DNA of 64,000 bases. Source: an uncultured delta proteobacterium (GTDB lineage: Bacteria; Desulfobacterota; BSN033; UBA1163). Both the position numbers and the translations under genes were made by a program. Position 1 is the stretch's first letter. Each line of letters starts with the position of its first letter. The stretch is from assembly GCA_963708295.1 (NCBI GenBank), contig CAVPSJ010000014.1, positions 64,001 to 128,000 of the forward strand, in the 5' to 3' direction. A model generated the notes under the pieces. The model was not told the DNA's origin, made no database searches, and saw only the letters and a program-made list of their open reading frames with translations. Positions 1 through 64,000 of this stretch are shown here, one piece after another.

Positions 1-819
1 GTGAAGTCCTCCCGGTTGCTCCGTGCATTCAAATCCCCAGGCCCCGATCTCCGTGGCGCCCACATGATCGTAAACCTTGGCGCCCCAGGCTTCTTCCATT
101 CTCTTCTTCGTTGCCGGGATGCTGGCACCAGGCTCCCCGGCGCAGGTGATCTTACGGATGGTCAGATCTCGAGCCGGATCGATCCCCAGTTTCTTTCTTG
201 CGGTGTCGGCCATTCCCAACACATAGGTGGGAGTTGCCATCATGGCGGTTGCCCGAAGTTCCTGGATTTTGAGAATGCGGGCCTCGGTATCGAGCACTCC
301 GCCCGGGATGACTTCACACCCGACTTTTTCGGCGGCGTAATGGCCTGCCCAGAAGGCAACGAAGATGTTGTACCCGAAAGGCAGAAAGACCCGGTCTGTT
401 TTTCGGTAACCCTGTGCATAGAGGATATAGGCCCAGCATTCGGACCACCACTCCCAATCCTGCCAGGTATCGGGCTGATACACGGGTAACCCGGTCGTCC
501 CGCTCGTCTGCCGAAATTCAGTGACTTCTTCTAAAGGAACACAGAGGGCATCTCCATACGGAAAAGGATCCTTCCTCTGGATATCCCTCATCATTGCCTT
601 TTCCACCTTCGGGACCTTGGCGATATCTTCAAGAGTTTTGACGTCGCCGGGCCTCAGTCCCGCCTCGTGATAGAGCTTTCGATGAAACTTCGACTTGTCG
701 TAGGCCCATTTCAGAATCTTTTTGAACTTTTTGATCTGAAGCTCCTGTAGTTGCTCAAGAGGAAGGGTTTCCGTAATCGGGTTCCAGTAGACATCGGTTT
801 TTCTTGGAGTTGTTTTCAT
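1..819 (-). CDS. Phenylacetate-CoA ligase (PaaK)-family acyl-CoA ligase, 3' end runs off window
   Basis: Manual translation from ATG 819: MKTTPRKTDVYWNPITETLPLEQLQELQ...EFRQTSGTTG (P-loop)...CAGEPG...YDHVGATEIG; open to window edge. Confidence 0.85.
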   Translation of the reverse strand, partial: MKTTPRKTDVYWNPITETLPLEQLQELQIKKFKKILKWAYDKSKFHRKLYHEAGLRPGDVKTLEDIAKVPKVEKAMMRDIQRKDPFPYGDALCVPLEEVTEFRQTSGTTGLPVYQPDTWQDWEWWSECWAYILYAQGYRKTDRVFLPFGYNIFVAFWAGHYAAEKVGCEVIPGGVLDTEARILKIQELRATAMMATPTYVLGMADTARKKLGIDPARDLTIRKITCAGEPGASIPATKKRMEEAWGAKVYDHVGATEIGAWGFECTEQPGGLH

Positions 820-820
820 T

Positions 821-1234
821 TCATCCTTTCTTCCCAGTACCGGCAGGCAGAAGTTTCTCAAGAATCCGGTCTGACAGTTTTCCGGTAAGGTTCTCTATGA
901 TTTTGATCTCCTTCGGGGTGATGTTGTCCCAGTGAATGCCGGCGGTCACCACCACGGTTTTTCTCAGCTGTGCAGCCAGCTTTTCGGAAATTTTTTTGAC
1001 CAGCCTATCCTCTTTATGCCCCGGGAAAGTAAAGTTGGAAGAGGTTGCGCTCCATTGATGAGGGTTCTTTAGGCTTTGCCTTGGAGCCGCTATTCCGACG
1101 GCGCCGATGTGGGGTCGAGTCCCCCCCCATACGGAGACCAGGATGTCTTGGCCCACCTCTTGAACAAAACCATAAGTCTTGAATCGGCCTCTCGAAGTTT
1201 CAACAAGAAATCTTTTCATGGGGGCGGTTTCCAT
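821..1234 (-). CDS. LpdD-like prenylated-flavin (prFMN) chaperone
   Basis: GQDILVSVWGG..PHIGAV...FPGHKED...VTAGIHWD signature; directly downstream of ubiX; start ATG 1234 or 1219. Confidence 0.7.
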   Translation of the reverse strand: METAPMKRFLVETSRGRFKTYGFVQEVGQDILVSVWGGTRPHIGAVGIAAPRQSLKNPHQWSATSSNFTFPGHKEDRLVKKISEKLAAQLRKTVVVTAGIHWDNITPKEIKIIENLTGKLSDRILEKLLPAGTGKKG

Positions 1235-1511
1235 TTTAAAAAGTCGAAGCCTTTTTGTCAACCTTGATTTATCTCTTGCCAACGTCCAGTTTTTCCTTGC
1301 CCGCGACCGGGGTAAATCCCCTCCGAGGCTTCATAAGGCCTGCGTTGAGGGAAAACGGGATGAATCCGTCCGAGGTTTGAAACAGGGTTTTCCGTTGAAA
1401 CGCTTGCAGCCAAACCCTAAAAAGGTTGGGCCTAGTCCGGGCAATCAGAGAACACCTTTGCTCTGTAGGCATAGACGGAATGAATAGAGTATGGGAAGAG
1501 AATGGAGCGGG

Positions 1512-2078
1512 CTATTTAGACTCGGTCCCCCATCTTTTAAAAAGCTTTGCATCCATCGAGAAGAGGTCGAGGACCTTCCCGATGGTTTGATGAATTAAAT
1601 CCTCAATGGTCTTCGGATGATGATAAAAAGCAGGCAGGGGGGGCATGATAATCCCTCCCATTCTTGTGACCTTGAGCATCAGTTCAAGATGTCCCTCGTG
1701 AAGGGGTGTTTCCCTGACCAGGAGGACAAGCCTCCTCCTCTCTTTCAACATCACGTCGGCAGTTCTTACAAGCAGGTTATGACTGTACGAATTGGCAATC
1801 GCAGAAAGGGTCTTGATAGAACACGGAGCGACCACCATCCCATCCACCTTGAAGGAACCACTCGCCAAAGGGGCAGTGAGATCCCCTTCCTCATAAACAT
1901 GGGAAGCCATTGATTTGAGTTCGTTGATTTTCACGCTCGTCTCAATCTCCAAGTTCTTTAAGCCGGCCTGAGTGATGATGAGATGGATCTCAACCCCCAG
2001 GTTAGAAAGGACTTTGAGGAGTTTAACGCCGTAAATTGCACCGGAGGCACCCGTAATCCCTACGACGATACTGTTCAT
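1512..2078 (-). CDS. ubiX: Flavin prenyltransferase UbiX
   Basis: VGITGASGAIYG, ASGS, APCSIKTL, LVRETPL, PAFYHHP motifs. Confidence 0.95.
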   Translation of the reverse strand: MNSIVVGITGASGAIYGVKLLKVLSNLGVEIHLIITQAGLKNLEIETSVKINELKSMASHVYEEGDLTAPLASGSFKVDGMVVAPCSIKTLSAIANSYSHNLLVRTADVMLKERRRLVLLVRETPLHEGHLELMLKVTRMGGIIMPPLPAFYHHPKTIEDLIHQTIGKVLDLFSMDAKLFKRWGTESK

Positions 2079-3350
2079 CTAAGATTCTTTCCTCTTCAAA
2101 CTTTCTTTGAGGGCCTCAACTACGGCCACGGCAAACTGAGACTTGTTGATATCTGTGTTCACTTCTACGACCTTGATCCCAGGGTCTAAATACTTTCTTA
2201 AGGCATCGACAAAGGCTTTATCTGCGATGGGATCGTAAAGAGCCCCTCCTTCTACACTCAGAGAAGAGAATCCTTTTTGGGGGATGACAAACTTCAGTAA
2301 ATTCTTGTTTGGATACTGATTTAGCTTTTCAGCCACGGTTTTGGCAATGGTTTCCATCTCTTCAACGCTTGTTCTTGCCTGAACTCTCATGGCATCCTGG
2401 ATGAGGAGCTTTCTCTCCGCCAATTTCCTGGAGACCCAGAGCGGATCTCCTTTGTCCCTTCTCTCAATGGGACCGCAGCTGATCATGTCAAAGCCACAGG
2501 GAGAGAGGATATAAGGAATGGGCGTCCGGAGAGCTGCATCCAGCCGGTTGGGTCCGGAGGCTCGATTGCCTCCGAAAAGATATTCGCTGAAACTTGCCGG
2601 GACCAGGTCGATAAAGGCTTCGAAGAACCCTTGACTGACGAGGTCCACGGCGGCACGGTCCCCGATACCGGTCGCATGAAACGAGATGAGGTCATAGTCT
2701 TTTTCCAGAAGTTCCCTGACGTAATGAGCCCCTTTATCGCAGAAACCAAATTCGGTGAGGGCGATCGAAGGCTTCTTCTCTTTCATAACAGGTTCCAGCC
2801 TTTCAACCATTCCAGCGATCGCATTGGCACCGTTCACAGCCAGCGTTCTTACCAATGGGTTTAAGCCTACCGTATCGACCACACTGTGCATGACTGTGAT
2901 GTCCCTGACCCCAAAATAATCTGCGAGTCTGTTGGCATAGGCCGGCATGGCGGTGACACTTGAAATGAGAAGCTTGGGGACCCCGAAAGGTAAAGCTCTC
3001 ATCGCTGTCAGGGTAAGGAAAGTTCCGGTCATGCCCGCAATGGCAATCATCCCCTTCAGCTCATCCGCTTGATAAAGCTGAGTCACTTTCTTAGACAGTC
3101 CCTCTGCCACCATGGAAGTTGCTTTTTCCCTCTCCTTGGCCAGCATTCCCTTAATTTGCTCGATGCTCCCTCCGCCCAGCTTGGCGATCTCCGCACAGGT
3201 CACATCTGCTTTCAACGAGGAAACAATCGCCCCTGTGCCGATGCTGATGTCAATCAGGAGTGTTTTATGCCCCCGTTTCTCTATCTTCTCCTTGATGATC
3301 TTGAGAGCTTCCTCTCTTTCATCCAACATCCCCACAATCACGATGGACAT
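2079..3350 (-). CDS. Tm-1-like ATP-binding (UPF0261) protein, copy 1
   Basis: GMLDEREE, ALPFGVPKL, HSVVDTVGLN, FHATGIG, P.KGFS motifs; abuts ubiX. Confidence 0.85.
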   Translation of the reverse strand: MSIVIVGMLDEREEALKIIKEKIEKRGHKTLLIDISIGTGAIVSSLKADVTCAEIAKLGGGSIEQIKGMLAKEREKATSMVAEGLSKKVTQLYQADELKGMIAIAGMTGTFLTLTAMRALPFGVPKLLISSVTAMPAYANRLADYFGVRDITVMHSVVDTVGLNPLVRTLAVNGANAIAGMVERLEPVMKEKKPSIALTEFGFCDKGAHYVRELLEKDYDLISFHATGIGDRAAVDLVSQGFFEAFIDLVPASFSEYLFGGNRASGPNRLDAALRTPIPYILSPCGFDMISCGPIERRDKGDPLWVSRKLAERKLLIQDAMRVQARTSVEEMETIAKTVAEKLNQYPNKNLLKFVIPQKGFSSLSVEGGALYDPIADKAFVDALRKYLDPGIKVVEVNTDINKSQFAVAVVEALKESLKRKES

Positions 3351-3412
3351 GCTTTATCCTCCGTTCCGCTTTCCTAATACCTTGCCCTTTGCTCTATGCC
3401 CTATGCGATATT

Positions 3413-4810
3413 TCACAGACCGAGGTCTGACCACTTTGCCTTTATCTTTTTGACCATGTCTGCATCGAGTTCAATCGGAACAGGTTTTTCCTTCCATTCA
3501 AAGGGTATCGTGGCATCCATGATGATCCGGGAGGTGATATCCCTTTGCTCGATGGGAAGAGAAGGATCCAAGGGGGTAGATCTTCCGCGATTGATGATCT
3601 GAGACCGACTCGGTTGGAACCTGAAACTGAGCGCCCATAGGACACGGGGCAAATCCCAGGGATCAATATCCTCATCCACGACAATCACGGTCTTTAAACC
3701 ATAAGCGCCCATCTCAGTGGAGATGGCCGCTGTGCCTACCTGGTTGGCATGGCCAGGATACATCTGCTTGACAGAGATGATCGCGACGAACCTTCCCGCC
3801 CCTTCCGGTGGGCAGTACACGGCTTTTATTCCCGGGATCCTCATGGCTACAAGTTCCTGCCAAAGTGTCGCACCGTAGGTCAAAGCCATGGTCATATGCG
3901 TGTCGGTCACAGCCCTTCCTACGGTCGTAAACCAGAATATGGGATTATTCCGATGAGTGATGCAGTTAATTTTGATAAAATTTCTTGGCGTCGCCCCAAC
4001 TCCCGAATAATAGCCCGTGTATTCTCCGAATGGGCCCTCAGGCTTCGTGGTTTCAGCGTCTACTTCTCCCTCCACCACGATTTCAGCACTTGCCGGGACA
4101 GGAAGGTCGACTGTCTCTCCTTTGACGACCTCTATCGGTTCACCCCGAATCGCACCGCCGAAGTCATATTCTGACTCAAAAGCAGGCAACCTCGCGGCGC
4201 CCATCAAAAACATCAGGGGATCCCCTCCGATGGCCACAATCACAGGCATCGGTTTCTTAAGCGATTTATATTTCTGAAGCATGATATCAGCATGCTTTCC
4301 TTTGATAAATTGGCAACCGAGTGTCTTCTCGTCCAACACCTGAAGTCTGTAGACACCCACATTCAACCATCCGGACTCGGGATCCTTCGAAATGGTGTAG
4401 GCCGTGGTGCCGAAAAAACGTCCCCCATCCTTCGGAAAAACTTTGGGAACCGGGAATTTGAGAAGATTGATCTGATCGCCTTTCAGCACGTTCTCCTTAC
4501 AGGGTCCACTTGCCACGAACTTGGGGGGTTTTTTATTGGCCGTCCTTTTTACCCACTCCCTCATGAGTTCAACCAGACTCGTATTCTTGGGCATGCTCAT
4601 GATCAGGGACAACCTGGATGTCGTTGTACAGACACTGGAGATCACTTGACTGGGATAGCCCTTGACTTTTTCGAACAGGAGAGCGGGTCCCCCCTGTTCT
4701 TCATTTAGTTTCGCAATGTGCGACATCTCAAGATCCCAATCTACCTCCGGTTTTATCCTTTTGAGCTCCCCTTCCTTCTCGCAAAGTGATATAAAACTTC
4801 TTAAATCCAT
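3413..4810 (-). CDS. ppcB: UbiD-family carboxylase, phenylphosphate carboxylase beta subunit-like
   Basis: MDLRSFISLCEKEGELKRI..EVDWDLEMSHIAKLNEE.GGPALLFE resembles Thauera PpcB N-terminus; EGPFGEYTGYY catalytic motif. Confidence 0.8.
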   Translation of the reverse strand: MDLRSFISLCEKEGELKRIKPEVDWDLEMSHIAKLNEEQGGPALLFEKVKGYPSQVISSVCTTTSRLSLIMSMPKNTSLVELMREWVKRTANKKPPKFVASGPCKENVLKGDQINLLKFPVPKVFPKDGGRFFGTTAYTISKDPESGWLNVGVYRLQVLDEKTLGCQFIKGKHADIMLQKYKSLKKPMPVIVAIGGDPLMFLMGAARLPAFESEYDFGGAIRGEPIEVVKGETVDLPVPASAEIVVEGEVDAETTKPEGPFGEYTGYYSGVGATPRNFIKINCITHRNNPIFWFTTVGRAVTDTHMTMALTYGATLWQELVAMRIPGIKAVYCPPEGAGRFVAIISVKQMYPGHANQVGTAAISTEMGAYGLKTVIVVDEDIDPWDLPRVLWALSFRFQPSRSQIINRGRSTPLDPSLPIEQRDITSRIIMDATIPFEWKEKPVPIELDADMVKKIKAKWSDLGL

Positions 4811-4907
4811 AAGCGGCCTCCTTTGGATTTTTATTTTGGTTCTAAAGTATAAACATTGACTTGACATGTCAATTTATTTCTAATAATAGTTTATAAGAAA
4901 AACTGAT

Positions 4908-5813
4908 ATGTATTCCTATTCCTTAAATTCTCTCATTGTCTTTTATGAAGTCGTGCAACTGAAGAGTTTCTCCAAAGCAGCAGAGGTGCTCTGCCTGACC
5001 CAGCCCGGCGTTTCCAATCATATTGCACAGTTAGAGGTTCAAGCAGGGCGCCCTCTTCTGAAAAGAGAGAAGGGGGCCATTGAGCTGACCCCGGAAGGAA
5101 AGGTGATTTTCAAATATGCAGAGAGGATCGTCAACGTCACGGAGGAATTGGAGAAAAGAATCAAGATGATGCACGAAGAGGTGAAGCCCCATCTCAACGT
5201 GGGTACGACCCCAACCTATTCAAAGGCCATCATGCCAGAGCTTCTTGGGAGCTTTCAGAAAGCGTTCCCTCAAGTGATGATTAAACTGGATACGGGAAGC
5301 TCGGAAGAGATGGAAAAGACCTTGCTCTCTGGCCATAATGATATTGTCATCGTCGCAAACCCGACCCTATCCAAGAAACTACATGCCATTCCTTTTCTCA
5401 AGGAGGAGCTTGTCCTGATCACCCCGAAAGATCATATCCTCTCAAAGAAGGAGTCTATCTCGCTTCGCGAGATTAAGGATTATCCTCTTATCTTACGGGA
5501 GGAAGGGTCTGCGACGAGAAAGATTGTCCTTTCGGCATTGAAATCAATGAGGATAACCCCTTCTGTCCTCATTGAGGTCAAAAGCACAGACTTTATTAAA
5601 GAATGGGTTTCTAAAGGGAAGGGCATCTCCGTGCTGATCAAACGATCTATCCTTGAAGATGAGAAACGAGATCTAAAGATCATTTCCTTGGTTCCCCCCC
5701 TTCTCCTTGAGATTTCTATTCTGTTTCTGAAATCGATGAAATACAATATATGGATTCAAAAATTTATTGACCATCTGAGAAACCCTGCTTATAACCCTTT
5801 TCTCCAACGCTGA
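4908..5813 (+). CDS. LysR-family regulator (CysL/CmpR-like), divergent from ppcB operon
   Basis: SFSKAAEVLCLTQPGVSNHIAQLE HTH; REEGSATR. Confidence 0.92.
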   Translation: MYSYSLNSLIVFYEVVQLKSFSKAAEVLCLTQPGVSNHIAQLEVQAGRPLLKREKGAIELTPEGKVIFKYAERIVNVTEELEKRIKMMHEEVKPHLNVGTTPTYSKAIMPELLGSFQKAFPQVMIKLDTGSSEEMEKTLLSGHNDIVIVANPTLSKKLHAIPFLKEELVLITPKDHILSKKESISLREIKDYPLILREEGSATRKIVLSALKSMRITPSVLIEVKSTDFIKEWVSKGKGISVLIKRSILEDEKRDLKIISLVPPLLLEISILFLKSMKYNIWIQKFIDHLRNPAYNPFLQR

Positions 5814-5875
5814 ATGAATCGTTAACCCCCTCAGGCGAATCGTAAAGAGATTTTAGTAGATTGCAAAAAGTTGAG

Positions 5876-6003
5876 AACCCCGCCCACAGGGCGGGGCTTT
5901 AAAACCTAAATTCTTGACCAAAAATGAGATCCCGAAACAAGTTCGGGATGACAACAAGAGGGGAACCCAATCGTCATGTCATGCTGAACTTGTTTCAGCA
6001 TCT
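5876..6003. repeat. Cluster of REP-like palindromes
   Basis: CCCCGCCcacagGGCGGGG, ATCCCGAAACAAGTTCGGGAT(GAC), GTCATGCTGAACTTGTTTCAGCATC. Confidence 0.65.
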
Positions 6004-6104
6004 GGTTTGTTTTTTTTCTGCCTTCAGCAGACGCACCTTTCATCTCCGTCTATAGGAAGTGGTTTTCAGGCGCAATCTTAATAAATTTGTTTGGGGTATT
6101 AGGG

Positions 6105-6312
6105 GGTTGCTGAAAAAGTGATTATTTCTCAGGCTGCTCAAAAATGCCTAGATGCAAGGCTCCCGAGATCCTGAGAGTGTCGTCACGACGAATAAGGAGT
6201 GACTTCTTGCCACGCCGACGAGTTGGTGAGTCGGCTAGAGGCGTACCTGAACGTACGCCGTAATAACGAAGGATGAGGGAAACGAACCAGATGGACGTTT
6301 TTCAGCAGCCTG
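6105..6312. mobile_element. MITE family A, copy 1
   Basis: Terminal inverted repeats GG(T/C)TGCT(G/C)AAAAA ... TTTTCAGCAGCCTG; internal CGACGAATAAGGAGTGACTT.TTGCCACGCCG shared with 20891-21064. Confidence 0.7.
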
Positions 6313-6326
6313 TTAGATTTTGAGAA

Positions 6327-7553
6327 TTACTTGCGGTTGATCCTATTCGATCTGATCATTGCATCCAGGACATCGACCGCTCTCCGGGCAAAGGCAGGGT
6401 CACTGATATGAACATCCATCTCCTCAAGAGGGATGTGTGGCTGGAGGAGATTTTTTAGTTCTTCAACAAACACACGGTCTATCTTCGGATCAAAGAGCGC
6501 CATTCCCTCCTTATCCGCTTCGGACCAACCCTTCTTAGGAATGAGGATGTGAATGGGGCCTTTTGAACGGTTTAACTTTTCACCGATGATTTGGGCAAAG
6601 GCCTTCATTTCTTCAGGTTCCATACGGACACAGAATCGGGTATCATGGGAATGTATCCTTCTCCCTTGAAGCTGGTGGGGCATCGGATAAGAGGGACTGA
6701 AGACGGCATTGTCCAGCCCTCCGGGTGCCACCACGAGCGGAATTCCAAAGCGGCCTGCGGTTTCTAAGCGCATCGGGCCGATGCCCTTGCAGTATCCCCC
6801 GAACATCTCATCGGCTATCTCGTGGGTCGTGAAATCGAGGATACCCGCAACCAATCCTTCAGCAATAAACTCCTCCATGGCCATCCCACCGACTCCGTTG
6901 GCGTGGAAACCGATCATCTCGTATCCCTTTTCCTGAAGCAGTGGCTCTGCATAGGTGGCGCAGTATGAATTAATGCCGTACGCGGTCACCGCGACCATGG
7001 GTTTTTCTTTATTCATTTTTCTGCCTTTCTCGATCATTCCGGAGATGGCAGAGGCGACCTGTCCGAGGATGAGGCGCATGAATTCATTCAACCCCAGGAT
7101 ATCTGCTACGGAGTGGAACATGACAATATCTTTTGTTCCAATATATTCTCGCATATCTCGGGAGGCCACCGTGGAGAGCATGACCTTGGGTAGACCTAAA
7201 GGAAGGGATCGCATCATATGGGTAGCAACCGCTGTTCCCGTACCCCCTCCAATCCCCAAGACCCCGTCCAGTTTTTCGTCTTCTAAGAGGCGCTTCGTTA
7301 AGATTGTTCCGCCCTCCTGAATGGCTTTGATAGCCATGGAGCGATCCTTCTCTCTGATTAGATCCTCGAGATGATAACCCGCAGCCTCCAGCACCTCGGT
7401 TCGATGGATATCCGGAGGGGTCAACGGCTCTCCCAGGATTCCAACATCCATCAAGATAGGCTGTATACCGAGTTTTTGGACGCAGCCCTTGATATAAGCC
7501 GCTTCTCTCCCTTTGGTATCTAACGTGGCGATGATGAGAAGATGTTTTTTCAT
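6327..7553 (-). CDS. Tm-1-like ATP-binding (UPF0261) protein, copy 2
   Basis: ATLDTKGREA, GGGTGT, LPLGLPK.MLST, FHANGVGG.AME, D.TTHE..D. Confidence 0.9.
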   Translation of the reverse strand: MKKHLLIIATLDTKGREAAYIKGCVQKLGIQPILMDVGILGEPLTPPDIHRTEVLEAAGYHLEDLIREKDRSMAIKAIQEGGTILTKRLLEDEKLDGVLGIGGGTGTAVATHMMRSLPLGLPKVMLSTVASRDMREYIGTKDIVMFHSVADILGLNEFMRLILGQVASAISGMIEKGRKMNKEKPMVAVTAYGINSYCATYAEPLLQEKGYEMIGFHANGVGGMAMEEFIAEGLVAGILDFTTHEIADEMFGGYCKGIGPMRLETAGRFGIPLVVAPGGLDNAVFSPSYPMPHQLQGRRIHSHDTRFCVRMEPEEMKAFAQIIGEKLNRSKGPIHILIPKKGWSEADKEGMALFDPKIDRVFVEELKNLLQPHIPLEEMDVHISDPAFARRAVDVLDAMIRSNRINRK

Positions 7554-7662
7554 TACTTGTTCCGTTCTTGGTTTGGGGTCTCTTTCTATGAAGATGGTAT
7601 TGATGATCCTCCTCGTGGAGGGGATGGGAGAAACGATTTAAAGAAAATAGAATATCATAGAA

Positions 7663-7689
7663 GAAGCCCACCTCATCGGGCGGGGCTTC
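7663..7689 (-). terminator. GC hairpin just after ppsB stop (REP-like or terminator)
   Basis: GAAGCCC...GGGCTTC stem adjacent to stop. Confidence 0.4.
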
Positions 7690-7691
7690 GT

Positions 7692-8765
7692 TCAAATCTT
7701 CACTTTTGTAGGGGTAAAAGCTTTTTCAAACAATAATTCCAAACCAGTCTTTTTCCCAAGCACCGATTCCTTCTTCTTTTTACCCCAAACACTCTCAGGA
7801 CGAGCCTGAACGAGAAAGATGTTTTCAGGGAACGGAAGGCTTCTTGAGATACTATATTCTATATCTTGTGTGCACCCAAAGTGGGTCTCCACTTTTTTTG
7901 AAATCTTTGTAAGTTCTAGGATCTCCCTGTCTTCAAGGCATGGGGCTTTCCTCTTGTCGGCCGGCAGTTCCTTATACTCCATTTCCTTGGTCTTAGGGTT
8001 ATAGGCATATTCACTCCCCTTATCAGAGATCACCCTTTCCTCTATTTCGAGTGTCACCTTATCAACCAAATATCGATCGGGGGTTACGTTCCCCGAAACA
8101 ACCGCTTCGCCAAGGCCGAAACTCCCCTCAATGACCACTTTTGACTCATCCCCATTCACTGGATTCACTGTAAACATCACGCCGGCAGCCTTTGCATCCA
8201 CCATGGTTAATACCGCCACGCCAATCGGGTCATAATGCAAAGGGAGGCCCAATTTTCCCCTTGCAATCATAGAGCGGGTATTAAAAGTACTTGACCAGAC
8301 TCTTGTTACATTTTTAACGACATCCTCTGATCCGCTCACATTAAGATATGTCTCATATTGACCGGGATGGCTTACAGGGCCAGCCGAACGAGTAGCCACA
8401 TAGATGTTTTCACGTCCCGCGATCCTGCACAGCTCCAAATAATACTCCTTTACCGTCTTCTCCATATCGGAGGGCATCTTTATCGATTCAACCATTTCCC
8501 TTATGTCTTGAGACGCCTTGTCATACTTTAACGTATCAGAGACATTATTTGGATCTGCCTTGAAGTTCTCTAAATACTTTAACAAGCGTTCCGTGGCTTC
8601 AGTTTCATTCATAAATCTCTTGTATGCTTCCACACTGAGAGCATAGCCAGACGGTACATTAAACCCTCCCTTCATCATCTCTCCGAGGTTTGCGCATTTC
8701 TTCCCAACGATGGTGCTGTTCTCTTGTCCGAGCTCTTTCAGCCAGTATATCCATTTCTCCGGCAT
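7692..8765 (-). CDS. ppsB: Phenylphosphate synthase beta subunit-like (PEP-synthase nucleotide-binding domain only)
   Basis: VGKKCANLGEM, VATRSAG..SHPGQYETYLNV, GLGEAVVSG.VTPD, QDIEY, VQARPE; paired with ppsA. Confidence 0.8.
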   Translation of the reverse strand: MPEKWIYWLKELGQENSTIVGKKCANLGEMMKGGFNVPSGYALSVEAYKRFMNETEATERLLKYLENFKADPNNVSDTLKYDKASQDIREMVESIKMPSDMEKTVKEYYLELCRIAGRENIYVATRSAGPVSHPGQYETYLNVSGSEDVVKNVTRVWSSTFNTRSMIARGKLGLPLHYDPIGVAVLTMVDAKAAGVMFTVNPVNGDESKVVIEGSFGLGEAVVSGNVTPDRYLVDKVTLEIEERVISDKGSEYAYNPKTKEMEYKELPADKRKAPCLEDREILELTKISKKVETHFGCTQDIEYSISRSLPFPENIFLVQARPESVWGKKKKESVLGKKTGLELLFEKAFTPTKVKI

Positions 8766-8830
8766 ATTCGTCCCTTTCGTCATTTATCACCTATTGGGGG
8801 TACAGGAATCGTACCCCCAGGTGATCAGAC

Positions 8831-10684
8831 TTATTTACCCTTTGCCCTCTTGACGATCAACACGATCCCTGTTGTTCCATCCACTTTAATGATATCGCCT
8901 GTCTTTATCACAGAGGTCGCAACTCCAGTCCCAGTTACAGAAGGCAAGCCATACTCCCTCGAAACAATGGCCGCATGGGATGTCAGTCCTCCTATATCCG
9001 TTACGGCTGCCTTGATCTTTGTAAAGACCGGCGCCCAGGATGGGTTTGTCGTGGGGGCAACCATAATCTCGCCCTCCTTTAGTGTAACAATATCTTCAAG
9101 GAGTTTGAGGACCCTTGCAGGACCTTCAGCCACTCCCGCGGATGAAGCAAACCCTTTGATTTCTGTCACATCTTTTTCAGCTCCCGTGCCTTTTATCCAT
9201 TCATCAATTTGAGCACTGGTGACACCCCAGAGCATGATGGTAAAGGGTTCGACGATCTCTTCCGGAGGGATCCCGAGCGCGGGCGGAGCCATCCATTTTC
9301 TCGCTGCGTCAAGTATCTTTTCTCTCTTCTCCGCTTTCTCCATCCAGAATTTGCTTCTTGACGGTACCCCTTCTCCCAATGCCCATGTGGTGACTAAATC
9401 TTCAAGCAGCATCGGGACTTCAAATCTATTGAAAAGAAAGATATCGTCTACCTTTTTCAATATTTTGTTATCGGCGAGCAGCTTTCCAAACTCTCTTACC
9501 TTTTTAAACCATATCGTATGCAGCCAGTGCTCAACCCAGAAAATGTGGTCTTCCGCATACCGGTATATTGTCCTTACAATACCAAACGCATCGTCAAAGG
9601 ATTTTCTATCGTCTTCCGACTTGATCAGCTTCCGATACTCCTCAACAATCCTTTCTCTCTCTTCAGAAATTGCTGTAAGGGACCTCTCTATCGTTTCCCC
9701 CTTTTCAAGTCTTTGAACATAACTCTGCATATAGGTGAAAGGCACATTCATCTTGTTTACCCAGCTTCCTTCATAATGGAACCATCCACTTCCGCAGGAT
9801 ACAGAAAACCATGGGTCTTTCACTCTCTCTAACTCCTCAAGCCATTTCCTGCCCCCTTCTGTGCTCTTCAACTCCTTGATCTTCTCCTCAGCAGGTATAT
9901 CCTTTTTAAGGGTATTGGCAACAGGCCGCTCTGCTATAGCCAATCTACTTAACCTGCAAAGCTCTTCTTCAGGACGGAACATGGCCACATCTGCGCCTGC
10001 AACCATCTTACCAATGGTACTCTCTTTTATACCTGGAAACAGCTTTCTCGCAGCATCCGCAAACATAAGATAGGCAGCGTAAGCCAAATTCAGATACTCA
10101 AAGTGCCATTGCCATGATTTAAATATCATGTTGATTAAAATATTAAACGATGCTATCACATCGTATGATTGAGTATATCCTTTCACCAATGGAATCACTT
10201 CATCATCGGGTACGTACTTTACTAATTCTTTCACAACCTCAAGCGATTCCATCTCCTTCCCAAGTGCCTGGAACTTTTGCAACCATTTTCCCCACAGCAT
10301 ATCATAGTTTTGAAAAACATAGGGTACCCTTTTCCCAAACAGTGCGGCCTTCTCTCCAATCGTCGCCTGTGATGGCGGCTCAACAGGCGTGATATACATA
10401 TAGCAGCCCAACACTCTCTGTGCGATTCCCTGTGCAGGGGGGATACAGAATACCCTCGTATTATTCTGTGAAAGCGCTATCTGCCAGGCCTCCTGGAAGA
10501 TATCATCTAACGGATACAGAGGTTCAGGGGCATGGATCTTATCCGCAAACCAGATGTGATTGTTGTCCCACTCCTCTCTGTCCTTGCTGAATAGACGCTG
10601 GGGCGCATACATCTCTTCCCAACCCTCTAATTCCCGCGGCAATTTTACTTCCGATGCGAATGGAAATCTCCTTTCCGTTGCCAT
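8831..10684 (-). CDS. ppsA: Phenylphosphate synthase alpha subunit-like (substrate domain plus C-terminal phospho-His swivel domain)
   Basis: EGWEEMY, HAPEPLYP, WHFEYLNLAYAAY, EHWLH, EPFTIMLWGVT, GGLTSHAAIVSREYG match the PpsA family. Confidence 0.85.
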   Translation of the reverse strand: MATERRFPFASEVKLPRELEGWEEMYAPQRLFSKDREEWDNNHIWFADKIHAPEPLYPLDDIFQEAWQIALSQNNTRVFCIPPAQGIAQRVLGCYMYITPVEPPSQATIGEKAALFGKRVPYVFQNYDMLWGKWLQKFQALGKEMESLEVVKELVKYVPDDEVIPLVKGYTQSYDVIASFNILINMIFKSWQWHFEYLNLAYAAYLMFADAARKLFPGIKESTIGKMVAGADVAMFRPEEELCRLSRLAIAERPVANTLKKDIPAEEKIKELKSTEGGRKWLEELERVKDPWFSVSCGSGWFHYEGSWVNKMNVPFTYMQSYVQRLEKGETIERSLTAISEERERIVEEYRKLIKSEDDRKSFDDAFGIVRTIYRYAEDHIFWVEHWLHTIWFKKVREFGKLLADNKILKKVDDIFLFNRFEVPMLLEDLVTTWALGEGVPSRSKFWMEKAEKREKILDAARKWMAPPALGIPPEEIVEPFTIMLWGVTSAQIDEWIKGTGAEKDVTEIKGFASSAGVAEGPARVLKLLEDIVTLKEGEIMVAPTTNPSWAPVFTKIKAAVTDIGGLTSHAAIVSREYGLPSVTGTGVATSVIKTGDIIKVDGTTGIVLIVKRAKGK

Positions 10685-11279
10685 AAGAACCCCCTTTCTC
10701 TTCAAGTATTTTTTCAAACTGAGCGGTTAGAGTCTTCAACTTCCAGTCTTAAATCATCATCGCCTCTCTTCAAATCATTTCTTGGCTTTCGTACTCCACT
10801 CGTATTGCTCAAGGGAGGAAACACGTCTCTTTCCTTAAATGTTCCTCACCGTCGCGGGCACACATCCCTCACGAATCGGTCTCCTTGCGAGAGGACTCGT
10901 TCGGCGATTCGGATATGGGGCCACGGTTTACAGACCGTGACTGCGTGCGAGGAGGGTTACCCCTCGAAGTTCATGAGTAGCGTAGAAAGAATTCTTCGGA
11001 GTGCGCTGGTCTCCGCCCTGGAACCCCGCCTCCCAAGACATGATGTGACGGGCAAGTCTGGAGCGTAGACGACTCTCCAAAGGAAGGGGAGAGGAGCCGT
11101 GGGCCTTAGCCCATCGAGCTCTACAAATCATTTCTCAGGGTTTCGAAGGCCTTAACTTCGGATGCTCACTCAGCCTCTGAATATTCGTTCTGTTCGAAGC
11201 CGTAAGGTGTAATTTAAATTAATGCCCGAACAAGTCAATTCATTTCTTTTTATGAAGTATCAGAAAAAGTTATGAGATC

Positions 11280-11979
11280 TCACGTCTTCGTAGACATTGT
11301 GGCTTCTCCCGTGAGAGAGGCGAGAAGTTCATTAAAATGGTAGATCAGTCGATCGGGTCCTGCAGAGAGAAGCTCTGCTTTTAAATTCTCTTCACCCATG
11401 ATGATGATCACTTTTACACCTGTGGCCTTTGCAGCCCGAATGTCATCCAAGCTATCCCCCACGTAAAGGGCCTTGTCTTTAATCACCTGAAGTCGGCTCA
11501 AGGCCAGACGTAGGCCTTCTCCGCTTGGCTTCATGAATTGGACATCATTTCGACTGACCACGACATTAAAAAACGGATGGAGATCCAGTTTCAGAAGGGC
11601 CTTCTCCAATGCCTTTCTTCCGACATTGCTGACCAGGCCGATTTTAATTCCCTTCGTTTTCAAGGCGGACAAGAAATTCCTCGGATCCGCTCCGGAGGTT
11701 CCAGCGCCTGAAGGCATCCTCATCGAACCGATCATAGACGGCCCCAATCTTTTCTCTCACCGTCTCAGCGGATTGTCCGATTTCTTGAGCCATCCGTATC
11801 GCTTCCAGCATTAACGTGGAATACTTCATCCCTTGAAATCGTTGGACTGGAAAACGAAGAGTGTTCAGCATCTCAAGGGCCTCTTTCACGGCCCCCTGGA
11901 GATCCCATTGGAGATCGACCAGTGTTCCTTCAAAATCGAAGAGAACGGCCTCTACATCTTTGAGAAGGATTTTGTCCAT
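11280..11979 (-). CDS. HAD-IA (Gph-like) phosphatase; one frameshift near 11695
   Basis: LFDFEGTLVD (motif I) in 11644-11979; VSN, KPS, VGDSLDD in 11280-11747. Confidence 0.8.
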
Positions 11980-12078
11980 TCCTAAGACATTTAGCAGGAG
12001 TGGGAAACTTTTTCAAATGTTTTCTATTGAATTTTCTTCGGAGGGGAGATATTCTTTTTAAAGGAGGGCTGAAAAAAC

Positions 12079-12705
12079 ATGTCACAGGTCATCGTTGCGC
12101 AGAATGTGGATGGAATTGTAATGGCATGCGAAAATCGGGCGATCCAGCTGGACGAAAAAGGAAATGAAATCTCACTGCAGATCAATCGTCTACTCCCCTT
12201 GACCCCCCATTGCGCCCTTATGATTTCAGGGTCGGCGGAGGGGAGGGATATGGGGAGCGCCTTGAAGAATTTTGTTCTGGGCGAGAAGCTGAACGATGTG
12301 CAGGAGGTTTACGGAACCGCCATCGCCTATCTTTCGACGGAGTACGAGCGGTTTATGCGAAAGAAGTGTGAACTCTTGCCCATCGATCCCATCCATCAGG
12401 TGTCCTTTATCCTGGCTGGAAAGACCGAGAAAGATCAGGGGATGCCGTTTCGTCTCTACTACCTTTGGACCAAAAAGAAACTCCCCCAGATCGACGGGGA
12501 CGAAATCTCGCGCGCTTTCTCCCTACCAAGAAGGATGGGTCTGGAGTTTCAGCTGAATAAGATGTGCAAAGAGAATGCCCCGCTGAAAGAAATCTTGAAA
12601 AAGATGACTGATGGAATGGAGCATCTGAAGAATAAGGGCGAGGTGAGCGGTCCCTTCTCTTTTGGTATGATCACCCGGGAAGGATATCAATCGCTCAATC
12701 CCTGA
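12079..12705 (+). CDS. Hypothetical protein with Ntn-hydrolase/proteasome-beta-like N-terminus
   Basis: AGGAGG RBS; MSQVIVAQNVDGIVMACENRA and ...SFILAG pattern. Confidence 0.6.
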   Translation: MSQVIVAQNVDGIVMACENRAIQLDEKGNEISLQINRLLPLTPHCALMISGSAEGRDMGSALKNFVLGEKLNDVQEVYGTAIAYLSTEYERFMRKKCELLPIDPIHQVSFILAGKTEKDQGMPFRLYYLWTKKKLPQIDGDEISRAFSLPRRMGLEFQLNKMCKENAPLKEILKKMTDGMEHLKNKGEVSGPFSFGMITREGYQSLNP

Positions 12706-13447
12706 AGGAAACTCTTCACATTTCTACCGAGCACAGAATGGTTGTAGCCTCCTTCGAGAACGCCGAATCGTCTTCCCTGGCAGTGTTCGAGCGAGGCCTC
12801 TTTTGCCGATTTTCCAATGGTGAAGTAGTCTTCGGTCTTAAGAAGTCCTCCCCAGTCCTCTTCGTGGCGGTCAAATCCTGCCGAGATGGCAACAATGATC
12901 GTAAGGCCTCTCGGTTTGGAAGACATCTCTGTACCTGTTCGTAAGAATTCCTCACGGCGCGTTCCTTCGGGATGGAAATAACTGACGGAGGAGAAGCCAT
13001 CGAAGGTATTGGATGTGCCGTCCCCATAATGAAGATCGAAGTCGAGGATGAGGGCACCCTTGATCTTCCCCTCACTGAGGAGTTTCTTGATGGCAATGGC
13101 AATATTGTTGAAGTAGCAGAAATCCCCAGCAGGAATGAGGACTGGCATGGTGTCCTGGAGGCCGGATCAGGCCGAAAGCGGGCTGGCCTTCAAAAGCCAT
13201 TTCCGCTGCCAGAATCGCCCCTCCGGCAGCGAGGAGTCCAATCTCATAAGACCGAGGCTCCTTCTTAACGGATTGGATGTGACTCCTTCCATGGACTCTC
13301 TCCAGATCTCTCTCTGAAGCTGGTTCCGGTTCAACGAATTCAAATTCCTTCTCCAGCATGCTTCACCATCGGCTCCATTCTCCCCGGAGCCGCCGCCGGA
13401 TCGGAGGTGTAGACTTCGTAGAATCGTGGATGAAAGATGACCTTCAT
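12687..13447 (-). CDS. Histone deacetylase-family protein; several frameshifts
   Basis: MKVIFHPRF start at 13447; RPPGHHA, GFCYFNN, DFDLHYGDGT, SAGFD, LEGGY motifs across frames. Confidence 0.85.
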
Positions 13448-13494
13448 TGGTTTTCCTCCTTCAATCCGGTCATATTATCATACTCCTCTCATTG

Positions 13495-13524
13495 TTGACA
13501 ATATCTTTCAGATTGATATACGAT
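13495..13524 (+). promoter_or_regulatory. Putative sigma70 promoter of TA operon
   Basis: TTGACA-N18-TACGAT upstream of GGAGG RBS. Confidence 0.4.
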
Positions 13525-13557
13525 ATATACAAAATATACAATGTTGGAGGTGAGTCG

Positions 13558-13806
13558 ATGACAACTCAGATGATTATCAGAATAGACCCTGAAGTTAAGG
13601 TCAAGCTCAGTAAGCTTGCCAGGATGGAAGGGAAGACAACGAGCCAGATGGTGAGGGAACTGATAGAAGACTATACCAGAGAAAGGGATATTGGTACCTA
13701 TATTGATGACCTTTGGGATAGAATTGGAGGGAAATTGAGATCCAAAGGGGTAAGACAAAGAGATATCGATAAGGCCATCAAAGAGGTAAGAAGAAGCCGA
13801 GGATGA
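13558..13806 (+). CDS. Ribbon-helix-helix (CopG-like) antitoxin
   Basis: MTTQMIIRIDPEVKVKLSKLARMEGKTTSQMVRELIEDY; GGAGG RBS; ATGA overlap with toxin. Confidence 0.8.
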   Translation: MTTQMIIRIDPEVKVKLSKLARMEGKTTSQMVRELIEDYTRERDIGTYIDDLWDRIGGKLRSKGVRQRDIDKAIKEVRRSRG

Positions 13807-14226
13807 AGGTTGTTATCGATACCAATATCTTTGTTTCATCCTTTTTCGGAGGCAACCCCCGGAAGATCATTGACCTCTGGAAAAAGGGGAATATAAGCCT
13901 TTGCCTATCTAAAGATATCCTTGATGAGTATGTAGATGTTCTACAGAGAGTTGGATTAAAGGACGAAAGATGAAATTGAAGAACTTCTCTCTCTTTTTGC
14001 CAAAGGATTCAATATCCTCTTCACTACAAAGACACCAAAGATAAAGGTGGTTAAAGATGATCCTGATGATGACAAATTCATAGAGTGTGCTGTGGCCTTA
14101 AAAGCAGAAATCATCATTACTGGGGATAAGGCATTAATAGCAATGAGTGAGTACATGGGGATTAAGATATTAACCCCCCAGGAGTTCTTAAAGACCTATA
14201 AACCGCATGGAAAGAGTGATCTATGA
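13803..14226 (+). CDS. PIN-domain toxin; frameshift near 13968
   Basis: MKVVIDTNIFVSS ... DDPDDDKFIECA ... IITGDK ... ILTPQEF. Confidence 0.85.
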
Positions 14227-14410
14227 GGGAGTAGGAAATATATTACGTCTAGATGACGGGACAAACGGACGAGTCTATCAGCCAGTAACTTCTTCTGACA
14301 AGTATTTTGAGTTGACGGACAATTTCAGGATAACCCTTCTTGCGGGTTACACCTACAAACACTCAGTAGCAAGTAATTTTGAAGTTGACGATTACCGAAG
14401 GAAACAAACA

Positions 14411-14450
14411 AGAAAGGCAGGACCATTTCTGATCCTGCCCTTTGGTTTTT
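14411..14450. terminator. Intrinsic, possibly bidirectional, terminator
   Basis: GGCAGGA/TCCTGCC stem flanked by A-rich and T-rich tracts between convergent genes. Confidence 0.5.
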
Positions 14451-14481
14451 GACATTCAATATTGGTTTACTTTTTAAGTCC

Positions 14482-14646
14482 CTACGTTTCTACCTGAACC
14501 AAATACAAACTATTGAGATCTGAGTTATAGCCTATAACCTCCCGTACCCAATTAAGGATGGATTCCTTTGTTATTCTTTCTGGGAGTATTCCAATAAGAT
14601 GCTCTTCCCCAGTCTCGTCATGAAAGTAAAATTCATAAGCTACCAT
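14482..14646 (-). CDS. Small hypothetical protein (54 aa)
   Basis: MVAYEFYFHDETGEEHLIGILPERITKESILNWVREVIGYNSDLNSLYLVQVET; GGAGG RBS. Confidence 0.6.
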   Translation of the reverse strand: MVAYEFYFHDETGEEHLIGILPERITKESILNWVREVIGYNSDLNSLYLVQVET

Positions 14647-14789
14647 TTTCTGTCCTCCACCTGTTCTCTCCCCAAAATGAGGATAACCCTCTCAATGGAG
14701 TTTACCAGCCGGAAAGCCCGTCTCTTACCGATTCTCTTTTTGAGCCAGTAATAGAGAGATAAGTTTTTATTAATCAGGAAACTCCTCAT
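14640..14789 (-). CDS. Small basic hypothetical protein (49 aa)
   Basis: MRSFLINKNLSLYYWLKKRIGKRRAFRLV...; AGGTGG RBS; overlaps start of next small ORF. Confidence 0.4.
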   Translation of the reverse strand: MRSFLINKNLSLYYWLKKRIGKRRAFRLVNSIERVILILGREQVEDRKW

Positions 14790-15091
14790 TCTTTTTCACC
14801 ACCTGGATTTTTAAGATAGATTTATTTTTTAAACTTCCTCCACAATCGTGCAAGACCGATTACTCCAGAACCCATAAGGAGGATTACTCTCAGTTTTTCA
14901 CCTTGTCGATACGCTTGACATCAAGTCCGCTCAAAAGATTAGACGTAGGAAAATGGAATTTATTCTGTGAACATCCCACGCACCCCAAGAAGGATATGTA
15001 TTACGATTCGGATTGAAGTAATACTCTCTTGTCCTTTGAATTACTTAACAGATGTTAAAACATTTCAATGTTATTTAATGCAAAAATATAC

Positions 15092-15119
15092 TTGACATTT
15101 GATAAAAATGTAATATAAT
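15092..15119 (+). promoter_or_regulatory. Consensus sigma70 promoter with embedded palindromic operator
   Basis: TTGACA-N16-TATAAT; ACATTT-gataa-AAATGT inverted repeat overlapping -35 and spacer. Confidence 0.7.
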
Positions 15120-15153
15120 GGTCTCAATTTATTTACTCTGCGGAGGGGTAGTG

Positions 15154-15684
15154 ATGGATTTTAAAGAGGTCGCTGTTTTGGGGGATGAGATTGTTTTGCT
15201 TGGTAGAATCGCTGCAAAGGTAGGGTTCAGGATAAAAGATAGCAATTTTGGACTAAACCGGTCGGAGATAGAGATCTGTAGGGTCATTGCAATACTATCG
15301 AGGGAGCTAGGGCGTGATAGGATTCCAATGTCTTTGGTTTTTAGAGTTTTACCAGCTCTCGAGGCGAGCGTCAGCCGAACAATCGGCTCGTTAGAATCCA
15401 AAGGATATATCAAGAAGATTTATGCCAGAGACAAAGGAGAAAAGAAGGGACGGATTTATCTCTCCTTAACGGCCAAAGGGGGAAAAACTTCTGATCTAGT
15501 TTCGAGATATTTTATAACAAAAATCGTCGATATGCTGAAGGAGGTCTTGGAACCAAGACTCCCTAAAAAAGGCGTTAATAAATCCACGCTTTCCGAAGGG
15601 GAAAAGATCTTGAAAGAACTTAGACAAGGTTTGATCGATAATATTTTAAAAACATACAAAAAGCGTAGCAAAGGGCGAAGTTAA
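15154..15684 (+). CDS. MarR-like winged-helix regulator
   Basis: ASVSRTIGSLESKGYI...RIYLSLTAKG; GGAGG RBS before ATG 15154. Confidence 0.7.
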   Translation: MDFKEVAVLGDEIVLLGRIAAKVGFRIKDSNFGLNRSEIEICRVIAILSRELGRDRIPMSLVFRVLPALEASVSRTIGSLESKGYIKKIYARDKGEKKGRIYLSLTAKGGKTSDLVSRYFITKIVDMLKEVLEPRLPKKGVNKSTLSEGEKILKELRQGLIDNILKTYKKRSKGRS

Positions 15685-15720
15685 ATAAAATGTGACCAAG
15701 AAAAAATCAACACACTGATA

Positions 15721-15834
15721 ATGATTAATTTTTAGCTGATTTTATTGCTGGTTTTGGCTTCGGGGTTGGTAGGGTGCCCCTGGTGGTATCATGACGGTGG
15801 CCATGGTGGCGGCCATTACGGGAGGGGAAGATGA
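15721..15834 (+). pseudogene. Small Gly/His-rich lipoprotein-like ORF with in-frame TAG
   Basis: MINF*LILLLVLASGLVG-C-PWWYHDGGHGGGHYGRGR; lipobox LVGC. Confidence 0.35.
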
Positions 15835-15873
15835 GGGAGCAGTTACAATCTATTTAAAAAAGGAGACCCGAAG

Positions 15874-18187
15874 ATGATAAAAATCAGCTACCCTCTTATT
15901 AATTATTTTTAGTTTAATCTATTTTGCTGCGGAGGCACAATCTGCCTCACTAGGCTGGGGGGGTGATCCTACAGACATCCCCATCCCCGGCGACTATGAC
16001 GGAGATGCCAAAACCGATATCGCAGTCTACCGGGCCAGCATCGGCGCCTGGTACATCATTCCCTCTTCCACCGGTGTTGCTTACGGCGTCGGCTGGGGGG
16101 GTGATTCTACAGACATCCCTATCCCCGGCGACTATGACGGAGATGCCAAAACCGATATCGCAGTCTACCGAACCAGCACTGGCGCCTGGTGGGTCACTCC
16201 CTCTTCAGGTGCCCCTGCCTATGGCTATGGCTGGGGTGGACCTGGATTCAAACCCGTTCCCGGAGACTATGATGGAGACAGGAAGACCGACATTGCGATT
16301 TACGATACCACCAGCGGTGCCTGGTGGATCACTCCTTCTTCGGGTATTCCAGCCTATGGAGTCGGTTGGGGTGGCCCTGGATTCAAACCTGTTCCTGGGG
16401 ATTATGATGGGGATGGGAAGACCGATATAGCAATCTACGACACCACAGGGGGGGCCTGGTGGATCACTCCTTCTTCGGGTGCGGCGGCCTATGGCGTGGG
16501 TTGGGGAGGAGACCCAAGTGATAAACCTGTTCCTGGTGATTACGATGGAGATGGGAAGACTGACATCGCTGTCTATCGTACCAGCACAGGTGCCTGGTAT
16601 GTAAAACCCTCTTCGGGTGCGGCGGCCTATGGCGTGGGTTGGGGAGGAGACCCAAGTGATAAACCTGTTCCTGGTGATTACGATGGAGATGGGAAGACTG
16701 ACATCGCTGTCTATCGTACCAGCACAGGTGCCTGGTATGTAAAACCCTCTTCGGGTGCTGCCCCTGATGGAGTAGGCAAAGGGAGTCCCCAATTCAGGGC
16801 GATTGGAGGCGTTTCCATGGGCGCATATGGAGCCATGAATATTGGTTTAGGTCGCCCAGACTTTTTTAACACCATCGCCTCTCTTGGGGGTCCCCTCGAC
16901 ATGGCTTACATGCTAAAATTTATTGAAGTAGATATGCTTGGAAATTACGACAATCCGTCAGCCTACCCCAATCGGGATACTCTGATCGATATGCTCAAGG
17001 ACCTTACTATTAGTTTTGGGAACCCTGTCTATTACAATCCGCTCTCAACCTACTATCCTCCAGGAATTACTGCCCAGAATGCGAGAGTGCCTACAACCCT
17101 TTTCAATTTTAAGGATGGAGATCTTAATCCCAACGGAAGTCGGCCGGTCATCACCTATGAAGACCCTGCCCCAGGCGACTGGGTAGAAGTTTTGTTAGCT
17201 CTGGATTCCAACGGAAATGGAAAGAGGGACTTAGGAGAACCAATCTTAAGACAATTTCAGGAGCCCTTCATAGATACGAATGGAAATGGGATGTTCGATC
17301 CAGGGGAGCCCTTTTCCGATACCGGTCTAGATGGCGTTCGGGGAACGGGAGACTATGGAGAAGGTGATGGGGAGTTCACTTATAATCCCAATCATGACAA
17401 TTTCTTGGCTGAAGATCCATTGACCCGTGCCAATACACTCTCCTTTGGCGACCCTTCAGAATCTTAACCTCTATCTCGATGCAGGTACACAAGATGAATT
17501 TCAGTTTAACATAAATGCTGAAAATTTCGTTGAGACACTGTTCGACCGGAGTCTCGTCTTCAGGGTTGAAAATGGCTTTCCTGAGGACTTTCCCAGTGTC
17601 TCTCACTTCAACGAAAAAAGAGTTTATGTCAGGTACCCAGGAGGACATGTTGGGTTTAATAAGGAAAATATCGGATTAAGTTTCGAACAGGCGAAACAGG
17701 GGATTGAAGAGGCGATCGTGGTCGCCAACCGTTTCACAACTCTCTTTAGTTTTATCTCAGACCATTTTACTGGAGGAGACTTTGGAACCAACCCGCTCGA
17801 ATTGCTTCTGTATCCCAGCAAGATGGAAGTTGCCTACTTTACAAGCTCTTCATTAAATAGAACGATGAAATTTGGGATCTATCTTCCTCCTGGATATTCA
17901 AGAAGCAGAACGAATTATTATCCTGTCCTCTACTTCCTCTTAGGCTACAATATGTCCGTGGATGGCATGACCAATTCTTGGATAAAAGCAGTTCTCGATG
18001 GTTTAATCCTAACCGGTGAGATGCAGAAGATGATTATTGTCATCCCGGACGGGTTAAATTATAAGAATCAAAATGGCAAAAGGGACACTTTTTCGTCAAC
18101 CAGATCGACCAAGAACGAGGAGACAAATTCAAGGACTATTTCTTCGATCTGGTCACGTTTATCGACACCTACTACAAAACGAAATAG
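15874..18187 (+). CDS. Secreted FG-GAP/VCBS-repeat protein fused to a circularly permuted alpha/beta-hydrolase (esterase) domain; frameshifts near 15880, 17448, 18080
   Basis: AGGAG RBS; signal peptide MIK(K)SATLLLIIFSLIYFAAEAQSA; six PGDYDGDxKTDIA repeats; GVSMG; DAGTQD; YPGGH; YLPPGY..YPVLYFL. Confidence 0.8.
16472..16758 (+). repeat. Perfect 138-bp tandem duplication (one 46-aa FG-GAP repeat)
   Basis: CTTCGGGTGC recurs at 16473, 16611 and 16749 with identical intervening units. Confidence 0.9.
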
Positions 18188-18820
18188 ACCTCCGGACCCT
18201 TTTCAACGATCTAGAGTGGTTTTGAGAGCTTATGATAATAGTCGAGACTCGGCATCAAAAATGCGGATAAAATGGTGTTGAGGAAGAAGTTTAAGAAGTG
18301 AATTTGCCGTAGTTCTATGAGGTAATGTATGATATTTGATATCTTCTTTAACCTCGTGACCTCTGTGGTTGCTATTTATTTATGGGTAATGTGACAGAGA
18401 AGGATGTAAACTAATATTAAATCGTCGAAGAGCAAAGGCAGGGTCAGAGACCGCTCTACCTTTTTTCTCTAAAGGTTTCCCTATCCTCGCTTTCTATTCG
18501 CAATCGTCAACTTGCAAGATTGGAAAATAATATTAACTTGCTGAGATGTTATATTGGGTGTAGATAATTCCTCAGGTCTATTATTGTGACCATTCATAAT
18601 TGAGGATTTCCACCTGAAACATTGAATGGATAAGGTCCATACGGATTTGAGGAGTACAGGAAGAACTAAATGACATTTCCTTTTCGAGATTTTTGGAGCG
18701 GGGCGATAGTAAAATTTGGCGAGTATACCTACAAGTCATTACGGGCAACCATATTCAGGGATCGAAGGTTACGCTTTGAAAGAGAGGATGAGTGCCATCG
18801 CCACTTCAGCCTGCTTCTTA

Positions 18821-19060
18821 TTAAAATGAGGAGGCCCGACCTTCTTTCTTTCCCGTTTTCTTTTTCAATTCTCTATGTATTTTTCTCTCCTTCTGTTTTG
18901 TCAAAGTCCCACAGTCAGGGCACCTATTCACGAACGTGCAATCATCCCCCTCCACATAGTAATCTTCGACCTTATCCCAAGTTGATAAGCATTCAAAACT
19001 ACTTAACACCTGTGTAAGCATTTTCCTACATTTTGGACAGTAACAGTACGCCATTGCCAT
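18821..19060 (-). CDS. Small zinc-ribbon-like protein
   Basis: YCYCPKC ... CPDCG; GAGG RBS before ATG. Confidence 0.5.
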   Translation of the reverse strand: MAMAYCYCPKCRKMLTQVLSSFECLSTWDKVEDYYVEGDDCTFVNRCPDCGTLTKQKERKIHRELKKKTGKKEGRASSF

Positions 19061-19719
19061 TCTAGCCACCTCTTCCGTTAAATTTGGCAGCCAGGCCACA
19101 GACCTATCTTCTCAATGTAAATTTAGTAACTGAGCTCAATTTATGCAACCCTAAAAAAAGCACTCGACAATCGCTGATGACATTGGTATGTAATCATTTC
19201 CCTCTTTTCCTCTTTACATACTCGTTAAAGAAGGTGAGGGAGTAATTTAGCTCGGTTGACAAAAATAAGGCCCCTCACGCCGTAAAGATTGCTAATCTCG
19301 GAGAACCATTTGCTCAGCCTAACAGCAGCAAGCATCGTCGCAAGAAAAACGGAAGCAGGATGGATCATACCAGCAGCAATCATCCATGGATGAAGACATA
19401 ATGTCCGCTTTCCTCGGTTTCGATTTTCTGTCATTCTTCTTCATTACCTATTCCCTCTTTTAATCTAAAAATGCCTATCTTTCTTTAAAAAGGCAAGTAG
19501 TGTGAAAAGTTTAGCAACGCCTCTTATTAAAAAGAGGTCCCTGACTAAATGTCAAGTTCTTATGGCATTGCGTTATTGATTTTCACTTGTTGCATTGTCA
19601 CGCAAAATTTTAAAATCAAGACTTCAGGAAGAACTCACCATTGCACTTGGTAATGTCTGTCGCTTGAGATTCTGACTTACAAGAGGAACCTGCGAAGATA
19701 ATCTTCGTTGATTATGAAC

Positions 19720-20865
19720 TTATTCGTCAGCCGATTTCTTCGGGATTCGGAGCACCCCGTCCACTTCCTCGAAGTCGAACCACCATTTATTTTGGGGGTT
19801 AGGTTTTCCGTATCCAAAGAAGTCATCTGCCCGGACCGCGACGCTTCTTGCAAGGGAGGAGTGTCTCGTCGCCCAGCCGACGGCGCGGTGAAAAAGAGTG
19901 TAAGGTTTGTTCGCCGGGCAGACCGTGATGCAGGTTCCGCATCCAGAACCTTTTTTGTTCCCCACTCGCATGGAGGTGCATTTCTGAACGTCCGTCGGCC
20001 AATGTTCATATCCATTATACATGACTTTGTCACCGAAGCTCAGGGCTCCTGAGGGGCACTCCCGGGCGCACTTCTTACATTTTGAACAAAGGTCCTGAAG
20101 GCCGAAATCAATGGGTTTGTCGGGCAGGAGGGGCAGGTCCGTGGTGACGACGGCGGCCTTAAAACGCGGTCCGAGGAAAGGATGAAGCACACAGTCCCCG
20201 ATTCGACACATCTCTCCCAGGCCTGCCCAGAGGAGGATGGGAGGAACGACGACCTGATAATTTCTTGCGTGGTGGGCTCTGGCCGGATACCCGAGCCTGC
20301 GAATGTAGTCGGCCAGAATACAGGCAATAAATCCCGAGGCCGAGTAGGCCATGAAGCTCATCGAATTACTGATCCACCCGTGAGTGGTATTCGCGCTCGA
20401 TGTTCTCCAATCTTGGTCAATCAAGATACCGATGGCGTATTTGTGATTTAGCTCGATTGTCTCACCATTCCCAAAACTGTGCGTATAGACCGCATACCGG
20501 GGTAACTTACAAATCCCGACGGCGTCCGCCCTGAGGAAGTAGGCCAATTCCTTAACATGACGGGAAAGCACGGCGGGATCTTCGGGAACGGGGGCCTTCT
20601 GCTTGGCGACGATCCCATCGACGATCCCCTTCAAGTGGCCCTGCATTTGCATCAAAGCCGCGGAGAGCGGGTGTTTCTGAACAAACCGCATCCTTTCTAC
20701 CTTGAGGGAGACTCCATAATCCCCTCGCGCTGCTTTGTTGAAGCCGCTCTCCCGCTCATCCACCCTCCGGACCTGATCATCAAGGATTTTTGTCGTAGGG
20801 CGATCTACTCTTTTCAGTTTATGGACAGGAAAGGGCTCAACATCCCGTTTGTGATAGCCGCTCAT
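19720..20865 (-). CDS. Reductive dehalogenase (RdhA)-family corrinoid/2x4Fe-4S protein lacking a Tat signal
   Basis: KRVDRPTT, K.LAYFL.ADAVGIC, YIRRLGYPARAH, AGLGE..R.G, GPRFK, CSKCKKCARECP, C...GCGTCITVCP. Confidence 0.85.
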   Translation of the reverse strand: MSGYHKRDVEPFPVHKLKRVDRPTTKILDDQVRRVDERESGFNKAARGDYGVSLKVERMRFVQKHPLSAALMQMQGHLKGIVDGIVAKQKAPVPEDPAVLSRHVKELAYFLRADAVGICKLPRYAVYTHSFGNGETIELNHKYAIGILIDQDWRTSSANTTHGWISNSMSFMAYSASGFIACILADYIRRLGYPARAHHARNYQVVVPPILLWAGLGEMCRIGDCVLHPFLGPRFKAAVVTTDLPLLPDKPIDFGLQDLCSKCKKCARECPSGALSFGDKVMYNGYEHWPTDVQKCTSMRVGNKKGSGCGTCITVCPANKPYTLFHRAVGWATRHSSLARSVAVRADDFFGYGKPNPQNKWWFDFEEVDGVLRIPKKSADE

Positions 20866-20890
20866 AAGTTCATCCTCATTATGTTTTTAG

Positions 20891-21064
20891 CAGGTTGCTG
20901 AAAAACGCCCATCTGCTTCGTTATCCGGCCGCCTCACCGTCTCGGCGGCGTGGCAATAAGTCGCTCCTTATTCGTCGCGACGCCACCCCTCATCCTTTCC
21001 CGTGTCAAAGCACGGGGCAGGCTTGTTGCGGCGTACTTCCAAATAAACACTTTTTCAGCAACCC
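20891..21064. mobile_element. MITE family A, copy 2 (inverted relative to copy 1)
   Basis: CAGGTTGCTGAAAAA ... TTTTTCAGCAACC; internal segment is reverse complement of ~6180-6220. Confidence 0.7.
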
Positions 21065-22722
21065 TTTGATTCCTTCTGAAGCTTTTCGTTAATGATCGAC
21101 CGCAGTTCCTTCTTGTCGATCTTTCCAACCTGGGTCATGGGAAACTCTTTGACCAGCTCCAATCGTTCAGGCAGTTTGAAGGTTGAAATGTGTCTTTCTT
21201 CTTTGAAGAAAGGCACACAGTTCGTCAAGGGTCAGCCCCTGGTTTTCCTTTGGTCAGGACGAAGGCACATCCTTTTTCTCCGAGCACAGGGTCGGGCATC
21301 GCCACATAAGCACAATTCTCCACCTTCGGGTGAGCCAGAATATGGTTTTCCACTTCCTCTGCGCTTATCTTTTCGGCTCCCCGGTTAATCGTGTCCTTGA
21401 TCCTGCCCTCCACGCCACGTATCGTCCCCTGAACCATCCTCACCACGTCCCCGGTGCGATAGAAGCCGTCTTCGGTGAATGCCTTCTTATTGTATTCGGG
21501 TGAATGATAGTAGCCCCGTGATGGTGGTGGGTCCTCGAACTAACAATTCTCCCAGTTCGCCATAAGGAACTTCCTGATCATTCTCATCCACCACCCTGAT
21601 CTCGTCGTCCTTAAACATGGGAGCGCCTTGTGTATTGAGGAGCAGGTCTTCGGGGTCATCCCTTTCCGTCCAGAAAAGCATGCCTTCGGCCATCCCGAGG
21701 TTCTGGTGGTAGTCGCATCCCAGGGTCGATCTTGATTTTCTTTGCCACTTCAGCGTTCAGTCTTGCTCCACCGGCAAGGACGACTTCCAAAGAGCTCAAA
21801 TCATATTTGGATAGCTCAGGCGCCTCCATCCAACGAATGAGCAGGGCAGGAGGGGTCGGCATGATCGTTATTTTCTCCTTCTGAATACGCTTCAAAGACC
21901 GGCTTCTGTTTTCGTTGAAGGGATGAGAACTACCTTCCCGCCCTTGTATAACATCCCCATCAACCCCGGAGAGCTCAGAGCAAAATTGTGATTGACCGGG
22001 ATGGCGATTCCCATCACCGAATCCTCGCTTAGTCTTGTTATTTCAGCCACCCGTTTGAAGTTGAGGCTGTAGTCATTGTGAGTCCTCGGGATGATCTTAG
22101 GAACCCCGGTCGTTCCTCCGGACAGCTGGAAGACGGCCGGTTCCATCGGATCGGGTCGATATTTCTTCAGGGATTCAACTGGAACTCGCTCTTCGATTCT
22201 GTCGTTCAGAAGGGTGGTGAGGGAAATAAAGTCATCCTCGACCCCTTCCCCGACACCAATGTGAATTCAAGGGTGGGGATTTTCTTTCGAATTTCACGAG
22301 ACATCGCTTGATGTGAAAAATCCCTGAAGCGGGACGGAATCGACGTGGGCCCTGGCTTGAGTGAACTGGGCAAAGAAGGAGATCTCCGCGTCCCGGTGAG
22401 CGGGGAGGGCGAGGATCGGAATAACGCCTATTTTGACTGCGGCGAAGTAACAGTAGACAAATTCCGGTTCATTGGGGAGTTGAAGGATGATCCGATCATA
22501 GGGTCTCAAACCCAGATTGATCAAATGGAGAGAAAGCCGATTTACCTTTTCAGCCATCTCAGCGTAGGAAACGTAGTCTCCCGTGTAGGCAAGCGCGACT
22601 CGATGAGGGTGTCGATTCACCCAATCGTCAAATTCTTCTCCGAGTGTCTTGTCGATCCAGTAGCCCTTTTCCTTGTATTTCTTTACAAAGGATTCGGGAT
22701 ATGGAACAAAACCTTCCAACAT
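21055..22722 (-). CDS. Aryl-acid adenylating enzyme (DhbE/EntE-like aryl-AMP/CoA ligase); multiple frameshifts
   Basis: [68 protein letters not shown]. Confidence 0.85.
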
Positions 22723-22818
22723 GGCTTCATCTCCGATTTTTGAACGATTTTTCTAATTCTCAGTTTTGTCCAGATTAGATTTACTACCCGGTCCATAATT
22801 GAACAGACATCTGATTAA

Positions 22819-23020
22819 CCCCACCCCCACCCTTCCCCTCCCCCTGAAGGGGAGGAAAATCGTAATGTTCTGCCCCTTCGAAGAGGAAATTCTTATTCTC
22901 CTCCTCCTTCAAGGGGGAGGTTAGGAAGGGGATGGGGATGGCCCCGTCAGTAATTAATGCAGTCATTGCGAGCGAAGCCCTGCACCGTCATGCGTGTTCA
23001 GCGGCGAATCGAAGCAATCT
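22819..23020. repeat. REP-like palindromes (CCTCCCC..GGGGAGG and GTCATTGCGAG...AAGCAATC types)
   Basis: Inverted poly-C/poly-G arms at 22819-22940; GTCATTGCGAGCGAAG...GAAGCAATCT at ~22962-23020. Confidence 0.55.
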
Positions 23021-23047
23021 GTTATTTTGGACGACAATGTCTAGTCT

Positions 23048-23528
23048 CTATGATTTCTTCTGCATCATTTTTGACGCAGCCATAATGGAATCGACAATAT
23101 GCTGATATCCGGTGCAACGACACAGGTTTCCGGAAATCGCCTTTCTGATCTCAGTCGTTGTCGGCTCCGGATTCTCATCCAGAAAGGCCTTTGCAGACAT
23201 CACCATTCCCGGGGTACAGAAACCGCATTGAATGGCTCCGTGTTTCAAAAAGGCTTCCTGTATCGGGTGGAGTTTTTCGCCCTCTGAAAGTCCCTCGATC
23301 GTCAGTGATCTCCTTCCCCTGAGCATCCATGGCGAGCACCAGGCAGGAGGCGACCGGCCTTCCATCGATCAGCACGGTGCAGGCACCGCAATTCCCCTCA
23401 TTGCACGATTTCTTTGTTCCTGTCAGGCCCAGGTTTTCTCTTAAGACTTCCAGGAGGGTCCTCCTCGTTTCAATGCTCAGTCGATAATTTGTTCCGTTCA
23501 CTTTCAATGTAATCTCTTCTTGTTTCAT
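23048..23528 (-). CDS. XDH-family 2Fe-2S small subunit (CoxS/CutS-like); one frameshift
   Basis: TGTKKSCNEGNCGACTV...SC; QCGFCTPG; GNLCRCTGY. Confidence 0.92.
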
Positions 23529-23555
23529 ACACCCGACTCCTTCAAATCGCTGATC

Positions 23556-24441
23556 TCAATTGATCCTGTTATACGCAGCCATGACCGCCCGTTTCGTCAG
23601 AACCTCGATCATCTCTCTTCGATATTCCTTCGATGCACGCATACTGCTTCGCGGGTTCGCTTCCTGAGCAGCTATCTTTCCTGCTTCCTTTCCCACCGTC
23701 TCATTCATCTCTCTGTTCAGGAGAATTTGTTCAGCTTTTAAGGCCCGGATCGGGGTTAAGCCAACAGCGCCGAGAGCGATCCTGGCTCCCCGTGCAAGTC
23801 TTTCTTTCTGAATCGAAGCTCAAGCAGGCAGCGACGCCAACCTGCGCCAAGTCCATGGCAGCGCGCCGCATCAGCTTGAAGTAGGCCCCGCTGCTTTTCT
23901 CGAGCGGATTGGGAATCATGATCTGAGTCAGGATCTCACCGGGTTTGAGAACGGACTCCCCCGGCCCCTTAAAAAACTTCTCAACGAGCACTTTTCTCTT
24001 TCCCTTGGGACCTATGATTTCGACCGACGCATCCAAAACGATCAACGGGGGGGCTGTATCGGCAGACGGCGCCGCGCTGCAGAGATTCCCTCCAATCGTT
24101 CCCAGATTTCTTATTTGAGGAGACGCCATCACCTGAGCGGCATCCCAGAGGACGCGAAACTTATCCTGAATCATTTTCGAATGTTCGATTTCGCCTAAGG
24201 TGACCAAGGCTCCAATTCTCATCCCTTCCTTCTCATCGTGGATGCCCTTCAGCTCCGCTATCCCTTTGAGGTTGATGAGATGCTCGGGGACAATCTCTCT
24301 TTTTTTCATCGACACCAGGAGATCCGTTCCCCCTGCCAAAACTCTGCCCTTTCCATCATATTTGGCCAAGAAGTCCAGGGCCTCGGGAAGGGATGTCGGG
24401 GCATGGTATTCAAATTTAGGCAATCTCTTGATAAACATCAC
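23556..24441 (-). CDS. XDH-family FAD-binding medium subunit (CoxM/CutM-like); frameshift near 3' end
   Basis: LAGGTDL, ASPQIRNLGTIGGNL..AAPSAD; RASKEYR in alternate frame. Confidence 0.9.
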
Positions 24442-26717
24442 TTCGCCTCCTTTTCTTTCAAGGCTTTTAGAATCTTTTCAGGGGTGATGGGAAGATCTTT
24501 GATCCTCACTCCAACCGCATCATAGACCCCGTTGGCAATCGCTGCCATGGTTGAGCAGGAGCTTGCTTCTCCTGCGCCTTTGGCGCCAAAGGGACCATAA
24601 GGGTCATGGGTATGAACATGCTCGACGACATATTCCGGCACATCCATACTCGTCGGTTGTTTGTAGTTCTGCCAGGTGAAATTGAGGGCACGCCCTTTTT
24701 CATCATAGAGTGATTCTTCAAGGAGGGCGTGACCCGTCATATGGGTGCTGCCGCCATTGACCTGTCCTTCCAGCATGAGGGGGTTGATGGGTTGACCGGC
24801 ATCGTCCCCGTGGGCCGCTTTGATCAGTGTCACTTTTCCCGTCTCCTTATCCACCTCTAACTCCATGGCCGTGGCGATAAAGTCGAGACCGTGGACCAGA
24901 TTCCCCTTTCCTGTCTTCCAGTCCACGATATCGATGTCCGTCGCTGCCCAGTAGCCCCTTCCGTAGAGAGGGGTCCCCCGGTCATAATAGGCCCTCCGGA
25001 CGGCCAGGAGAAAGTCGATCCCCTTTTCCGGGTTTCCTTTGGGAAAAATCCGTCTGTTCTTGAATTCAAGTTCTTCCGGGTCGGCCTTCAATTCCTTTGC
25101 GGCAATTTCTGCAAGCTGTCTTTTCAGATCCTTTGCGGCCAAGATCGTCGCGTTGCCATCCCAGTACGTGCATCGATCTCCGAACATTCCCGAATCAAGA
25201 ATGGCCGTGTCTGAATCGCTGACCCCCTGGATCATATCTTCGAAAGGAAGACCCAGCACCTCTGCCGCCATCTGGCAGAAAACGGTGTTCGCCCCTTGCC
25301 CGATCTCCGTGCCGCCGTGGGTGACGATGACCTTTCCATCTTCCACAAGCTTCAGCATCACGGAGGAGCCGAAATGGCCGCCCAGTCTTGGGCCGGAGGG
25401 ATGGGAGGCACAGCTAAAGCCGATTCCCCTTCCTTCGGGTCTTCGTTTCCTGCTCTCCTTCCATTTAATCTTTTCGGCTGACTTCTCAATGCATTCCGGA
25501 AGGCCCGATACATCCACCATCATCCCGTTGGCCGTCCTCCATTGACTGGTGACCGCATTGATTTTCCTGATCTCTACCTGGTCAATGCCAAGGTCTTCGG
25601 CGACCATATGGAGCAGGGAGTCCAGGGCAAACTGGGCCAGGGTGATCTCCTGTCCTCTCACCGTACCGCAGGGAGCCCTGTTCGAATAGACCAGCTTGCC
25701 GTGGTACTCGATGGCAGGAATCTTGTACGGGATATTTAAGAATGCGCCGAAATAATAGATGTTGAAAGGTCCGATCCCGCAGATGGGGCCCCCTTCAAGA
25801 ATGCATTCCGCTTTCAGGGCAGTGATGGCGCCATTTTTTCTTACGCCGATTTTCAGCCGGGCATCCATGGCATTTCGCTGCCTGTAGGCTGCGAGGACTT
25901 CGTCGTAGTTCAAAACGATCTTGACAGGCCGTCGGGTGATCTGCGCCAGCTTGGCCGCTGCAAAATCGACATCAAAGGGATCATGTTTTCCCGAAAAGGC
26001 GCCCCCCACGAAGGGGTTGACAATTCTCATCCCGGAGAGGGGAATGTCTAGAGCCCTGCACATGTGACGCCAGGTGATGTAGGGACTTTGTTTGGAACCT
26101 TGCAAGAGAATTCTGCCGGTCGGGTCCACTTCGGCCAGGCAGGCATGAGGTTCGATGAAACCTACGGTCACGCGCTGGGAGGTGAATGTCTCCTCTCTGA
26201 TGTAATCCGCCTCTTTGAACCCTTTTTCAACATCCCCGAAGTTGAAATCTGAGAAATAGGCGAGGTTGCTTTTTGAGAATTCGTTGACCAGCGAGGCTCC
26301 AGGTTTTAGAGCGTCCTCGGCCGTCAGAACGACGGGCAATTCCTCATAGTCTACTTTGATTAAATCGAGTGCCTCCTCGGCTGTATCCTCATCCATGGCA
26401 GCCACGGCCGCCACCCCTTCTCCAAAATGGTGGACCTTGGTGATGGGCATAGGAATTTGATCTCTGGTATCGGGTCGGGTGCCGAAGGGGATTCCCGGAA
26501 AATCTTTTCCTGTGATGACTCCCATGACGCCTGGAAGTGCCCTGGCTCTGCTCGTATCGATGTTGAGGATTTTGGCATGGGCCAGGGGACTTCTCAAAAG
26601 TTTGCCGTGCAACATTCCGGCTGCCACCAGATCTCCGGCATATTTCGCCTTACCAGTGACCTTCACCCTTCCGTCCGTTCTTTCCACCGATTTGCCCACA
26701 ACCGAATATTCTTCCAT
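24438..26717 (-). CDS. XDH-family molybdopterin-binding large subunit
   Basis: KVTGKAKYAGD, RSPLAHAKI, EPH, VGGAFSGK, GTEIGQG, INP..LEGQ..GG, GPFGAKGAGE. Confidence 0.93.
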   Translation of the reverse strand: MEEYSVVGKSVERTDGRVKVTGKAKYAGDLVAAGMLHGKLLRSPLAHAKILNIDTSRARALPGVMGVITGKDFPGIPFGTRPDTRDQIPMPITKVHHFGEGVAAVAAMDEDTAEEALDLIKVDYEELPVVLTAEDALKPGASLVNEFSKSNLAYFSDFNFGDVEKGFKEADYIREETFTSQRVTVGFIEPHACLAEVDPTGRILLQGSKQSPYITWRHMCRALDIPLSGMRIVNPFVGGAFSGKHDPFDVDFAAAKLAQITRRPVKIVLNYDEVLAAYRQRNAMDARLKIGVRKNGAITALKAECILEGGPICGIGPFNIYYFGAFLNIPYKIPAIEYHGKLVYSNRAPCGTVRGQEITLAQFALDSLLHMVAEDLGIDQVEIRKINAVTSQWRTANGMMVDVSGLPECIEKSAEKIKWKESRKRRPEGRGIGFSCASHPSGPRLGGHFGSSVMLKLVEDGKVIVTHGGTEIGQGANTVFCQMAAEVLGLPFEDMIQGVSDSDTAILDSGMFGDRCTYWDGNATILAAKDLKRQLAEIAAKELKADPEELEFKNRRIFPKGNPEKGIDFLLAVRRAYYDRGTPLYGRGYWAATDIDIVDWKTGKGNLVHGLDFIATAMELEVDKETGKVTLIKAAHGDDAGQPINPLMLEGQVNGGSTHMTGHALLEESLYDEKGRALNFTWQNYKQPTSMDVPEYVVEHVHTHDPYGPFGAKGAGEASSCSTMAAIANGVYDAVGVRIKDLPITPEKILKALKEKEAK

Positions 26718-26780
26718 GCCGTTACTCTCCTTCTTTCATTTGGATTCCTGCAATTCAAATCAGCCAGCCACAATTACATT

Positions 26781-26932
26781 AAATCCGAAATTCGAATTCC
26801 GAAACAATGACCAAAATTCGAATCTCAAATGACCAAAACCTGTTATTCGAGGTCGGGTGTTTCAAGTTTGGAGCATTTCGGATTCTGATATTCGAACTTG
26901 TTTCGAATTTCGTATTTCGATATTCGGATTTT
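26781..26932. repeat. Degenerate heptamer repeats in inverted arrangement (AAATCCG/AAATTCG ... TTCGAAT/TTCGGAT)
   Basis: aaatccgaaattcgaattccgaaacaa ... ttgtttcgaatttcgtatttcgatattcggattt form a long imperfect hairpin. Confidence 0.65.
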
Positions 26933-27037
26933 CACCCCTTTGCCACCCAGACAACAAAGGAATCCTTTGTGCCCAGCCCCCAAGATATGGGCTATGGTCA
27001 CCTCCCCTCCATGGAGGGTGAGGGTGTCAAAGTTCTT

Positions 27038-27326
27038 CTACCCTCCTCCCAAGGGAATGATGATGATGGTCACTGTATCTCCGTCCTTCAAAGGGGTCTC
27101 CAATCCGCCGCTCCACTGTGGGATAAGGAACATCATTGATCCTGATTTCCCATTCATCGGGGTTGATGGTCTGGCTCCCAGGTCGTACATACTCAACCCG
27201 AGTGGGTGACCTCTCCGAGAGCTCTTCCAGAAATTCTCTGATGGTCAATTGGGATTGATCTAAATCCGCAAATTCTCCGTTGTCCAGCCCGGGAACAACG
27301 AAGTTAGACTTCACGTGGATTTTCAT
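27038..27326 (-). CDS. MoaD/ThiS-like ubiquitin-fold protein; frameshift near 27120
   Basis: Alternate frame ends GLETPLKDGDTVTIIIIPLGGG* (C-terminal GG); GGAGG RBS. Confidence 0.7.
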
Positions 27327-27458
27327 GAGCCTCCACCTTTATCTTTGATACCTCATTCTCGTCCATGAGGCAGATCTTCTCCAAGCCGACTGATGCCTCC
27401 GAGACATCGCGCTATGAAGCGTTGTATGATCATAGGCGACTCCTTGGCTGGAGTGGAT

Positions 27459-28472
27459 TTACGACTTCAGTCCCATAAGCCGTCGGACGTTGCCCTCATA
27501 GATGGCCTGGCGCTCTGACGGCTTAATATCCAAGCTGTCGATGATCTCGATGGTCCAACGGATATAGGCAGTTCCCTTCTCCGGATCGAAAGGCATGTCC
27601 GAAGCAAAGAGGACTCTATCTGTCCCAAAGAATTTCATGCCGCAGATCGTTGCCTCCTTGGACCCGAAGACGGCTGTGTCTGCATAGAAGAGATGGAAGT
27701 AATCGAGCGGCCTCTTTTTCAGTTTTTTCAGACAAGTGGAAGTAGTCTTCATCAGAAGTCCGTGTGCCCAAGCTGGTCCCAGCCGGGACCGACACGACCT
27801 TCAAAGTAGGGGATCATGCCGCCCAGGTGGTGGGTGATGATTTTAAGGTTGGGGTGTTTGTCAAAGAGGCCGGCAAAGACCAGATGGGCCATGGCCACGC
27901 TGGTCTCATAAGGCCAGCCGAAGGTCCACCAGATCTCATAGTGGCTCTTGCGTTCGCCCTTGTAGTCCGGGAAATCGGCCCCCCGGGCCGGGATGAAGCC
28001 AGATGGGCCGGTCGAGTTCAGCCATGAGGTCGAAGAGAGGCATGGTCTCGGGTTTGTCCAGAGGCCGGCCGTTGACATTGGAAAATATCTGAACGCCGAC
28101 GGCCCCGAGGTCCTTGATCGCCCGCCTGGCCTCTTCGAGAAGCCCTTTCGGATCGTTCATCGGCAGGGAGGCGATAAAACCGGGAAAGCGCTTCGGATAT
28201 TTTTGGACCAGTTCCGCCATCCCGTCGTTGGCCAACTTGGCCAGGTCGGTGGAGATCGGAGGAGGACCAAAGGCCTCGATCGGGGGCGATCCGATACAGA
28301 TGATCTGGGCGTAGTCATCGAAGAGGTCCATCATCTTGAACCGGACATCGAGGTCCACGATGCTTGGAACATTGCGGACCCGTTTGTGCATGTCTGCTCC
28401 ATTGGGCAAGAGTTCAAGCATCTTGTCAAAGTATTTCTTGGGAAAGATGTGATTAAAGACGTCGATCTTCAT
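27459..28472 (-). CDS. Amidohydrolase_2-family protein (ACMSD/LigW-like decarboxylase or hydratase); two frameshifts
   Basis: DVFNHIFP, A.L.NDG, LHP, FGWPYET, HHLGGMIPY, YADTA, LFASDMPF. Confidence 0.85.
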
Positions 28473-28523
28473 CGATCATACCTCCTTTATGGGTTACGAT
28501 CAGAATCGGGAAGGTGTCTCACC

Positions 28524-28731
28524 TTACAGGCAGAGCATCTCGGGACCGAACCGTATCGTGATGGCTTCCACCGGGCAATCAAGACGGCAGGAGCCGCAGT
28601 GCCAGCACTCGTCCGGATACTTGACCGTCGGAAGCTTCTTTCTTCTTGTCAAAATGGATCACATCCAGCGGGCAATGCAAGTCGCAGGTTCCGCATTTCT
28701 TGCACTTCTTCAGATCGATCACAGGGGGCAT
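28524..28731 (-). CDS. AprB-like 2x4Fe-4S ferredoxin; one frameshift
   Basis: MPPVIDLKKCKKCGTCDLHCP ... VKYPDECWHCGSCRLDCPVEAI. Confidence 0.8.
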
Positions 28732-28761
28732 GGTTTGCTCCTCTCTTCGCCTCTTTTCCCA

Positions 28762-30472
28762 TCACAGGGGTGGAATCGCATCGTAATTCAGTTTCTTAAA
28801 CTCCGTCTTGATCCCTTGCTCCGTTTTCCACAACACGATCTGTCCATCATATTCCGGCCTTGTTTCCGGGTAATCGGTACGATGATGATAGACGCCAAAC
28901 CGGGTTTCCTTTCGGGCCAGCGAAGCGGTGCACATCATCTTTGCGACCAGCCAGGATCTGTTCCGCTCTCGAGGACCCGGGTCAGTTCATGGTAGTTCTG
29001 GGCGCCAATGCTCTTCAAATACGTTTCCAATTCCTCCAGTTTTTCCAGGGCCACCTGTCAGGCTCTTTTCGTTCCGGGCGGGTCCGGCATTCTGCCAGAG
29101 CATCTTTCGCATCGTGTCTTCAAACTGGCGATGCGGCGATCGTTCCGGAGGCCTGAAGAGGGGCAAAGGTCCTTTTCTTGAGCTGCTTCACCTGGGACAT
29201 TTTCACCTTAGGGCTCTTTGCGGAAGGCCTTGGCATATTCAGCAGCCATCTTGCCGGCCAGATAACCCCCTGTCGTGCAGATATGAACGCAGCGCATCTG
29301 GTCGGAACAGTCACCCGCCGCAAAGAGCCCGGGAACCGTGGAGGCCGTCGTTTTCGTCGATCATGATTCCGCTGCTGTTGACTTCCGATGATCCTCCCTG
29401 CATCCCTTCGGAAGGCATGATTTCGAGAGGTTCTTTTGCCAGATCGATTCCCTTCTGCTCGATGAAATCGGGCAGGGTGTCTTTGTCATATCCCAGGGTC
29501 TTCTTGAGATGGGTCATCTCGCTGGCAGAGAGGTGACGGCAGTCGACATAGACCGGGCCCCTCCCTTCAGAGATCTCCTTCATCACACTCTCGACGAGCT
29601 TAAACCGGGGCGCCCTCACTCCTGCAGGATGATACTTCGGCATGAATTCCTCGCCCGCCGCATTCACAATTCTTCCCCCCATCCCCGTCAGGGCATTGAG
29701 CCCGGCGGCGCTGAATCCTCTCGGGACAAGGGTGATCCGCACGATCTCCATGTTGGCGAGTTTTGCCCCTGCCTCGTAGGCCATGGCCTGGGCAGCGCCT
29801 GTGTTGGCGGGGCACTGCCAGGTATTGAAGGGAAGCCCTGTGGGATTTTCGAAGATGCGGTTGGTGTTTCCCGTCGCAAGGATGACGGCTTTGGCCGTGA
29901 TGGTGTAAAACGTTCCCGTCCTGATATTGAACCCGACCGCACCGGTCACTCTTCCGTTATGGGTCAATAGTCCGGAGATGGCACATTTCTCCAGGGTCTG
30001 AGCGCCGAGGCGTCTGGCCTCCCGGGCGAGCAAGGGGCTTCAGTTGTTTACCGTTAAAATTGATGAAGTACGGACCGGGCTGGCCCATGGAGGTGGTTCG
30101 ATAATAAGTCCCGTCGGTCTGCTTAAGGGTGCATCCTATTCTTTCCATCCTGTCGATGGCTGCCTTCAGTTCTCTGCAGAAGACCGCATTCTGGACGCTC
30201 AGGTTGACTGTTCCCCGGGCGATCTTGCCCACCCATTCAAGGTAGGCCTCCCTTGTATCCCAGGTGTCGGTGCCAAGATAGGCCATGAAATGGTCCACCC
30301 CACCGGCGATCGCTCCGCACCGATCGATCGAGCTCTTGTCAGCGATTAAGACCCTGACGCCTTTTTCGAGGGCCCCGATCGCTGCGTTGTTGCCTGCCAA
30401 ACCACCTCCCACGATCAGCACATCGGTCTCCAGCTTTTCACCCAATTGTTCAACGTCTTTTGCCATATCCAT
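28762..30472 (-). CDS. AprA/SdhA-family FAD-dependent oxidoreductase; several frameshifts
   Basis: DVLIVGGGLAG, RCGAIAGGVDH, AVILATG, A.LANME, C-terminal ESRFGVYHHRTDYPE. Confidence 0.8.
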
Positions 30473-30491
30473 ACTCCTCTTTTCTAAAGAT

Positions 30492-32443
30492 TTATTCTGC
30501 TCCGGCCAAGGCCTTCGCTCTTCGACTCCGGAGTACCAGCCACCTCCTGCAAGACCAAGAGCCCGATCAACCACATAACCCGCCAGACTGGAAAGGGTGT
30601 GAGGATAAACCAATAAGAATCCCCCGATCAGAAACAACAATCGCCTGATCCAGCCAAGATTGCGGAACAAGAAATCCATGAAAGGTAACGGCCATACACC
30701 CGAGCCCGATAAAGGAAGAGATGACCCGGAGGGCAACCATGGCAGGAGAGCCCATGAGCAGGAGTTCGTTGGCGTAGATGTAGAGGTAGGGAACTAAGAA
30801 GGACGGTAAAGAGTAGAAGAAGGTGAGGTTGGTCGTTTTCATGGGATCTGTTTCTGCCAAACCCGCTGCCGCAAAGGAGGTCGGGGCAACAGGAGGGCTG
30901 ATGTTCCCAAGGGCTCCGAAGAAGAAGACGAAGAGGTGCGCTGCCATGGGATGGGCGCCTGCCTTGACAAGGGCAGGGGCAGCTAGGACAGCCAGGATGA
31001 GATAGCAGGTCACCGGTGGAAGCGGAAGTCCAAGGATCAGCGAAGCGATCATCGTCAGAATGAGAAGGACGATCATGCTTCCGCCAGCGAACGTAATCAT
31101 GATATCCGAGAAGCGCATACCGAGGCCGGTCATGCTGATGGCGCCCGTAATCAGACCGGCAGACGCACAGCAGGCAGCGACGATGAGACTCCCCTTTGCA
31201 CCTCTTTCGAGTGCGGTCGCTATCTTCTTGACATTCATCCTCGTCTTTGGACGCAGCTGGCTTGCGATGACACAGGCGACGATCGCCCAAAAGCCGGCCT
31301 TGGGCGTTGACGTCCCCAGGATAGCAACGCAGTAGATCAGGACGAGAATGGGAAAGACCATGTGTCCGCGGTCGAGAAAGGCCTTCTTGAGGCTTGGAAG
31401 TTCTGCCTTTGGAAGGCCCTTGAGCCCATATTTCGCTGACTGGAGTTCGACGATCATATAGACAGAGACATAAAAGAGAAGACCCGGGATCAGGGCGGCC
31501 TTACAGACATCCCAGTAGGACCCGCCAATCATCTCCGGGATGATGAAGGCGACTGAGCCCATCACCGGAGGAATCAGCATACCCCCGGTGGAAGCGAGGG
31601 CTTCGACAGATGCGGCCACAATGGGTCTGTATCCAACCCTTTTCATCAGAGGGATGGTCAGGACGCCCACGGCCGTCACATTGGCCACCTGGTTCCCGGT
31701 GATACTGCCGAACATACAACTGGCCATGACAGCGGCTTTTGCCGGGCCGCCCCGGAATTTTCCAAAGAGGGCAAGCCCCACATCAATGAAAAACGCTCCC
31801 GCCCCGGAAACCAGGAGAAAGGCCCCGAAGGTAACAAAGATGATGATCACTGTTGAAGAGACGCCCAATGGCATCCCCAGGATTCCTTCGGTGCTGAAGA
31901 ACATGAAATTGACGATCTGTTCAAAGGTGAACCCGGTGTGAGCCATGTAGGAGGGAAGGTAGCTCCCGAAGGCGAGGTAGGCAAATCCAACCATGCAAAT
32001 GATGACCATGGACCCCCCGATCACCCGCCGCGTGGCCTCGATGACCAGAAGAATACCCAGGGTTGCGCAGGAGGTGTCGAGGAAATTGGGCATGCCGGTG
32101 CGAAAGCTCAGTGCCTCCCACTCCACGAATACGTAGGCGCCCAGGAACAGGGAAAGGAGGATCGAGAAAAACATCCAGGAATGCAAGAGGTCGAAACTCG
32201 TTGGCCACCTTGATCTCTTGAGATTCATCACTTTGCGTCTTGAAAGGGAACATCAGAAAGATAAGGACCAGAGCAAAGCAGAGATGGGTGGTGCGCTGCT
32301 GAACGCCAGGAAGCGGTCGGACACCCGCTGCATAGATGTGGAATAGAGCCATGGCTACTGCAAAAATGAAGATGAGAATGCGGCGAAGGGTCCAAGGGGA
32401 TCCCTTTTTTTGATGTGGAATTCGCTTCCTGGCCAGCTTTCAT
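30492..32443 (-). CDS. TRAP transporter 4TM/12TM fused permease (TAXI type); frameshifts
   Basis: EATRR..G, EGILG.PL, GGPAKAAV, EALASTGG..IPPVMG, ISPPVA. Confidence 0.9.
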
Positions 32444-32542
32444 GAGTTCACCTCGGTCTTTTTTTAGAGAAAACAGCCTCCGTCTTCACTCTTCGGTCGG
32501 GCGTCCAACCAGACTCACACGGCCGAAGAGGAAGGATCCGTT

Positions 32543-32671
32543 GTCATTCCCGGGTCTAGCGGGGATGTCGGAGTCATTCGACTTGGACTCCTGCTTTCGC
32601 AGGAATGACAAAAGCGGGACAACTCACTTCTTGTCCATCCCCGCTCCTGCCCACCGCGGGCAGGAGCGGGG
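32543..32671. repeat. GTCATTCC-type REP plus perfect 14-bp GC hairpin between binding-protein and permease genes
   Basis: GTCATTCCC...TCCTGCTTTCGCAGGAATGAC; CCCCGCTCCTGCCC-accgc-GGGCAGGAGCGGGG at 32639-32671. Confidence 0.65.
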
Positions 32672-32710
32672 AAACGTTCCTTCCCCATCAAAGGGGCAGA
32701 AGATGCATTC

Positions 32711-33682
32711 CTATTTCCAGGCACCCATCTCTTTTAAATACTTTTCTGCGCCGGGATGGAAGGGAAGGGGATTGCCCTTCTTTGCATCCTGGAGGGTCAT
32801 ATCCTTTGCCGCTGAGTGGATGCTGTAGTAATCGGCTTTGTGTTCAAAAAGGTTTTTCAGGAACTTGTAGACCAAATCCGTATCCACACTTGCATAGGTC
32901 CACACCGAGGTTGAAAAGCCTATAATCGGTGTATCCTGCTCCAGACCCTTATAAGATTTTGCTTTCACCACATTCCGATAGTAGTAAGGGTATTCCTTAA
33001 CGATCTTCTCTGCGACTTTATCATCCACCGGCACGATCCGGACATTCTGATTCGTAGAAAGCTCGGTATACGCCGCGATGGGGTATCCTCCCACAACAAA
33101 ACCGCCGTCCAGACTTCCATCCTGAAGGCCCTGGACGATTTCATTGTAGACAAAAAAGTAGGGTTTGAAATCATTCTTGGTGATGCCGTGCTGTTCCAGC
33201 ATGAACAGGGCTGTGTTGGCACCCGTGCTCCCTGCCCCGCCGACGCCGATTCGCTTGCCTTTTGCATCGGCAAAGGATTTGATCGGAGAATTGGCTGGAA
33301 CCACAAAGTACTGGTCCGTGCCAAGACAATAGACGATGGCCCGGACGCTCTCAAAGGGTTTCCCTGCATATTCATTGTTCCCTTTATAGGCTTTCCAGGC
33401 ATCCACATTGCCAAAGATGCCAAAGGAGGGTTTCTTCGTGCCTTCCCTCTGCATCATCCTCCGGACAATGTCCATCGTTCCCGTGGTTGCTTCATGTACC
33501 AGAGTCGTTCCGGATATGTACTTATTGGTTACGCTGACCATGCCCGCTCCGAGGACATAGGCGCCTCCCCCCGCCGGAGGGGTATAGAAGGGGATGAGCT
33601 CAGCCGCTCTTACCGATGTTAGAGATAATAAAGCCAGACAACCGATGCCGATAACCAACACGATCAATCTTGTCCGTTTCAT
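32711..33682 (-). CDS. TAXI-family TRAP solute-binding protein 1
   Basis: Signal peptide; GGGAY..G; KGKRIGVG..GS; PFHPGAEKY. Confidence 0.92.
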   Translation of the reverse strand: MKRTRLIVLVIGIGCLALLSLTSVRAAELIPFYTPPAGGGAYVLGAGMVSVTNKYISGTTLVHEATTGTMDIVRRMMQREGTKKPSFGIFGNVDAWKAYKGNNEYAGKPFESVRAIVYCLGTDQYFVVPANSPIKSFADAKGKRIGVGGAGSTGANTALFMLEQHGITKNDFKPYFFVYNEIVQGLQDGSLDGGFVVGGYPIAAYTELSTNQNVRIVPVDDKVAEKIVKEYPYYYRNVVKAKSYKGLEQDTPIIGFSTSVWTYASVDTDLVYKFLKNLFEHKADYYSIHSAAKDMTLQDAKKGNPLPFHPGAEKYLKEMGAWK

Positions 33683-33829
33683 TTTCTCTGCCTCCTTTTT
33701 CAGATTTGTCTTCACCGTTGAAAAAAATGTGAGGACAGGCTCAGCGGGGATTCTGGAAGTGTTCCCAGCGGGTCTGTCTCATGTGATCCTGGGGTAATTA
33801 TTGACCCCACCGCAACGGGTGATGGTTCG

Positions 33830-34808
33830 TTACTTTTTCATCACCCCGATCTCTCTGAGGTACTTCTCTGCTCCTGGATGGAAAGGAACAGGAACTCCCT
33901 TCGTTGCATCCTCGGGGGTCAAGTCTTTTGCCGAAGAGTGGATGCTGTAGTATTCTGTCCTGTGGTCAAAGAGGTTCTTCAGAAATTTGTAAATGAAATC
34001 AGCGTCCACGGACGCCAGGGTAAAAACAGCCGTTGTGAATCCCATGATCAAGACATCCTGTTCCACGCCCTTGTATGACTTGGCCTTGACCACATTCCGG
34101 TAATAGTAGGGGTGCTCCGAGGTCGCCTTTTTCACGGTCTGTTCGTCGATCGGCACGATCCGAACATTGTGGGTGTTGGCAAGTTCTGTGTAGGAAGGGA
34201 GAGGATACCCTCCCGCGACGAACCCGCCATCAAGGCTTCCATCCTGGATTCCCTGGACGGTCTCACTATAGGTAAAGTAGTAAGGCTTAAAGTCCTTCTT
34301 GGCCACCCCATACTGTTCGAGCAGGAAATGGGCTGTGTTTGCAACCGTGCTCCCCGGGCCGCCCATGCCGATCCGCTTGCCCTTGACATCCGCATAGGAC
34401 TTGATTGAAGAGTTACCGGGGACCACGAGATAGAGATCGGTGCCGGTGGCATAGACGACCGCGCGTAAATTTGAGAATGGCTTTCCCGAATATTCATTCT
34501 TTCCCCTGCAAGGCATTCCACGCATCCACGGTGCCAAAGATGCCGAAGCAGTCCTTTTTCGTGCTGTCACGATACATCATGCGCCGGACGATGTCCATGG
34601 TTCCTGATGCCGCCTCGTGCACCAGGGTGACGCCGGGCAGGAACCGGTTGGTCACACTGACCATGCCCGCTCCGAGGACATAGGCGCCTCCGCCCGCCGG
34701 AGGCGTAATGAACGGGACAAGGTCCGCGGCCTGAACCGGCGTCAGAGAAAAGAGGGTGGTCAAGCTGCAAAGCCCAGCGACAAAGATGATCAATTTAACA
34801 CATTTCAT
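33830..34808 (-). CDS. TAXI-family TRAP solute-binding protein 2 (tandem paralog); frameshift near 34505
   Basis: Signal peptide; TPPAGGGAYVLGAGMVSVTN shared with paralog 1; PFHPGAEKY. Confidence 0.9.
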
Positions 34809-34890
34809 TTTTCTTCCTCCTTGCTTAGATTTTCTCCCAGCCCGTGCTGTCGTTCCGGCCTTTATGAGAGGGTCCTCTCTCACGCAAGCC

Positions 34891-35674
34891 CTATCCAAGA
34901 ATACTCGAAATTCCCCCTCGCCCCCTTCCTCTCTCCAGCGGGGAAAGGGGAAGGGTTTGAGTTGCAGAGGTGACTTTCTTCAACCCTCCTTGATTCTGAT
35001 AGATATGTTTCAGCATCAGCTCGTAAATCTTTTGAGAATTCTTTTCTCGAAAGGCCTTTAAAATCTTTTTGTGATACTGCCAGTGCATCCCTGGAGAGTT
35101 CCATTCTCATCGGCAAATTACCCTTGATTTCTAAATTCATCTCTTTGAGGACGTCGAAAATGGGATTCATCGTTGAGGCAATGACCGGGTTGTGAGTGGC
35201 CTCAGCAATGAGAGAATGAAACCGGATGTTCTGCTCCGGGGCTGGAGCATCGGCCTTCAGCACCGCCAAGGTTTCCTCAATATTCTGCTCTAATTTCAGA
35301 AACTCTTCGGGGGTGATCCGTTCAGCCGCTAGCCTGGCGATGTTCGGTTCCAATAGGATTCTCGCCTCGGTTATTTCATTGATGGAGGTTTTTTGAATTC
35401 TGAGGATGGAAGAGAGGGACTCGCTCATCGGTTTCGAATTGACTTCAGCCACGAAGACCCCGGAGCCCGGTTTGATCGCCAGCAACCCCGATGTCTCAAG
35501 ACTCTTGAGGGCCTCTCGGATGGAGATCCGGCTGGCCTGGAAGTGTTCGACCAGTTCCCGTTCGGGAGGAAGACGGTCCCCTGACTTCATCGAGCCGCTC
35601 AGAATGGTGTCTTTGATCTGGCGGGCGATCCGTTCAGAGATTTTTCCGGTTTTAACAGGCTGAAAGGGAATCAT
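34891..35674 (-). CDS. GntR/FadR-family regulator; frameshift near 35085
   Basis: GDRLPPERELVEHFQASRISIREAL..L...G; FCD domain FH..IAEATHN. Confidence 0.9.
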
Positions 35675-35745
35675 AAATTGGTATGACAGCTGTCCAATAA
35701 CAAACGGAAAATAATTTGTCAAGAAAAATAACAGAAAAATAAATA

Positions 35746-36306
35746 TCAAAAACTCCTTTGGCTCCATCCGCCGTCATCCGTCCGGAGAAAATGAAATGCA
35801 GCGATGACGATGGCATGGTCAATCTTTCCTGTCCGGATGAACTCCGGGATATCACCAAGGGGGATGAGCTCGACCTCGATGTCTTCGGTCTGGTCGGGAA
35901 CAAGGTCCGAGACCTTCCGGATATCTTGCGCCAAAAAGGTATAGCAGCGGTTATTAAAGATGGCCGGGTTAGGGTTGACGACTCCGATTTTCGTCAACCG
36001 GTCTGCCTGGTAACCTGTCTCTTCCAACAATTCCCGGGCGGCCGCTCTTTCAGGAGTATCTCCGGGATCAGCCAGTCCACCAGGTATCTCAAGGGTCACG
36101 GTTCTCGAACCATGACGGTATTGCCTCACCATGACCACTCGATGATCAGGCGTCAGAGGGATGATGTTAACCCAATCTCTCGATTCAATGACATGAAAGT
36201 CATGCTCCTTCCCTGTCCGGGGAGAGATGGCCGTATCCGTTCGAACGGAAAAGACTCGGAAGAATCCTTCGGGTCGAGATCGAACGCATGGCCACGGCTT
36301 GATCAT
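35746..36306 (-). CDS. NUDIX hydrolase (ADP-ribose pyrophosphatase-like)
   Basis: VRQYRHG..EIPGG..D.G..PE.AA.REL.EETGY Nudix box. Confidence 0.92.
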   Translation of the reverse strand: MIKPWPCVRSRPEGFFRVFSVRTDTAISPRTGKEHDFHVIESRDWVNIIPLTPDHRVVMVRQYRHGSRTVTLEIPGGLADPGDTPERAAARELLEETGYQADRLTKIGVVNPNPAIFNNRCYTFLAQDIRKVSDLVPDQTEDIEVELIPLGDIPEFIRTGKIDHAIVIAAFHFLRTDDGGWSQRSF

Positions 36307-36448
36307 TGCTTCCTCCTCATAAGATAGTTCGCTCCAAAAGGTCCCGGGGATAGAAAATCATAGGACATCTCTTCTCGGCTTGGCAACCTTACGTTTGATT
36401 TTTTCCGTCCTTCTGGGATATAAAGGAAGGCAAGCCAGTCCATTTTAA

Positions 36449-36556
36449 TTACTAAAGAGCCCATAATTAAAAAGACATATTGTTCCAAAAATCTCCTCTG
36501 ACCCCTCTTTGCCAAAGAGGGGAAATTCCTCCCTTTTGAAAAGGGAGGGAAGGAGG
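36449..36556. mobile_element. MITE/REP composite family B, copy 1
   Basis: TTACTAAAGAGCCCATAAT..AAGACATAT..AAATCTCC...CCCCTCTTTGCCAAAGAGGGG; reverse complement of 44225-44361. Confidence 0.6.
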
Positions 36557-36610
36557 TCATTCATTTCACATTTGAACTTTGATATTTGAAATTGCGTCTA
36601 AGGAGGTTCT

Positions 36611-37705
36611 ATGGGCCATCTGACAGGAAAAGAAGAAATCTTAAAGCAGTTGCAAAAGAGACTCCACCAGAATCCGGTCGGGCTTCCTGAACACACCTCC
36701 GTCTACGAAATTTTGTCCATCCTCTTTTCACAGAAGGAGGCAGAGGTGGGAGCCAAGTTTCCCTTCGGCCTTGCGACCATCGAAGAGGTTCAGAAGGCGA
36801 CGGGAATCAACAGGGAGGAACTGGAAGCGATCTTAAAAGGGATGATGAGGAAGGGGCTGGTTGTCACTTCGGCAAAGATCGGTCAGGTTCGATACCTTCT
36901 CTCTCCCGGTTTGACCGGATTTTTTGAAATGACCTTTATGCGAACGGACGAATCTCTGCCGATGAAACGACTGGCAGAGCTCATGCACAGTTACAGGAAT
37001 ACGCCGGAATTTGTCCGGGAATTTTTTGCCCCCGGAACGACCAGGGGCCGAGCTTACATCTATGGCGGCGTCCTTCCAAAAGTGAAAAGCGAGGTCCTTC
37101 GATTCGATGAGGCAGAAGAACAGATTAAAGCGGCAGGACGGGGAAGCGTAGGAAGATGTTATTGCCGGCATGAGACATGGCATCTGGGTAAGAATTGCTC
37201 TGCCCCGATCGAGAATATCTGCATGAGTCTGGGCGTTGCCTCCGACTTCCTGGTGGAGCAGGGGTTTGCAAGGAGAGCCTCGGTGAGTGAGCTACTGGAT
37301 ACGCTTAAAAAGGCGGAGGAATATGGGCTGGTTCACGTCGGAGACAATGTCCAGGAACAGACCACCTTCGTTTGCAACTGCTGCGGCTGTTGCTGCGGGT
37401 TCCTGGAAGGGATCACTCACCACCATCTCAAGCATGCGGTCACCACCACGAATTATATTGCCAGACTGGATCGCGAAGAATGCAACGGATGTGAAGCGTG
37501 CGCGAATCATTGCCAGATCAAAGCGGTCAAGATGGAAGGGGACACCCCCGTCGTGGATGAAGAATTCTGCCTGGGATGCGGGGTCTGTGCCCACTTCTGT
37601 CCGAGCGGCGCGATGAAGCTGGTCGAGAGGGAAAAGAAGATCATCCCGCCGAAGACTTACAAAGATCTGATGGTCCGCCTTTTGAAAGAAAAAGGGCGAA
37701 TGTAA
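36611..37705 (+). CDS. 4Fe-4S dicluster protein with N-terminal winged helix and CNCCGCCC motif
   Basis: CYCRH, CNCCGCCC, CNGCEACANHC, CLGCGVCAHFCP; AGGAGG RBS. Confidence 0.85.
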   Translation: MGHLTGKEEILKQLQKRLHQNPVGLPEHTSVYEILSILFSQKEAEVGAKFPFGLATIEEVQKATGINREELEAILKGMMRKGLVVTSAKIGQVRYLLSPGLTGFFEMTFMRTDESLPMKRLAELMHSYRNTPEFVREFFAPGTTRGRAYIYGGVLPKVKSEVLRFDEAEEQIKAAGRGSVGRCYCRHETWHLGKNCSAPIENICMSLGVASDFLVEQGFARRASVSELLDTLKKAEEYGLVHVGDNVQEQTTFVCNCCGCCCGFLEGITHHHLKHAVTTTNYIARLDREECNGCEACANHCQIKAVKMEGDTPVVDEEFCLGCGVCAHFCPSGAMKLVEREKKIIPPKTYKDLMVRLLKEKGRM

Positions 37706-37785
37706 CCGGAGCCGGTAATAGGTTGTGACCGAATCGCATCACCGGAAAGGATTTTAGGGCACCGAGCGTCGCCTCCGGATGCCCG

Positions 37786-38960
37786 TCAGGTTGACGCCAT
37801 CGCCCGGCGATTGCCGATCTTGCGCTCGCCGATCCCAGCACTCAATGGAATGATCAAAAGAAGCAGAGCGGAATAAACGACCGCACTCCAGCCGCCCAGC
37901 CTGTATGCAAACCCCGACCCTGTGATTCCGAGCCAGCCTCCCGTATAGTAAAAGAGCACATAGAGGGCGTTTGCGCGGCCTTGTCCTTTGGACAGCTTGC
38001 GGTTGAGAGATCCGACGGCAGCCGCATGAATCGTGAAAAAACCGGTGCAGATCCCAAAGAGCCCCAACACGACCGCAGCAATTGAAGGCACCAGGACAAG
38101 AACCAAGGATCCCCCTAAAATAACGGAGCCCCCGAGTAAGGTGTTACCGCTTCCAAAGCGGTTACTGATTCGACCGGCAGTAGGTCCCATAAAGATTCCC
38201 ACGACATAGACGAGGTAGACGAGAGTCGTCAGTTCTGTGGAGAAACGAAAAGGAGGGGCAGTCAGCCTGAAGGGTAAGTAATTGAAAATGGATGAGAATA
38301 TTGCAAAACTGCCGGCAGCACAGAGATAGAGGCGCAGGGTTTCCCAGCGCTTCAGCAGTTCAAAAAGACGGGTAGGTTTTTCTTGTTGTCCGACGGAGAC
38401 CGGAGTGCGGGGCAGCCCCGCAAGGCAGAGAGGGTTGCAATGAGGATAAGTATAGATGCGGATACGAAAGCATAGCGCCAGTGAAGCGGCGGGTGAATCC
38501 ACCCGCCGAGCAGCCGGCCGCCCATTCCGCCCAGCACCGTTGCAGATACATAGGAACCCATCAGCACGTTCAGCCTTTCCGCAGGGAGTGTCTTTGCCAA
38601 AAAGGCTGCGAGGCAGGTTGTCAAGGCAGGGATGAAGAGGCCCTGAACAAAGCGGGCCCCGATCAAAAGCCAGAGGTCTTTTGTCAGCGCACAGGCGAAA
38701 CCGCCGAGAGCCACAAACAGGCCTCCGGTAGGGATGATCGGGTGAATCGGCAGCCTGTCCGCCAGGAAGCCAAAGGGCAGATTGGACAAAGCCATCCCGA
38801 GGATGACCGCAGAGACGGTAAAAGAAACCAGCACCATGTCGGCGGCGAAGTCCTGTCGGAGTACCGGCAACACCGGTTGGGTGATGTAGATGTTTGTAAA
38901 GGAGGCCGATACCAGGGCGAAGACAATCATCTGGAGGCGGAGATAGGAAGAGTCAGCCAT
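37786..38960 (-). CDS. MFS transporter (YnfM-like), copy 1; frameshift near 38465
   Basis: IYITQPVLP, G.LADR, R.VQG, FNYLPFRL, A.ALYVLFYY.GG. Confidence 0.88.
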
Positions 38961-39526
38961 TGTGACAGGCATAACAAAAATTCAGCACGATATCAATGCT
39001 CCCAGGGTTGCTGTGTATCTAACTCCTCTCCTCATTGACACGCCTCGCTTCAGGTACATCTATGCCGGACGTTAGTTTTTATGCTGCTACGATATCTCTC
39101 CCCCAAACCGAACCGTTCAGCCGATTAAAAGACCCTTTTTGAATAGGATGAACACGTCTGAAACCGCTCAAATACGGACACAACAAAATGGCATTCGTTA
39201 GGCGTGATTTACGGTTATCACCCAGGTTTCAGGTGAAATGATGTTCTAACTGCCTGCTCTTTCCTGTCTCCTTAGATAAGAAACAGAACTGAGCCCCGCA
39301 AGCAGCGCAAAGACAGTCATCCCCCATTCTGTTTTTTTGTTGCTGGGGCCATGGACAATGACATGATCAAAAATGTTCCTTTATCTCTACGCTCAGTTTC
39401 CGTGCCGTTTTATATTTATCATATCAAGCTAGTTGTATATTTGTAAACCCGACCAATCCTGACTAAGGGCAAACGGTCAGCTGCTCTATTCATTTTTACT
39501 CCCATGCACGGGCCGCCCAAAAGGAA

Positions 39527-40330
39527 TCACTTAAAAACATTCGGTGCCTTACCGGTATGGCATTCATTACAGTTGTGCTGCGCCGGTGTTTCATACAACT
39601 CGAGAGGCAGCTTACTGGCTGGATTAAACCTGCCGTCCTTCCACTCATTGAGCAGCATCACAGTCCGCATTGCTACATCCGCACTCAGTCGGGCGCATCT
39701 TTCTTTTTGTTCGGGACTTCGTAATGCTTTGCCAGCGCTTTTTAACCATTTTCCAACGGAGATATGGCATAAAGGAGATTTGCTGATACTCTGTATCCGT
39801 ACTTCCGCCCTGGGTTTGTCCGGTTCGAAAACAGGCAATGGGGAATTACCATACCAGTGGAATAATTCATTGAGGATTTGCATTCCAACGCCGGTTGGAT
39901 TGAGGACTTGCTCTCCAACGCCGGTTGGTGGAACGATGAAGCCTGTTACAACGGTGGATCCCAGGAGAGCGCCGCATACTGTTCCCCACCCGGCTATTCC
40001 GGCTGACCCAAGTTTCAGCCCCTCATATAGGGGTTGGGAGATATACGGTTCTCCGATCTTTTTCTGAAGGGGGGCCATAACTCCGCGAGCAACGCCATAG
40101 CAACATAGAGCTTCATAGAAGCCCTCGTAGGCTATCTTTGCCGCTTCCTGTGGATCAATCTTTTCATAGGGCCACGGCAAAGGGGTTTCCCTCGCCTCCG
40201 CCCGTGATAATAAGCCGATGTCGGAGCCTGACAAGGCACTAATAGCAGCAGCGCTTGCCGCCAAAATACCCCCTCCCAAAACAACCTCTCTTCTTGAAAG
40301 CTTCTTTTCTTTATTCCCTTCTTTCTCCAT
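39527..40330 (-). CDS. Split-Soret cytochrome c-like / C-GCAxxG-C-C protein with Tat signal
   Basis: SRREVV Tat motif; LPWPY; CCYGV; GWGTVCGA; SPLCHISV; RCARL; C-terminal CNECH. Confidence 0.8.
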   Translation of the reverse strand: MEKEGNKEKKLSRREVVLGGGILAASAAAISALSGSDIGLLSRAEARETPLPWPYEKIDPQEAAKIAYEGFYEALCCYGVARGVMAPLQKKIGEPYISQPLYEGLKLGSAGIAGWGTVCGALLGSTVVTGFIVPPTGVGEQVLNPTGVGMQILNELFHWYGNSPLPVFEPDKPRAEVRIQSISKSPLCHISVGKWLKSAGKALRSPEQKERCARLSADVAMRTVMLLNEWKDGRFNPASKLPLELYETPAQHNCNECHTGKAPNVFK

Positions 40331-40579
40331 GCTAGCCTCCTATAGAATTGAAATCAAAGACTTACGGATAGATTGGATAGCTATCGTTCTATGATAGAAA
40401 GAACATCTCCTTTCACAATGTTCGATCGGTCCCAAGAGTTAGCCTCTCCCCATGTTCAGTGCGGGCTTCAATCGGATAGAGTATCCCTAGTCAAATGCAT
40501 CACATAGACCTCAGCCGCCTGAGCAGGATAAATACTGATGCCCGCCAATGCCGCTGGTACCCGTCTCTCCGCTCAAGGA

Positions 40580-40886
40580 CTAAGCCGTTTTGAGTTTGCC
40601 CTCTTTTTTCATTTTATCCATGAAAAAATTGACAGTTTTTTCAGAAATCTTGAGTTTGGCCGCAATCCCCGAAGGCCTTGAGAGACTTCTCCTTGGCCAA
40701 TAGCTCAAGGATTTCATCTTCAACGGTCCTTAACCATTCCTCAAAGAGACCGTTTATCTCTGCAGTAGCATCAGGGGTAACAGAAGACGACCTGACCTGA
40801 GTTTCATCGATGGCGCCCGCCATCCGTTGGGACATCTTCATTCACTTTTCCATCAGGGTGGCCATGAATCCTGCTTTTGCTTTCAT
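40580..40886 (-). CDS. Small Met-rich winged-helix protein with in-frame TGA at codon 15 (candidate selenoprotein); frameshift near 40675
   Basis: GGAGG RBS; MKAKAGFMATLMEK-TGA-MKMSQRM...LFEEWL..VEDEIL...IAAKLKISEKTV; hairpin downstream of TGA. Confidence 0.55.
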
Positions 40887-40887
40887 T

Positions 40888-41106
40888 TCATCCTCCCGTT
40901 CTCTTGAGCTGGGTAATCTGCTCTCTGAGCTCCCCAATCTCTCTCTTGAGATCTTCCGTATGATCGTATCTCCCCATGCCACAAAAGCTGCCTCTTCTAC
41001 GAAAGAATCCTGAGCAGGCGAAAATCATGATCATCATGAGCATAAAACCTACGACCGGGAAGATCCACCACCAACTCCACATATAAGGTCCCCATGTCCA
41101 ACACAT
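40888..41106 (-). CDS. Small single-TM membrane protein with C-terminal coiled coil
   Basis: WWWIFPVVGFMLMMIMIFAC TM helix; in operon with ArsR. Confidence 0.7.
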   Translation of the reverse strand: MCWTWGPYMWSWWWIFPVVGFMLMMIMIFACSGFFRRRGSFCGMGRYDHTEDLKREIGELREQITQLKRTGG

Positions 41107-41107
41107 C

Positions 41108-41461
41108 TTAGTCTCCTCCTTTCATCCACTTACGCATAAATTGCATCGGTGGGCAAGTAAATTGAACTACATCTTTCGTCCTCTTTGGAGAGACGCCGCA
41201 AAGCGAATTCAGCAAATCAATTAAGAAAGGGTCTGCAAGGCCGTAATAGATGAAAGCTCCTCTTCTCTCCGTCGACACAATGCCGCTCTCTCGCAACGGC
41301 CTGAGATGGAAAGACACAAGAGTTTGCGGAAGGGAAGTTTCATCCATGATCTCGGAAACGGACTTCATCTCTTTTCCTATGGCAAAGAGAATTTTGAGCC
41401 GGTTAGGGTCATTTAAGAGTCTGAAGAGTCTGGACAGCGACTCTAAAACTTTCTCATCCAT
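41108..41461 (-). CDS. ArsR/SmtB-family metalloregulator
   Basis: LF.LL.DPNRLKIL...SVSEI...LPQTLVSFHLRPLRESGIV..ERRG...YY. Confidence 0.92.
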   Translation of the reverse strand: MDEKVLESLSRLFRLLNDPNRLKILFAIGKEMKSVSEIMDETSLPQTLVSFHLRPLRESGIVSTERRGAFIYYGLADPFLIDLLNSLCGVSPKRTKDVVQFTCPPMQFMRKWMKGGD

Positions 41462-41465
41462 GACA

Positions 41466-41501
41466 ATATGAGCGCTCTCTTATATGAGTCTACGCTCATA
41501 T
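41466..41501. promoter_or_regulatory. Two overlapping ArsR/SmtB-type operator palindromes
   Basis: ATATGAG-cgctct-CTTATAT and ATATGAG-tctacg-CTCATAT immediately upstream of arsR start. Confidence 0.75.
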
Positions 41502-41659
41502 TAAAACCTCGGGAACGTTTTGTCAAGAAAAAAGTTTAAAAAAGTTTGAGTCCGAAGCATCCCCGTATGATCCTCTGAACAGAATTCTAACCCTGTGATC
41601 CGATCCGTCATTGGAATCCAAGGGATTTCGGGGGACCGAAAGGCGCCGAGAGCGGTGGG

Positions 41660-42838
41660 TCATCCATTTGAGGCCAGATTTCGGCGGTTGCCGGTCTGAC
41701 GCTCGCCCATCCCTGCGCTCAACGGAATGATCAACAGCAATAGAGCACAACATACCACAGCGCTCCAGCCGCCTAGCCGATAAGCAAATCCTGTCCCTGT
41801 GATTCCAAGCCAGCCTCCCGTATAGTAGAACAGCACGTAGAGGGCGTTGGCACGGCCTTGTCCCCTGGAGAGCTTCCGGTTGAGAGCGCCCACGGCGGAT
41901 GCGTGAATCGTGAAGAAGCCTGTGCAGATCCCGAAGAGGCCCAACAGGACTGCAACCATGGAAGGGATGAGGATGAGGGCCAGAGAACCCGCCAAAATAA
42001 CAGCGCCCCCCAATAGCGTGTTACCGGTTCCGAAGCGATTGCTGATTCGGCCGGAGGTGGGTCCCATGAAGATACCGACGACATAGACGAGGTAGACAAG
42101 AGTCGTAAGCTCTGTGGAGAGACGGAAGGGCGGAGCGGTCAGTCTGAAGGGCAGGTAGTTGAAAATGGATGAAAAAATTGCAAAGCTGCCCGCCGCACAG
42201 AAATAAAGGCGCAGGGTTTCCCAGTGCCTCAGCAGTTCAATAAAGCGGATGGATTTTTCTCGCTGTCCGACGGCGGCTGGAGTGCGGGGCAGTCCCCGCA
42301 AAGCAAAGAATGTTGTAACGAGGATGAGGACGGAGGCCGATACAAGAGCATAGCGCCAGTGCAGCGGCGGGTGAATCCATCCGCCAAGGAACCGGCCTCC
42401 CATTCCACCCAGTACGGTTGCAGATATGTAAGAACCCATCACCACGCTCAGCCTCTCCGCCGGGAGTGTCTTTGCCAGATAGGCCGCGAGGCATGTCGTC
42501 AAAGCAGGAATGAAAAGACCCTGGACGAAACGGGCCCCGATGAAAAGCCAGAAATCCTTTGTCACCGCACAGACGAGGCCACCCAGAGCCACAAAGACAC
42601 CTCCGGCAAGAATGATGGGGTGGATCGGCAACCGGTCTGCCAGGAAGCCAAAGGGCAGATTGGACAAAGCCATCCCGAGGATGACCGCAGAGACGGTGAA
42701 AGAAACGAGCACCATGTCAACGGAGAACTCCTGCCGGAGCACCGGCAAGACGGGTTGGGTGATGTAGATGTTTGTGAAGGAGGCCGTGACCAGGGCAAAA
42801 ACGGTGAATTGGAGGCGGAGATACGAAGAGTCAGCCAT
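41660..42838 (-). CDS. MFS transporter (YnfM-like), copy 2
   Basis: Near-identical paralog of 37786-38960 (MADSSYLRLQ...). Confidence 0.92.
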   Translation of the reverse strand: MADSSYLRLQFTVFALVTASFTNIYITQPVLPVLRQEFSVDMVLVSFTVSAVILGMALSNLPFGFLADRLPIHPIILAGGVFVALGGLVCAVTKDFWLFIGARFVQGLFIPALTTCLAAYLAKTLPAERLSVVMGSYISATVLGGMGGRFLGGWIHPPLHWRYALVSASVLILVTTFFALRGLPRTPAAVGQREKSIRFIELLRHWETLRLYFCAAGSFAIFSSIFNYLPFRLTAPPFRLSTELTTLVYLVYVVGIFMGPTSGRISNRFGTGNTLLGGAVILAGSLALILIPSMVAVLLGLFGICTGFFTIHASAVGALNRKLSRGQGRANALYVLFYYTGGWLGITGTGFAYRLGGWSAVVCCALLLLIIPLSAGMGERQTGNRRNLASNG

Positions 42839-43546
42839 TCTTACTCACATCACAAAAATTCGGTACCGCACTAATGTTCGCTGATGCTTTACATTTTAAC
42901 TCCTTTTCTTCATTGGTGCACTTCGCTTCAAGGACGTCTATGCCGCACTCCTCCTGATCGGCTTTCCCCTACTTATCTTCAATAACCACTTAGTCTGGAA
43001 GTTGACGATTGCGAATAGAAATGTGCATGCTTCGAGGAATATTTTTTTAATAAGATTCTCTTACCATCAGTCCAATATAGCCGATATTCTCTTATATCTG
43101 GCCTGTATTTGCAGTGCATGTAGCAGTGGGACGGAGAGGGGGTTGGAGAATGATTCCACGGGTAGTGCCACTGATAATTTGGAGATTTTTGAGAGGTGCC
43201 CTGGCATTTCGGGGAGGTCAGGGGGCCCACCTCATAGATCTTCTGAATCAGCTGAGCCCAGTTTTTCGTGTATTCTTAGGATGAGCCTTCGGGTCCCAGG
43301 ATGCAGGGTATCCATTCATCTTCATCTCGGAATTATGATTTCATGAACGTGCCCCGTCCAACACGACATCGCATTCAACTGAAAGGGAAAAAGTGAGAAG
43401 AAGTGCTTGACGGCGATGGGTTCATTGATGAAATATCGGGTAACCCAGGTCGCCTTGGTGCGACAGGTTGGGAGGAATGGATTGAGTTTGGTGATCACCT
43501 TGGATCAGAGCAGTCGGTCAAATTCCAAGGGAATGAACGGCCGCAA

Positions 43547-43684
43547 TCAACCCAATAGGGACCCAACGACTCCCGTAAGTTTAGCTATGGCTTTTGCAAA
43601 AGCTTTCCACCATTTATGGAATTCTTGGCCTTTGGACATCCATTCTTCTTCGTATTGGATCTCGTTTAAATTGATTAGGTCCAT
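43547..43684 (-). CDS. 45-aa peptide with acidic N-half and amphipathic cationic C-half
   Basis: MDLINLNEIQYEEEWMSKGQEFHKWWKAFAKAIAKLTGVVGSLLG; AAGGAG RBS; upstream sigma54 site. Confidence 0.55.
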   Translation of the reverse strand: MDLINLNEIQYEEEWMSKGQEFHKWWKAFAKAIAKLTGVVGSLLG

Positions 43685-43763
43685 GATACTATGCTCCTTT
43701 CGTGCCTATGGCTGGAAGATTACTCTGTCTGTTCCATCTTATTCCGTCTAGGAATGGTTTAGA

Positions 43764-43780
43764 AGCAATAAATATGCCAA
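43764..43780 (-). promoter_or_regulatory. Sigma54 (-24/-12) promoter
   Basis: TTGGCAT-ATTTA-TTGCT on minus strand with correct GG-N10-GC spacing. Confidence 0.65.
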
Positions 43781-44224
43781 ACACGACTATTGTTCAATGC
43801 TTGATATGTTGTATAAAGATTTTAACAGGTTATCTTCAGATACCCTCTCAGCGTGGATCCCTGAAGATATGAGAACTAACGGGTTTTGTCACCGATGATT
43901 GAAATGAATTATTAGCTATATTTTTGACCTTCTCTATGCTGAATGGTATTGGCCGGTCCGAGAACGATTTGCAACACCTGGGCAGGAAGAACTCCAGGAG
44001 GATTTCAACGAGGAACTTCAGGAATATCATTCCCGGAGGTCTCATCAGTCTTATCACGACATGGGAAATCATCATTTCGAGATTCAAACTCTAAATGCAT
44101 TGGAGGTGGTGTATACGGGTGAGCAAAGAGACTGCGGGGTTGGGCATGCTCTGCAAAAATATCTGGTTGCGAACTTTAAGAAGTTATCCTCATTTCCCGA
44201 AGAGTCCGTTGGACACTGAAGATT

Positions 44225-44361
44225 AAATCCCTCCTCCCTCCCCTTACAAGAGGGAGGAACTACCCCTCTTGGGTAGCTTTTTCCTGTCGTTAGACAGGCA
44301 AAGAGGAGTGAGGGGAGATTTCCTGAAACATATGTCTTCTCTATGATGGGCTCCTTAGTAA
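44225..44361. mobile_element. MITE/REP composite family B, copy 2
   Basis: ...GGCAAAGAGG.G.GAGGGGAGATTT..ACATATGTCTT..ATGGGCTCCTTAGTAA matches 36449-36556 inverted. Confidence 0.6.
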
Positions 44362-44546
44362 AACCTACGATGGCATTTAATGCAGAAAATGTAAGGCCCG
44401 AATGAGAGAGTCAGAAAGCCACGCCGATTTCAAGTTCATGATGAAGGTTGGATCGATGATGGATGAGGGAATGCTTCAGCAAAGAACACAAGTTTTTCAC
44501 TCAAGACTGACTTGCGAAGTTGGCCACTAGGGATAGACGGCGGATG

Positions 44547-44573
44547 CAGGCCCCGCCTTGCGGGCGGGGCCTG
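44547..44573 (-). terminator. GC hairpin after liv-type binding protein gene
   Basis: CAGGCCCCGCC-ttgcg-GGCGGGGCCTG 11-bp stem. Confidence 0.55.
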
Positions 44574-44583
44574 GGAGATCTCG

Positions 44584-45786
44584 CTATCGGGCGGACCATG
44601 CAGGTTGAGGGAACATGGGTGAAGTTTGGGCGGCCTCTTTTGGGAAAACCGTCTTGATCGCCCCCTTTTGGATCTGGAAGGTGACGCTCTTTCCCGTCAC
44701 ATTTCTTCCGTTCGCATCAAATTGGGTCGCTCCCCAGAAGGTGGTTCCGTTATAGGATCGCATGGCTTCCCTGACTTTATCCATCTGGAGGCTCTTTGCT
44801 TTTTCGATCGCGAGCTGCAGCAAAAGACCCGCCTGGCTTGCAGCGGCAGCCTGATAGGTGAGGCCGGACCCGAATTTCTTGGCGTAGAGGGACGCATAAT
44901 TTTGGGTCGAGCCAAAGACCGGGCACTTGAAATTTGCCTCGGGCATCCACCACGAGACGCCATAGACATATTCCGCATCCTTCCCAAGGTTCTTGGTGAA
45001 GTCCTCCAGCTCCGGGCCCGTGGTGAAGACCACGGCCTTAAAGTCCACCTTCTGATCTTTCGACTGCCGGACGGCCAAGATCGCATCGTCCAGGTAGCCC
45101 GTGCCCATAAGGACATCTGGCTTGAGGGACTTGATCTTCAGGAGGAGCGAAGAAAGATCCTTGGCCCCCTTGGGGTACTTCTCGAAAAAAACCATGTCGA
45201 GCTTCAACTCTTTGGCGTAATTCTGCGCCCCTTCCGCGACATTGAGCGGGAAGAGATCTGTGGGGGAGATCATGGCCAGCTTCTTCGGAGCGGGGTTAAA
45301 GGTGCTGAGCATATCGAGAAAACTGCGCAGGATGGCGCTGGCTGGCGGGAGGATGGAAAAGACATTCTTGTATCCCCGGGTGTAAACCGAATCCGCATTG
45401 GCCGTACAGGCCATATTGATGATGTCGTACTTCTCGGCGATCGCCGAGGTGGCCAGCGTGATCCCGCTCGAATAGGGCCCGAGGAGAAACTGGACCTTGT
45501 CCTGTGTGATCAGCTTCTCGGTCAGCTTCGCGCTGACCTGGGGGTCGGATTGGTCGTCGTAGTAGATGACATCCACTTTGAATTTCTTCCCGGCGACGTC
45601 GATCCCTCCCTTGTCGTTGACATAGTCCTTCCACAACTCGTAGCCGTTCTTAACCATGTTTCCGAAGCGCGACTGGGCCCCCGTCAAAGAGACTGCTGCG
45701 CCGAACTTAATGACATCCTGGGCCATCGCAGCCGAGCTGATCAGAACCAGACCCAACACCAGTAACATTGCCCATTTCCTTTTCAT
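44584..45786 (-). CDS. Branched-chain amino acid (HAAT) ABC substrate-binding protein
   Basis: Signal peptide; SLTG..S.FG; YDDQSDP; LGPYSSG. Confidence 0.92.
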   Translation of the reverse strand: MKRKWAMLLVLGLVLISSAAMAQDVIKFGAAVSLTGAQSRFGNMVKNGYELWKDYVNDKGGIDVAGKKFKVDVIYYDDQSDPQVSAKLTEKLITQDKVQFLLGPYSSGITLATSAIAEKYDIINMACTANADSVYTRGYKNVFSILPPASAILRSFLDMLSTFNPAPKKLAMISPTDLFPLNVAEGAQNYAKELKLDMVFFEKYPKGAKDLSSLLLKIKSLKPDVLMGTGYLDDAILAVRQSKDQKVDFKAVVFTTGPELEDFTKNLGKDAEYVYGVSWWMPEANFKCPVFGSTQNYASLYAKKFGSGLTYQAAAASQAGLLLQLAIEKAKSLQMDKVREAMRSYNGTTFWGATQFDANGRNVTGKSVTFQIQKGAIKTVFPKEAAQTSPMFPQPAWSAR

Positions 45787-45798
45787 GTTCTTCTCCTT

Positions 45799-46506
45799 TC
45801 ACAGGCCTAAGTAAGCCTTTTTGATCTCCGGATCGTTTTTCAGCAGTTCAGATTCATTTTCCAGAACAATCCTTCCGTTATCAATCACATATCCTCGTTT
45901 TGAAATTTGCAGGGCTGTCTGCACATCCTGATCGACAAGGAGGACGGTCAGCCTCTTCTCCTGATGAATCTTTGTCAGGGTTTGAATGAGGAGATCGACG
46001 ACCACGGGAGCGAGTCCCAGGGAGAGCTCATCGACGAGCAGGAGCTGGGGGTCCGCCATCAGGGCCCTGCCGATGGCGCACATCTGGCTCTCACCCCCGC
46101 TCAGGGTTCCTGCAAGCTGATCGCGTCGCTCCTCTAGAATGGAAAAGATGCTGTAGACCCACTCCTTATCTTTTTGGATAGCCTCCTTGTTGCTACGGGT
46201 GTAAGCGCCCATCATCAGGTTATCTTCCACCGTCATTCCCGCATAGAGCTGTCTTCCTTCAGGGATCATACTGATTCCGTTTCTCACCCTTCTGGTCTGC
46301 GGCTGATGGGTAATATCCTCTCCCTTATAAAGAATCCGGCCTCCCATGGGGAGGATGTTTCCTGCGATCGTACGCATGAGGGTGGTCTTGCCGACGCCGT
46401 TCGACCCGATGAGAGCAGTGATCTCCCCTGTTTTCGCCGTCAGATTTATCTCCCAGATGACCTGAACGACTCCGTAGCCTCCGTTCAGGTTGCTAATCTC
46501 CAGCAT
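45799..46506 (-). CDS. livF: HAAT ABC ATPase (LivF-like)
   Basis: GSNGVGKT; PEGR; LSGGE; DELSLGLAP. Confidence 0.9.
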   Translation of the reverse strand: MLEISNLNGGYGVVQVIWEINLTAKTGEITALIGSNGVGKTTLMRTIAGNILPMGGRILYKGEDITHQPQTRRVRNGISMIPEGRQLYAGMTVEDNLMMGAYTRSNKEAIQKDKEWVYSIFSILEERRDQLAGTLSGGESQMCAIGRALMADPQLLLVDELSLGLAPVVVDLLIQTLTKIHQEKRLTVLLVDQDVQTALQISKRGYVIDNGRIVLENESELLKNDPEIKKAYLGL

Positions 46507-47263
46507 GGGAGACCTCCTCAAACCTCTTCGAGTACCTCTCCCCCAGGTAGGCAGCGATCACCTGCCGGTTTTCCGTGATCTCCTCGGGAGTGCCCTCGGC
46601 TATTTTCTGGCCGTGATGAAGGACAATGATCCTGTTCGAGATTCCCATGATGGCCTTCATCACGTGTTCGATGACCATGATCGTTGTTCCTCCCCGGTTC
46701 ACCTCCTGGATCACCGCCATGATATCCTCTATCTCACGGGGAGTCAATCCGGCCATCACTTCATCCAGGAGGAGGATCTCCGGATCCTGGGTCAAAGCGC
46801 GGGCCAGCTCGAGCCTTTTCCTTTCAGAGACGTTCAGCTTCTCTACGAGGACATTCTCTTTGCCCTTCAGGGCCACCTTCCGGATCGTCTCTCCGGCCTT
46901 TTCCATGGCCCTCGACATCTTCTTCTCAGGCTTCTTGCCGAAGAGGGCACCGATCGCGACATTTTCCAGGGCCGTCATCCCGGGAAAGGGCTTGACGATC
47001 TGGAAGGTTCTCGATATCCCGAGCTCGGCGATCCGAAAGGGCTTGAGACCGGTAATCTCTTTCTCTTTGAAAAAAATCTTTCCGTGGGTGATCGGAAGAG
47101 TCCCGTTGATTACGGAAAGAAGCGTCGTCTTGCCGGCGCCGTTGGGACCAATGATGCCCAGGATCTCGCCGCGGTGGAGCTCAAAATTGACGTCATCCAA
47201 AGCCCTCAGGGCACCGAAATACTTTGAGACGTTCGCTCCTGTCAGGATCGATTCCGGGGTCAT
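46493..47263 (-). CDS. livG: HAAT ABC ATPase (LivG-like)
   Basis: GPNGAGKT; RTFQ; LDEVMAGL; IEH. Confidence 0.9.
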   Translation of the reverse strand: MTPESILTGANVSKYFGALRALDDVNFELHRGEILGIIGPNGAGKTTLLSVINGTLPITHGKIFFKEKEITGLKPFRIAELGISRTFQIVKPFPGMTALENVAIGALFGKKPEKKMSRAMEKAGETIRKVALKGKENVLVEKLNVSERKRLELARALTQDPEILLLDEVMAGLTPREIEDIMAVIQEVNRGGTTIMVIEHVMKAIMGISNRIIVLHHGQKIAEGTPEEITENRQVIAAYLGERYSKRFEEVSHAGD

Positions 47264-48231
47264 ACCTTCTCCTCACGGATGGTATCGAGGATCGTTTTGA
47301 GACGGAATCCCCTGCGGGCCATGTCGATCAGGCCGTTGGGGATGAAGAAGACGATCAGGATGACGATGATTCCGAGAATTCCCATGTGCAAGTTCAAAAA
47401 CCTGCTCCAGACGATCTCGGAGATTCCTTCGAAGATGAAGGCCCCGTAGAGGGGGCCCATGACCGTTCCCGCCCCTCCCAGAAGTAAGATGACAAAGAGC
47501 TTGACAACAATCATGACGTCGAACACCGTAGCGGGCTCGATAAACGTAAACCAGTAGGCATAGATCCCGCCGGCGATCGCCGTGAAAAGCCCACTGATCG
47601 CCCAGGCAATGATCTTATACAGGGTGGTGTTGATGCCCATGGTGTCCGCGGCCTCTTCGTTGGCCTTGATCGCCTTGAGCGCGTAGCCCAGCCGGTTCTT
47701 GGAAATGGTGTAGGTGGCGGCAAAGAAGATCAGGAGAAGGACAAACATGAGATAATAGAAGGATACGTTGACCTGCGCAGGTTTTCCTGCCATCTGTGGA
47801 AGTGTCAGCCCCATGGCTCCCCCACATAGGTCTGTGAGGTTGTCCATGATTTGGCGCACCGCTTCCGCTGCTCCCAGGGAAGCAAGAGCAAAGTAGTGTC
47901 CCTTGAGTCGAAGAAGGGGCATGCCGATCAGGATCGCCACGAGGATCCCTACTACGCCGGCGGCCATCATGGAAGGGAAAAAGGGAATCCCGGCCTTGAC
48001 CATCAGAATTCCAACCGTATATCCCCCCAGGCCGAAAAAGATCATATTCCCGAAGGAGGCATATCCTGTAAATCCTGCGATGATATTCAACCCCTGGGCC
48101 AGGATGGCATACAGGAAGATACCCGTCAGCAGCCGGATCCAGAACCCCGAGGCAATATAAGGAAAGAGGGCGCACGCCAGCAGGGCGATCAGGAGGATGA
48201 TTTTATATGCCTTACCCGGTAATTTGATCAT
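47260..48231 (-). CDS. livM: HAAT ABC permease (LivM-like)
   Basis: GFTGYASFG; LRLKGHYFA; NEEAA..MGIN; LGGAGT..GP. Confidence 0.9.
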   Translation of the reverse strand: MIKLPGKAYKIILLIALLACALFPYIASGFWIRLLTGIFLYAILAQGLNIIAGFTGYASFGNMIFFGLGGYTVGILMVKAGIPFFPSMMAAGVVGILVAILIGMPLLRLKGHYFALASLGAAEAVRQIMDNLTDLCGGAMGLTLPQMAGKPAQVNVSFYYLMFVLLLIFFAATYTISKNRLGYALKAIKANEEAADTMGINTTLYKIIAWAISGLFTAIAGGIYAYWFTFIEPATVFDVMIVVKLFVILLLGGAGTVMGPLYGAFIFEGISEIVWSRFLNLHMGILGIIVILIVFFIPNGLIDMARRGFRLKTILDTIREEKV

Positions 48232-48342
48232 CTGTTGTAACCAGAATTCAGAAGAAACAATAAAGTGCTGCCGTGCTGCGGTACGGCTGTTCTGCGGCAC
48301 CGCCAGGACTGCAACACTGCGGGACGCCTCTCTATCTCGATA

Positions 48343-48423
48343 TTTTCTGCGTTCTGTTTACCGCCTACTGTCCACTGTTTACTACTTACGGATCACTGTG
48401 CTGATAACTGATTACTGACTCTA
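48343..48423. repeat. Degenerate heptamer short tandem repeat (TACTGAC-like)
   Basis: ttctgcg ttctgtt taccgcc tactgtc cactgtt tactact ... aactgat tactgac. Confidence 0.55.
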
Positions 48424-48432
48424 ATCCTTCTC

Positions 48433-49293
48433 CTAATAGAACCGCTTCCCGATGATTCCCTGGGGCCTGAAGATCAGAACGATGACGAGCACGATAAATC
48501 CGAACGCCTCCTGGTATGCGGCAGAGAAGAAGAAACTACCGACCTGCTCAGCCAATCCCAGGGCCATTCCTCCGGCCAGAGAGCCCATGGTGCCTCCAAG
48601 ACCGCCGAGGATGGCTACCACGAAGGCCTTACCGACCAGAGGACCTCCGATAAATGGGTTAATGGTCATAATGGGCGAAATCAAGGCGCCTGCTGCTCCT
48701 CCCAGGGCGGCGCTGATTCCCATCGTCCGGGCATAGATTTCAGCGACATCGACCCCTACGGTTTTCGCTCCCTCCAGATTGAGAGCTGTTGCGCTGATTG
48801 CTTTACCCGTCTTTGTTTTCACCATCAGAAGATAAAAAAGAGAGGTAAGAATTAAGGCGACGATGAATATGGCACACCGGATGTAAGGAAGAACCAGGCC
48901 TCCTAATTCGATTCCCTCGCCCGAGTAACTCGGCGCCACCGATTTGAAATCGGCGGTCCAGATCAGAAGGGCCACGTTGGCAATTAATATCTGGAGTCCG
49001 AAGGTAAAAGTGAGTGTGATGAAGATGCTGGCTCGAATGATGTAGTTCAAAAGATACTTCTGCGAGGCATACCCGATAAAATAGAGGGCGATCATGGAAA
49101 CAGGAAGGGTCAAGAAAGGGTCGATCTTCAAATAAGTAAAGAGCGTGTAAGTGATGTAGGCGCCCAGCATAATGAAGGATCCGTGGGCCAGGTTAATAAT
49201 ATTCATCACCCCCCAGACAAGCGAGAATCCCATGCCGATGCAGACATAGACAGCGCCGAAAAGAATGCCGTTGAGGATCGCTTGGAGGATCAT
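48433..49293 (-). CDS. livH: HAAT ABC permease (LivH-like)
   Basis: GFSLVWGVMNIINLAHG; LGGLG; RPQGI. Confidence 0.9.
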   Translation of the reverse strand: MILQAILNGILFGAVYVCIGMGFSLVWGVMNIINLAHGSFIMLGAYITYTLFTYLKIDPFLTLPVSMIALYFIGYASQKYLLNYIIRASIFITLTFTFGLQILIANVALLIWTADFKSVAPSYSGEGIELGGLVLPYIRCAIFIVALILTSLFYLLMVKTKTGKAISATALNLEGAKTVGVDVAEIYARTMGISAALGGAAGALISPIMTINPFIGGPLVGKAFVVAILGGLGGTMGSLAGGMALGLAEQVGSFFFSAAYQEAFGFIVLVIVLIFRPQGIIGKRFY

Positions 49294-49584
49294 CTTCTTA
49301 AACTCTTATGTGTCGTGTCGGAGAAAAGCTGCAACGGGGTTGTCTTATCGTTCGACGACTTATATTCCCATCACACTTTCGCTCCGAGGGGCGTCATGTG
49401 TTTACTTTCACATGTCAGACACTACAGGCGTTTATATATTGTTATTGAATTCTTGTCAATTCTTCTTTTTTCCCCGTAGGTTGTCACTCTAAGAATAGAA
49501 GATCACGAAGGTTTTAGCCTGGGAAAAAGAAACGCGTTGGCATCAGGTGAATTTCCTATGTCAAATTGAAGTGCATCCGGGGCA

Positions 49585-50940
49585 TCAACCTTCGACAGGT
49601 TTGATCTTCGTCGGCAAGAACTTTCCCCCCCCGGGCTTCGCCTTCATCTCTCCATCTTCGATGAGGATCCTGCCTCTCTGCATGGTGAGAATAGGCATTC
49701 CCAAACACCTCCTGCCTTCATAGAGCGTATAGGGAGCCCTGGAATGCTGGGTCTGATGTTGAATCGTGTGAACCCGATTCGGATCGAAAAGAATCAGATC
49801 CGCATCCGATCCTTTTTGAATCACTCCCTTTTTTGGGTAGAAGCCGAAGATTTTGGCCGGATTCTCAGAAAAGAGCCGGGCCAATTTGCACACTTCAATC
49901 CTCCCGGTATTGACTCCTTCATCGTAGGTGATGGTCAACATCGTTTCTGCCTGGGGAGATCCATAAGCAGCCTCAAAGAAAGGATCGTCTATTTTCTTGA
50001 CCTTCGGAGCATGGTCACTCGCAATCGTATCGACCGTCCCTTTTTGGATCGCCTTCCAAAGGGTGAGACGGTCTGCTTCCGTTCGCAGAGGAGGACCAAT
50101 CTTCGCCAGGGGGCCTAACCGTAAAAGGGCTTCATTGGTCAAAGTGAGGTATTGGGGACAGGTTTCGACGTAGACCGTTCGTCCTTCTTCTTTCGCCCGT
50201 TCAAGGGGAGCCACGCCCTTAGCTGTGCTCAGGTGAACGATGTAGAGTGGACAACGGGTGATGGCTGAAATCGACAAGGCCCGAAAGATGGCCTCTGCTT
50301 CGAGAAGATCCGGCCTCGTTTTCAGAAAAACTTCTTTTTGGTCTTCCCCTTTCTTCAGGGATCGGTCTTCAAGATAATCCGTGGCCAGGCCGTTTTCTGC
50401 ATGGACCATCGCCAGCCCGCCGCACCCGGCAATCCGGTCCATCGCAGCCGTCAGGTGGTAGTCATCCGTCATCCATTTGAGCTTAGCGTAGGTCATAAAC
50501 ATCTTGAAGGAAGCGACTCCCAGATCAACCACCCTGGGAATTTCCTCAGTCTGAGAAGATGGATCGAACATGGCTCCATGGATTCCAAAGTCGAGAAAGG
50601 AGCTGTGAGAACCCTCTTCCAGGTACTTTTTAACCGTGTCCATCAGTTTCATCCCGGGCTTGGCATAGGCAAAATGGATGAGGGTGGTCGTTCCCCCATA
50701 GGCGGCGGCGAACGACAGGTCTTTCATATTGTCCTCGTAGACCGGATGGACATGTGCGTCGATCACCCCGGGCATCACATATTTTCCCGTAGCATCAATT
50801 ACCCGGCCCGCTTCCTGCGGGGGAATTTGGGGCTCAACGGCATGGATCTGTTCTCCTATAACCCCCACATCCGCCTTTCGGATTCCGGAACCTCCGACGA
50901 CAAGGCCCCCACTGATCAAGAGATCATATTTGTTTGTCAT
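49585..50940 (-). CDS. Cyclic amidohydrolase (dihydropyrimidinase/hydantoinase/allantoinase family)
   Basis: PGVIDAHVH, GGTTT, FKMFMTY, HAEN, HLST, ETCPQYL, SDHAP. Confidence 0.9.
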   Translation of the reverse strand: MTNKYDLLISGGLVVGGSGIRKADVGVIGEQIHAVEPQIPPQEAGRVIDATGKYVMPGVIDAHVHPVYEDNMKDLSFAAAYGGTTTLIHFAYAKPGMKLMDTVKKYLEEGSHSSFLDFGIHGAMFDPSSQTEEIPRVVDLGVASFKMFMTYAKLKWMTDDYHLTAAMDRIAGCGGLAMVHAENGLATDYLEDRSLKKGEDQKEVFLKTRPDLLEAEAIFRALSISAITRCPLYIVHLSTAKGVAPLERAKEEGRTVYVETCPQYLTLTNEALLRLGPLAKIGPPLRTEADRLTLWKAIQKGTVDTIASDHAPKVKKIDDPFFEAAYGSPQAETMLTITYDEGVNTGRIEVCKLARLFSENPAKIFGFYPKKGVIQKGSDADLILFDPNRVHTIQHQTQHSRAPYTLYEGRRCLGMPILTMQRGRILIEDGEMKAKPGGGKFLPTKIKPVEG

Positions 50941-51015
50941 GGTTTCCCCCGAGCTTAAATAGGATTGGAATTGAATTCTATCATAGATTGGAAAGGATTT
51001 GAACCGAAAGACATG

Positions 51016-51867
51016 CTACAGGAGGGTCAGGATCATCTCCCTCAGGACGACGGCCGCGGTCACAGATGAGATTCCGGTGGGGTCATAATCCGGAGTCAGT
51101 TCCACCACGTCAAACCCGACGACGCGAAGGGACTGAAGCTCTTTGAGGATGGAGAGAAATGCTTGAAAGGTAAAGCCTCCAGGCTCCGGGGTTCCAACGC
51201 CCGGGAGAAGGCCAGGATCGATCACGTCGAGATCAAGGGTGACGTAGATAGGGATGTTTTTGAGGCGCTTGACCATTCCTTTCAGGGAGCGCGGGTCGTT
51301 TGGCACGATCGACTTCCACTTTCCTGCCAATTTGAATTCATCCTCAGTCCCGGACCGAATCCCAATCTGAAATAATCTTCCCTCGCCCAGATGATCGACG
51401 ACCTTTCTCATCACCGTACTGTGGGAAAGGGCTTCGCCGAGATAATCTTCTCTTAGATCCGTATGGGCGTCGATGTGAACGAGATGGAGATCGGGATACC
51501 TCACGGAAAGTTGCTCCACGATCGGAAGAGTGATCAGATGGTCCCCCCCGAGCAGAATGGGGAATTTCTCTCGGGAGAGGATCCGGTCAAGGGCTTTCCG
51601 GATCAGGCCCAAAGACAGCTTTTTCTCTCCCAAGGGGAGTTCGAGGTCTCCCATGTCGTGGATTGAAGACCGGGTCAAGTCTCTCTGGAAATAGGGACTG
51701 AACGTTTCGATTCCCCAGGATGCCCTCCGGATCGCAGAGGGCCCGAAACGGGCGCCCGGGCGGAAGGAGGCCGACCCATCATAAGGGCATCCGAGGATAA
51801 CTCCGCGGCTTTCTTCAAAAGAGGCGTTCGCGGAGATGTAACGGGTTTCTACAAAAGGGAGTTTCAT
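51016..51867 (-). CDS. speB: Agmatinase
   Basis: GARFGP, GGDH, DAHTD, DLDVIDP..PGVGTPEPGG. Confidence 0.92.
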   Translation of the reverse strand: MKLPFVETRYISANASFEESRGVILGCPYDGSASFRPGARFGPSAIRRASWGIETFSPYFQRDLTRSSIHDMGDLELPLGEKKLSLGLIRKALDRILSREKFPILLGGDHLITLPIVEQLSVRYPDLHLVHIDAHTDLREDYLGEALSHSTVMRKVVDHLGEGRLFQIGIRSGTEDEFKLAGKWKSIVPNDPRSLKGMVKRLKNIPIYVTLDLDVIDPGLLPGVGTPEPGGFTFQAFLSILKELQSLRVVGFDVVELTPDYDPTGISSVTAAVVLREMILTLL

Positions 51868-52040
51868 TGATCCATTCCTTGTTCGAACTCGGCAGCGGGA
51901 TAGTCCCGGGATGAATCTCTTGTGCAGTCTTGAGTGTTGGATTCCAATGATAAGGAGTCGCTTGAGAGCGGAATGCGTTTTTAATTCTTAAGGGAAGGCC
52001 AGTCTTTTCGTCGATTTGCTCGGCGAGCCGAAGGCCCATC

Positions 52041-52523
52041 TCACCCGGTTTCCTCCCTGTCCCACAACACGACAGCCGCCAGAGTGGCACCGACCTTCTG
52101 GACCTTGTGCTCGACCGCCATGGATTTAAGATCTTTGATCTCCCGTTTCCGCAGCTTCATCCCCTCCAGGGCCATTTGTCGAACCATTTCCTCAATCTCC
52201 GCTTTCGACCCCCGACCGGAATATTCCATGATCAATCCCGCATATTGCGGTTCTTTTGGAAGGGCAACGGCCACGGCAGACGAGATCATCTGGCCGGGAA
52301 CGTCGCTGGTGATGGATGCATAGGCCGTCGGGACCAGGGAACCCGGGGGAAGGGGAACAGGAGAGATCAGCTGGCACCGGGGCGGCACAATGCTGCTCAT
52401 CTTCACGATGTTGGTATCCCCGATCCCAGCGCGGAGGAGGGCTCCGTCAAAGGCATTGAGGGAGGTGAACCCCTCCGACGCTCCAGAAACCAGAAAATAA
52501 TGTGTTGGGGTTTTAATGATCAC
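52041..52523 (-). CDS. pdaD: Pyruvoyl-dependent arginine decarboxylase
   Basis: [23 protein letters not shown] self-cleavage site; G.IME; upstream of speB. Confidence 0.88.
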
Positions 52524-52588
52524 GGCTCGTCTCCATCATCTCTCTTGATAGTCTCAAATCACACGTGATTGGGTGCGCTATGCCATCT

Positions 52589-53125
52589 TTAGAAGGACGG
52601 GGGTGAGCCGATCCATAGTATCACCGCCTCCTTCGAGCTGCTGTTATGGAGCCAGTGCTCCTTCTCTGCTGAAAGGTAAAAGCATTCCCCCTTCCTCAGC
52701 CTCAGAGTTTCTCTCCCAAAACGAAGGTTGAACCTTCCCCGGAGGACAAAACCGAATTCCTCCCCTTCATGGGGCTTCTCTTTCGGCGTCGACTCCCCTT
52801 TCCGGAGGGTCAGGAGAATGGGCTCCAGCCGCCGATTCGTCGAACCCGGGACCAGAAGCTCGAACTTCTGGATCTTTTCTTTCTCGATGGCCACCCGATC
52901 TTTCTCCCGGTAGACAATCTTTTCCTCTGAGGTCTCCCGGAAGAAATCCGAGATGTTTTCGTCCAAGGCCTCCAGGATCTGGGTCAGGCTGTCCAGGGAG
53001 ATGGACGTCAAATCGCGCTCAATCTGGGAGATAAACCCCTTGGTCAGATTGGCCCGGTCGGCCAACTCCTCCTGGGTCAGGTTGCTCGATTGTCTCAAAT
53101 TCCGAATGCGTTCTCCGATCTTCAT
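52589..53125 (-). CDS. XRE HTH + cupin regulator (PuuR-like)
   Basis: LTQEELA.R..LTKGFISQIERD; HEGEEFGFVL.G. Confidence 0.92.
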   Translation of the reverse strand: MKIGERIRNLRQSSNLTQEELADRANLTKGFISQIERDLTSISLDSLTQILEALDENISDFFRETSEEKIVYREKDRVAIEKEKIQKFELLVPGSTNRRLEPILLTLRKGESTPKEKPHEGEEFGFVLRGRFNLRFGRETLRLRKGECFYLSAEKEHWLHNSSSKEAVILWIGSPPSF

Positions 53126-53145
53126 ACATCCTGTGAGAATAGTAA

Positions 53146-53209
53146 AAGAAGAAATTTGTTTAGTAATCTGTCAGACATTATAAGAAGAAATTAGTTTAGT
53201 AAAATAAAC
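53146..53209. promoter_or_regulatory. Direct repeat and palindrome operator upstream of XRE-cupin gene
   Basis: AAGAAGAAATT(T/A)GTTTAGTAA at 53146 and 53182; GTTTA-gtaaaa-TAAAC. Confidence 0.6.
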
Positions 53210-53389
53210 TTGAAGGAATTATAACGCCCTCTTCCGGTTTGTCAAGTATTTTTTTTGACCGATCGGAGGGAGCCCGGAGATCTCTGATGGCACCGATCAG
53301 GATTGTGTCAGTCAAAGAGCCATGTTATCATTTTTTAGGATGCCATCAGGTCTTTTTGGAATCATGTCGTGCCTGCGGGATAGGAAACC

Positions 53390-56352
53390 ATGAAACGGCG
53401 GAGCAAGCTGTCTGTCTACCTTTATATTCCGTTTTCGCTGATTTTCCTGTTAACGGTTTGGGATGTGGGGGCTGGCGAACGAGAGCCTCTCCCCGGCCAA
53501 GAGACACTTCGCCGTTGGGTGACCGAGATGAAGATCTCGCCACGGGGTCCCTTCCAACGCATCCGTTGGTTTTGTAAAGATGGAACCCTTCATCCGCCCA
53601 CGGAATATGCCTGCCGCGACAGGGGCGGCGGGGTGCAGCATGGGGAGTGGACCGAGCGCGTGGTTCTGCTCCGATCCAATGCCTATTTCATCGCCAATGT
53701 GTTTGCCGATGTTCGCCCGGAGATATTGCTGGCACAGCCGGACGCGGAGAACGTCATCAAACAGATGATTCTTGAGCAATACTTGATCCGTGCGGACGAC
53801 GGGTGGATATTGCGGCACGCCCGTTACTACCGCGGTGCCCTCCAGGACGAGGACGAGAGCAGAGGCGGCCAGGGACTTCTGCTCGCGATGGTGTCCAACC
53901 CCGCTTGGCAGGAGGCGCGTTTTCCCGTCCTTCGGGAAGCGGTCAGGTTTATCCCGCACGGTCGCTCCGGAGCTCCTGTCAGCGAAATGCGCCAGCTTTC
54001 CCGGGCGCTTGGGGAAGCCGATCCCGAATTCCAACCGCTGCGCACTAAAATCCATGTCAAACCCGAACTCGGCGATGCCGAGCGAGTGCGGCGCTATGGG
54101 ACGACGGCAGGGCAAAAAGGATCTGGCCGGCGATTATGAGAAGCTGGCCGTGTTAATCCAGAAGGTTTTTCAACCATCGGATGCCCGCACAGAAATCCTG
54201 GCCTTGAACAGAATCGTTTCATCCAAAGTCCTTTCCCAGGAAATTCGGGAAACAGGCGGTCGACTGGGCACCGATCGCGATCCTGCGACACGCTTCGAGG
54301 CGAGCTGCCGGATGCTGGCTTCTATACGCGGACAGCTGGGATCGGTCGGGGACAGGCGCGTGAGGCTGGCATTGCTCGACGCGAGCCTGACCCTGGAACA
54401 GGACCTGTTCCTAACCGGAACGATCCTGATGGATCGGCTCCCACGGGCCTCCCGCAAGGAAAGACTTGAATGGTTGAAAGCCTGCGCGAACGGCCTCTAC
54501 GGCATGGGCCTTATTTCCGGGCGTCAGCGCGAAAGTTTGCTCGACACCTTTCAGGGCATCTCCGGTCCATCCGTCCGATGGGACGATTACAGGGCGGGGT
54601 TGAACTATGCCGCCCGAGTTCCAGGCTGGGCGGACCAGAACCTGCGTTTCCACTTCACATCGGCCGTTGACACCTTGTTGGTGCTGGAGCCGCTCACCAG
54701 CACCTACCTTAGCGACCGGGTGCGCGGCAGCCTGTTGATCGTCTATTCCTCGGTCCTGGAAGGCCTGCTGGCCGATGCGAACCGCCAGTTTGGGATCGCC
54801 AACCGTATGATGGATCGGAGCAGTGGATGCAGGGCTCACCGCTTTGAATCCCGGGATTGCCCGTGGAGTGCTCAAAGTGGCCAAGGCCGGTGACGATCCG
54901 AAAACATTCTCTCGCGACGGGATCTATGTTCTGCCTGCAACGATGGAAGATCTCCCTTCCGTGAGGGGCATCCTCACGGCAGGAAAGGGGAACATGCTTT
55001 CCCACGTCCAACTTCTGGCGCGCCATCTGGGTATTCCCAACGTCGCCGTCGATCAGAGCCTCCTGCCGCAGGTTTCCGCCTTGGAGGGGCGCTCCGTGGT
55101 GCTGGCTGTAAGCCCTGGAGGAATCGTACAGATCGCTCCGGACGGTCCCGAATGGGACGCGGTTTTCGCCCTGGAATCCCCCCTGCAATCCCAAGGTGCG
55201 TCAGCCGTCATCCGGCCAACCCTGGAAAAGCTGGATCTAAGCAATCGGAACCTCGTTCCGCTGCGTGATCTGCGCGTCTCGGATTCGGGGCGCATCTGCG
55301 GCCCGAAGGCCGCGAACCTCGGGGAGCTTAAGCGACATTTCCCGGAAGCCGTCGCCGAGGGGCTTGTGATCCCCTTCGGAATTTTCCGTTCGTTGCTGGA
55401 CCTACCCGTCGAGCCGGGCGGCTTACCCATGTTCCAGTGGATGCAGCGACAGGATGCATTGATCAAACGCCTGGCTCCGGAGCCCGCAAAACAACAACAG
55501 GAGGTCGAGCGCTACCTGGATCGCATGCGGCGCTGGATCACGTCCGCCGACCCGGGGATTGAGTTTCGCGCCAAGCTCCGCGCGGCCATGGAGAAAACCT
55601 TCGGGCCTGACGGGAGCTACGGGGTTTTCGTGCGCAGCGATACAAACGTGGAGGACCTGCCGGGTTTCACCGGTGCAGGCCTCAATCTCACCGTTCCGAA
55701 TGTGGTCGGGTTTGATGGCGTGATGGAGGCAATCCTCCAGGTATGGGCGTCCCCATTTGAAGACCGGGCCTACCACTGGCGGCAGGCCTCCATGGATCGA
55801 CCGGAGCACGTTTATGTGTCCATTTTGCTCCTCAAGAGTGTTCCGGTCGAAAAGTCCGGAGTGATGGTCACCGCGGACGTGGAGAATGGGACCCCCGGAT
55901 GGCTTTCCGTTGCTGTCAGCGAGGGGTTCGGAGGGGCTGTTTCCGGACAAAGGGCCGAGGAGCTTCGGATCAACCCAAGAAATGGCCAGGTTCATTTGCT
56001 TGCCCATGCGACGGAACCCTTCAAACGGATCTTATCGCCCAAGGGAGGAGTGGTTTCGCTGCCGGCATCCGGCACCGAGGCGGTGTTGAGCAGGTCCGAT
56101 ATCACTCAGCTGATGGCGCTGGCTGGGGAGATCCCCCAGCGCTTCCCCTGGCTGAAGGATAAGGATGGCCGTCCGGTTCCAGCGGATGTGGAGTTCGGGT
56201 TCGCTCGCGGCCAGCTCTATTTATTTCAGATCCGGCCCTACCTGGAAAGCAGCAAGGCCAAACGGAATCGATACCTCTGGCATATGGATGAGGTTTTTCT
56301 ACGGAGTGATCAGAAGGATGTGGACCTTGGCCAAGTTCCAAGGGAGAGGTAG
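53390..56352 (+). CDS. Exported PEP-utilizer/dikinase-like protein (signal peptide, helical domain, phospho-His swivel, ATP-grasp); frameshifts near 54100 and 54820
   Basis: MKRRSKLSVYLYIPFSLIFLLTVWDVGA; GNMLSHVQLLARHLGIPN (His codon 55003); GPKAANLGEL; RSDTNVEDLPGFTGAG; DVEFG..FQIRP. Confidence 0.8.
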
Positions 56353-56355
56353 AGG

Positions 56356-57661
56356 ATGAGAGTCCTTGCAATGGGAATCCTCCTGTTTAGTCTTTCCTGC
56401 AGCGCTGCAGGCGCATGGGCCTATCCGTTGGACGGATACGCGGTGACCGGTATCCGGAGGCTCGAGGGATACAGGCTTGCTCAGGGAGGAACGGTTCGTG
56501 GGCCGCAACAACCCAGAGGGGCTATGCTCACCCTGGGTGACGTCGATCTGCGTCTTTCCCAACGGCAGGATCTCATCCTTCCGGCTTCCGACCCGGCCTT
56601 TGTCGCCCAATTGAAATCATACCTGGGAGAAGAAGCCGACCGCTACGGGGTCGCCGTGCTGGACCTTTCGGACATGGAACGCCCGCGATACGGCGAGCTC
56701 CACGGTGATTACCGTGCTAATCCAGGCAGCGTGGGAAAGCTGATGGTGGCCCTTGCTCTGTTTCAGGTTCTTGCCGACATTTACCCGAAGGACATTGAGG
56801 CGAGGATCTCTATTTTGCGCAACACCATGGTGGAGGCCAGTGATTTTATTTATACCGATGATCATCCGGTGCCATTCTGGGAACCCTCGAGCCCCGGGAT
56901 AAATTACCGGCCGCTCCGGGTCGGTGACCGGGCAAACGTATGGACCTATCTGGACTGGATGATGTCAGCCAGCTCCAATGCCGCGGCCAGCATGGTCATC
57001 CGAGAACTCATGCTGATGGCGAACTTCGGAAAAGAGTATCCCGTGGGAGCGAAAGAAGGGAATGATTTTTTCAGGGCAACTCCCAGGCACAAGCTGGCCG
57101 AGCTGCTCACGCGTTCTCTGGTGGAGCCGGTGGCGCGGAACGGACTGGACCCGGAGGGACTCCGGCAGGGATCCTTCTTCACTTCGAAGGCCAATCAGAT
57201 CGTCCCGGGGGTCACGAGCCGTGCGACGCCCCGCGACCTGCTGCGACTGCTTCTCAAACTGGAGCAGGGGAGAATCGTGGACGCGTTCTCCAGCCGGGAG
57301 ATGAAGCGCTTGATGTATATGACCCAGCGCCGCATCCGTTTCGCGTCATCCCCTGCGCTCAATGATGCCGCCGTCTATTTCAAATCAGGGTCTCTTTACC
57401 GCTGTCGACCCGAGCCCGGGTTTACGTGTCGCAAGTACGAAGGCAATGTGGAGAACATGATGAACTCCGTGGCGATCGTCGAATCGCCGGCAGGCAAGAT
57501 TCACGCTGCACTATCTGGTGGCTTTGATGTCCAATGTGCCCAGGAAGAACTCCGCGGTGGCGCATCAGACCTTTGCGACGCGTCTTCACCGTCTGATTTC
57601 ATCATTTCATCGGGAAAGCGATGGGAACGCCGTAGGGGATCGGGTAAGGAAGCCGAACTGA
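56356..57661 (+). CDS. Exported class A beta-lactamase/PBP-like serine hydrolase 1; frameshift near 57500
   Basis: Signal peptide ...AAGAWA; SVGK (SxxK), SSN, KSG; alternate-frame C-terminus HYLVALMSN...RLHRLI. Confidence 0.8.
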
Positions 57662-58555
57662 CGGGATGTTGGGCTCGGCGGGTTTTCCCGAGCGGCGCAC
57701 GAGGACGTCTAACTGCACGATCAGGTCGCTCAGCCACGTTCCGCCGTCCGGGCTCCTGGCTAAGGCCGCGGCAATGTAACGGTAGCCTTCATGTTCAATG
57801 ATGCCGCTGTCGGAGTGAAACTCTTTCCATGTGCCTGATTTTCTGAAGATACGCGCATCCGGGTGAGTTGCTTGGAGGCCCTTGACGAACTTATGATTGA
57901 TGGCCGGGTTGCCGAGAATCGCCTTCATCAAGCGGCTGAATCCCGGGGAGACCAGTCCTCCCGTCTCAAGCAAGTAGTAGAAACGGGCAACTTGCAAAGC
58001 GGTGGCGCCATGAGAAAGGTTGCGGAGGGGATCCCGTTTCCAGGCAGGCGACGCGCTATAGTCTTTACCAACCCACAGTCCGCCATTCTTGGCCGGATCG
58101 TAGAGACGGTAGCGGGGTGATTGGAGCAGGTTCGCGAGAAAGTCTTTCCCGACCCGCTGGAGAAGATGGGTCGCTGCCTCGTTCGAAGAGTAACGGATCA
58201 TTTGCTGGAGTTCATTCCACGTCTTGTCGTTGAGCTCCATCTCTCCCCGGAAGATCCGTTCAAAGGCTCCGAGGAGGATGGCGATCTTGGGAAGACTCGC
58301 AGCGTACATCATTTCGTTCGGATTGGCATAGGCCATCCGCGGAGAGGAAAGGTCCGTGATATCCATCAGGGCGACGGAAAGGCTCTTTTCGGCTACGGCC
58401 TTCTGCAAGCGGAGTGAGGTGAGACAGTCTTCAAGACCCTTCTGGAGCCCGGGATCGCAGACCTCCTCAGCGGAAGATCCCTGGACGGAGTAGGCCGAGA
58501 GGAAAACCAGGGAAAGGGCCAGGCCGCACATGAAAATCTTAATCACCCGTAGCAT
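57602..58555 (-). CDS. Exported class A beta-lactamase/PBP-like serine hydrolase 2
   Basis: Signal peptide MLRVIKIFMCGLALSLVFLSAYSVQG; AASLPK, IRYSSN, FRKSGT. Confidence 0.85.
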   Translation of the reverse strand: MLRVIKIFMCGLALSLVFLSAYSVQGSSAEEVCDPGLQKGLEDCLTSLRLQKAVAEKSLSVALMDITDLSSPRMAYANPNEMMYAASLPKIAILLGAFERIFRGEMELNDKTWNELQQMIRYSSNEAATHLLQRVGKDFLANLLQSPRYRLYDPAKNGGLWVGKDYSASPAWKRDPLRNLSHGATALQVARFYYLLETGGLVSPGFSRLMKAILGNPAINHKFVKGLQATHPDARIFRKSGTWKEFHSDSGIIEHEGYRYIAAALARSPDGGTWLSDLIVQLDVLVRRSGKPAEPNIPSVRLPYPIPYGVPIAFPMK

Positions 58556-58615
58556 AATGGGTATATATAAGGGGTAATGTGAGCGACTTTCAAGTGGAAA
58601 AGACAATTCGAGAGT

Positions 58616-59878
58616 TTGGTGAGCAGCTGTCAGGAGAAATACCCGGCTCTCCGTTCGCCCGGGATCCGGTCGGGTTTTTTGTTTTTCAATTTTTTTCTCA
58701 TGATCATGGCCTATTACCAGGTGAAGCCTGCCAGTCGCTCGCTCTTCATCGAATCCTTAAGCTCCAGCCGAATGCCTTACGTGTGGATTGCGAGCGCTCT
58801 CGCCATGGGTTTCTTTATTACCTGGTATCACCGTCTGGTGGAGCGTCACAGCCGGATGCATGTCGTCCTGGGTACCTGTCTGTCGGTTTCCGTTATCCTT
58901 CTGGCGTTTCGCCTTGCTTCCAATCAGCCCGGCCCAGTGCAATCTGTCCTGTTCTACGTCTTTGTGGATATCATGGGGGTGGTTCTTGTCGAGCAATTCT
59001 GGAGCCTGACCAACTCCATCTATACGACCTCAGAGGGGAAAACCTGGTTTGGCATCGTAGGGTCGGGGGGGCTCGTGGGCGGAGTTGCGGGTGGCTGGGC
59101 AGCAGCCTTGCTGATTGAGCACACCCCCATGAAGACCCCTGATCTTCTCGTGATTGCAGCCGGGATCATCCTGCTCATTTCTGTTTTGACATGGGCCATG
59201 GGCCGGATCGGTCTCTATTGCGAGGTTGAGCGGGCAAATCACAGGCTTCCGCCGACTCATGGCTGGCAGATCTTGAGCCAGAGCCGCTACCTTCTCCTGA
59301 TTGCTGCCCTTTTACTACTGGCCCAAATTGCCTCGCCCCTTGTGGAATACCAGTTCTTGAATACTGTGGAGAAAGTTTATACCGAGGTGGATGCTCGCAC
59401 GGCCTTCTTGTCGATGTTCTTCGGCACCATGGGATTGATTTCGATCGGGATCAACGTGGTGATCACGCCACTCGTGACCCGTTTCTTGGGGACCATCGCG
59501 GGTTTGCTCGTGCAGCCCGTCATGATGGGTCTTTGCTCATGGGGTTTTCTGCTCCACCCCACGCTTTTTTTCAGCGGCGCCACCAAGATCAGCGATCGCG
59601 CCCTCTCTTACTCCATCAACCGCGCCTCCAAGGAATTGCTTTATGTTCCTGTGGATCCGGTTCTCATTTACCAGGCCAAGGCCTGGATCGACATGTTCGG
59701 TTACCGCACGTTCAAAATCGTCGGGTCGGTTCTCATTCTCTTAATGACCCAATGGCTGCCCGTGACCATGAGCGTCAATGAGCTCAGCTGGTTTACCATC
59801 GTCATCTGCGGCCTTTGGGTGATGTTCGTGATGTTTCTGCGCCAGGAATATAAGGTGATTTATCAGAAAACCCAATGA
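58616..59878 (+). CDS. TLC/NTT-family (Npt1/Npt2-like) nucleotide exchange transporter
   Basis: AYYQVKP.SRSLF; FWS..NSIY..EGK..FG; YSINRASKELLYVP; YQAKAWID. Confidence 0.8.
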   Translation: MVSSCQEKYPALRSPGIRSGFLFFNFFLMIMAYYQVKPASRSLFIESLSSSRMPYVWIASALAMGFFITWYHRLVERHSRMHVVLGTCLSVSVILLAFRLASNQPGPVQSVLFYVFVDIMGVVLVEQFWSLTNSIYTTSEGKTWFGIVGSGGLVGGVAGGWAAALLIEHTPMKTPDLLVIAAGIILLISVLTWAMGRIGLYCEVERANHRLPPTHGWQILSQSRYLLLIAALLLLAQIASPLVEYQFLNTVEKVYTEVDARTAFLSMFFGTMGLISIGINVVITPLVTRFLGTIAGLLVQPVMMGLCSWGFLLHPTLFFSGATKISDRALSYSINRASKELLYVPVDPVLIYQAKAWIDMFGYRTFKIVGSVLILLMTQWLPVTMSVNELSWFTIVICGLWVMFVMFLRQEYKVIYQKTQ

Positions 59879-59916
59879 GGCGAGTGCCGACGTCCAGCTC
59901 TTCATCAAAGGTAAGA

Positions 59917-60275
59917 TCAGGCAGCTTTTTCCATTTTGATAGATTGGGATAAGAGATAGGTTATGAGGCGTTTAGACTCACACCTTCCTCCTCCGCTTTT
60001 CTGACCAATTCTCTGTGGAGGCCTTTTGGAACCCTGACATTAAACTGGCCGCTGAACCGGGTCTTAGGCTTGGGAAGAAGTATTCTATGTTTCTTCATTG
60101 TGTCCATTGTCAATCCCAAAGCTTCTTGACTATTTTTTACCGCTTCTTCAAGGCTATATCCTCCGGTGATAATGCCAGGAAAATCAGGAAACCTCACAGC
60201 CAAGTATCCAGACTCCCTATCTGGAATAATTTTTATCTCATAACCTAACCGTTCCTCTTTTTTATTCTTTCTCAT
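59917..60275 (-). CDS. hicB: HicB antitoxin; frameshift near 3' end
   Basis: FPDFPG.ITGG.S.EEA.KN..EAL; FSGQFNVRVPK.LHR.L...A..EGVSLN. Confidence 0.9.
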
Positions 60276-60278
60276 AGG

Positions 60279-60512
60279 TCAATCCTCCTCCAGGATTCTG
60301 ATCACATCTTTAACATCCAACCAATGGCAATGCTTACGCGCTCCATGAGGTTTGACGACTGTTAAAATCCTATTTCCCTTCTTATAGACAGGGTGGCTTC
60401 CCCTGATATTTACCCGTTTAAACCCTGCCCCGAAAATGACTCTCTCCAGCTCTTTAAATCTCACCCCTTTTGGGTTTTGCTTCATCCTGGAAAGGTCTTT
60501 TTCTATTCCCAT
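60279..60512 (-). CDS. hicA: HicA toxin
   Basis: NPKGVRFKEL...GF....RGSH; upstream of hicB. Confidence 0.85.
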   Translation of the reverse strand: MGIEKDLSRMKQNPKGVRFKELERVIFGAGFKRVNIRGSHPVYKKGNRILTVVKPHGARKHCHWLDVKDVIRILEED

Positions 60513-60668
60513 CTCGAAAACAGAATAACTGAATATAGTTACAAATTCAAGAAAAAATATCCCCCAGCGTCCAATGAATGTCAGTTACCGGCGAAATCAG
60601 TAAGAGTTAGGAACAGAAGGTGAAATCCGATATCTAGCGAGCCTCAAGCTGTTTCCGAAAGACTTATC

Positions 60669-61518
60669 TTACTCGTCTTTCCAGTTCCAATTCCTGCCGC
60701 CTTTGAAGACGCCTGCGTTCATTTCGTTGCTGATAAAGAGGTTGGCGTCCGGGAAGCGTTGGACCATGGCGTAATAGAAGCAGCCCTCGTCTTTGGTTTT
60801 GGCCATCTCCTCTTCCGTGGCGATCAGGTAATCTTTCGTAAAGCTGTACGAAGAGGAATCGAAAGGCATGCCCGGTTTCTGATGGCCGGGAATGATAACC
60901 TCCGCACCGATCTTTTCTAACCGCTCAATATCCCGTATCCATTGCTGACGTTCTTCCGCCGTAAGCTCGCAGGTAAAGGGGTGCGCCTGGTTAAACAGGA
61001 CGTCGCTGCCGTAGAGGGTTTTTATGGAAGGTATCCAGACCACCGAATTGTATTTCATGTCGCCCACGACTTCCGGAATAATCTCAATCCGCTGTCCTTC
61101 CAGCTCGATGGAGTTCTGGCTTAGAGACTCAATATTGACGGTTTTTCGGCATACATTGGTCGGCTCCGATAACTTTTTCCCAATGATCGAGTTTTCCAAA
61201 AAACTGACGATTGATGGTGCGGGCTACCGAAGCGAGCGCGGTGACCCGGGCGGACGGGAAAGCCTCCGCAATGACCCCCAGCCCGAAGTAATGGTCAGGA
61301 TGAGCATGAGTCACATAAATCGTTTCGAGATGTTTGCCGGTTTCCGCTATTTCCGCGATGACTCGATGGGCATTCGATAGTGTCCACTGGGCATCAATCA
61401 GAACGGCATTGGTTTTCCCCATCACGATGACGGAAGCAACTTCAAAACCTTTTTCATCGCTAAAGAAAACCTTGGTAGACAGCGAATTCGATCCGTGGTT
61501 GTTGATTCTAACTTCCAT
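60669..61518 (-). CDS. MBL-fold metallo-hydrolase; frameshift near 61140
   Basis: LIDAQ, THAHPDHYFG, SD, IPGH. Confidence 0.85.
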
Positions 61519-61536
61519 AGACTCACCTCCACTCAT

Positions 61537-61596
61537 AGGTTGCTGGAAAAATGACTATTTCTCAGGCTGCTCAAAAATGCCCGGATTGATGCAGGG
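61537..61596. mobile_element. MITE family A, truncated copy 3
   Basis: GGTTGCTGGAAAAATGACTATTTCTCAGGCTGCTCAAAAATGCC matches 6105-6150. Confidence 0.65.
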
Positions 61597-61597
61597 G

Positions 61598-61798
61598 TTA
61601 TGCAAGCTTTTTTTGTCTTTTAATGATTTCTGCCAGCGATCTCAATGCCTGATTTACAGAGTCGTGATCCGGGAAAATTTTGGCAACATCGGGCTCAATG
61701 ACTACAACATTTGTCCCCTCAGCATATCTTCTTGCATATTTCCCCCGGATGCCTTTGCTGAAATCATATTCTTCAAGCATGTCTGGATCTTTTGGCAT
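61598..61798 (-). CDS. BrnA-like antitoxin (orphan)
   Basis: DMLEEYDFSKG.RGKY....EPDVA..FPD..SVN.ALR. Confidence 0.75.
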   Translation of the reverse strand: MPKDPDMLEEYDFSKGIRGKYARRYAEGTNVVVIEPDVAKIFPDHDSVNQALRSLAEIIKRQKKLA

Positions 61799-61916
61799 TT
61801 TCTTTAAACATTCGATCTGAATCAAAGTCACGCCGACTTTTATTCTTGGCAAAGGACAGAGCTTCCTTTGCAGCATCCAACATATGCCGGATCCGAATCA
61901 GATCATCCCTGCGCAT
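61773..61916 (-). pseudogene. N-terminal fragment of HepT/DUF86 HEPN toxin
   Basis: MRRDDLIRIRHMLDAAKEALSFAKNKSR.DFDSDRM, then loses similarity; overlaps MNT stop. Confidence 0.7.
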
Positions 61917-62212
61917 ATTGAACCTCTGCAGAATCGAGCACCTGCTGTCTGAAATAGCGACTCAATTCTGCTGGCGTCCTCAAATCCACTTTCCTCTTAA
62001 GAATGCCTGAAAGCTCAATCTCCATTCCTGCCAAACGCAGCAGGCCAACAGTCTGACCTGATTCGAATTCCACAAGGACATCCACATCGCTGTCAGGACC
62101 AAAATCTTCCCGCAGAACAGAGCCAAAAAGAGAAAGTCTTACGGATATGATGTTTTCTGCAAAAAGCTTCGATTTTTTCCTTGGGGATCTCAAGCTTATT
62201 TTTTTCTCTCAT
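61903..62212 (-). CDS. Minimal nucleotidyltransferase (MntA-like antitoxin); frameshift near 62138
   Basis: LFGSVLREDF.PDSDVDVLVEF...KVDL. Confidence 0.88.
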
Positions 62213-62424
62213 TGTCTCCACCTTGATACGCTTCTAAGATAAAATTCCAATTTAATAATACACAAAGACAAGCATTTGCAATTCAACCAATGCATCCACG
62301 GCCAAAGATCAGAATGGAATTATGGTTATGTTCTTAGAACCCCCGACTCACAATATTTCTGCCAAGAGAACTAATATCTTCCCGCCAATGCCTCATTTAA
62401 TGACTTCACTCAGAAGCAGATGCA

Positions 62425-63560
62425 TCAGGATAATCTATTTTTATAATCCTGATAATTGAATTCTCTGATTAATCTAAATCCTGACTCTTCGATTCCATAT
62501 TCCGATGGAGGGATGGTTGACGCCGTTGAACATCGTGGTTTTGACGGTCGTGTAATGAATCATGTCATCAAATATGATTTTGTCGCCGGGTTTTAATTCT
62601 TTATCAAACGACCAATTCCCCATGTAGTCGCCTGCCAGACAGCTGATCCCTCCCATTCGGTAAGTGGGTTTTCCTGCCAGTTCATCGGTAGCGCCCAGAA
62701 TAAAAGGTTTATAAGGCATCTCAAGGCAATCGGGCATATGGCAGGTAAATGAGACGTCGAGAATCGCTGTTTTGATGCCGTTATTTTCAACAATATCCAA
62801 TATCGTAGAAACCAGGTAACCGGTTTGATAAGTAAAAGCGCTGCCGGGTTCCAAGATGACTTGAACACCGTAATTATTTTTGAAATCAGTTAAGAGTTTA
62901 ATCAGATGGTTTGTATCGTAGCCTTTCTTTGTGATCAGATGACCACCGCCCATGTTCACCCATTTTAGCTTAGGTAAGAACTTGCCAAATTTCTTTATGA
63001 AAACAGCCAACACCTTTTCGAGCGCAAAGGAATCGGCCTCAAACAATGTATGAAAATGAAGCCCTTCAACCTCCCGGGGTAGGGCATCGCCAAGCTGCTC
63101 GGCAGTGATGCCAAATCGGGAGCCGGGTTTGCAGGGATTATAGATGTCATGGGGTGAATCTGAAAACTCTGGGTTCACACGCAAGCCAATCGAAACACCT
63201 TTTTGCCTGGCGACCTTGGAATACTTTCGCAGTTGGTTTATGGAATTAAAGGAGATATGACTGCTGTATTTCAAAATGTCTGAGATCGTCTTTTCTTCAT
63301 AAGCGGGCGAATAGGTGTGCGCCTTGACTCCGAGTTCCTCAAATGCCAATCGCGCTTCGTTGAGTGAACTTGCCGAAGCGCCAAATCCGTATTCTTTAAA
63401 GATCGGGAAAACTCCCCAGTTCGCAGAAGGCTTTAAAGGCAACGAGAATATCAACCGCAGCGGCGTCTCTAACCTGTTTTATTAAACCGAGGTTATTTCG
63501 GAGCAGAAGCTCATCGATCACATAACACGGGGACGGGATTTTGTTGAAGTCAATGGACAT
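62425..63560 (-). CDS. nspC: Carboxynorspermidine decarboxylase; frameshifts near both ends
   Basis: PSPCYV; AFKAF; ASSLNEARL; GLRVNPE; HFHTL; NMGGGH; EPG; HMPD.LEMPY; YT.VKTTMFNG; FNYQDYKNRLS*. Confidence 0.93.
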
Positions 63561-63575
63561 GGTTATCTGAGAAAA

Positions 63576-63712
63576 TTGGAGTGTTGGAGCATTGGAGTGT
63601 CGGAATGCTGGAATACTTGGAGAAAACAATTTTCTCTAAACCCAATCCTGTTAATCTTTAAACCCAATATTCCATTCCTCCAGTCCTCTAATACTCCAGC
63701 ACTCCGTTACTC
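63576..63712. repeat. Octamer repeats (TGGAGTRT) in inverted arrangement
   Basis: ttggagtg ttggagca ttggagtg ... tactccag cactccg. Confidence 0.6.
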
Positions 63713-63719
63713 CAAACTC

Positions 63720-64000
63720 TTACAGTTCCAGATCGACATCATGCAATTCATGCCACGGCAGTCCATGGATGTTCAATTGCTCCATGAAGGGGTCGGGGTC
63801 AAATTCTTCAACATTAAAGACGCCGGCCTTTTTCCATTTACCGGTCACAAACATCATGGCGCCAATCATGGCGGGCACGCCAGTCGTATAACTCACGCCT
63901 TGAGCGCCGGTTTCCTTATAGGCATCCTGGTGTTTACAATTATTATAGATGTAATAGGTTTTCTCCTTACGATTCTTCATCCCTTTGATCCGGCAGCCGA
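63720..64000 (-). CDS. Carboxynorspermidine dehydrogenase (saccharopine dehydrogenase family), C-terminal part
   Basis: YNNC.H...Y.E.G.Q.VSYTTGVPAMIGA...W...GVFNVEEFDPDPF...GLPW; upstream of nspC. Confidence 0.88.
   Translation of the reverse strand, partial: GCRIKGMKNRKEKTYYIYNNCKHQDAYKETGAQGVSYTTGVPAMIGAMMFVTGKWKKAGVFNVEEFDPDPFMEQLNIHGLPWHELHDVDLEL

Follow-up and report, generated by a model that had tools for sequence, protein, structure and literature searches.

A conserved four-gene module pairing a predicted exported dikinase with a TLC-family transporter gene suggests an undescribed way to power periplasmic chemistry

The pairing of a predicted exported dikinase with a nucleotide-transporter gene of its own suggests an undescribed way to power reactions in the periplasm, which is thought to be without ATP. 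Both genes belong to a four-gene module that is genuine and widely conserved, the cluster being present in hundreds of Gram-negative bacterial genomes. Open reading frames and Pfam matches place all four genes at 53390-59878 of the window (the whole 64-kb stretch of DNA analysed here, from an uncultured delta proteobacterium), confirming a preliminary description of this sequence that had reported four adjacent genes there. That description knew of no system with such a composition, and our literature searching agrees in having found no description of this module. Its interpretation is partly supported overall, and those parts that could be tested computationally all held. The reading we prefer, at a probability of roughly 0.45, is that the region would hold a copy, gained by horizontal transfer, of a conserved diderm module of four genes, in which a transporter feeds periplasmic phosphotransfer to a substrate in the envelope.

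Relatives of the dikinase are encoded by at least 583 stretches from species-level genomes, and a profile of its N-terminal domain matches 775 cluster representatives at E<=1e-3. Over 80 related loci, the recurrent families were the dikinase (79 loci), a first serine enzyme, bla1 (69), the TLC-family transporter (50) and a second serine enzyme, bla2 (49). No further family recurred, the next commonest being found in 10 loci, and in these 80 loci the module has no conserved mobility, regulator, binding-protein or nucleotidase gene as a neighbour. Where at least 5 kb of downstream sequence was available (49 loci), bla1 was present in 45, TLC in 41, bla2 in 38 and all three in 34. This synteny of the serine enzymes and the transporter with the dikinase, together with the conservation of an export signal across homologues (see below), favours the idea put forward in the preliminary description. 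Because the same four families co-recur in related loci of several phyla, the arrangement is not a matter of chance. Gene order is rearranged in 12 of 41 four-gene loci, yet the genes stay clustered, and 36 of 58 loci show a 4-nt overlap of the dikinase stop codon with the start of bla1. Between phyla, all four proteins retain 45-68% identity and have many residues that never vary. On the dikinase tree, the phylum labels require 11 changes, the minimum being five; the module is absent from all 14 other genomes of the same genus that were examined, and its location in the genome is a variable spot.

The association extends to whole genomes. In an order-level sample of 201 genomes (TLC match threshold E<=1e-30), the dikinase was found in 16, all of which carry a TLC gene, in accord with the proposed link between a nucleotide translocase and the dikinase; the TLC score is at least 415 bits in 14 of these 16. 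Among the 185 dikinase-negative genomes, 15 have a TLC match, the best of them reaching 330 bits (a partial gene at a contig end) and the others at most 207, and scores of 415 bits or more occur only in dikinase-bearing genomes of this sample. In a phylum-level sample of 251 genomes, two genomes have the dikinase, and these two are also the only ones with bla1; TLC-family genes (E<=1e-10) are present in 28 of the 249 genomes without the dikinase, and bla2-like genes in three. For loci lacking TLC, three of the 21 dikinase MAGs of a second set, which may be incomplete, have no TLC match, and the other 18 have a match elsewhere in the genome, as do all 10 genomes searched in a first set, two of which (L060 and L085) already had an in-locus TLC in the 49-locus count.

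The dikinase gene (53390..56352, + strand) encodes a predicted exported histidine-swivel dikinase of 986 aa. As assembled, it is broken by two +1 frameshifts, single-base insertions near 54101 and 54822, into the frames 53390-54100, 54102-54821 and 54823-56352; the corresponding open reading frames in the window are 53390-54139, 53790-54893 and 54823-56352. Read through, the pieces contribute 237 + 240 + 509 = 986 codons, and the intact homologue P0001 is also 986 aa long, with 94% identity over the last 509 aa. The PEP-utilizer of ~987 aa described earlier therefore stands as to its length on reading through and its match to PPDK_N, but as assembled it consists of three open reading frames. 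Residues 1-29 (53390..53476, +) resemble a Sec-type signal peptide: the n-region is basic, the hydrophobic core carries no charge, and small residues lead up to the mature part. We scored such N-termini with a heuristic of our own, to which 36% of control ORFs (203/565) are also positive; in 76 of 77 dikinases one directly precedes the conserved start of the mature protein, as expected from the Sec-type signal peptide previously noted for this protein, and signal-like N-termini are found in 55/61 bla1 and 42/49 bla2 proteins. Three of the module's products, the dikinase, bla1 and bla2, carry Sec-type signal-peptide-like N-termini here, and from these we infer a periplasmic location. The invariant Cys pairs of the dikinase N-domain and of bla1 (see below) also fit export.

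The mature dikinase begins with a domain of ~450 aa (53477..54821, +) that has no Pfam match at E<=1 and that, among the best 150 of 775 library matches, is seen only at the N-terminus of this dikinase family. AlphaFold2 predicts a mostly helical domain with a small beta element (pLDDT 88.4 for 448 aa of the homologue L007, and 92.4 for 208 aa from window positions 53477-54100), and these models gave no standout fold match. Its invariant residues include a pair of Cys and many Arg, Trp, His, Asp and Glu. We presume this domain to be the substrate-binding part; it matches no solved fold, and the substrate is therefore a guess.

Next in order comes the phospho-His swivel domain and then, at the C-terminus, the ATP-grasp domain; the preliminary description had recognized a phospho-His motif and an ATP-grasp domain. 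The swivel motif, GNMLSHVQLLAR, is intact at 54988..55023 (+; His codon 55003-55005). Its histidine, invariant in 16/16 homologues, corresponds in the alignment to that of TSH in the swivel domain of PEP synthase, and the domain scores 22.9 bits against the Pfam PEP-utilizers cut-off of 23.1. The nucleotide-binding ATP-grasp domain (PPDK_N, PF01326; 55297..56268, +) scores 99.5 bits, the cut-off being 27, and its motif stretches RSDTNVEDLPG, ADxEFGF and QIRP are invariant, so a nucleotide should be needed. The closest solved relatives by sequence are PEP synthase and PPDK, with an ATP-grasp profile match to 8a8e at E 1.4e-25 and a weak His-domain match, but the module dikinase lacks their C-terminal PEP/pyruvate-binding domain, has a permuted domain order and is predicted to be exported; NCBIfam PEPS models give at most 97 bits against cut-offs of at least 598. 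The order of parts is instead that of GWD/PWD of plastids, since GWD has a substrate-binding N-terminal region, then a phospho-His domain and a C-terminal PPDK_N. The GWD acceptor is a polymer and not a small metabolite, and that of the module dikinase may be one too. GWD, however, resides in the plastid stroma, where there is ATP, whereas the module dikinase has a signal peptide, and GWD binds starch through CBM45 or CBM20, whereas the module's N-domain has no CBM, other Pfam or fold match.

Both serine beta-lactamase-fold genes reported earlier, one starting 4 bp past the dikinase and a second, convergent one, are in place. The first, bla1 (56356..57661, +), encodes a predicted exported class-A beta-lactamase/PBP-like serine enzyme of ~430 aa and starts 4 bp after the dikinase stop codon ends; the second, bla2 (57602..58555, -), is convergent with bla1, overlaps its end and encodes a predicted exported class-A beta-lactamase/PBP-A-like enzyme, 317 aa long if its ORF is read from Met-18. 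An end of bla1 at 57801 was rejected: there is a +1 frameshift near 57499-57505, and the true stop is at 57659-57661. Matches to PF13354 (Pfam Beta-lactamase2) reach 43 bits for bla1 and 62 bits for bla2, the cut-off being 22. The catalytic motifs are SVGK (56728-56739), SSN (56971-56979) and KSG (57382-57390) on the + strand in bla1, and SLPK (58286-58297), SSN (58181-58189) and KSG (57833-57841) on the - strand in bla2. These SxxK, SxN and K(S/T)G motifs, shared with PBP-A and class A beta-lactamases, are invariant in 45 bla1 sequences (as are two Cys) and in 36 bla2 sequences. The two are paralogues (hhalign probability 98.1), bla1 being distinguished by large insertions, ~130 aa in all, and an extra N-terminal segment. 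Against solved structures, single-sequence searches with bla1 and bla2 and a search with the bla1 profile gave no match; PBP-A Tll2115 of Thermosynechococcus is the only match to the pair (E 0.005), and both are very distant from every solved member of that family.

The three frameshifts in the dikinase and bla1 are probably assembly artefacts, as ileS and uvrA are likewise split in this assembly, at G-runs, and close relatives on metagenome contigs are in frame at both dikinase sites (the bla1 site is without cover). The indels suspected earlier are real features of the assembly, although that two genes are broken as assembled had gone unmentioned. We considered that they might be true mutations and the module here a decaying, non-functional island, which we think unlikely but deserving of real weight. 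There are three +1 frameshifts in 4.3 kb of island against two in ~24 kb covering seven long housekeeping genes, the island sites lie outside long homopolymers, unlike those in ileS and uvrA, and the 14 congeners lack the module. On the other hand, the splitting of ileS, an essential gene, indicates that indel errors do exist in this assembly; relatives use alternative codons, in frame, at both dikinase sites, where the window resembles a blend of two variants; and there are no stop codons or larger deletions, the other two genes being intact.

The fourth gene (58616..59878, +) encodes a TLC/NTT-family inner-membrane transporter of 420 aa with ~11-12 hydrophobic segments. It is divergent from bla2; with Met-18 as the bla2 start, 60 bp lie between the two genes, as the ~60 bp given previously implies. 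To our knowledge, characterised TLC substrates are nucleotides in every case. Judging from its sequence, the transporter is a divergent TLC member: it scores 62.5 bits against Pfam TLC (cut-off 21), which 36 of 38 members of its family match; the family profile matches the solved NTTs 9j3n (E 1.2e-28, positions 22-413) and 9j3j (E 2.8e-22), with charged signature stretches in common (FW..N..K, KE..P.D...K..D..R and others); but it lies far from the characterised NTTs, single-sequence phmmer reaching 9j3n at only E 3e-7. It is like the ATP/ADP translocases of Chlamydia and Rickettsia and plastid NTT1 in its Pfam family, full-length profile match and polytopic nature, but it is shorter than the ~500 aa of characterised NTTs, belongs to free-living bacteria and is proposed to release ATP where those import it. 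It might, alternatively, carry something other than a nucleotide, such as a substrate, precursor or product, with the dikinase being phosphorylated by something other than transported ATP or having lost dikinase chemistry. Such a role would suit the score far under the NCBIfam NTP/NDP exchanger cut-off (TIGR00769, 45 vs 387 bits), the weak match to MFS_1, the neighbouring TLC gene of some loci that is just 22-24% identical to the usual type, and the remark in excerpts of PMC5381601 that NTT relatives in free-living bacteria are uncharacterised and possibly have other roles. We nevertheless hold it improbable, given the nearly full-length match to solved ATP/ADP carriers, the invariant ATP-grasp motifs of the dikinase, and the nucleotide substrates of every characterised TLC protein in those same excerpts (PMC5381601).

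In the transporter-fed reading that we prefer, the transporter would bring ATP out of the cytoplasm in return for AMP or ADP from the periplasm, phosphate taking part or not. Excerpts of PMC1951785 describe NTT exchange as independent of membrane potential, and concentration gradients could then set the transporter's direction. The exported dikinase would be charged on its histidine with the beta-gamma pyrophosphate of ATP, AMP and phosphate being set free, and would then hand a single phosphate to a substrate of the envelope bound by the N-domain, on which both PBP-like enzymes may also act. Our guess for this substrate is peptidoglycan or another envelope polymer. In peptidoglycan O-acetylation (Pat/Oat), a membrane protein likewise would carry an activated donor over the inner membrane, and a periplasmic enzyme would transfer it to the envelope polymer; the likeness is in logic only, as families and chemistry differ, and we claim no homology. 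Against this reading, porins could let ATP escape once it is in the periplasm, and phosphatases could break it down.

Flow might also run the other way, with the periplasmic enzymes making or releasing a nucleotide or phosphorylated product that the transporter imports in the canonical NTT direction; the dikinase might, for example, work backwards in PPDK-like fashion, using AMP with either phosphate or pyrophosphate, together with a phosphorylated or acyl-activated compound that the serine enzymes provide, for scavenging or energy conservation outside the cytoplasm. PPDK-type dikinase reactions are reversible, and the gene linkage is compatible with either direction. We consider this quite doubtful, however: the water-dikinase reaction is unfavourable in reverse, the module encodes no high-energy phosphoryl donor for the periplasm and none is known, the dikinase has no PEP/pyruvate-binding domain, and no binding-protein or nucleotidase gene is conserved alongside. 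The canonical direction does count in its favour, as in excerpts of PMC5381601 and PMC1951785 the characterised NTTs, all parasite- or organelle-derived according to the former, import nucleotides, and PamNTT1 prefers ATP uptake against internal ADP (PMC1951785).

It is just as doubtful that the module is a resistance or detoxification island, in which an antibiotic or toxin on its way to the cytoplasm is inactivated in advance by a periplasmic phosphotransferase resembling RPH and by two hydrolases of beta-lactamase fold, the transporter supplying nucleotide. RPH is likewise a three-part His-swivel phosphotransferase (ATP-grasp, substrate-binding and His parts), and its chemistry, drug + ATP giving phospho-drug + AMP + Pi in excerpts of PMC4844700, is alike; its ATP-grasp part matches that of the dikinase (5fbs, E 1.5e-18), the two neighbouring enzymes share the beta-lactamase fold and keep its motifs intact, and the distribution is patchy and island-like. 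RPH is, however, cytoplasmic, with the order ATP-grasp, RIF-binding, His. Matches to solved RPH are confined to the ATP-grasp and His parts, leaving out the N-domain; the NCBIfam RPH models, which hit the ATP-grasp part, reach 42-66 bits against cut-offs of 999-1700 (NF041857, 66 bits vs 999); mobility or regulator genes are not conserved nearby; and the cross-phylum identity of the four proteins, with their many invariant residues, better fits a fixed endogenous substrate.

Four adjacent genes occupy positions 53390-59878, as the preliminary description had it, although two of the four are broken as assembled. The first, a candidate exported dikinase on the forward strand (53390-56352), is spread over three ORFs (53390-54139, 53790-54893 and 54823-56352) related by successive +1 shifts. 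Read as 53390-54100, 54102-54821 and 54823-56352, it gives 237 + 240 + 509 = 986 codons, which is the length of an intact homologue (P0001) to which it is 94% identical across the last 509 residues. The second gene, bla1, starts at 56356 on the same strand and matches the Beta-lactamase2 fold (PF13354) at 43.1 bits against a cut-off of 22; its homologues switch frame after about 57498 and run to a stop at 57659-57661, which marks a third +1 frameshift. The third, bla2 (57602-58555, reverse strand), matches the same Pfam family at 62 bits (cut-off 22), and the fourth, a TLC/NTT-family transporter gene at 58616-59878, matches Pfam TLC (PF03219) at 62.5 bits against a cut-off of 21.

We considered whether these frameshifts are assembly artefacts or real decay. 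Wetland metagenome contigs supply relatives 90-99% alike to the window. At 54101/54102, every covering contig has one letter fewer (27 of 27 depth units in sequencing run X1, 7.8 of 7.8 in run X2), while at 54822/54823 an in-frame alternative is found in contigs of runs X2 and X4. Strains differ in their codons at both sites, and the window sequence resembles a blend of two variants. At bla1 the contig cover is nil over 57282-57462 and sparse over 57463-57643, with no contig seen across the frameshift itself, so this comparison speaks for the dikinase sites only. Among seven long housekeeping genes of the same genome (G000), rpoB, rpoC, dnaE, secA and mfd are in a single frame; uvrA (G000:C14:131020-131110, just past the window end) and the essential ileS (G000:C12:195150-195240) are split, at short G-runs, indicating that the assembly carries indel errors. 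These are two events in about 24 kb of housekeeping genes, as against three in 4.3 kb of the module, a possible enrichment that makes real decay conceivable. That the window's dikinase and bla1 are real pseudogenes is, in our estimation, the unlikely outcome, with about one chance in four. Programmed frameshifting was rejected, as relatives are in frame at the same sites and other broken copies are broken elsewhere. In an RNA run (X19), nine contigs are 90-99% alike over the dikinase, bla1 and bla2 region, a faint sign, at most, that relatives transcribe it. Broken copies were also seen at two other MAG loci: on G032:C186 (L006) dikinase and bla1 are split at places other than the window's, and on G477:C34 the dikinase is split and a TGA lies inside the TLC gene.

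The last piece of the dikinase contains, in Pfam order, a PEP-utilizers domain (the phospho-His swivel) and then PPDK_N (PF01326, the ATP-grasp), which is the last domain of the protein. With a cut-off of 27, the ATP-grasp reaches 99.5 bits in the window dikinase and 94.4 in P0001. The PEP-utilizers score in the window is marginally below its cut-off (22.9 against 23.1 bits), and some homologues bear a precomputed PF00391 label. A dikinase profile matches the PEP synthase structure 8a8e at E 1.4e-25; the catalytic histidine, within GNxLSHVQLLAR, pairs in alignment with the TSH histidine from the swivel domain of PEP synthase and is kept in 16 of 16 sequences, and the ATP-grasp stretches common to the dikinase and PEP synthase are invariant. 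By its ATP-grasp and phospho-His domains, the protein is thus assigned, on sequence grounds, to the His-swivel dikinase superfamily (PEPS/PPDK/RPH/GWD). Pfam detected no PEP/pyruvate-binding TIM-barrel domain in the full-length homologue at E<=1, and the dikinase falls far under all cut-offs of the NCBIfam PEPS equivalogs. It likewise reaches only 65.9 bits with the rifampin phosphotransferase model NF041857 (cut-off 999) and 41.8 bits with NF000283 (cut-off 1700), the match being limited to the ATP-grasp part. Glucan, water dikinases have the same domain order as the module dikinase, but they carry CBM45/CBM20 N-terminal to the His domain, where the module dikinase has an N-domain not recognised by Pfam; starch-binding CBM45/CBM20 modules are absent, and Pfam matches nothing in residues 1-514 of the full-length homologue at E<=1.

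To characterize this N-domain of about 450 residues, a conserved domain without a family or a recognised fold, we used AlphaFold2 models of 448 N-domain residues from the homologue at locus L007 (pLDDT 88.4) and of residues 30-237 of the window dikinase (208 aa, pLDDT 92.4). Both are mostly helical, with a small beta element bearing a Cys pair. Foldseek found no match in the PDB for either model at E<=0.001, and VIA-align gave helical-bundle matches only, none standing out (the highest Z was 11.1, over 85 residues, with the 448-aa model, and 5.5 with the 208-aa one), a lack of matches that does not make the fold new. An N-domain profile search of 1.84 billion representatives returned 775 matches; in the best 150 of these the domain is always N-terminal and no other architecture occurs, the proteins having about 920-1050 residues or being shorter, the shorter ones taken to be fragments. 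With neither a fold match nor, among those 150, another architecture, the substrate cannot be read from homology. The matches in the protein Atlas are unnamed clusters partly labelled PEP-utilizers (0.85 and 0.76), which are probably the dikinase family itself.

The N-termini of the dikinases resemble export signals. A heuristic that asks for an uncharged 10-aa hydrophobic stretch just ahead of the point where the conserved mature protein begins was positive in 76 of 77 dikinases, in which the stretch is at most 45 residues from that point; in the 77th it is farther upstream. The N-termini have basic starts, small residues ahead of the mature part and, by eye, AxA-like ends, as in Sec signal peptides. 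The heuristic was also positive in 55 of 61 bla1 and 42 of 49 bla2 sequences, compared with 203 of 565 control ORFs. There is one invariant Cys pair in the dikinase N-domain and one in bla1, which is usual for exported proteins and would be an indirect sign of export.

The SxxK, SxN and KSG motifs are invariant in 45 bla1 and 36 bla2 sequences, and by fold and motifs both proteins are predicted to be serine enzymes of the class A beta-lactamase/PBP-A-like type. They are paralogous to each other (hhalign probability 98.1). Sequence searches of the PDB returned nothing for bla1, even with a profile, and nothing for a single bla2 sequence; the sole relative of the pair with a solved structure is the PBP-A-type Tll2115, at E 0.005. 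No solved class A enzyme gave an alignment reliable enough to place an omega-loop general base (the Glu166 equivalent) of a true beta-lactam hydrolase.

The Pfam TLC model matches 36 of 38 members of the transporter family, and the family profile aligns with the solved NTT ATP/ADP carriers 9j3n (E 1.2e-28, positions 22-413 of 423) and 9j3j (E 2.8e-22). From the Pfam match and the near full-length similarity to known NTTs, the transporter is classed as a TLC/NTT family member and a putative nucleotide exchanger. A rival explanation gives it a non-nucleotide cargo: the transporter scores 45.4 bits with the NCBIfam NTP/NDP exchange model TIGR00769, far under the cut-off of 387.2, and against this stands its likeness to the two ATP/ADP carriers. 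At five loci (L040, L051, L058, L073 and L086) the dikinase has beside it a TLC gene with only 22-24% identity to that of the window, mostly on the opposite strand; we read these genes as a second subtype that may serve the same module, a replacement within the transporter family.

A genome scan with the single 509-aa piece of the dikinase found no relative. An alignment of 16 homologues, used on species-level genomes, gave at least 583 stretches that encode dikinase relatives, of which 80 loci were examined; the taxa labelled on the loci are Thermodesulfobacteriota, Gammaproteobacteria, other Pseudomonadota, Myxococcota, Nitrospirota, Verrucomicrobiota and Spirochaetales. (One contig, at L057, is labelled Nitrosopumilus sp., an archaeon, and bears a complete bacterial module; it is probably misbinned.) When the 989 ORFs of the 80 loci were clustered, the recurrent families were the dikinase (79 loci), bla1 (69), TLC (50) and bla2 (49), with the fifth commonest family present at 10 loci only. 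Where at least 5 kb lies downstream of the dikinase (49 loci), bla1 is found at 45, TLC at 41, bla2 at 38 and all three at 34, so that the synteny with serine enzymes and a TLC transporter, on which the preliminary description had staked its proposal, is conserved. The window's order (dikinase, bla1, convergent bla2, divergent TLC) recurs in 29 of the 41 loci with all four families, and in the remaining 12 the order is rearranged with the genes still clustered. A 4-nt overlap of the dikinase stop and the bla1 start, a translational-coupling pattern, is present at 36 of 58 loci.

In a sample of 251 genomes from the window's phylum, the dikinase N-domain and bla1 both occur in two genomes only (G000 and G232), bla2-like genes in five and TLC-like genes in 30. 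We also considered 201 genomes of the order around G283, the genome of a locus labelled Desulfobacterium, with a TLC threshold of E<=1e-30. The dikinase is present in 16 of these, all 16 with a TLC match, 14 of them at 415 bits or more; in the other two the TLC scores 234-250 bits and adjoins the dikinase. Among the 185 genomes without a dikinase, 15 have a TLC match; the top one, cut short by a contig end, has 330 bits, and none of the others exceeds 207. Where the locus itself lacks a TLC gene, a transporter was found elsewhere in 10 of 10 genomes, a list that includes L060 and L085, both with an in-locus TLC, and in a second such set in 18 of 21 genomes, the three misses being MAGs that may be incomplete. 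One TLC clade in particular goes with the dikinase, and related TLC genes also exist in genomes that lack it. We give these counts without statistics because related genomes are not independent.

An exported dikinase needs an extracytoplasmic nucleotide, and the only membrane protein conserved in the module is a member of a nucleotide-exchanger family. We therefore favor the model put forward earlier, in which ATP export feeds the exported dikinase, at a probability of roughly 0.45. ATP would leave the cytoplasm via the transporter, with AMP or ADP returning, and the dikinase would catalyze ATP + acceptor -> AMP + Pi + phospho-acceptor, chemistry of which RPH is an example in excerpts of PMC4844700. 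NTT exchange is independent of membrane potential according to parts of PMC1951785, from which we infer that the gradient in a free-living cell favors ATP out and AMP or ADP in. The flow might instead be reversed, with the transporter importing.

If ATP export does feed the dikinase, our best guess is that the acceptor is an envelope polymer such as peptidoglycan, because two of the module's proteins are PBP-like and the dikinase N-domain has many invariant Arg, Trp, His and acidic residues. Going a step further, and more tentatively, we propose that in diderms of several phyla an outward NTT exchanger feeds a Sec-exported dikinase which, with the PBP-like enzymes, would carry out ATP-driven phosphorylation or activation in the envelope. 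Peptidoglycan phosphorylation is one possibility; a bolder one is carboxylate activation that would let the PBP-like enzymes form bonds without the D-Ala-D-Ala energy store. Textbooks hold the periplasm to be ATP-free, and envelope assembly to be powered by energy stored in the substrate or by coupling across the membrane. An ATP-grasp dikinase that is conserved, exported and served by a nucleotide transporter of its own would directly break this rule, and would put nucleotide-dependent enzymes into a compartment regarded as free of ATP. It would also assign a role to an NTT of free-living bacteria for the first time, a testable function for the kind of transporter treated in parts of PMC5381601, while the two PBP-like partners suggest undescribed envelope chemistry. 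All four genes are of clonable size. Neither an exported dikinase nor the four-gene combination is described in the literature searched, in agreement with the earlier statement that no system of this composition had been described. Portions of a 2017 survey (PMC5381601) describe the NTTs of free-living bacteria as widespread and uncharacterised, and mention neither export nor the periplasm. We regard the module as new as a system, built from members of known superfamilies.

The module was found in none of 14 other genomes of the genus. In the same-genus genome G013, the sequences flanking window positions 53257 and 62425 are only 74 bp apart, and in G003 and G010 different DNA lies between the same flanks, indicating that the module occupies a variable spot. 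G+C is 0.57-0.62 over 53500-58500, compared with 0.47-0.56 upstream and 0.41-0.49 downstream. The best matches of all four genes are Desulfobacterales-type loci (L007-L017, 58-70% identity), and a quick tree pairs the window dikinase with that of L007 (SH-aLRT 99). No mobility gene was found beside the module, and no direct repeats flanking it; Rfam gave no family in 52500-60500 at E<=1, and promoter-like and terminator-like sites are not above shuffled sequences (4 against 2.9 and 9 against 8.3). PADLOC matched none of the four proteins, which gives no sign of a known defence system. The rival notion of a resistance island fits the variable spot and the beta-lactamase fold of two of the genes, and has against it the weak rifampin phosphotransferase scores and the 45-68% identity of all four proteins across phyla.

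The whole stretch 53260-62425 (about 9.2 kb) is missing from this site in G013, and other genus members have other DNA there, which makes the site a variable hot spot. Besides the module, the stretch contains a HicB antitoxin gene (59961-60275) and fragments with a metallo-beta-lactamase fold (60669-61536). Of the latter, ORF 61129-61536 has the N-terminal part only of a metallo-beta-lactamase domain and overlaps ORF 60669-61199, which has no Pfam match; together they are probably another frameshift-broken gene. A repeat of about 50 nt at approximately 61537-61586 has more than 15 copies across the genome and more in genus relatives, and is REP/MITE-like.

Upstream of the module, the HTH-cupin regulator gene at 52589-53125 was rejected as a module part, since it is in the conserved flank of module-less genomes and is not conserved beside the module elsewhere. 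Upstream of this gene are two 24-nt direct repeats, 36 nt apart, adjoined by a perfect TTGACA-16-TATAAT promoter on the reverse strand (53143-53202 and 53218-53245 region). A stretch of about 85-160 nt from around these repeats recurs upstream of uvrA in the same genome, and most genomes of the genus have it at the corresponding position. Farther upstream, 44584-52523 encodes a branched-chain-type ABC transporter, an amidohydrolase, an agmatinase-family protein and a pyruvoyl-dependent arginine decarboxylase, a polyamine/amino-acid block that is part of the conserved flank and unrelated to the module.
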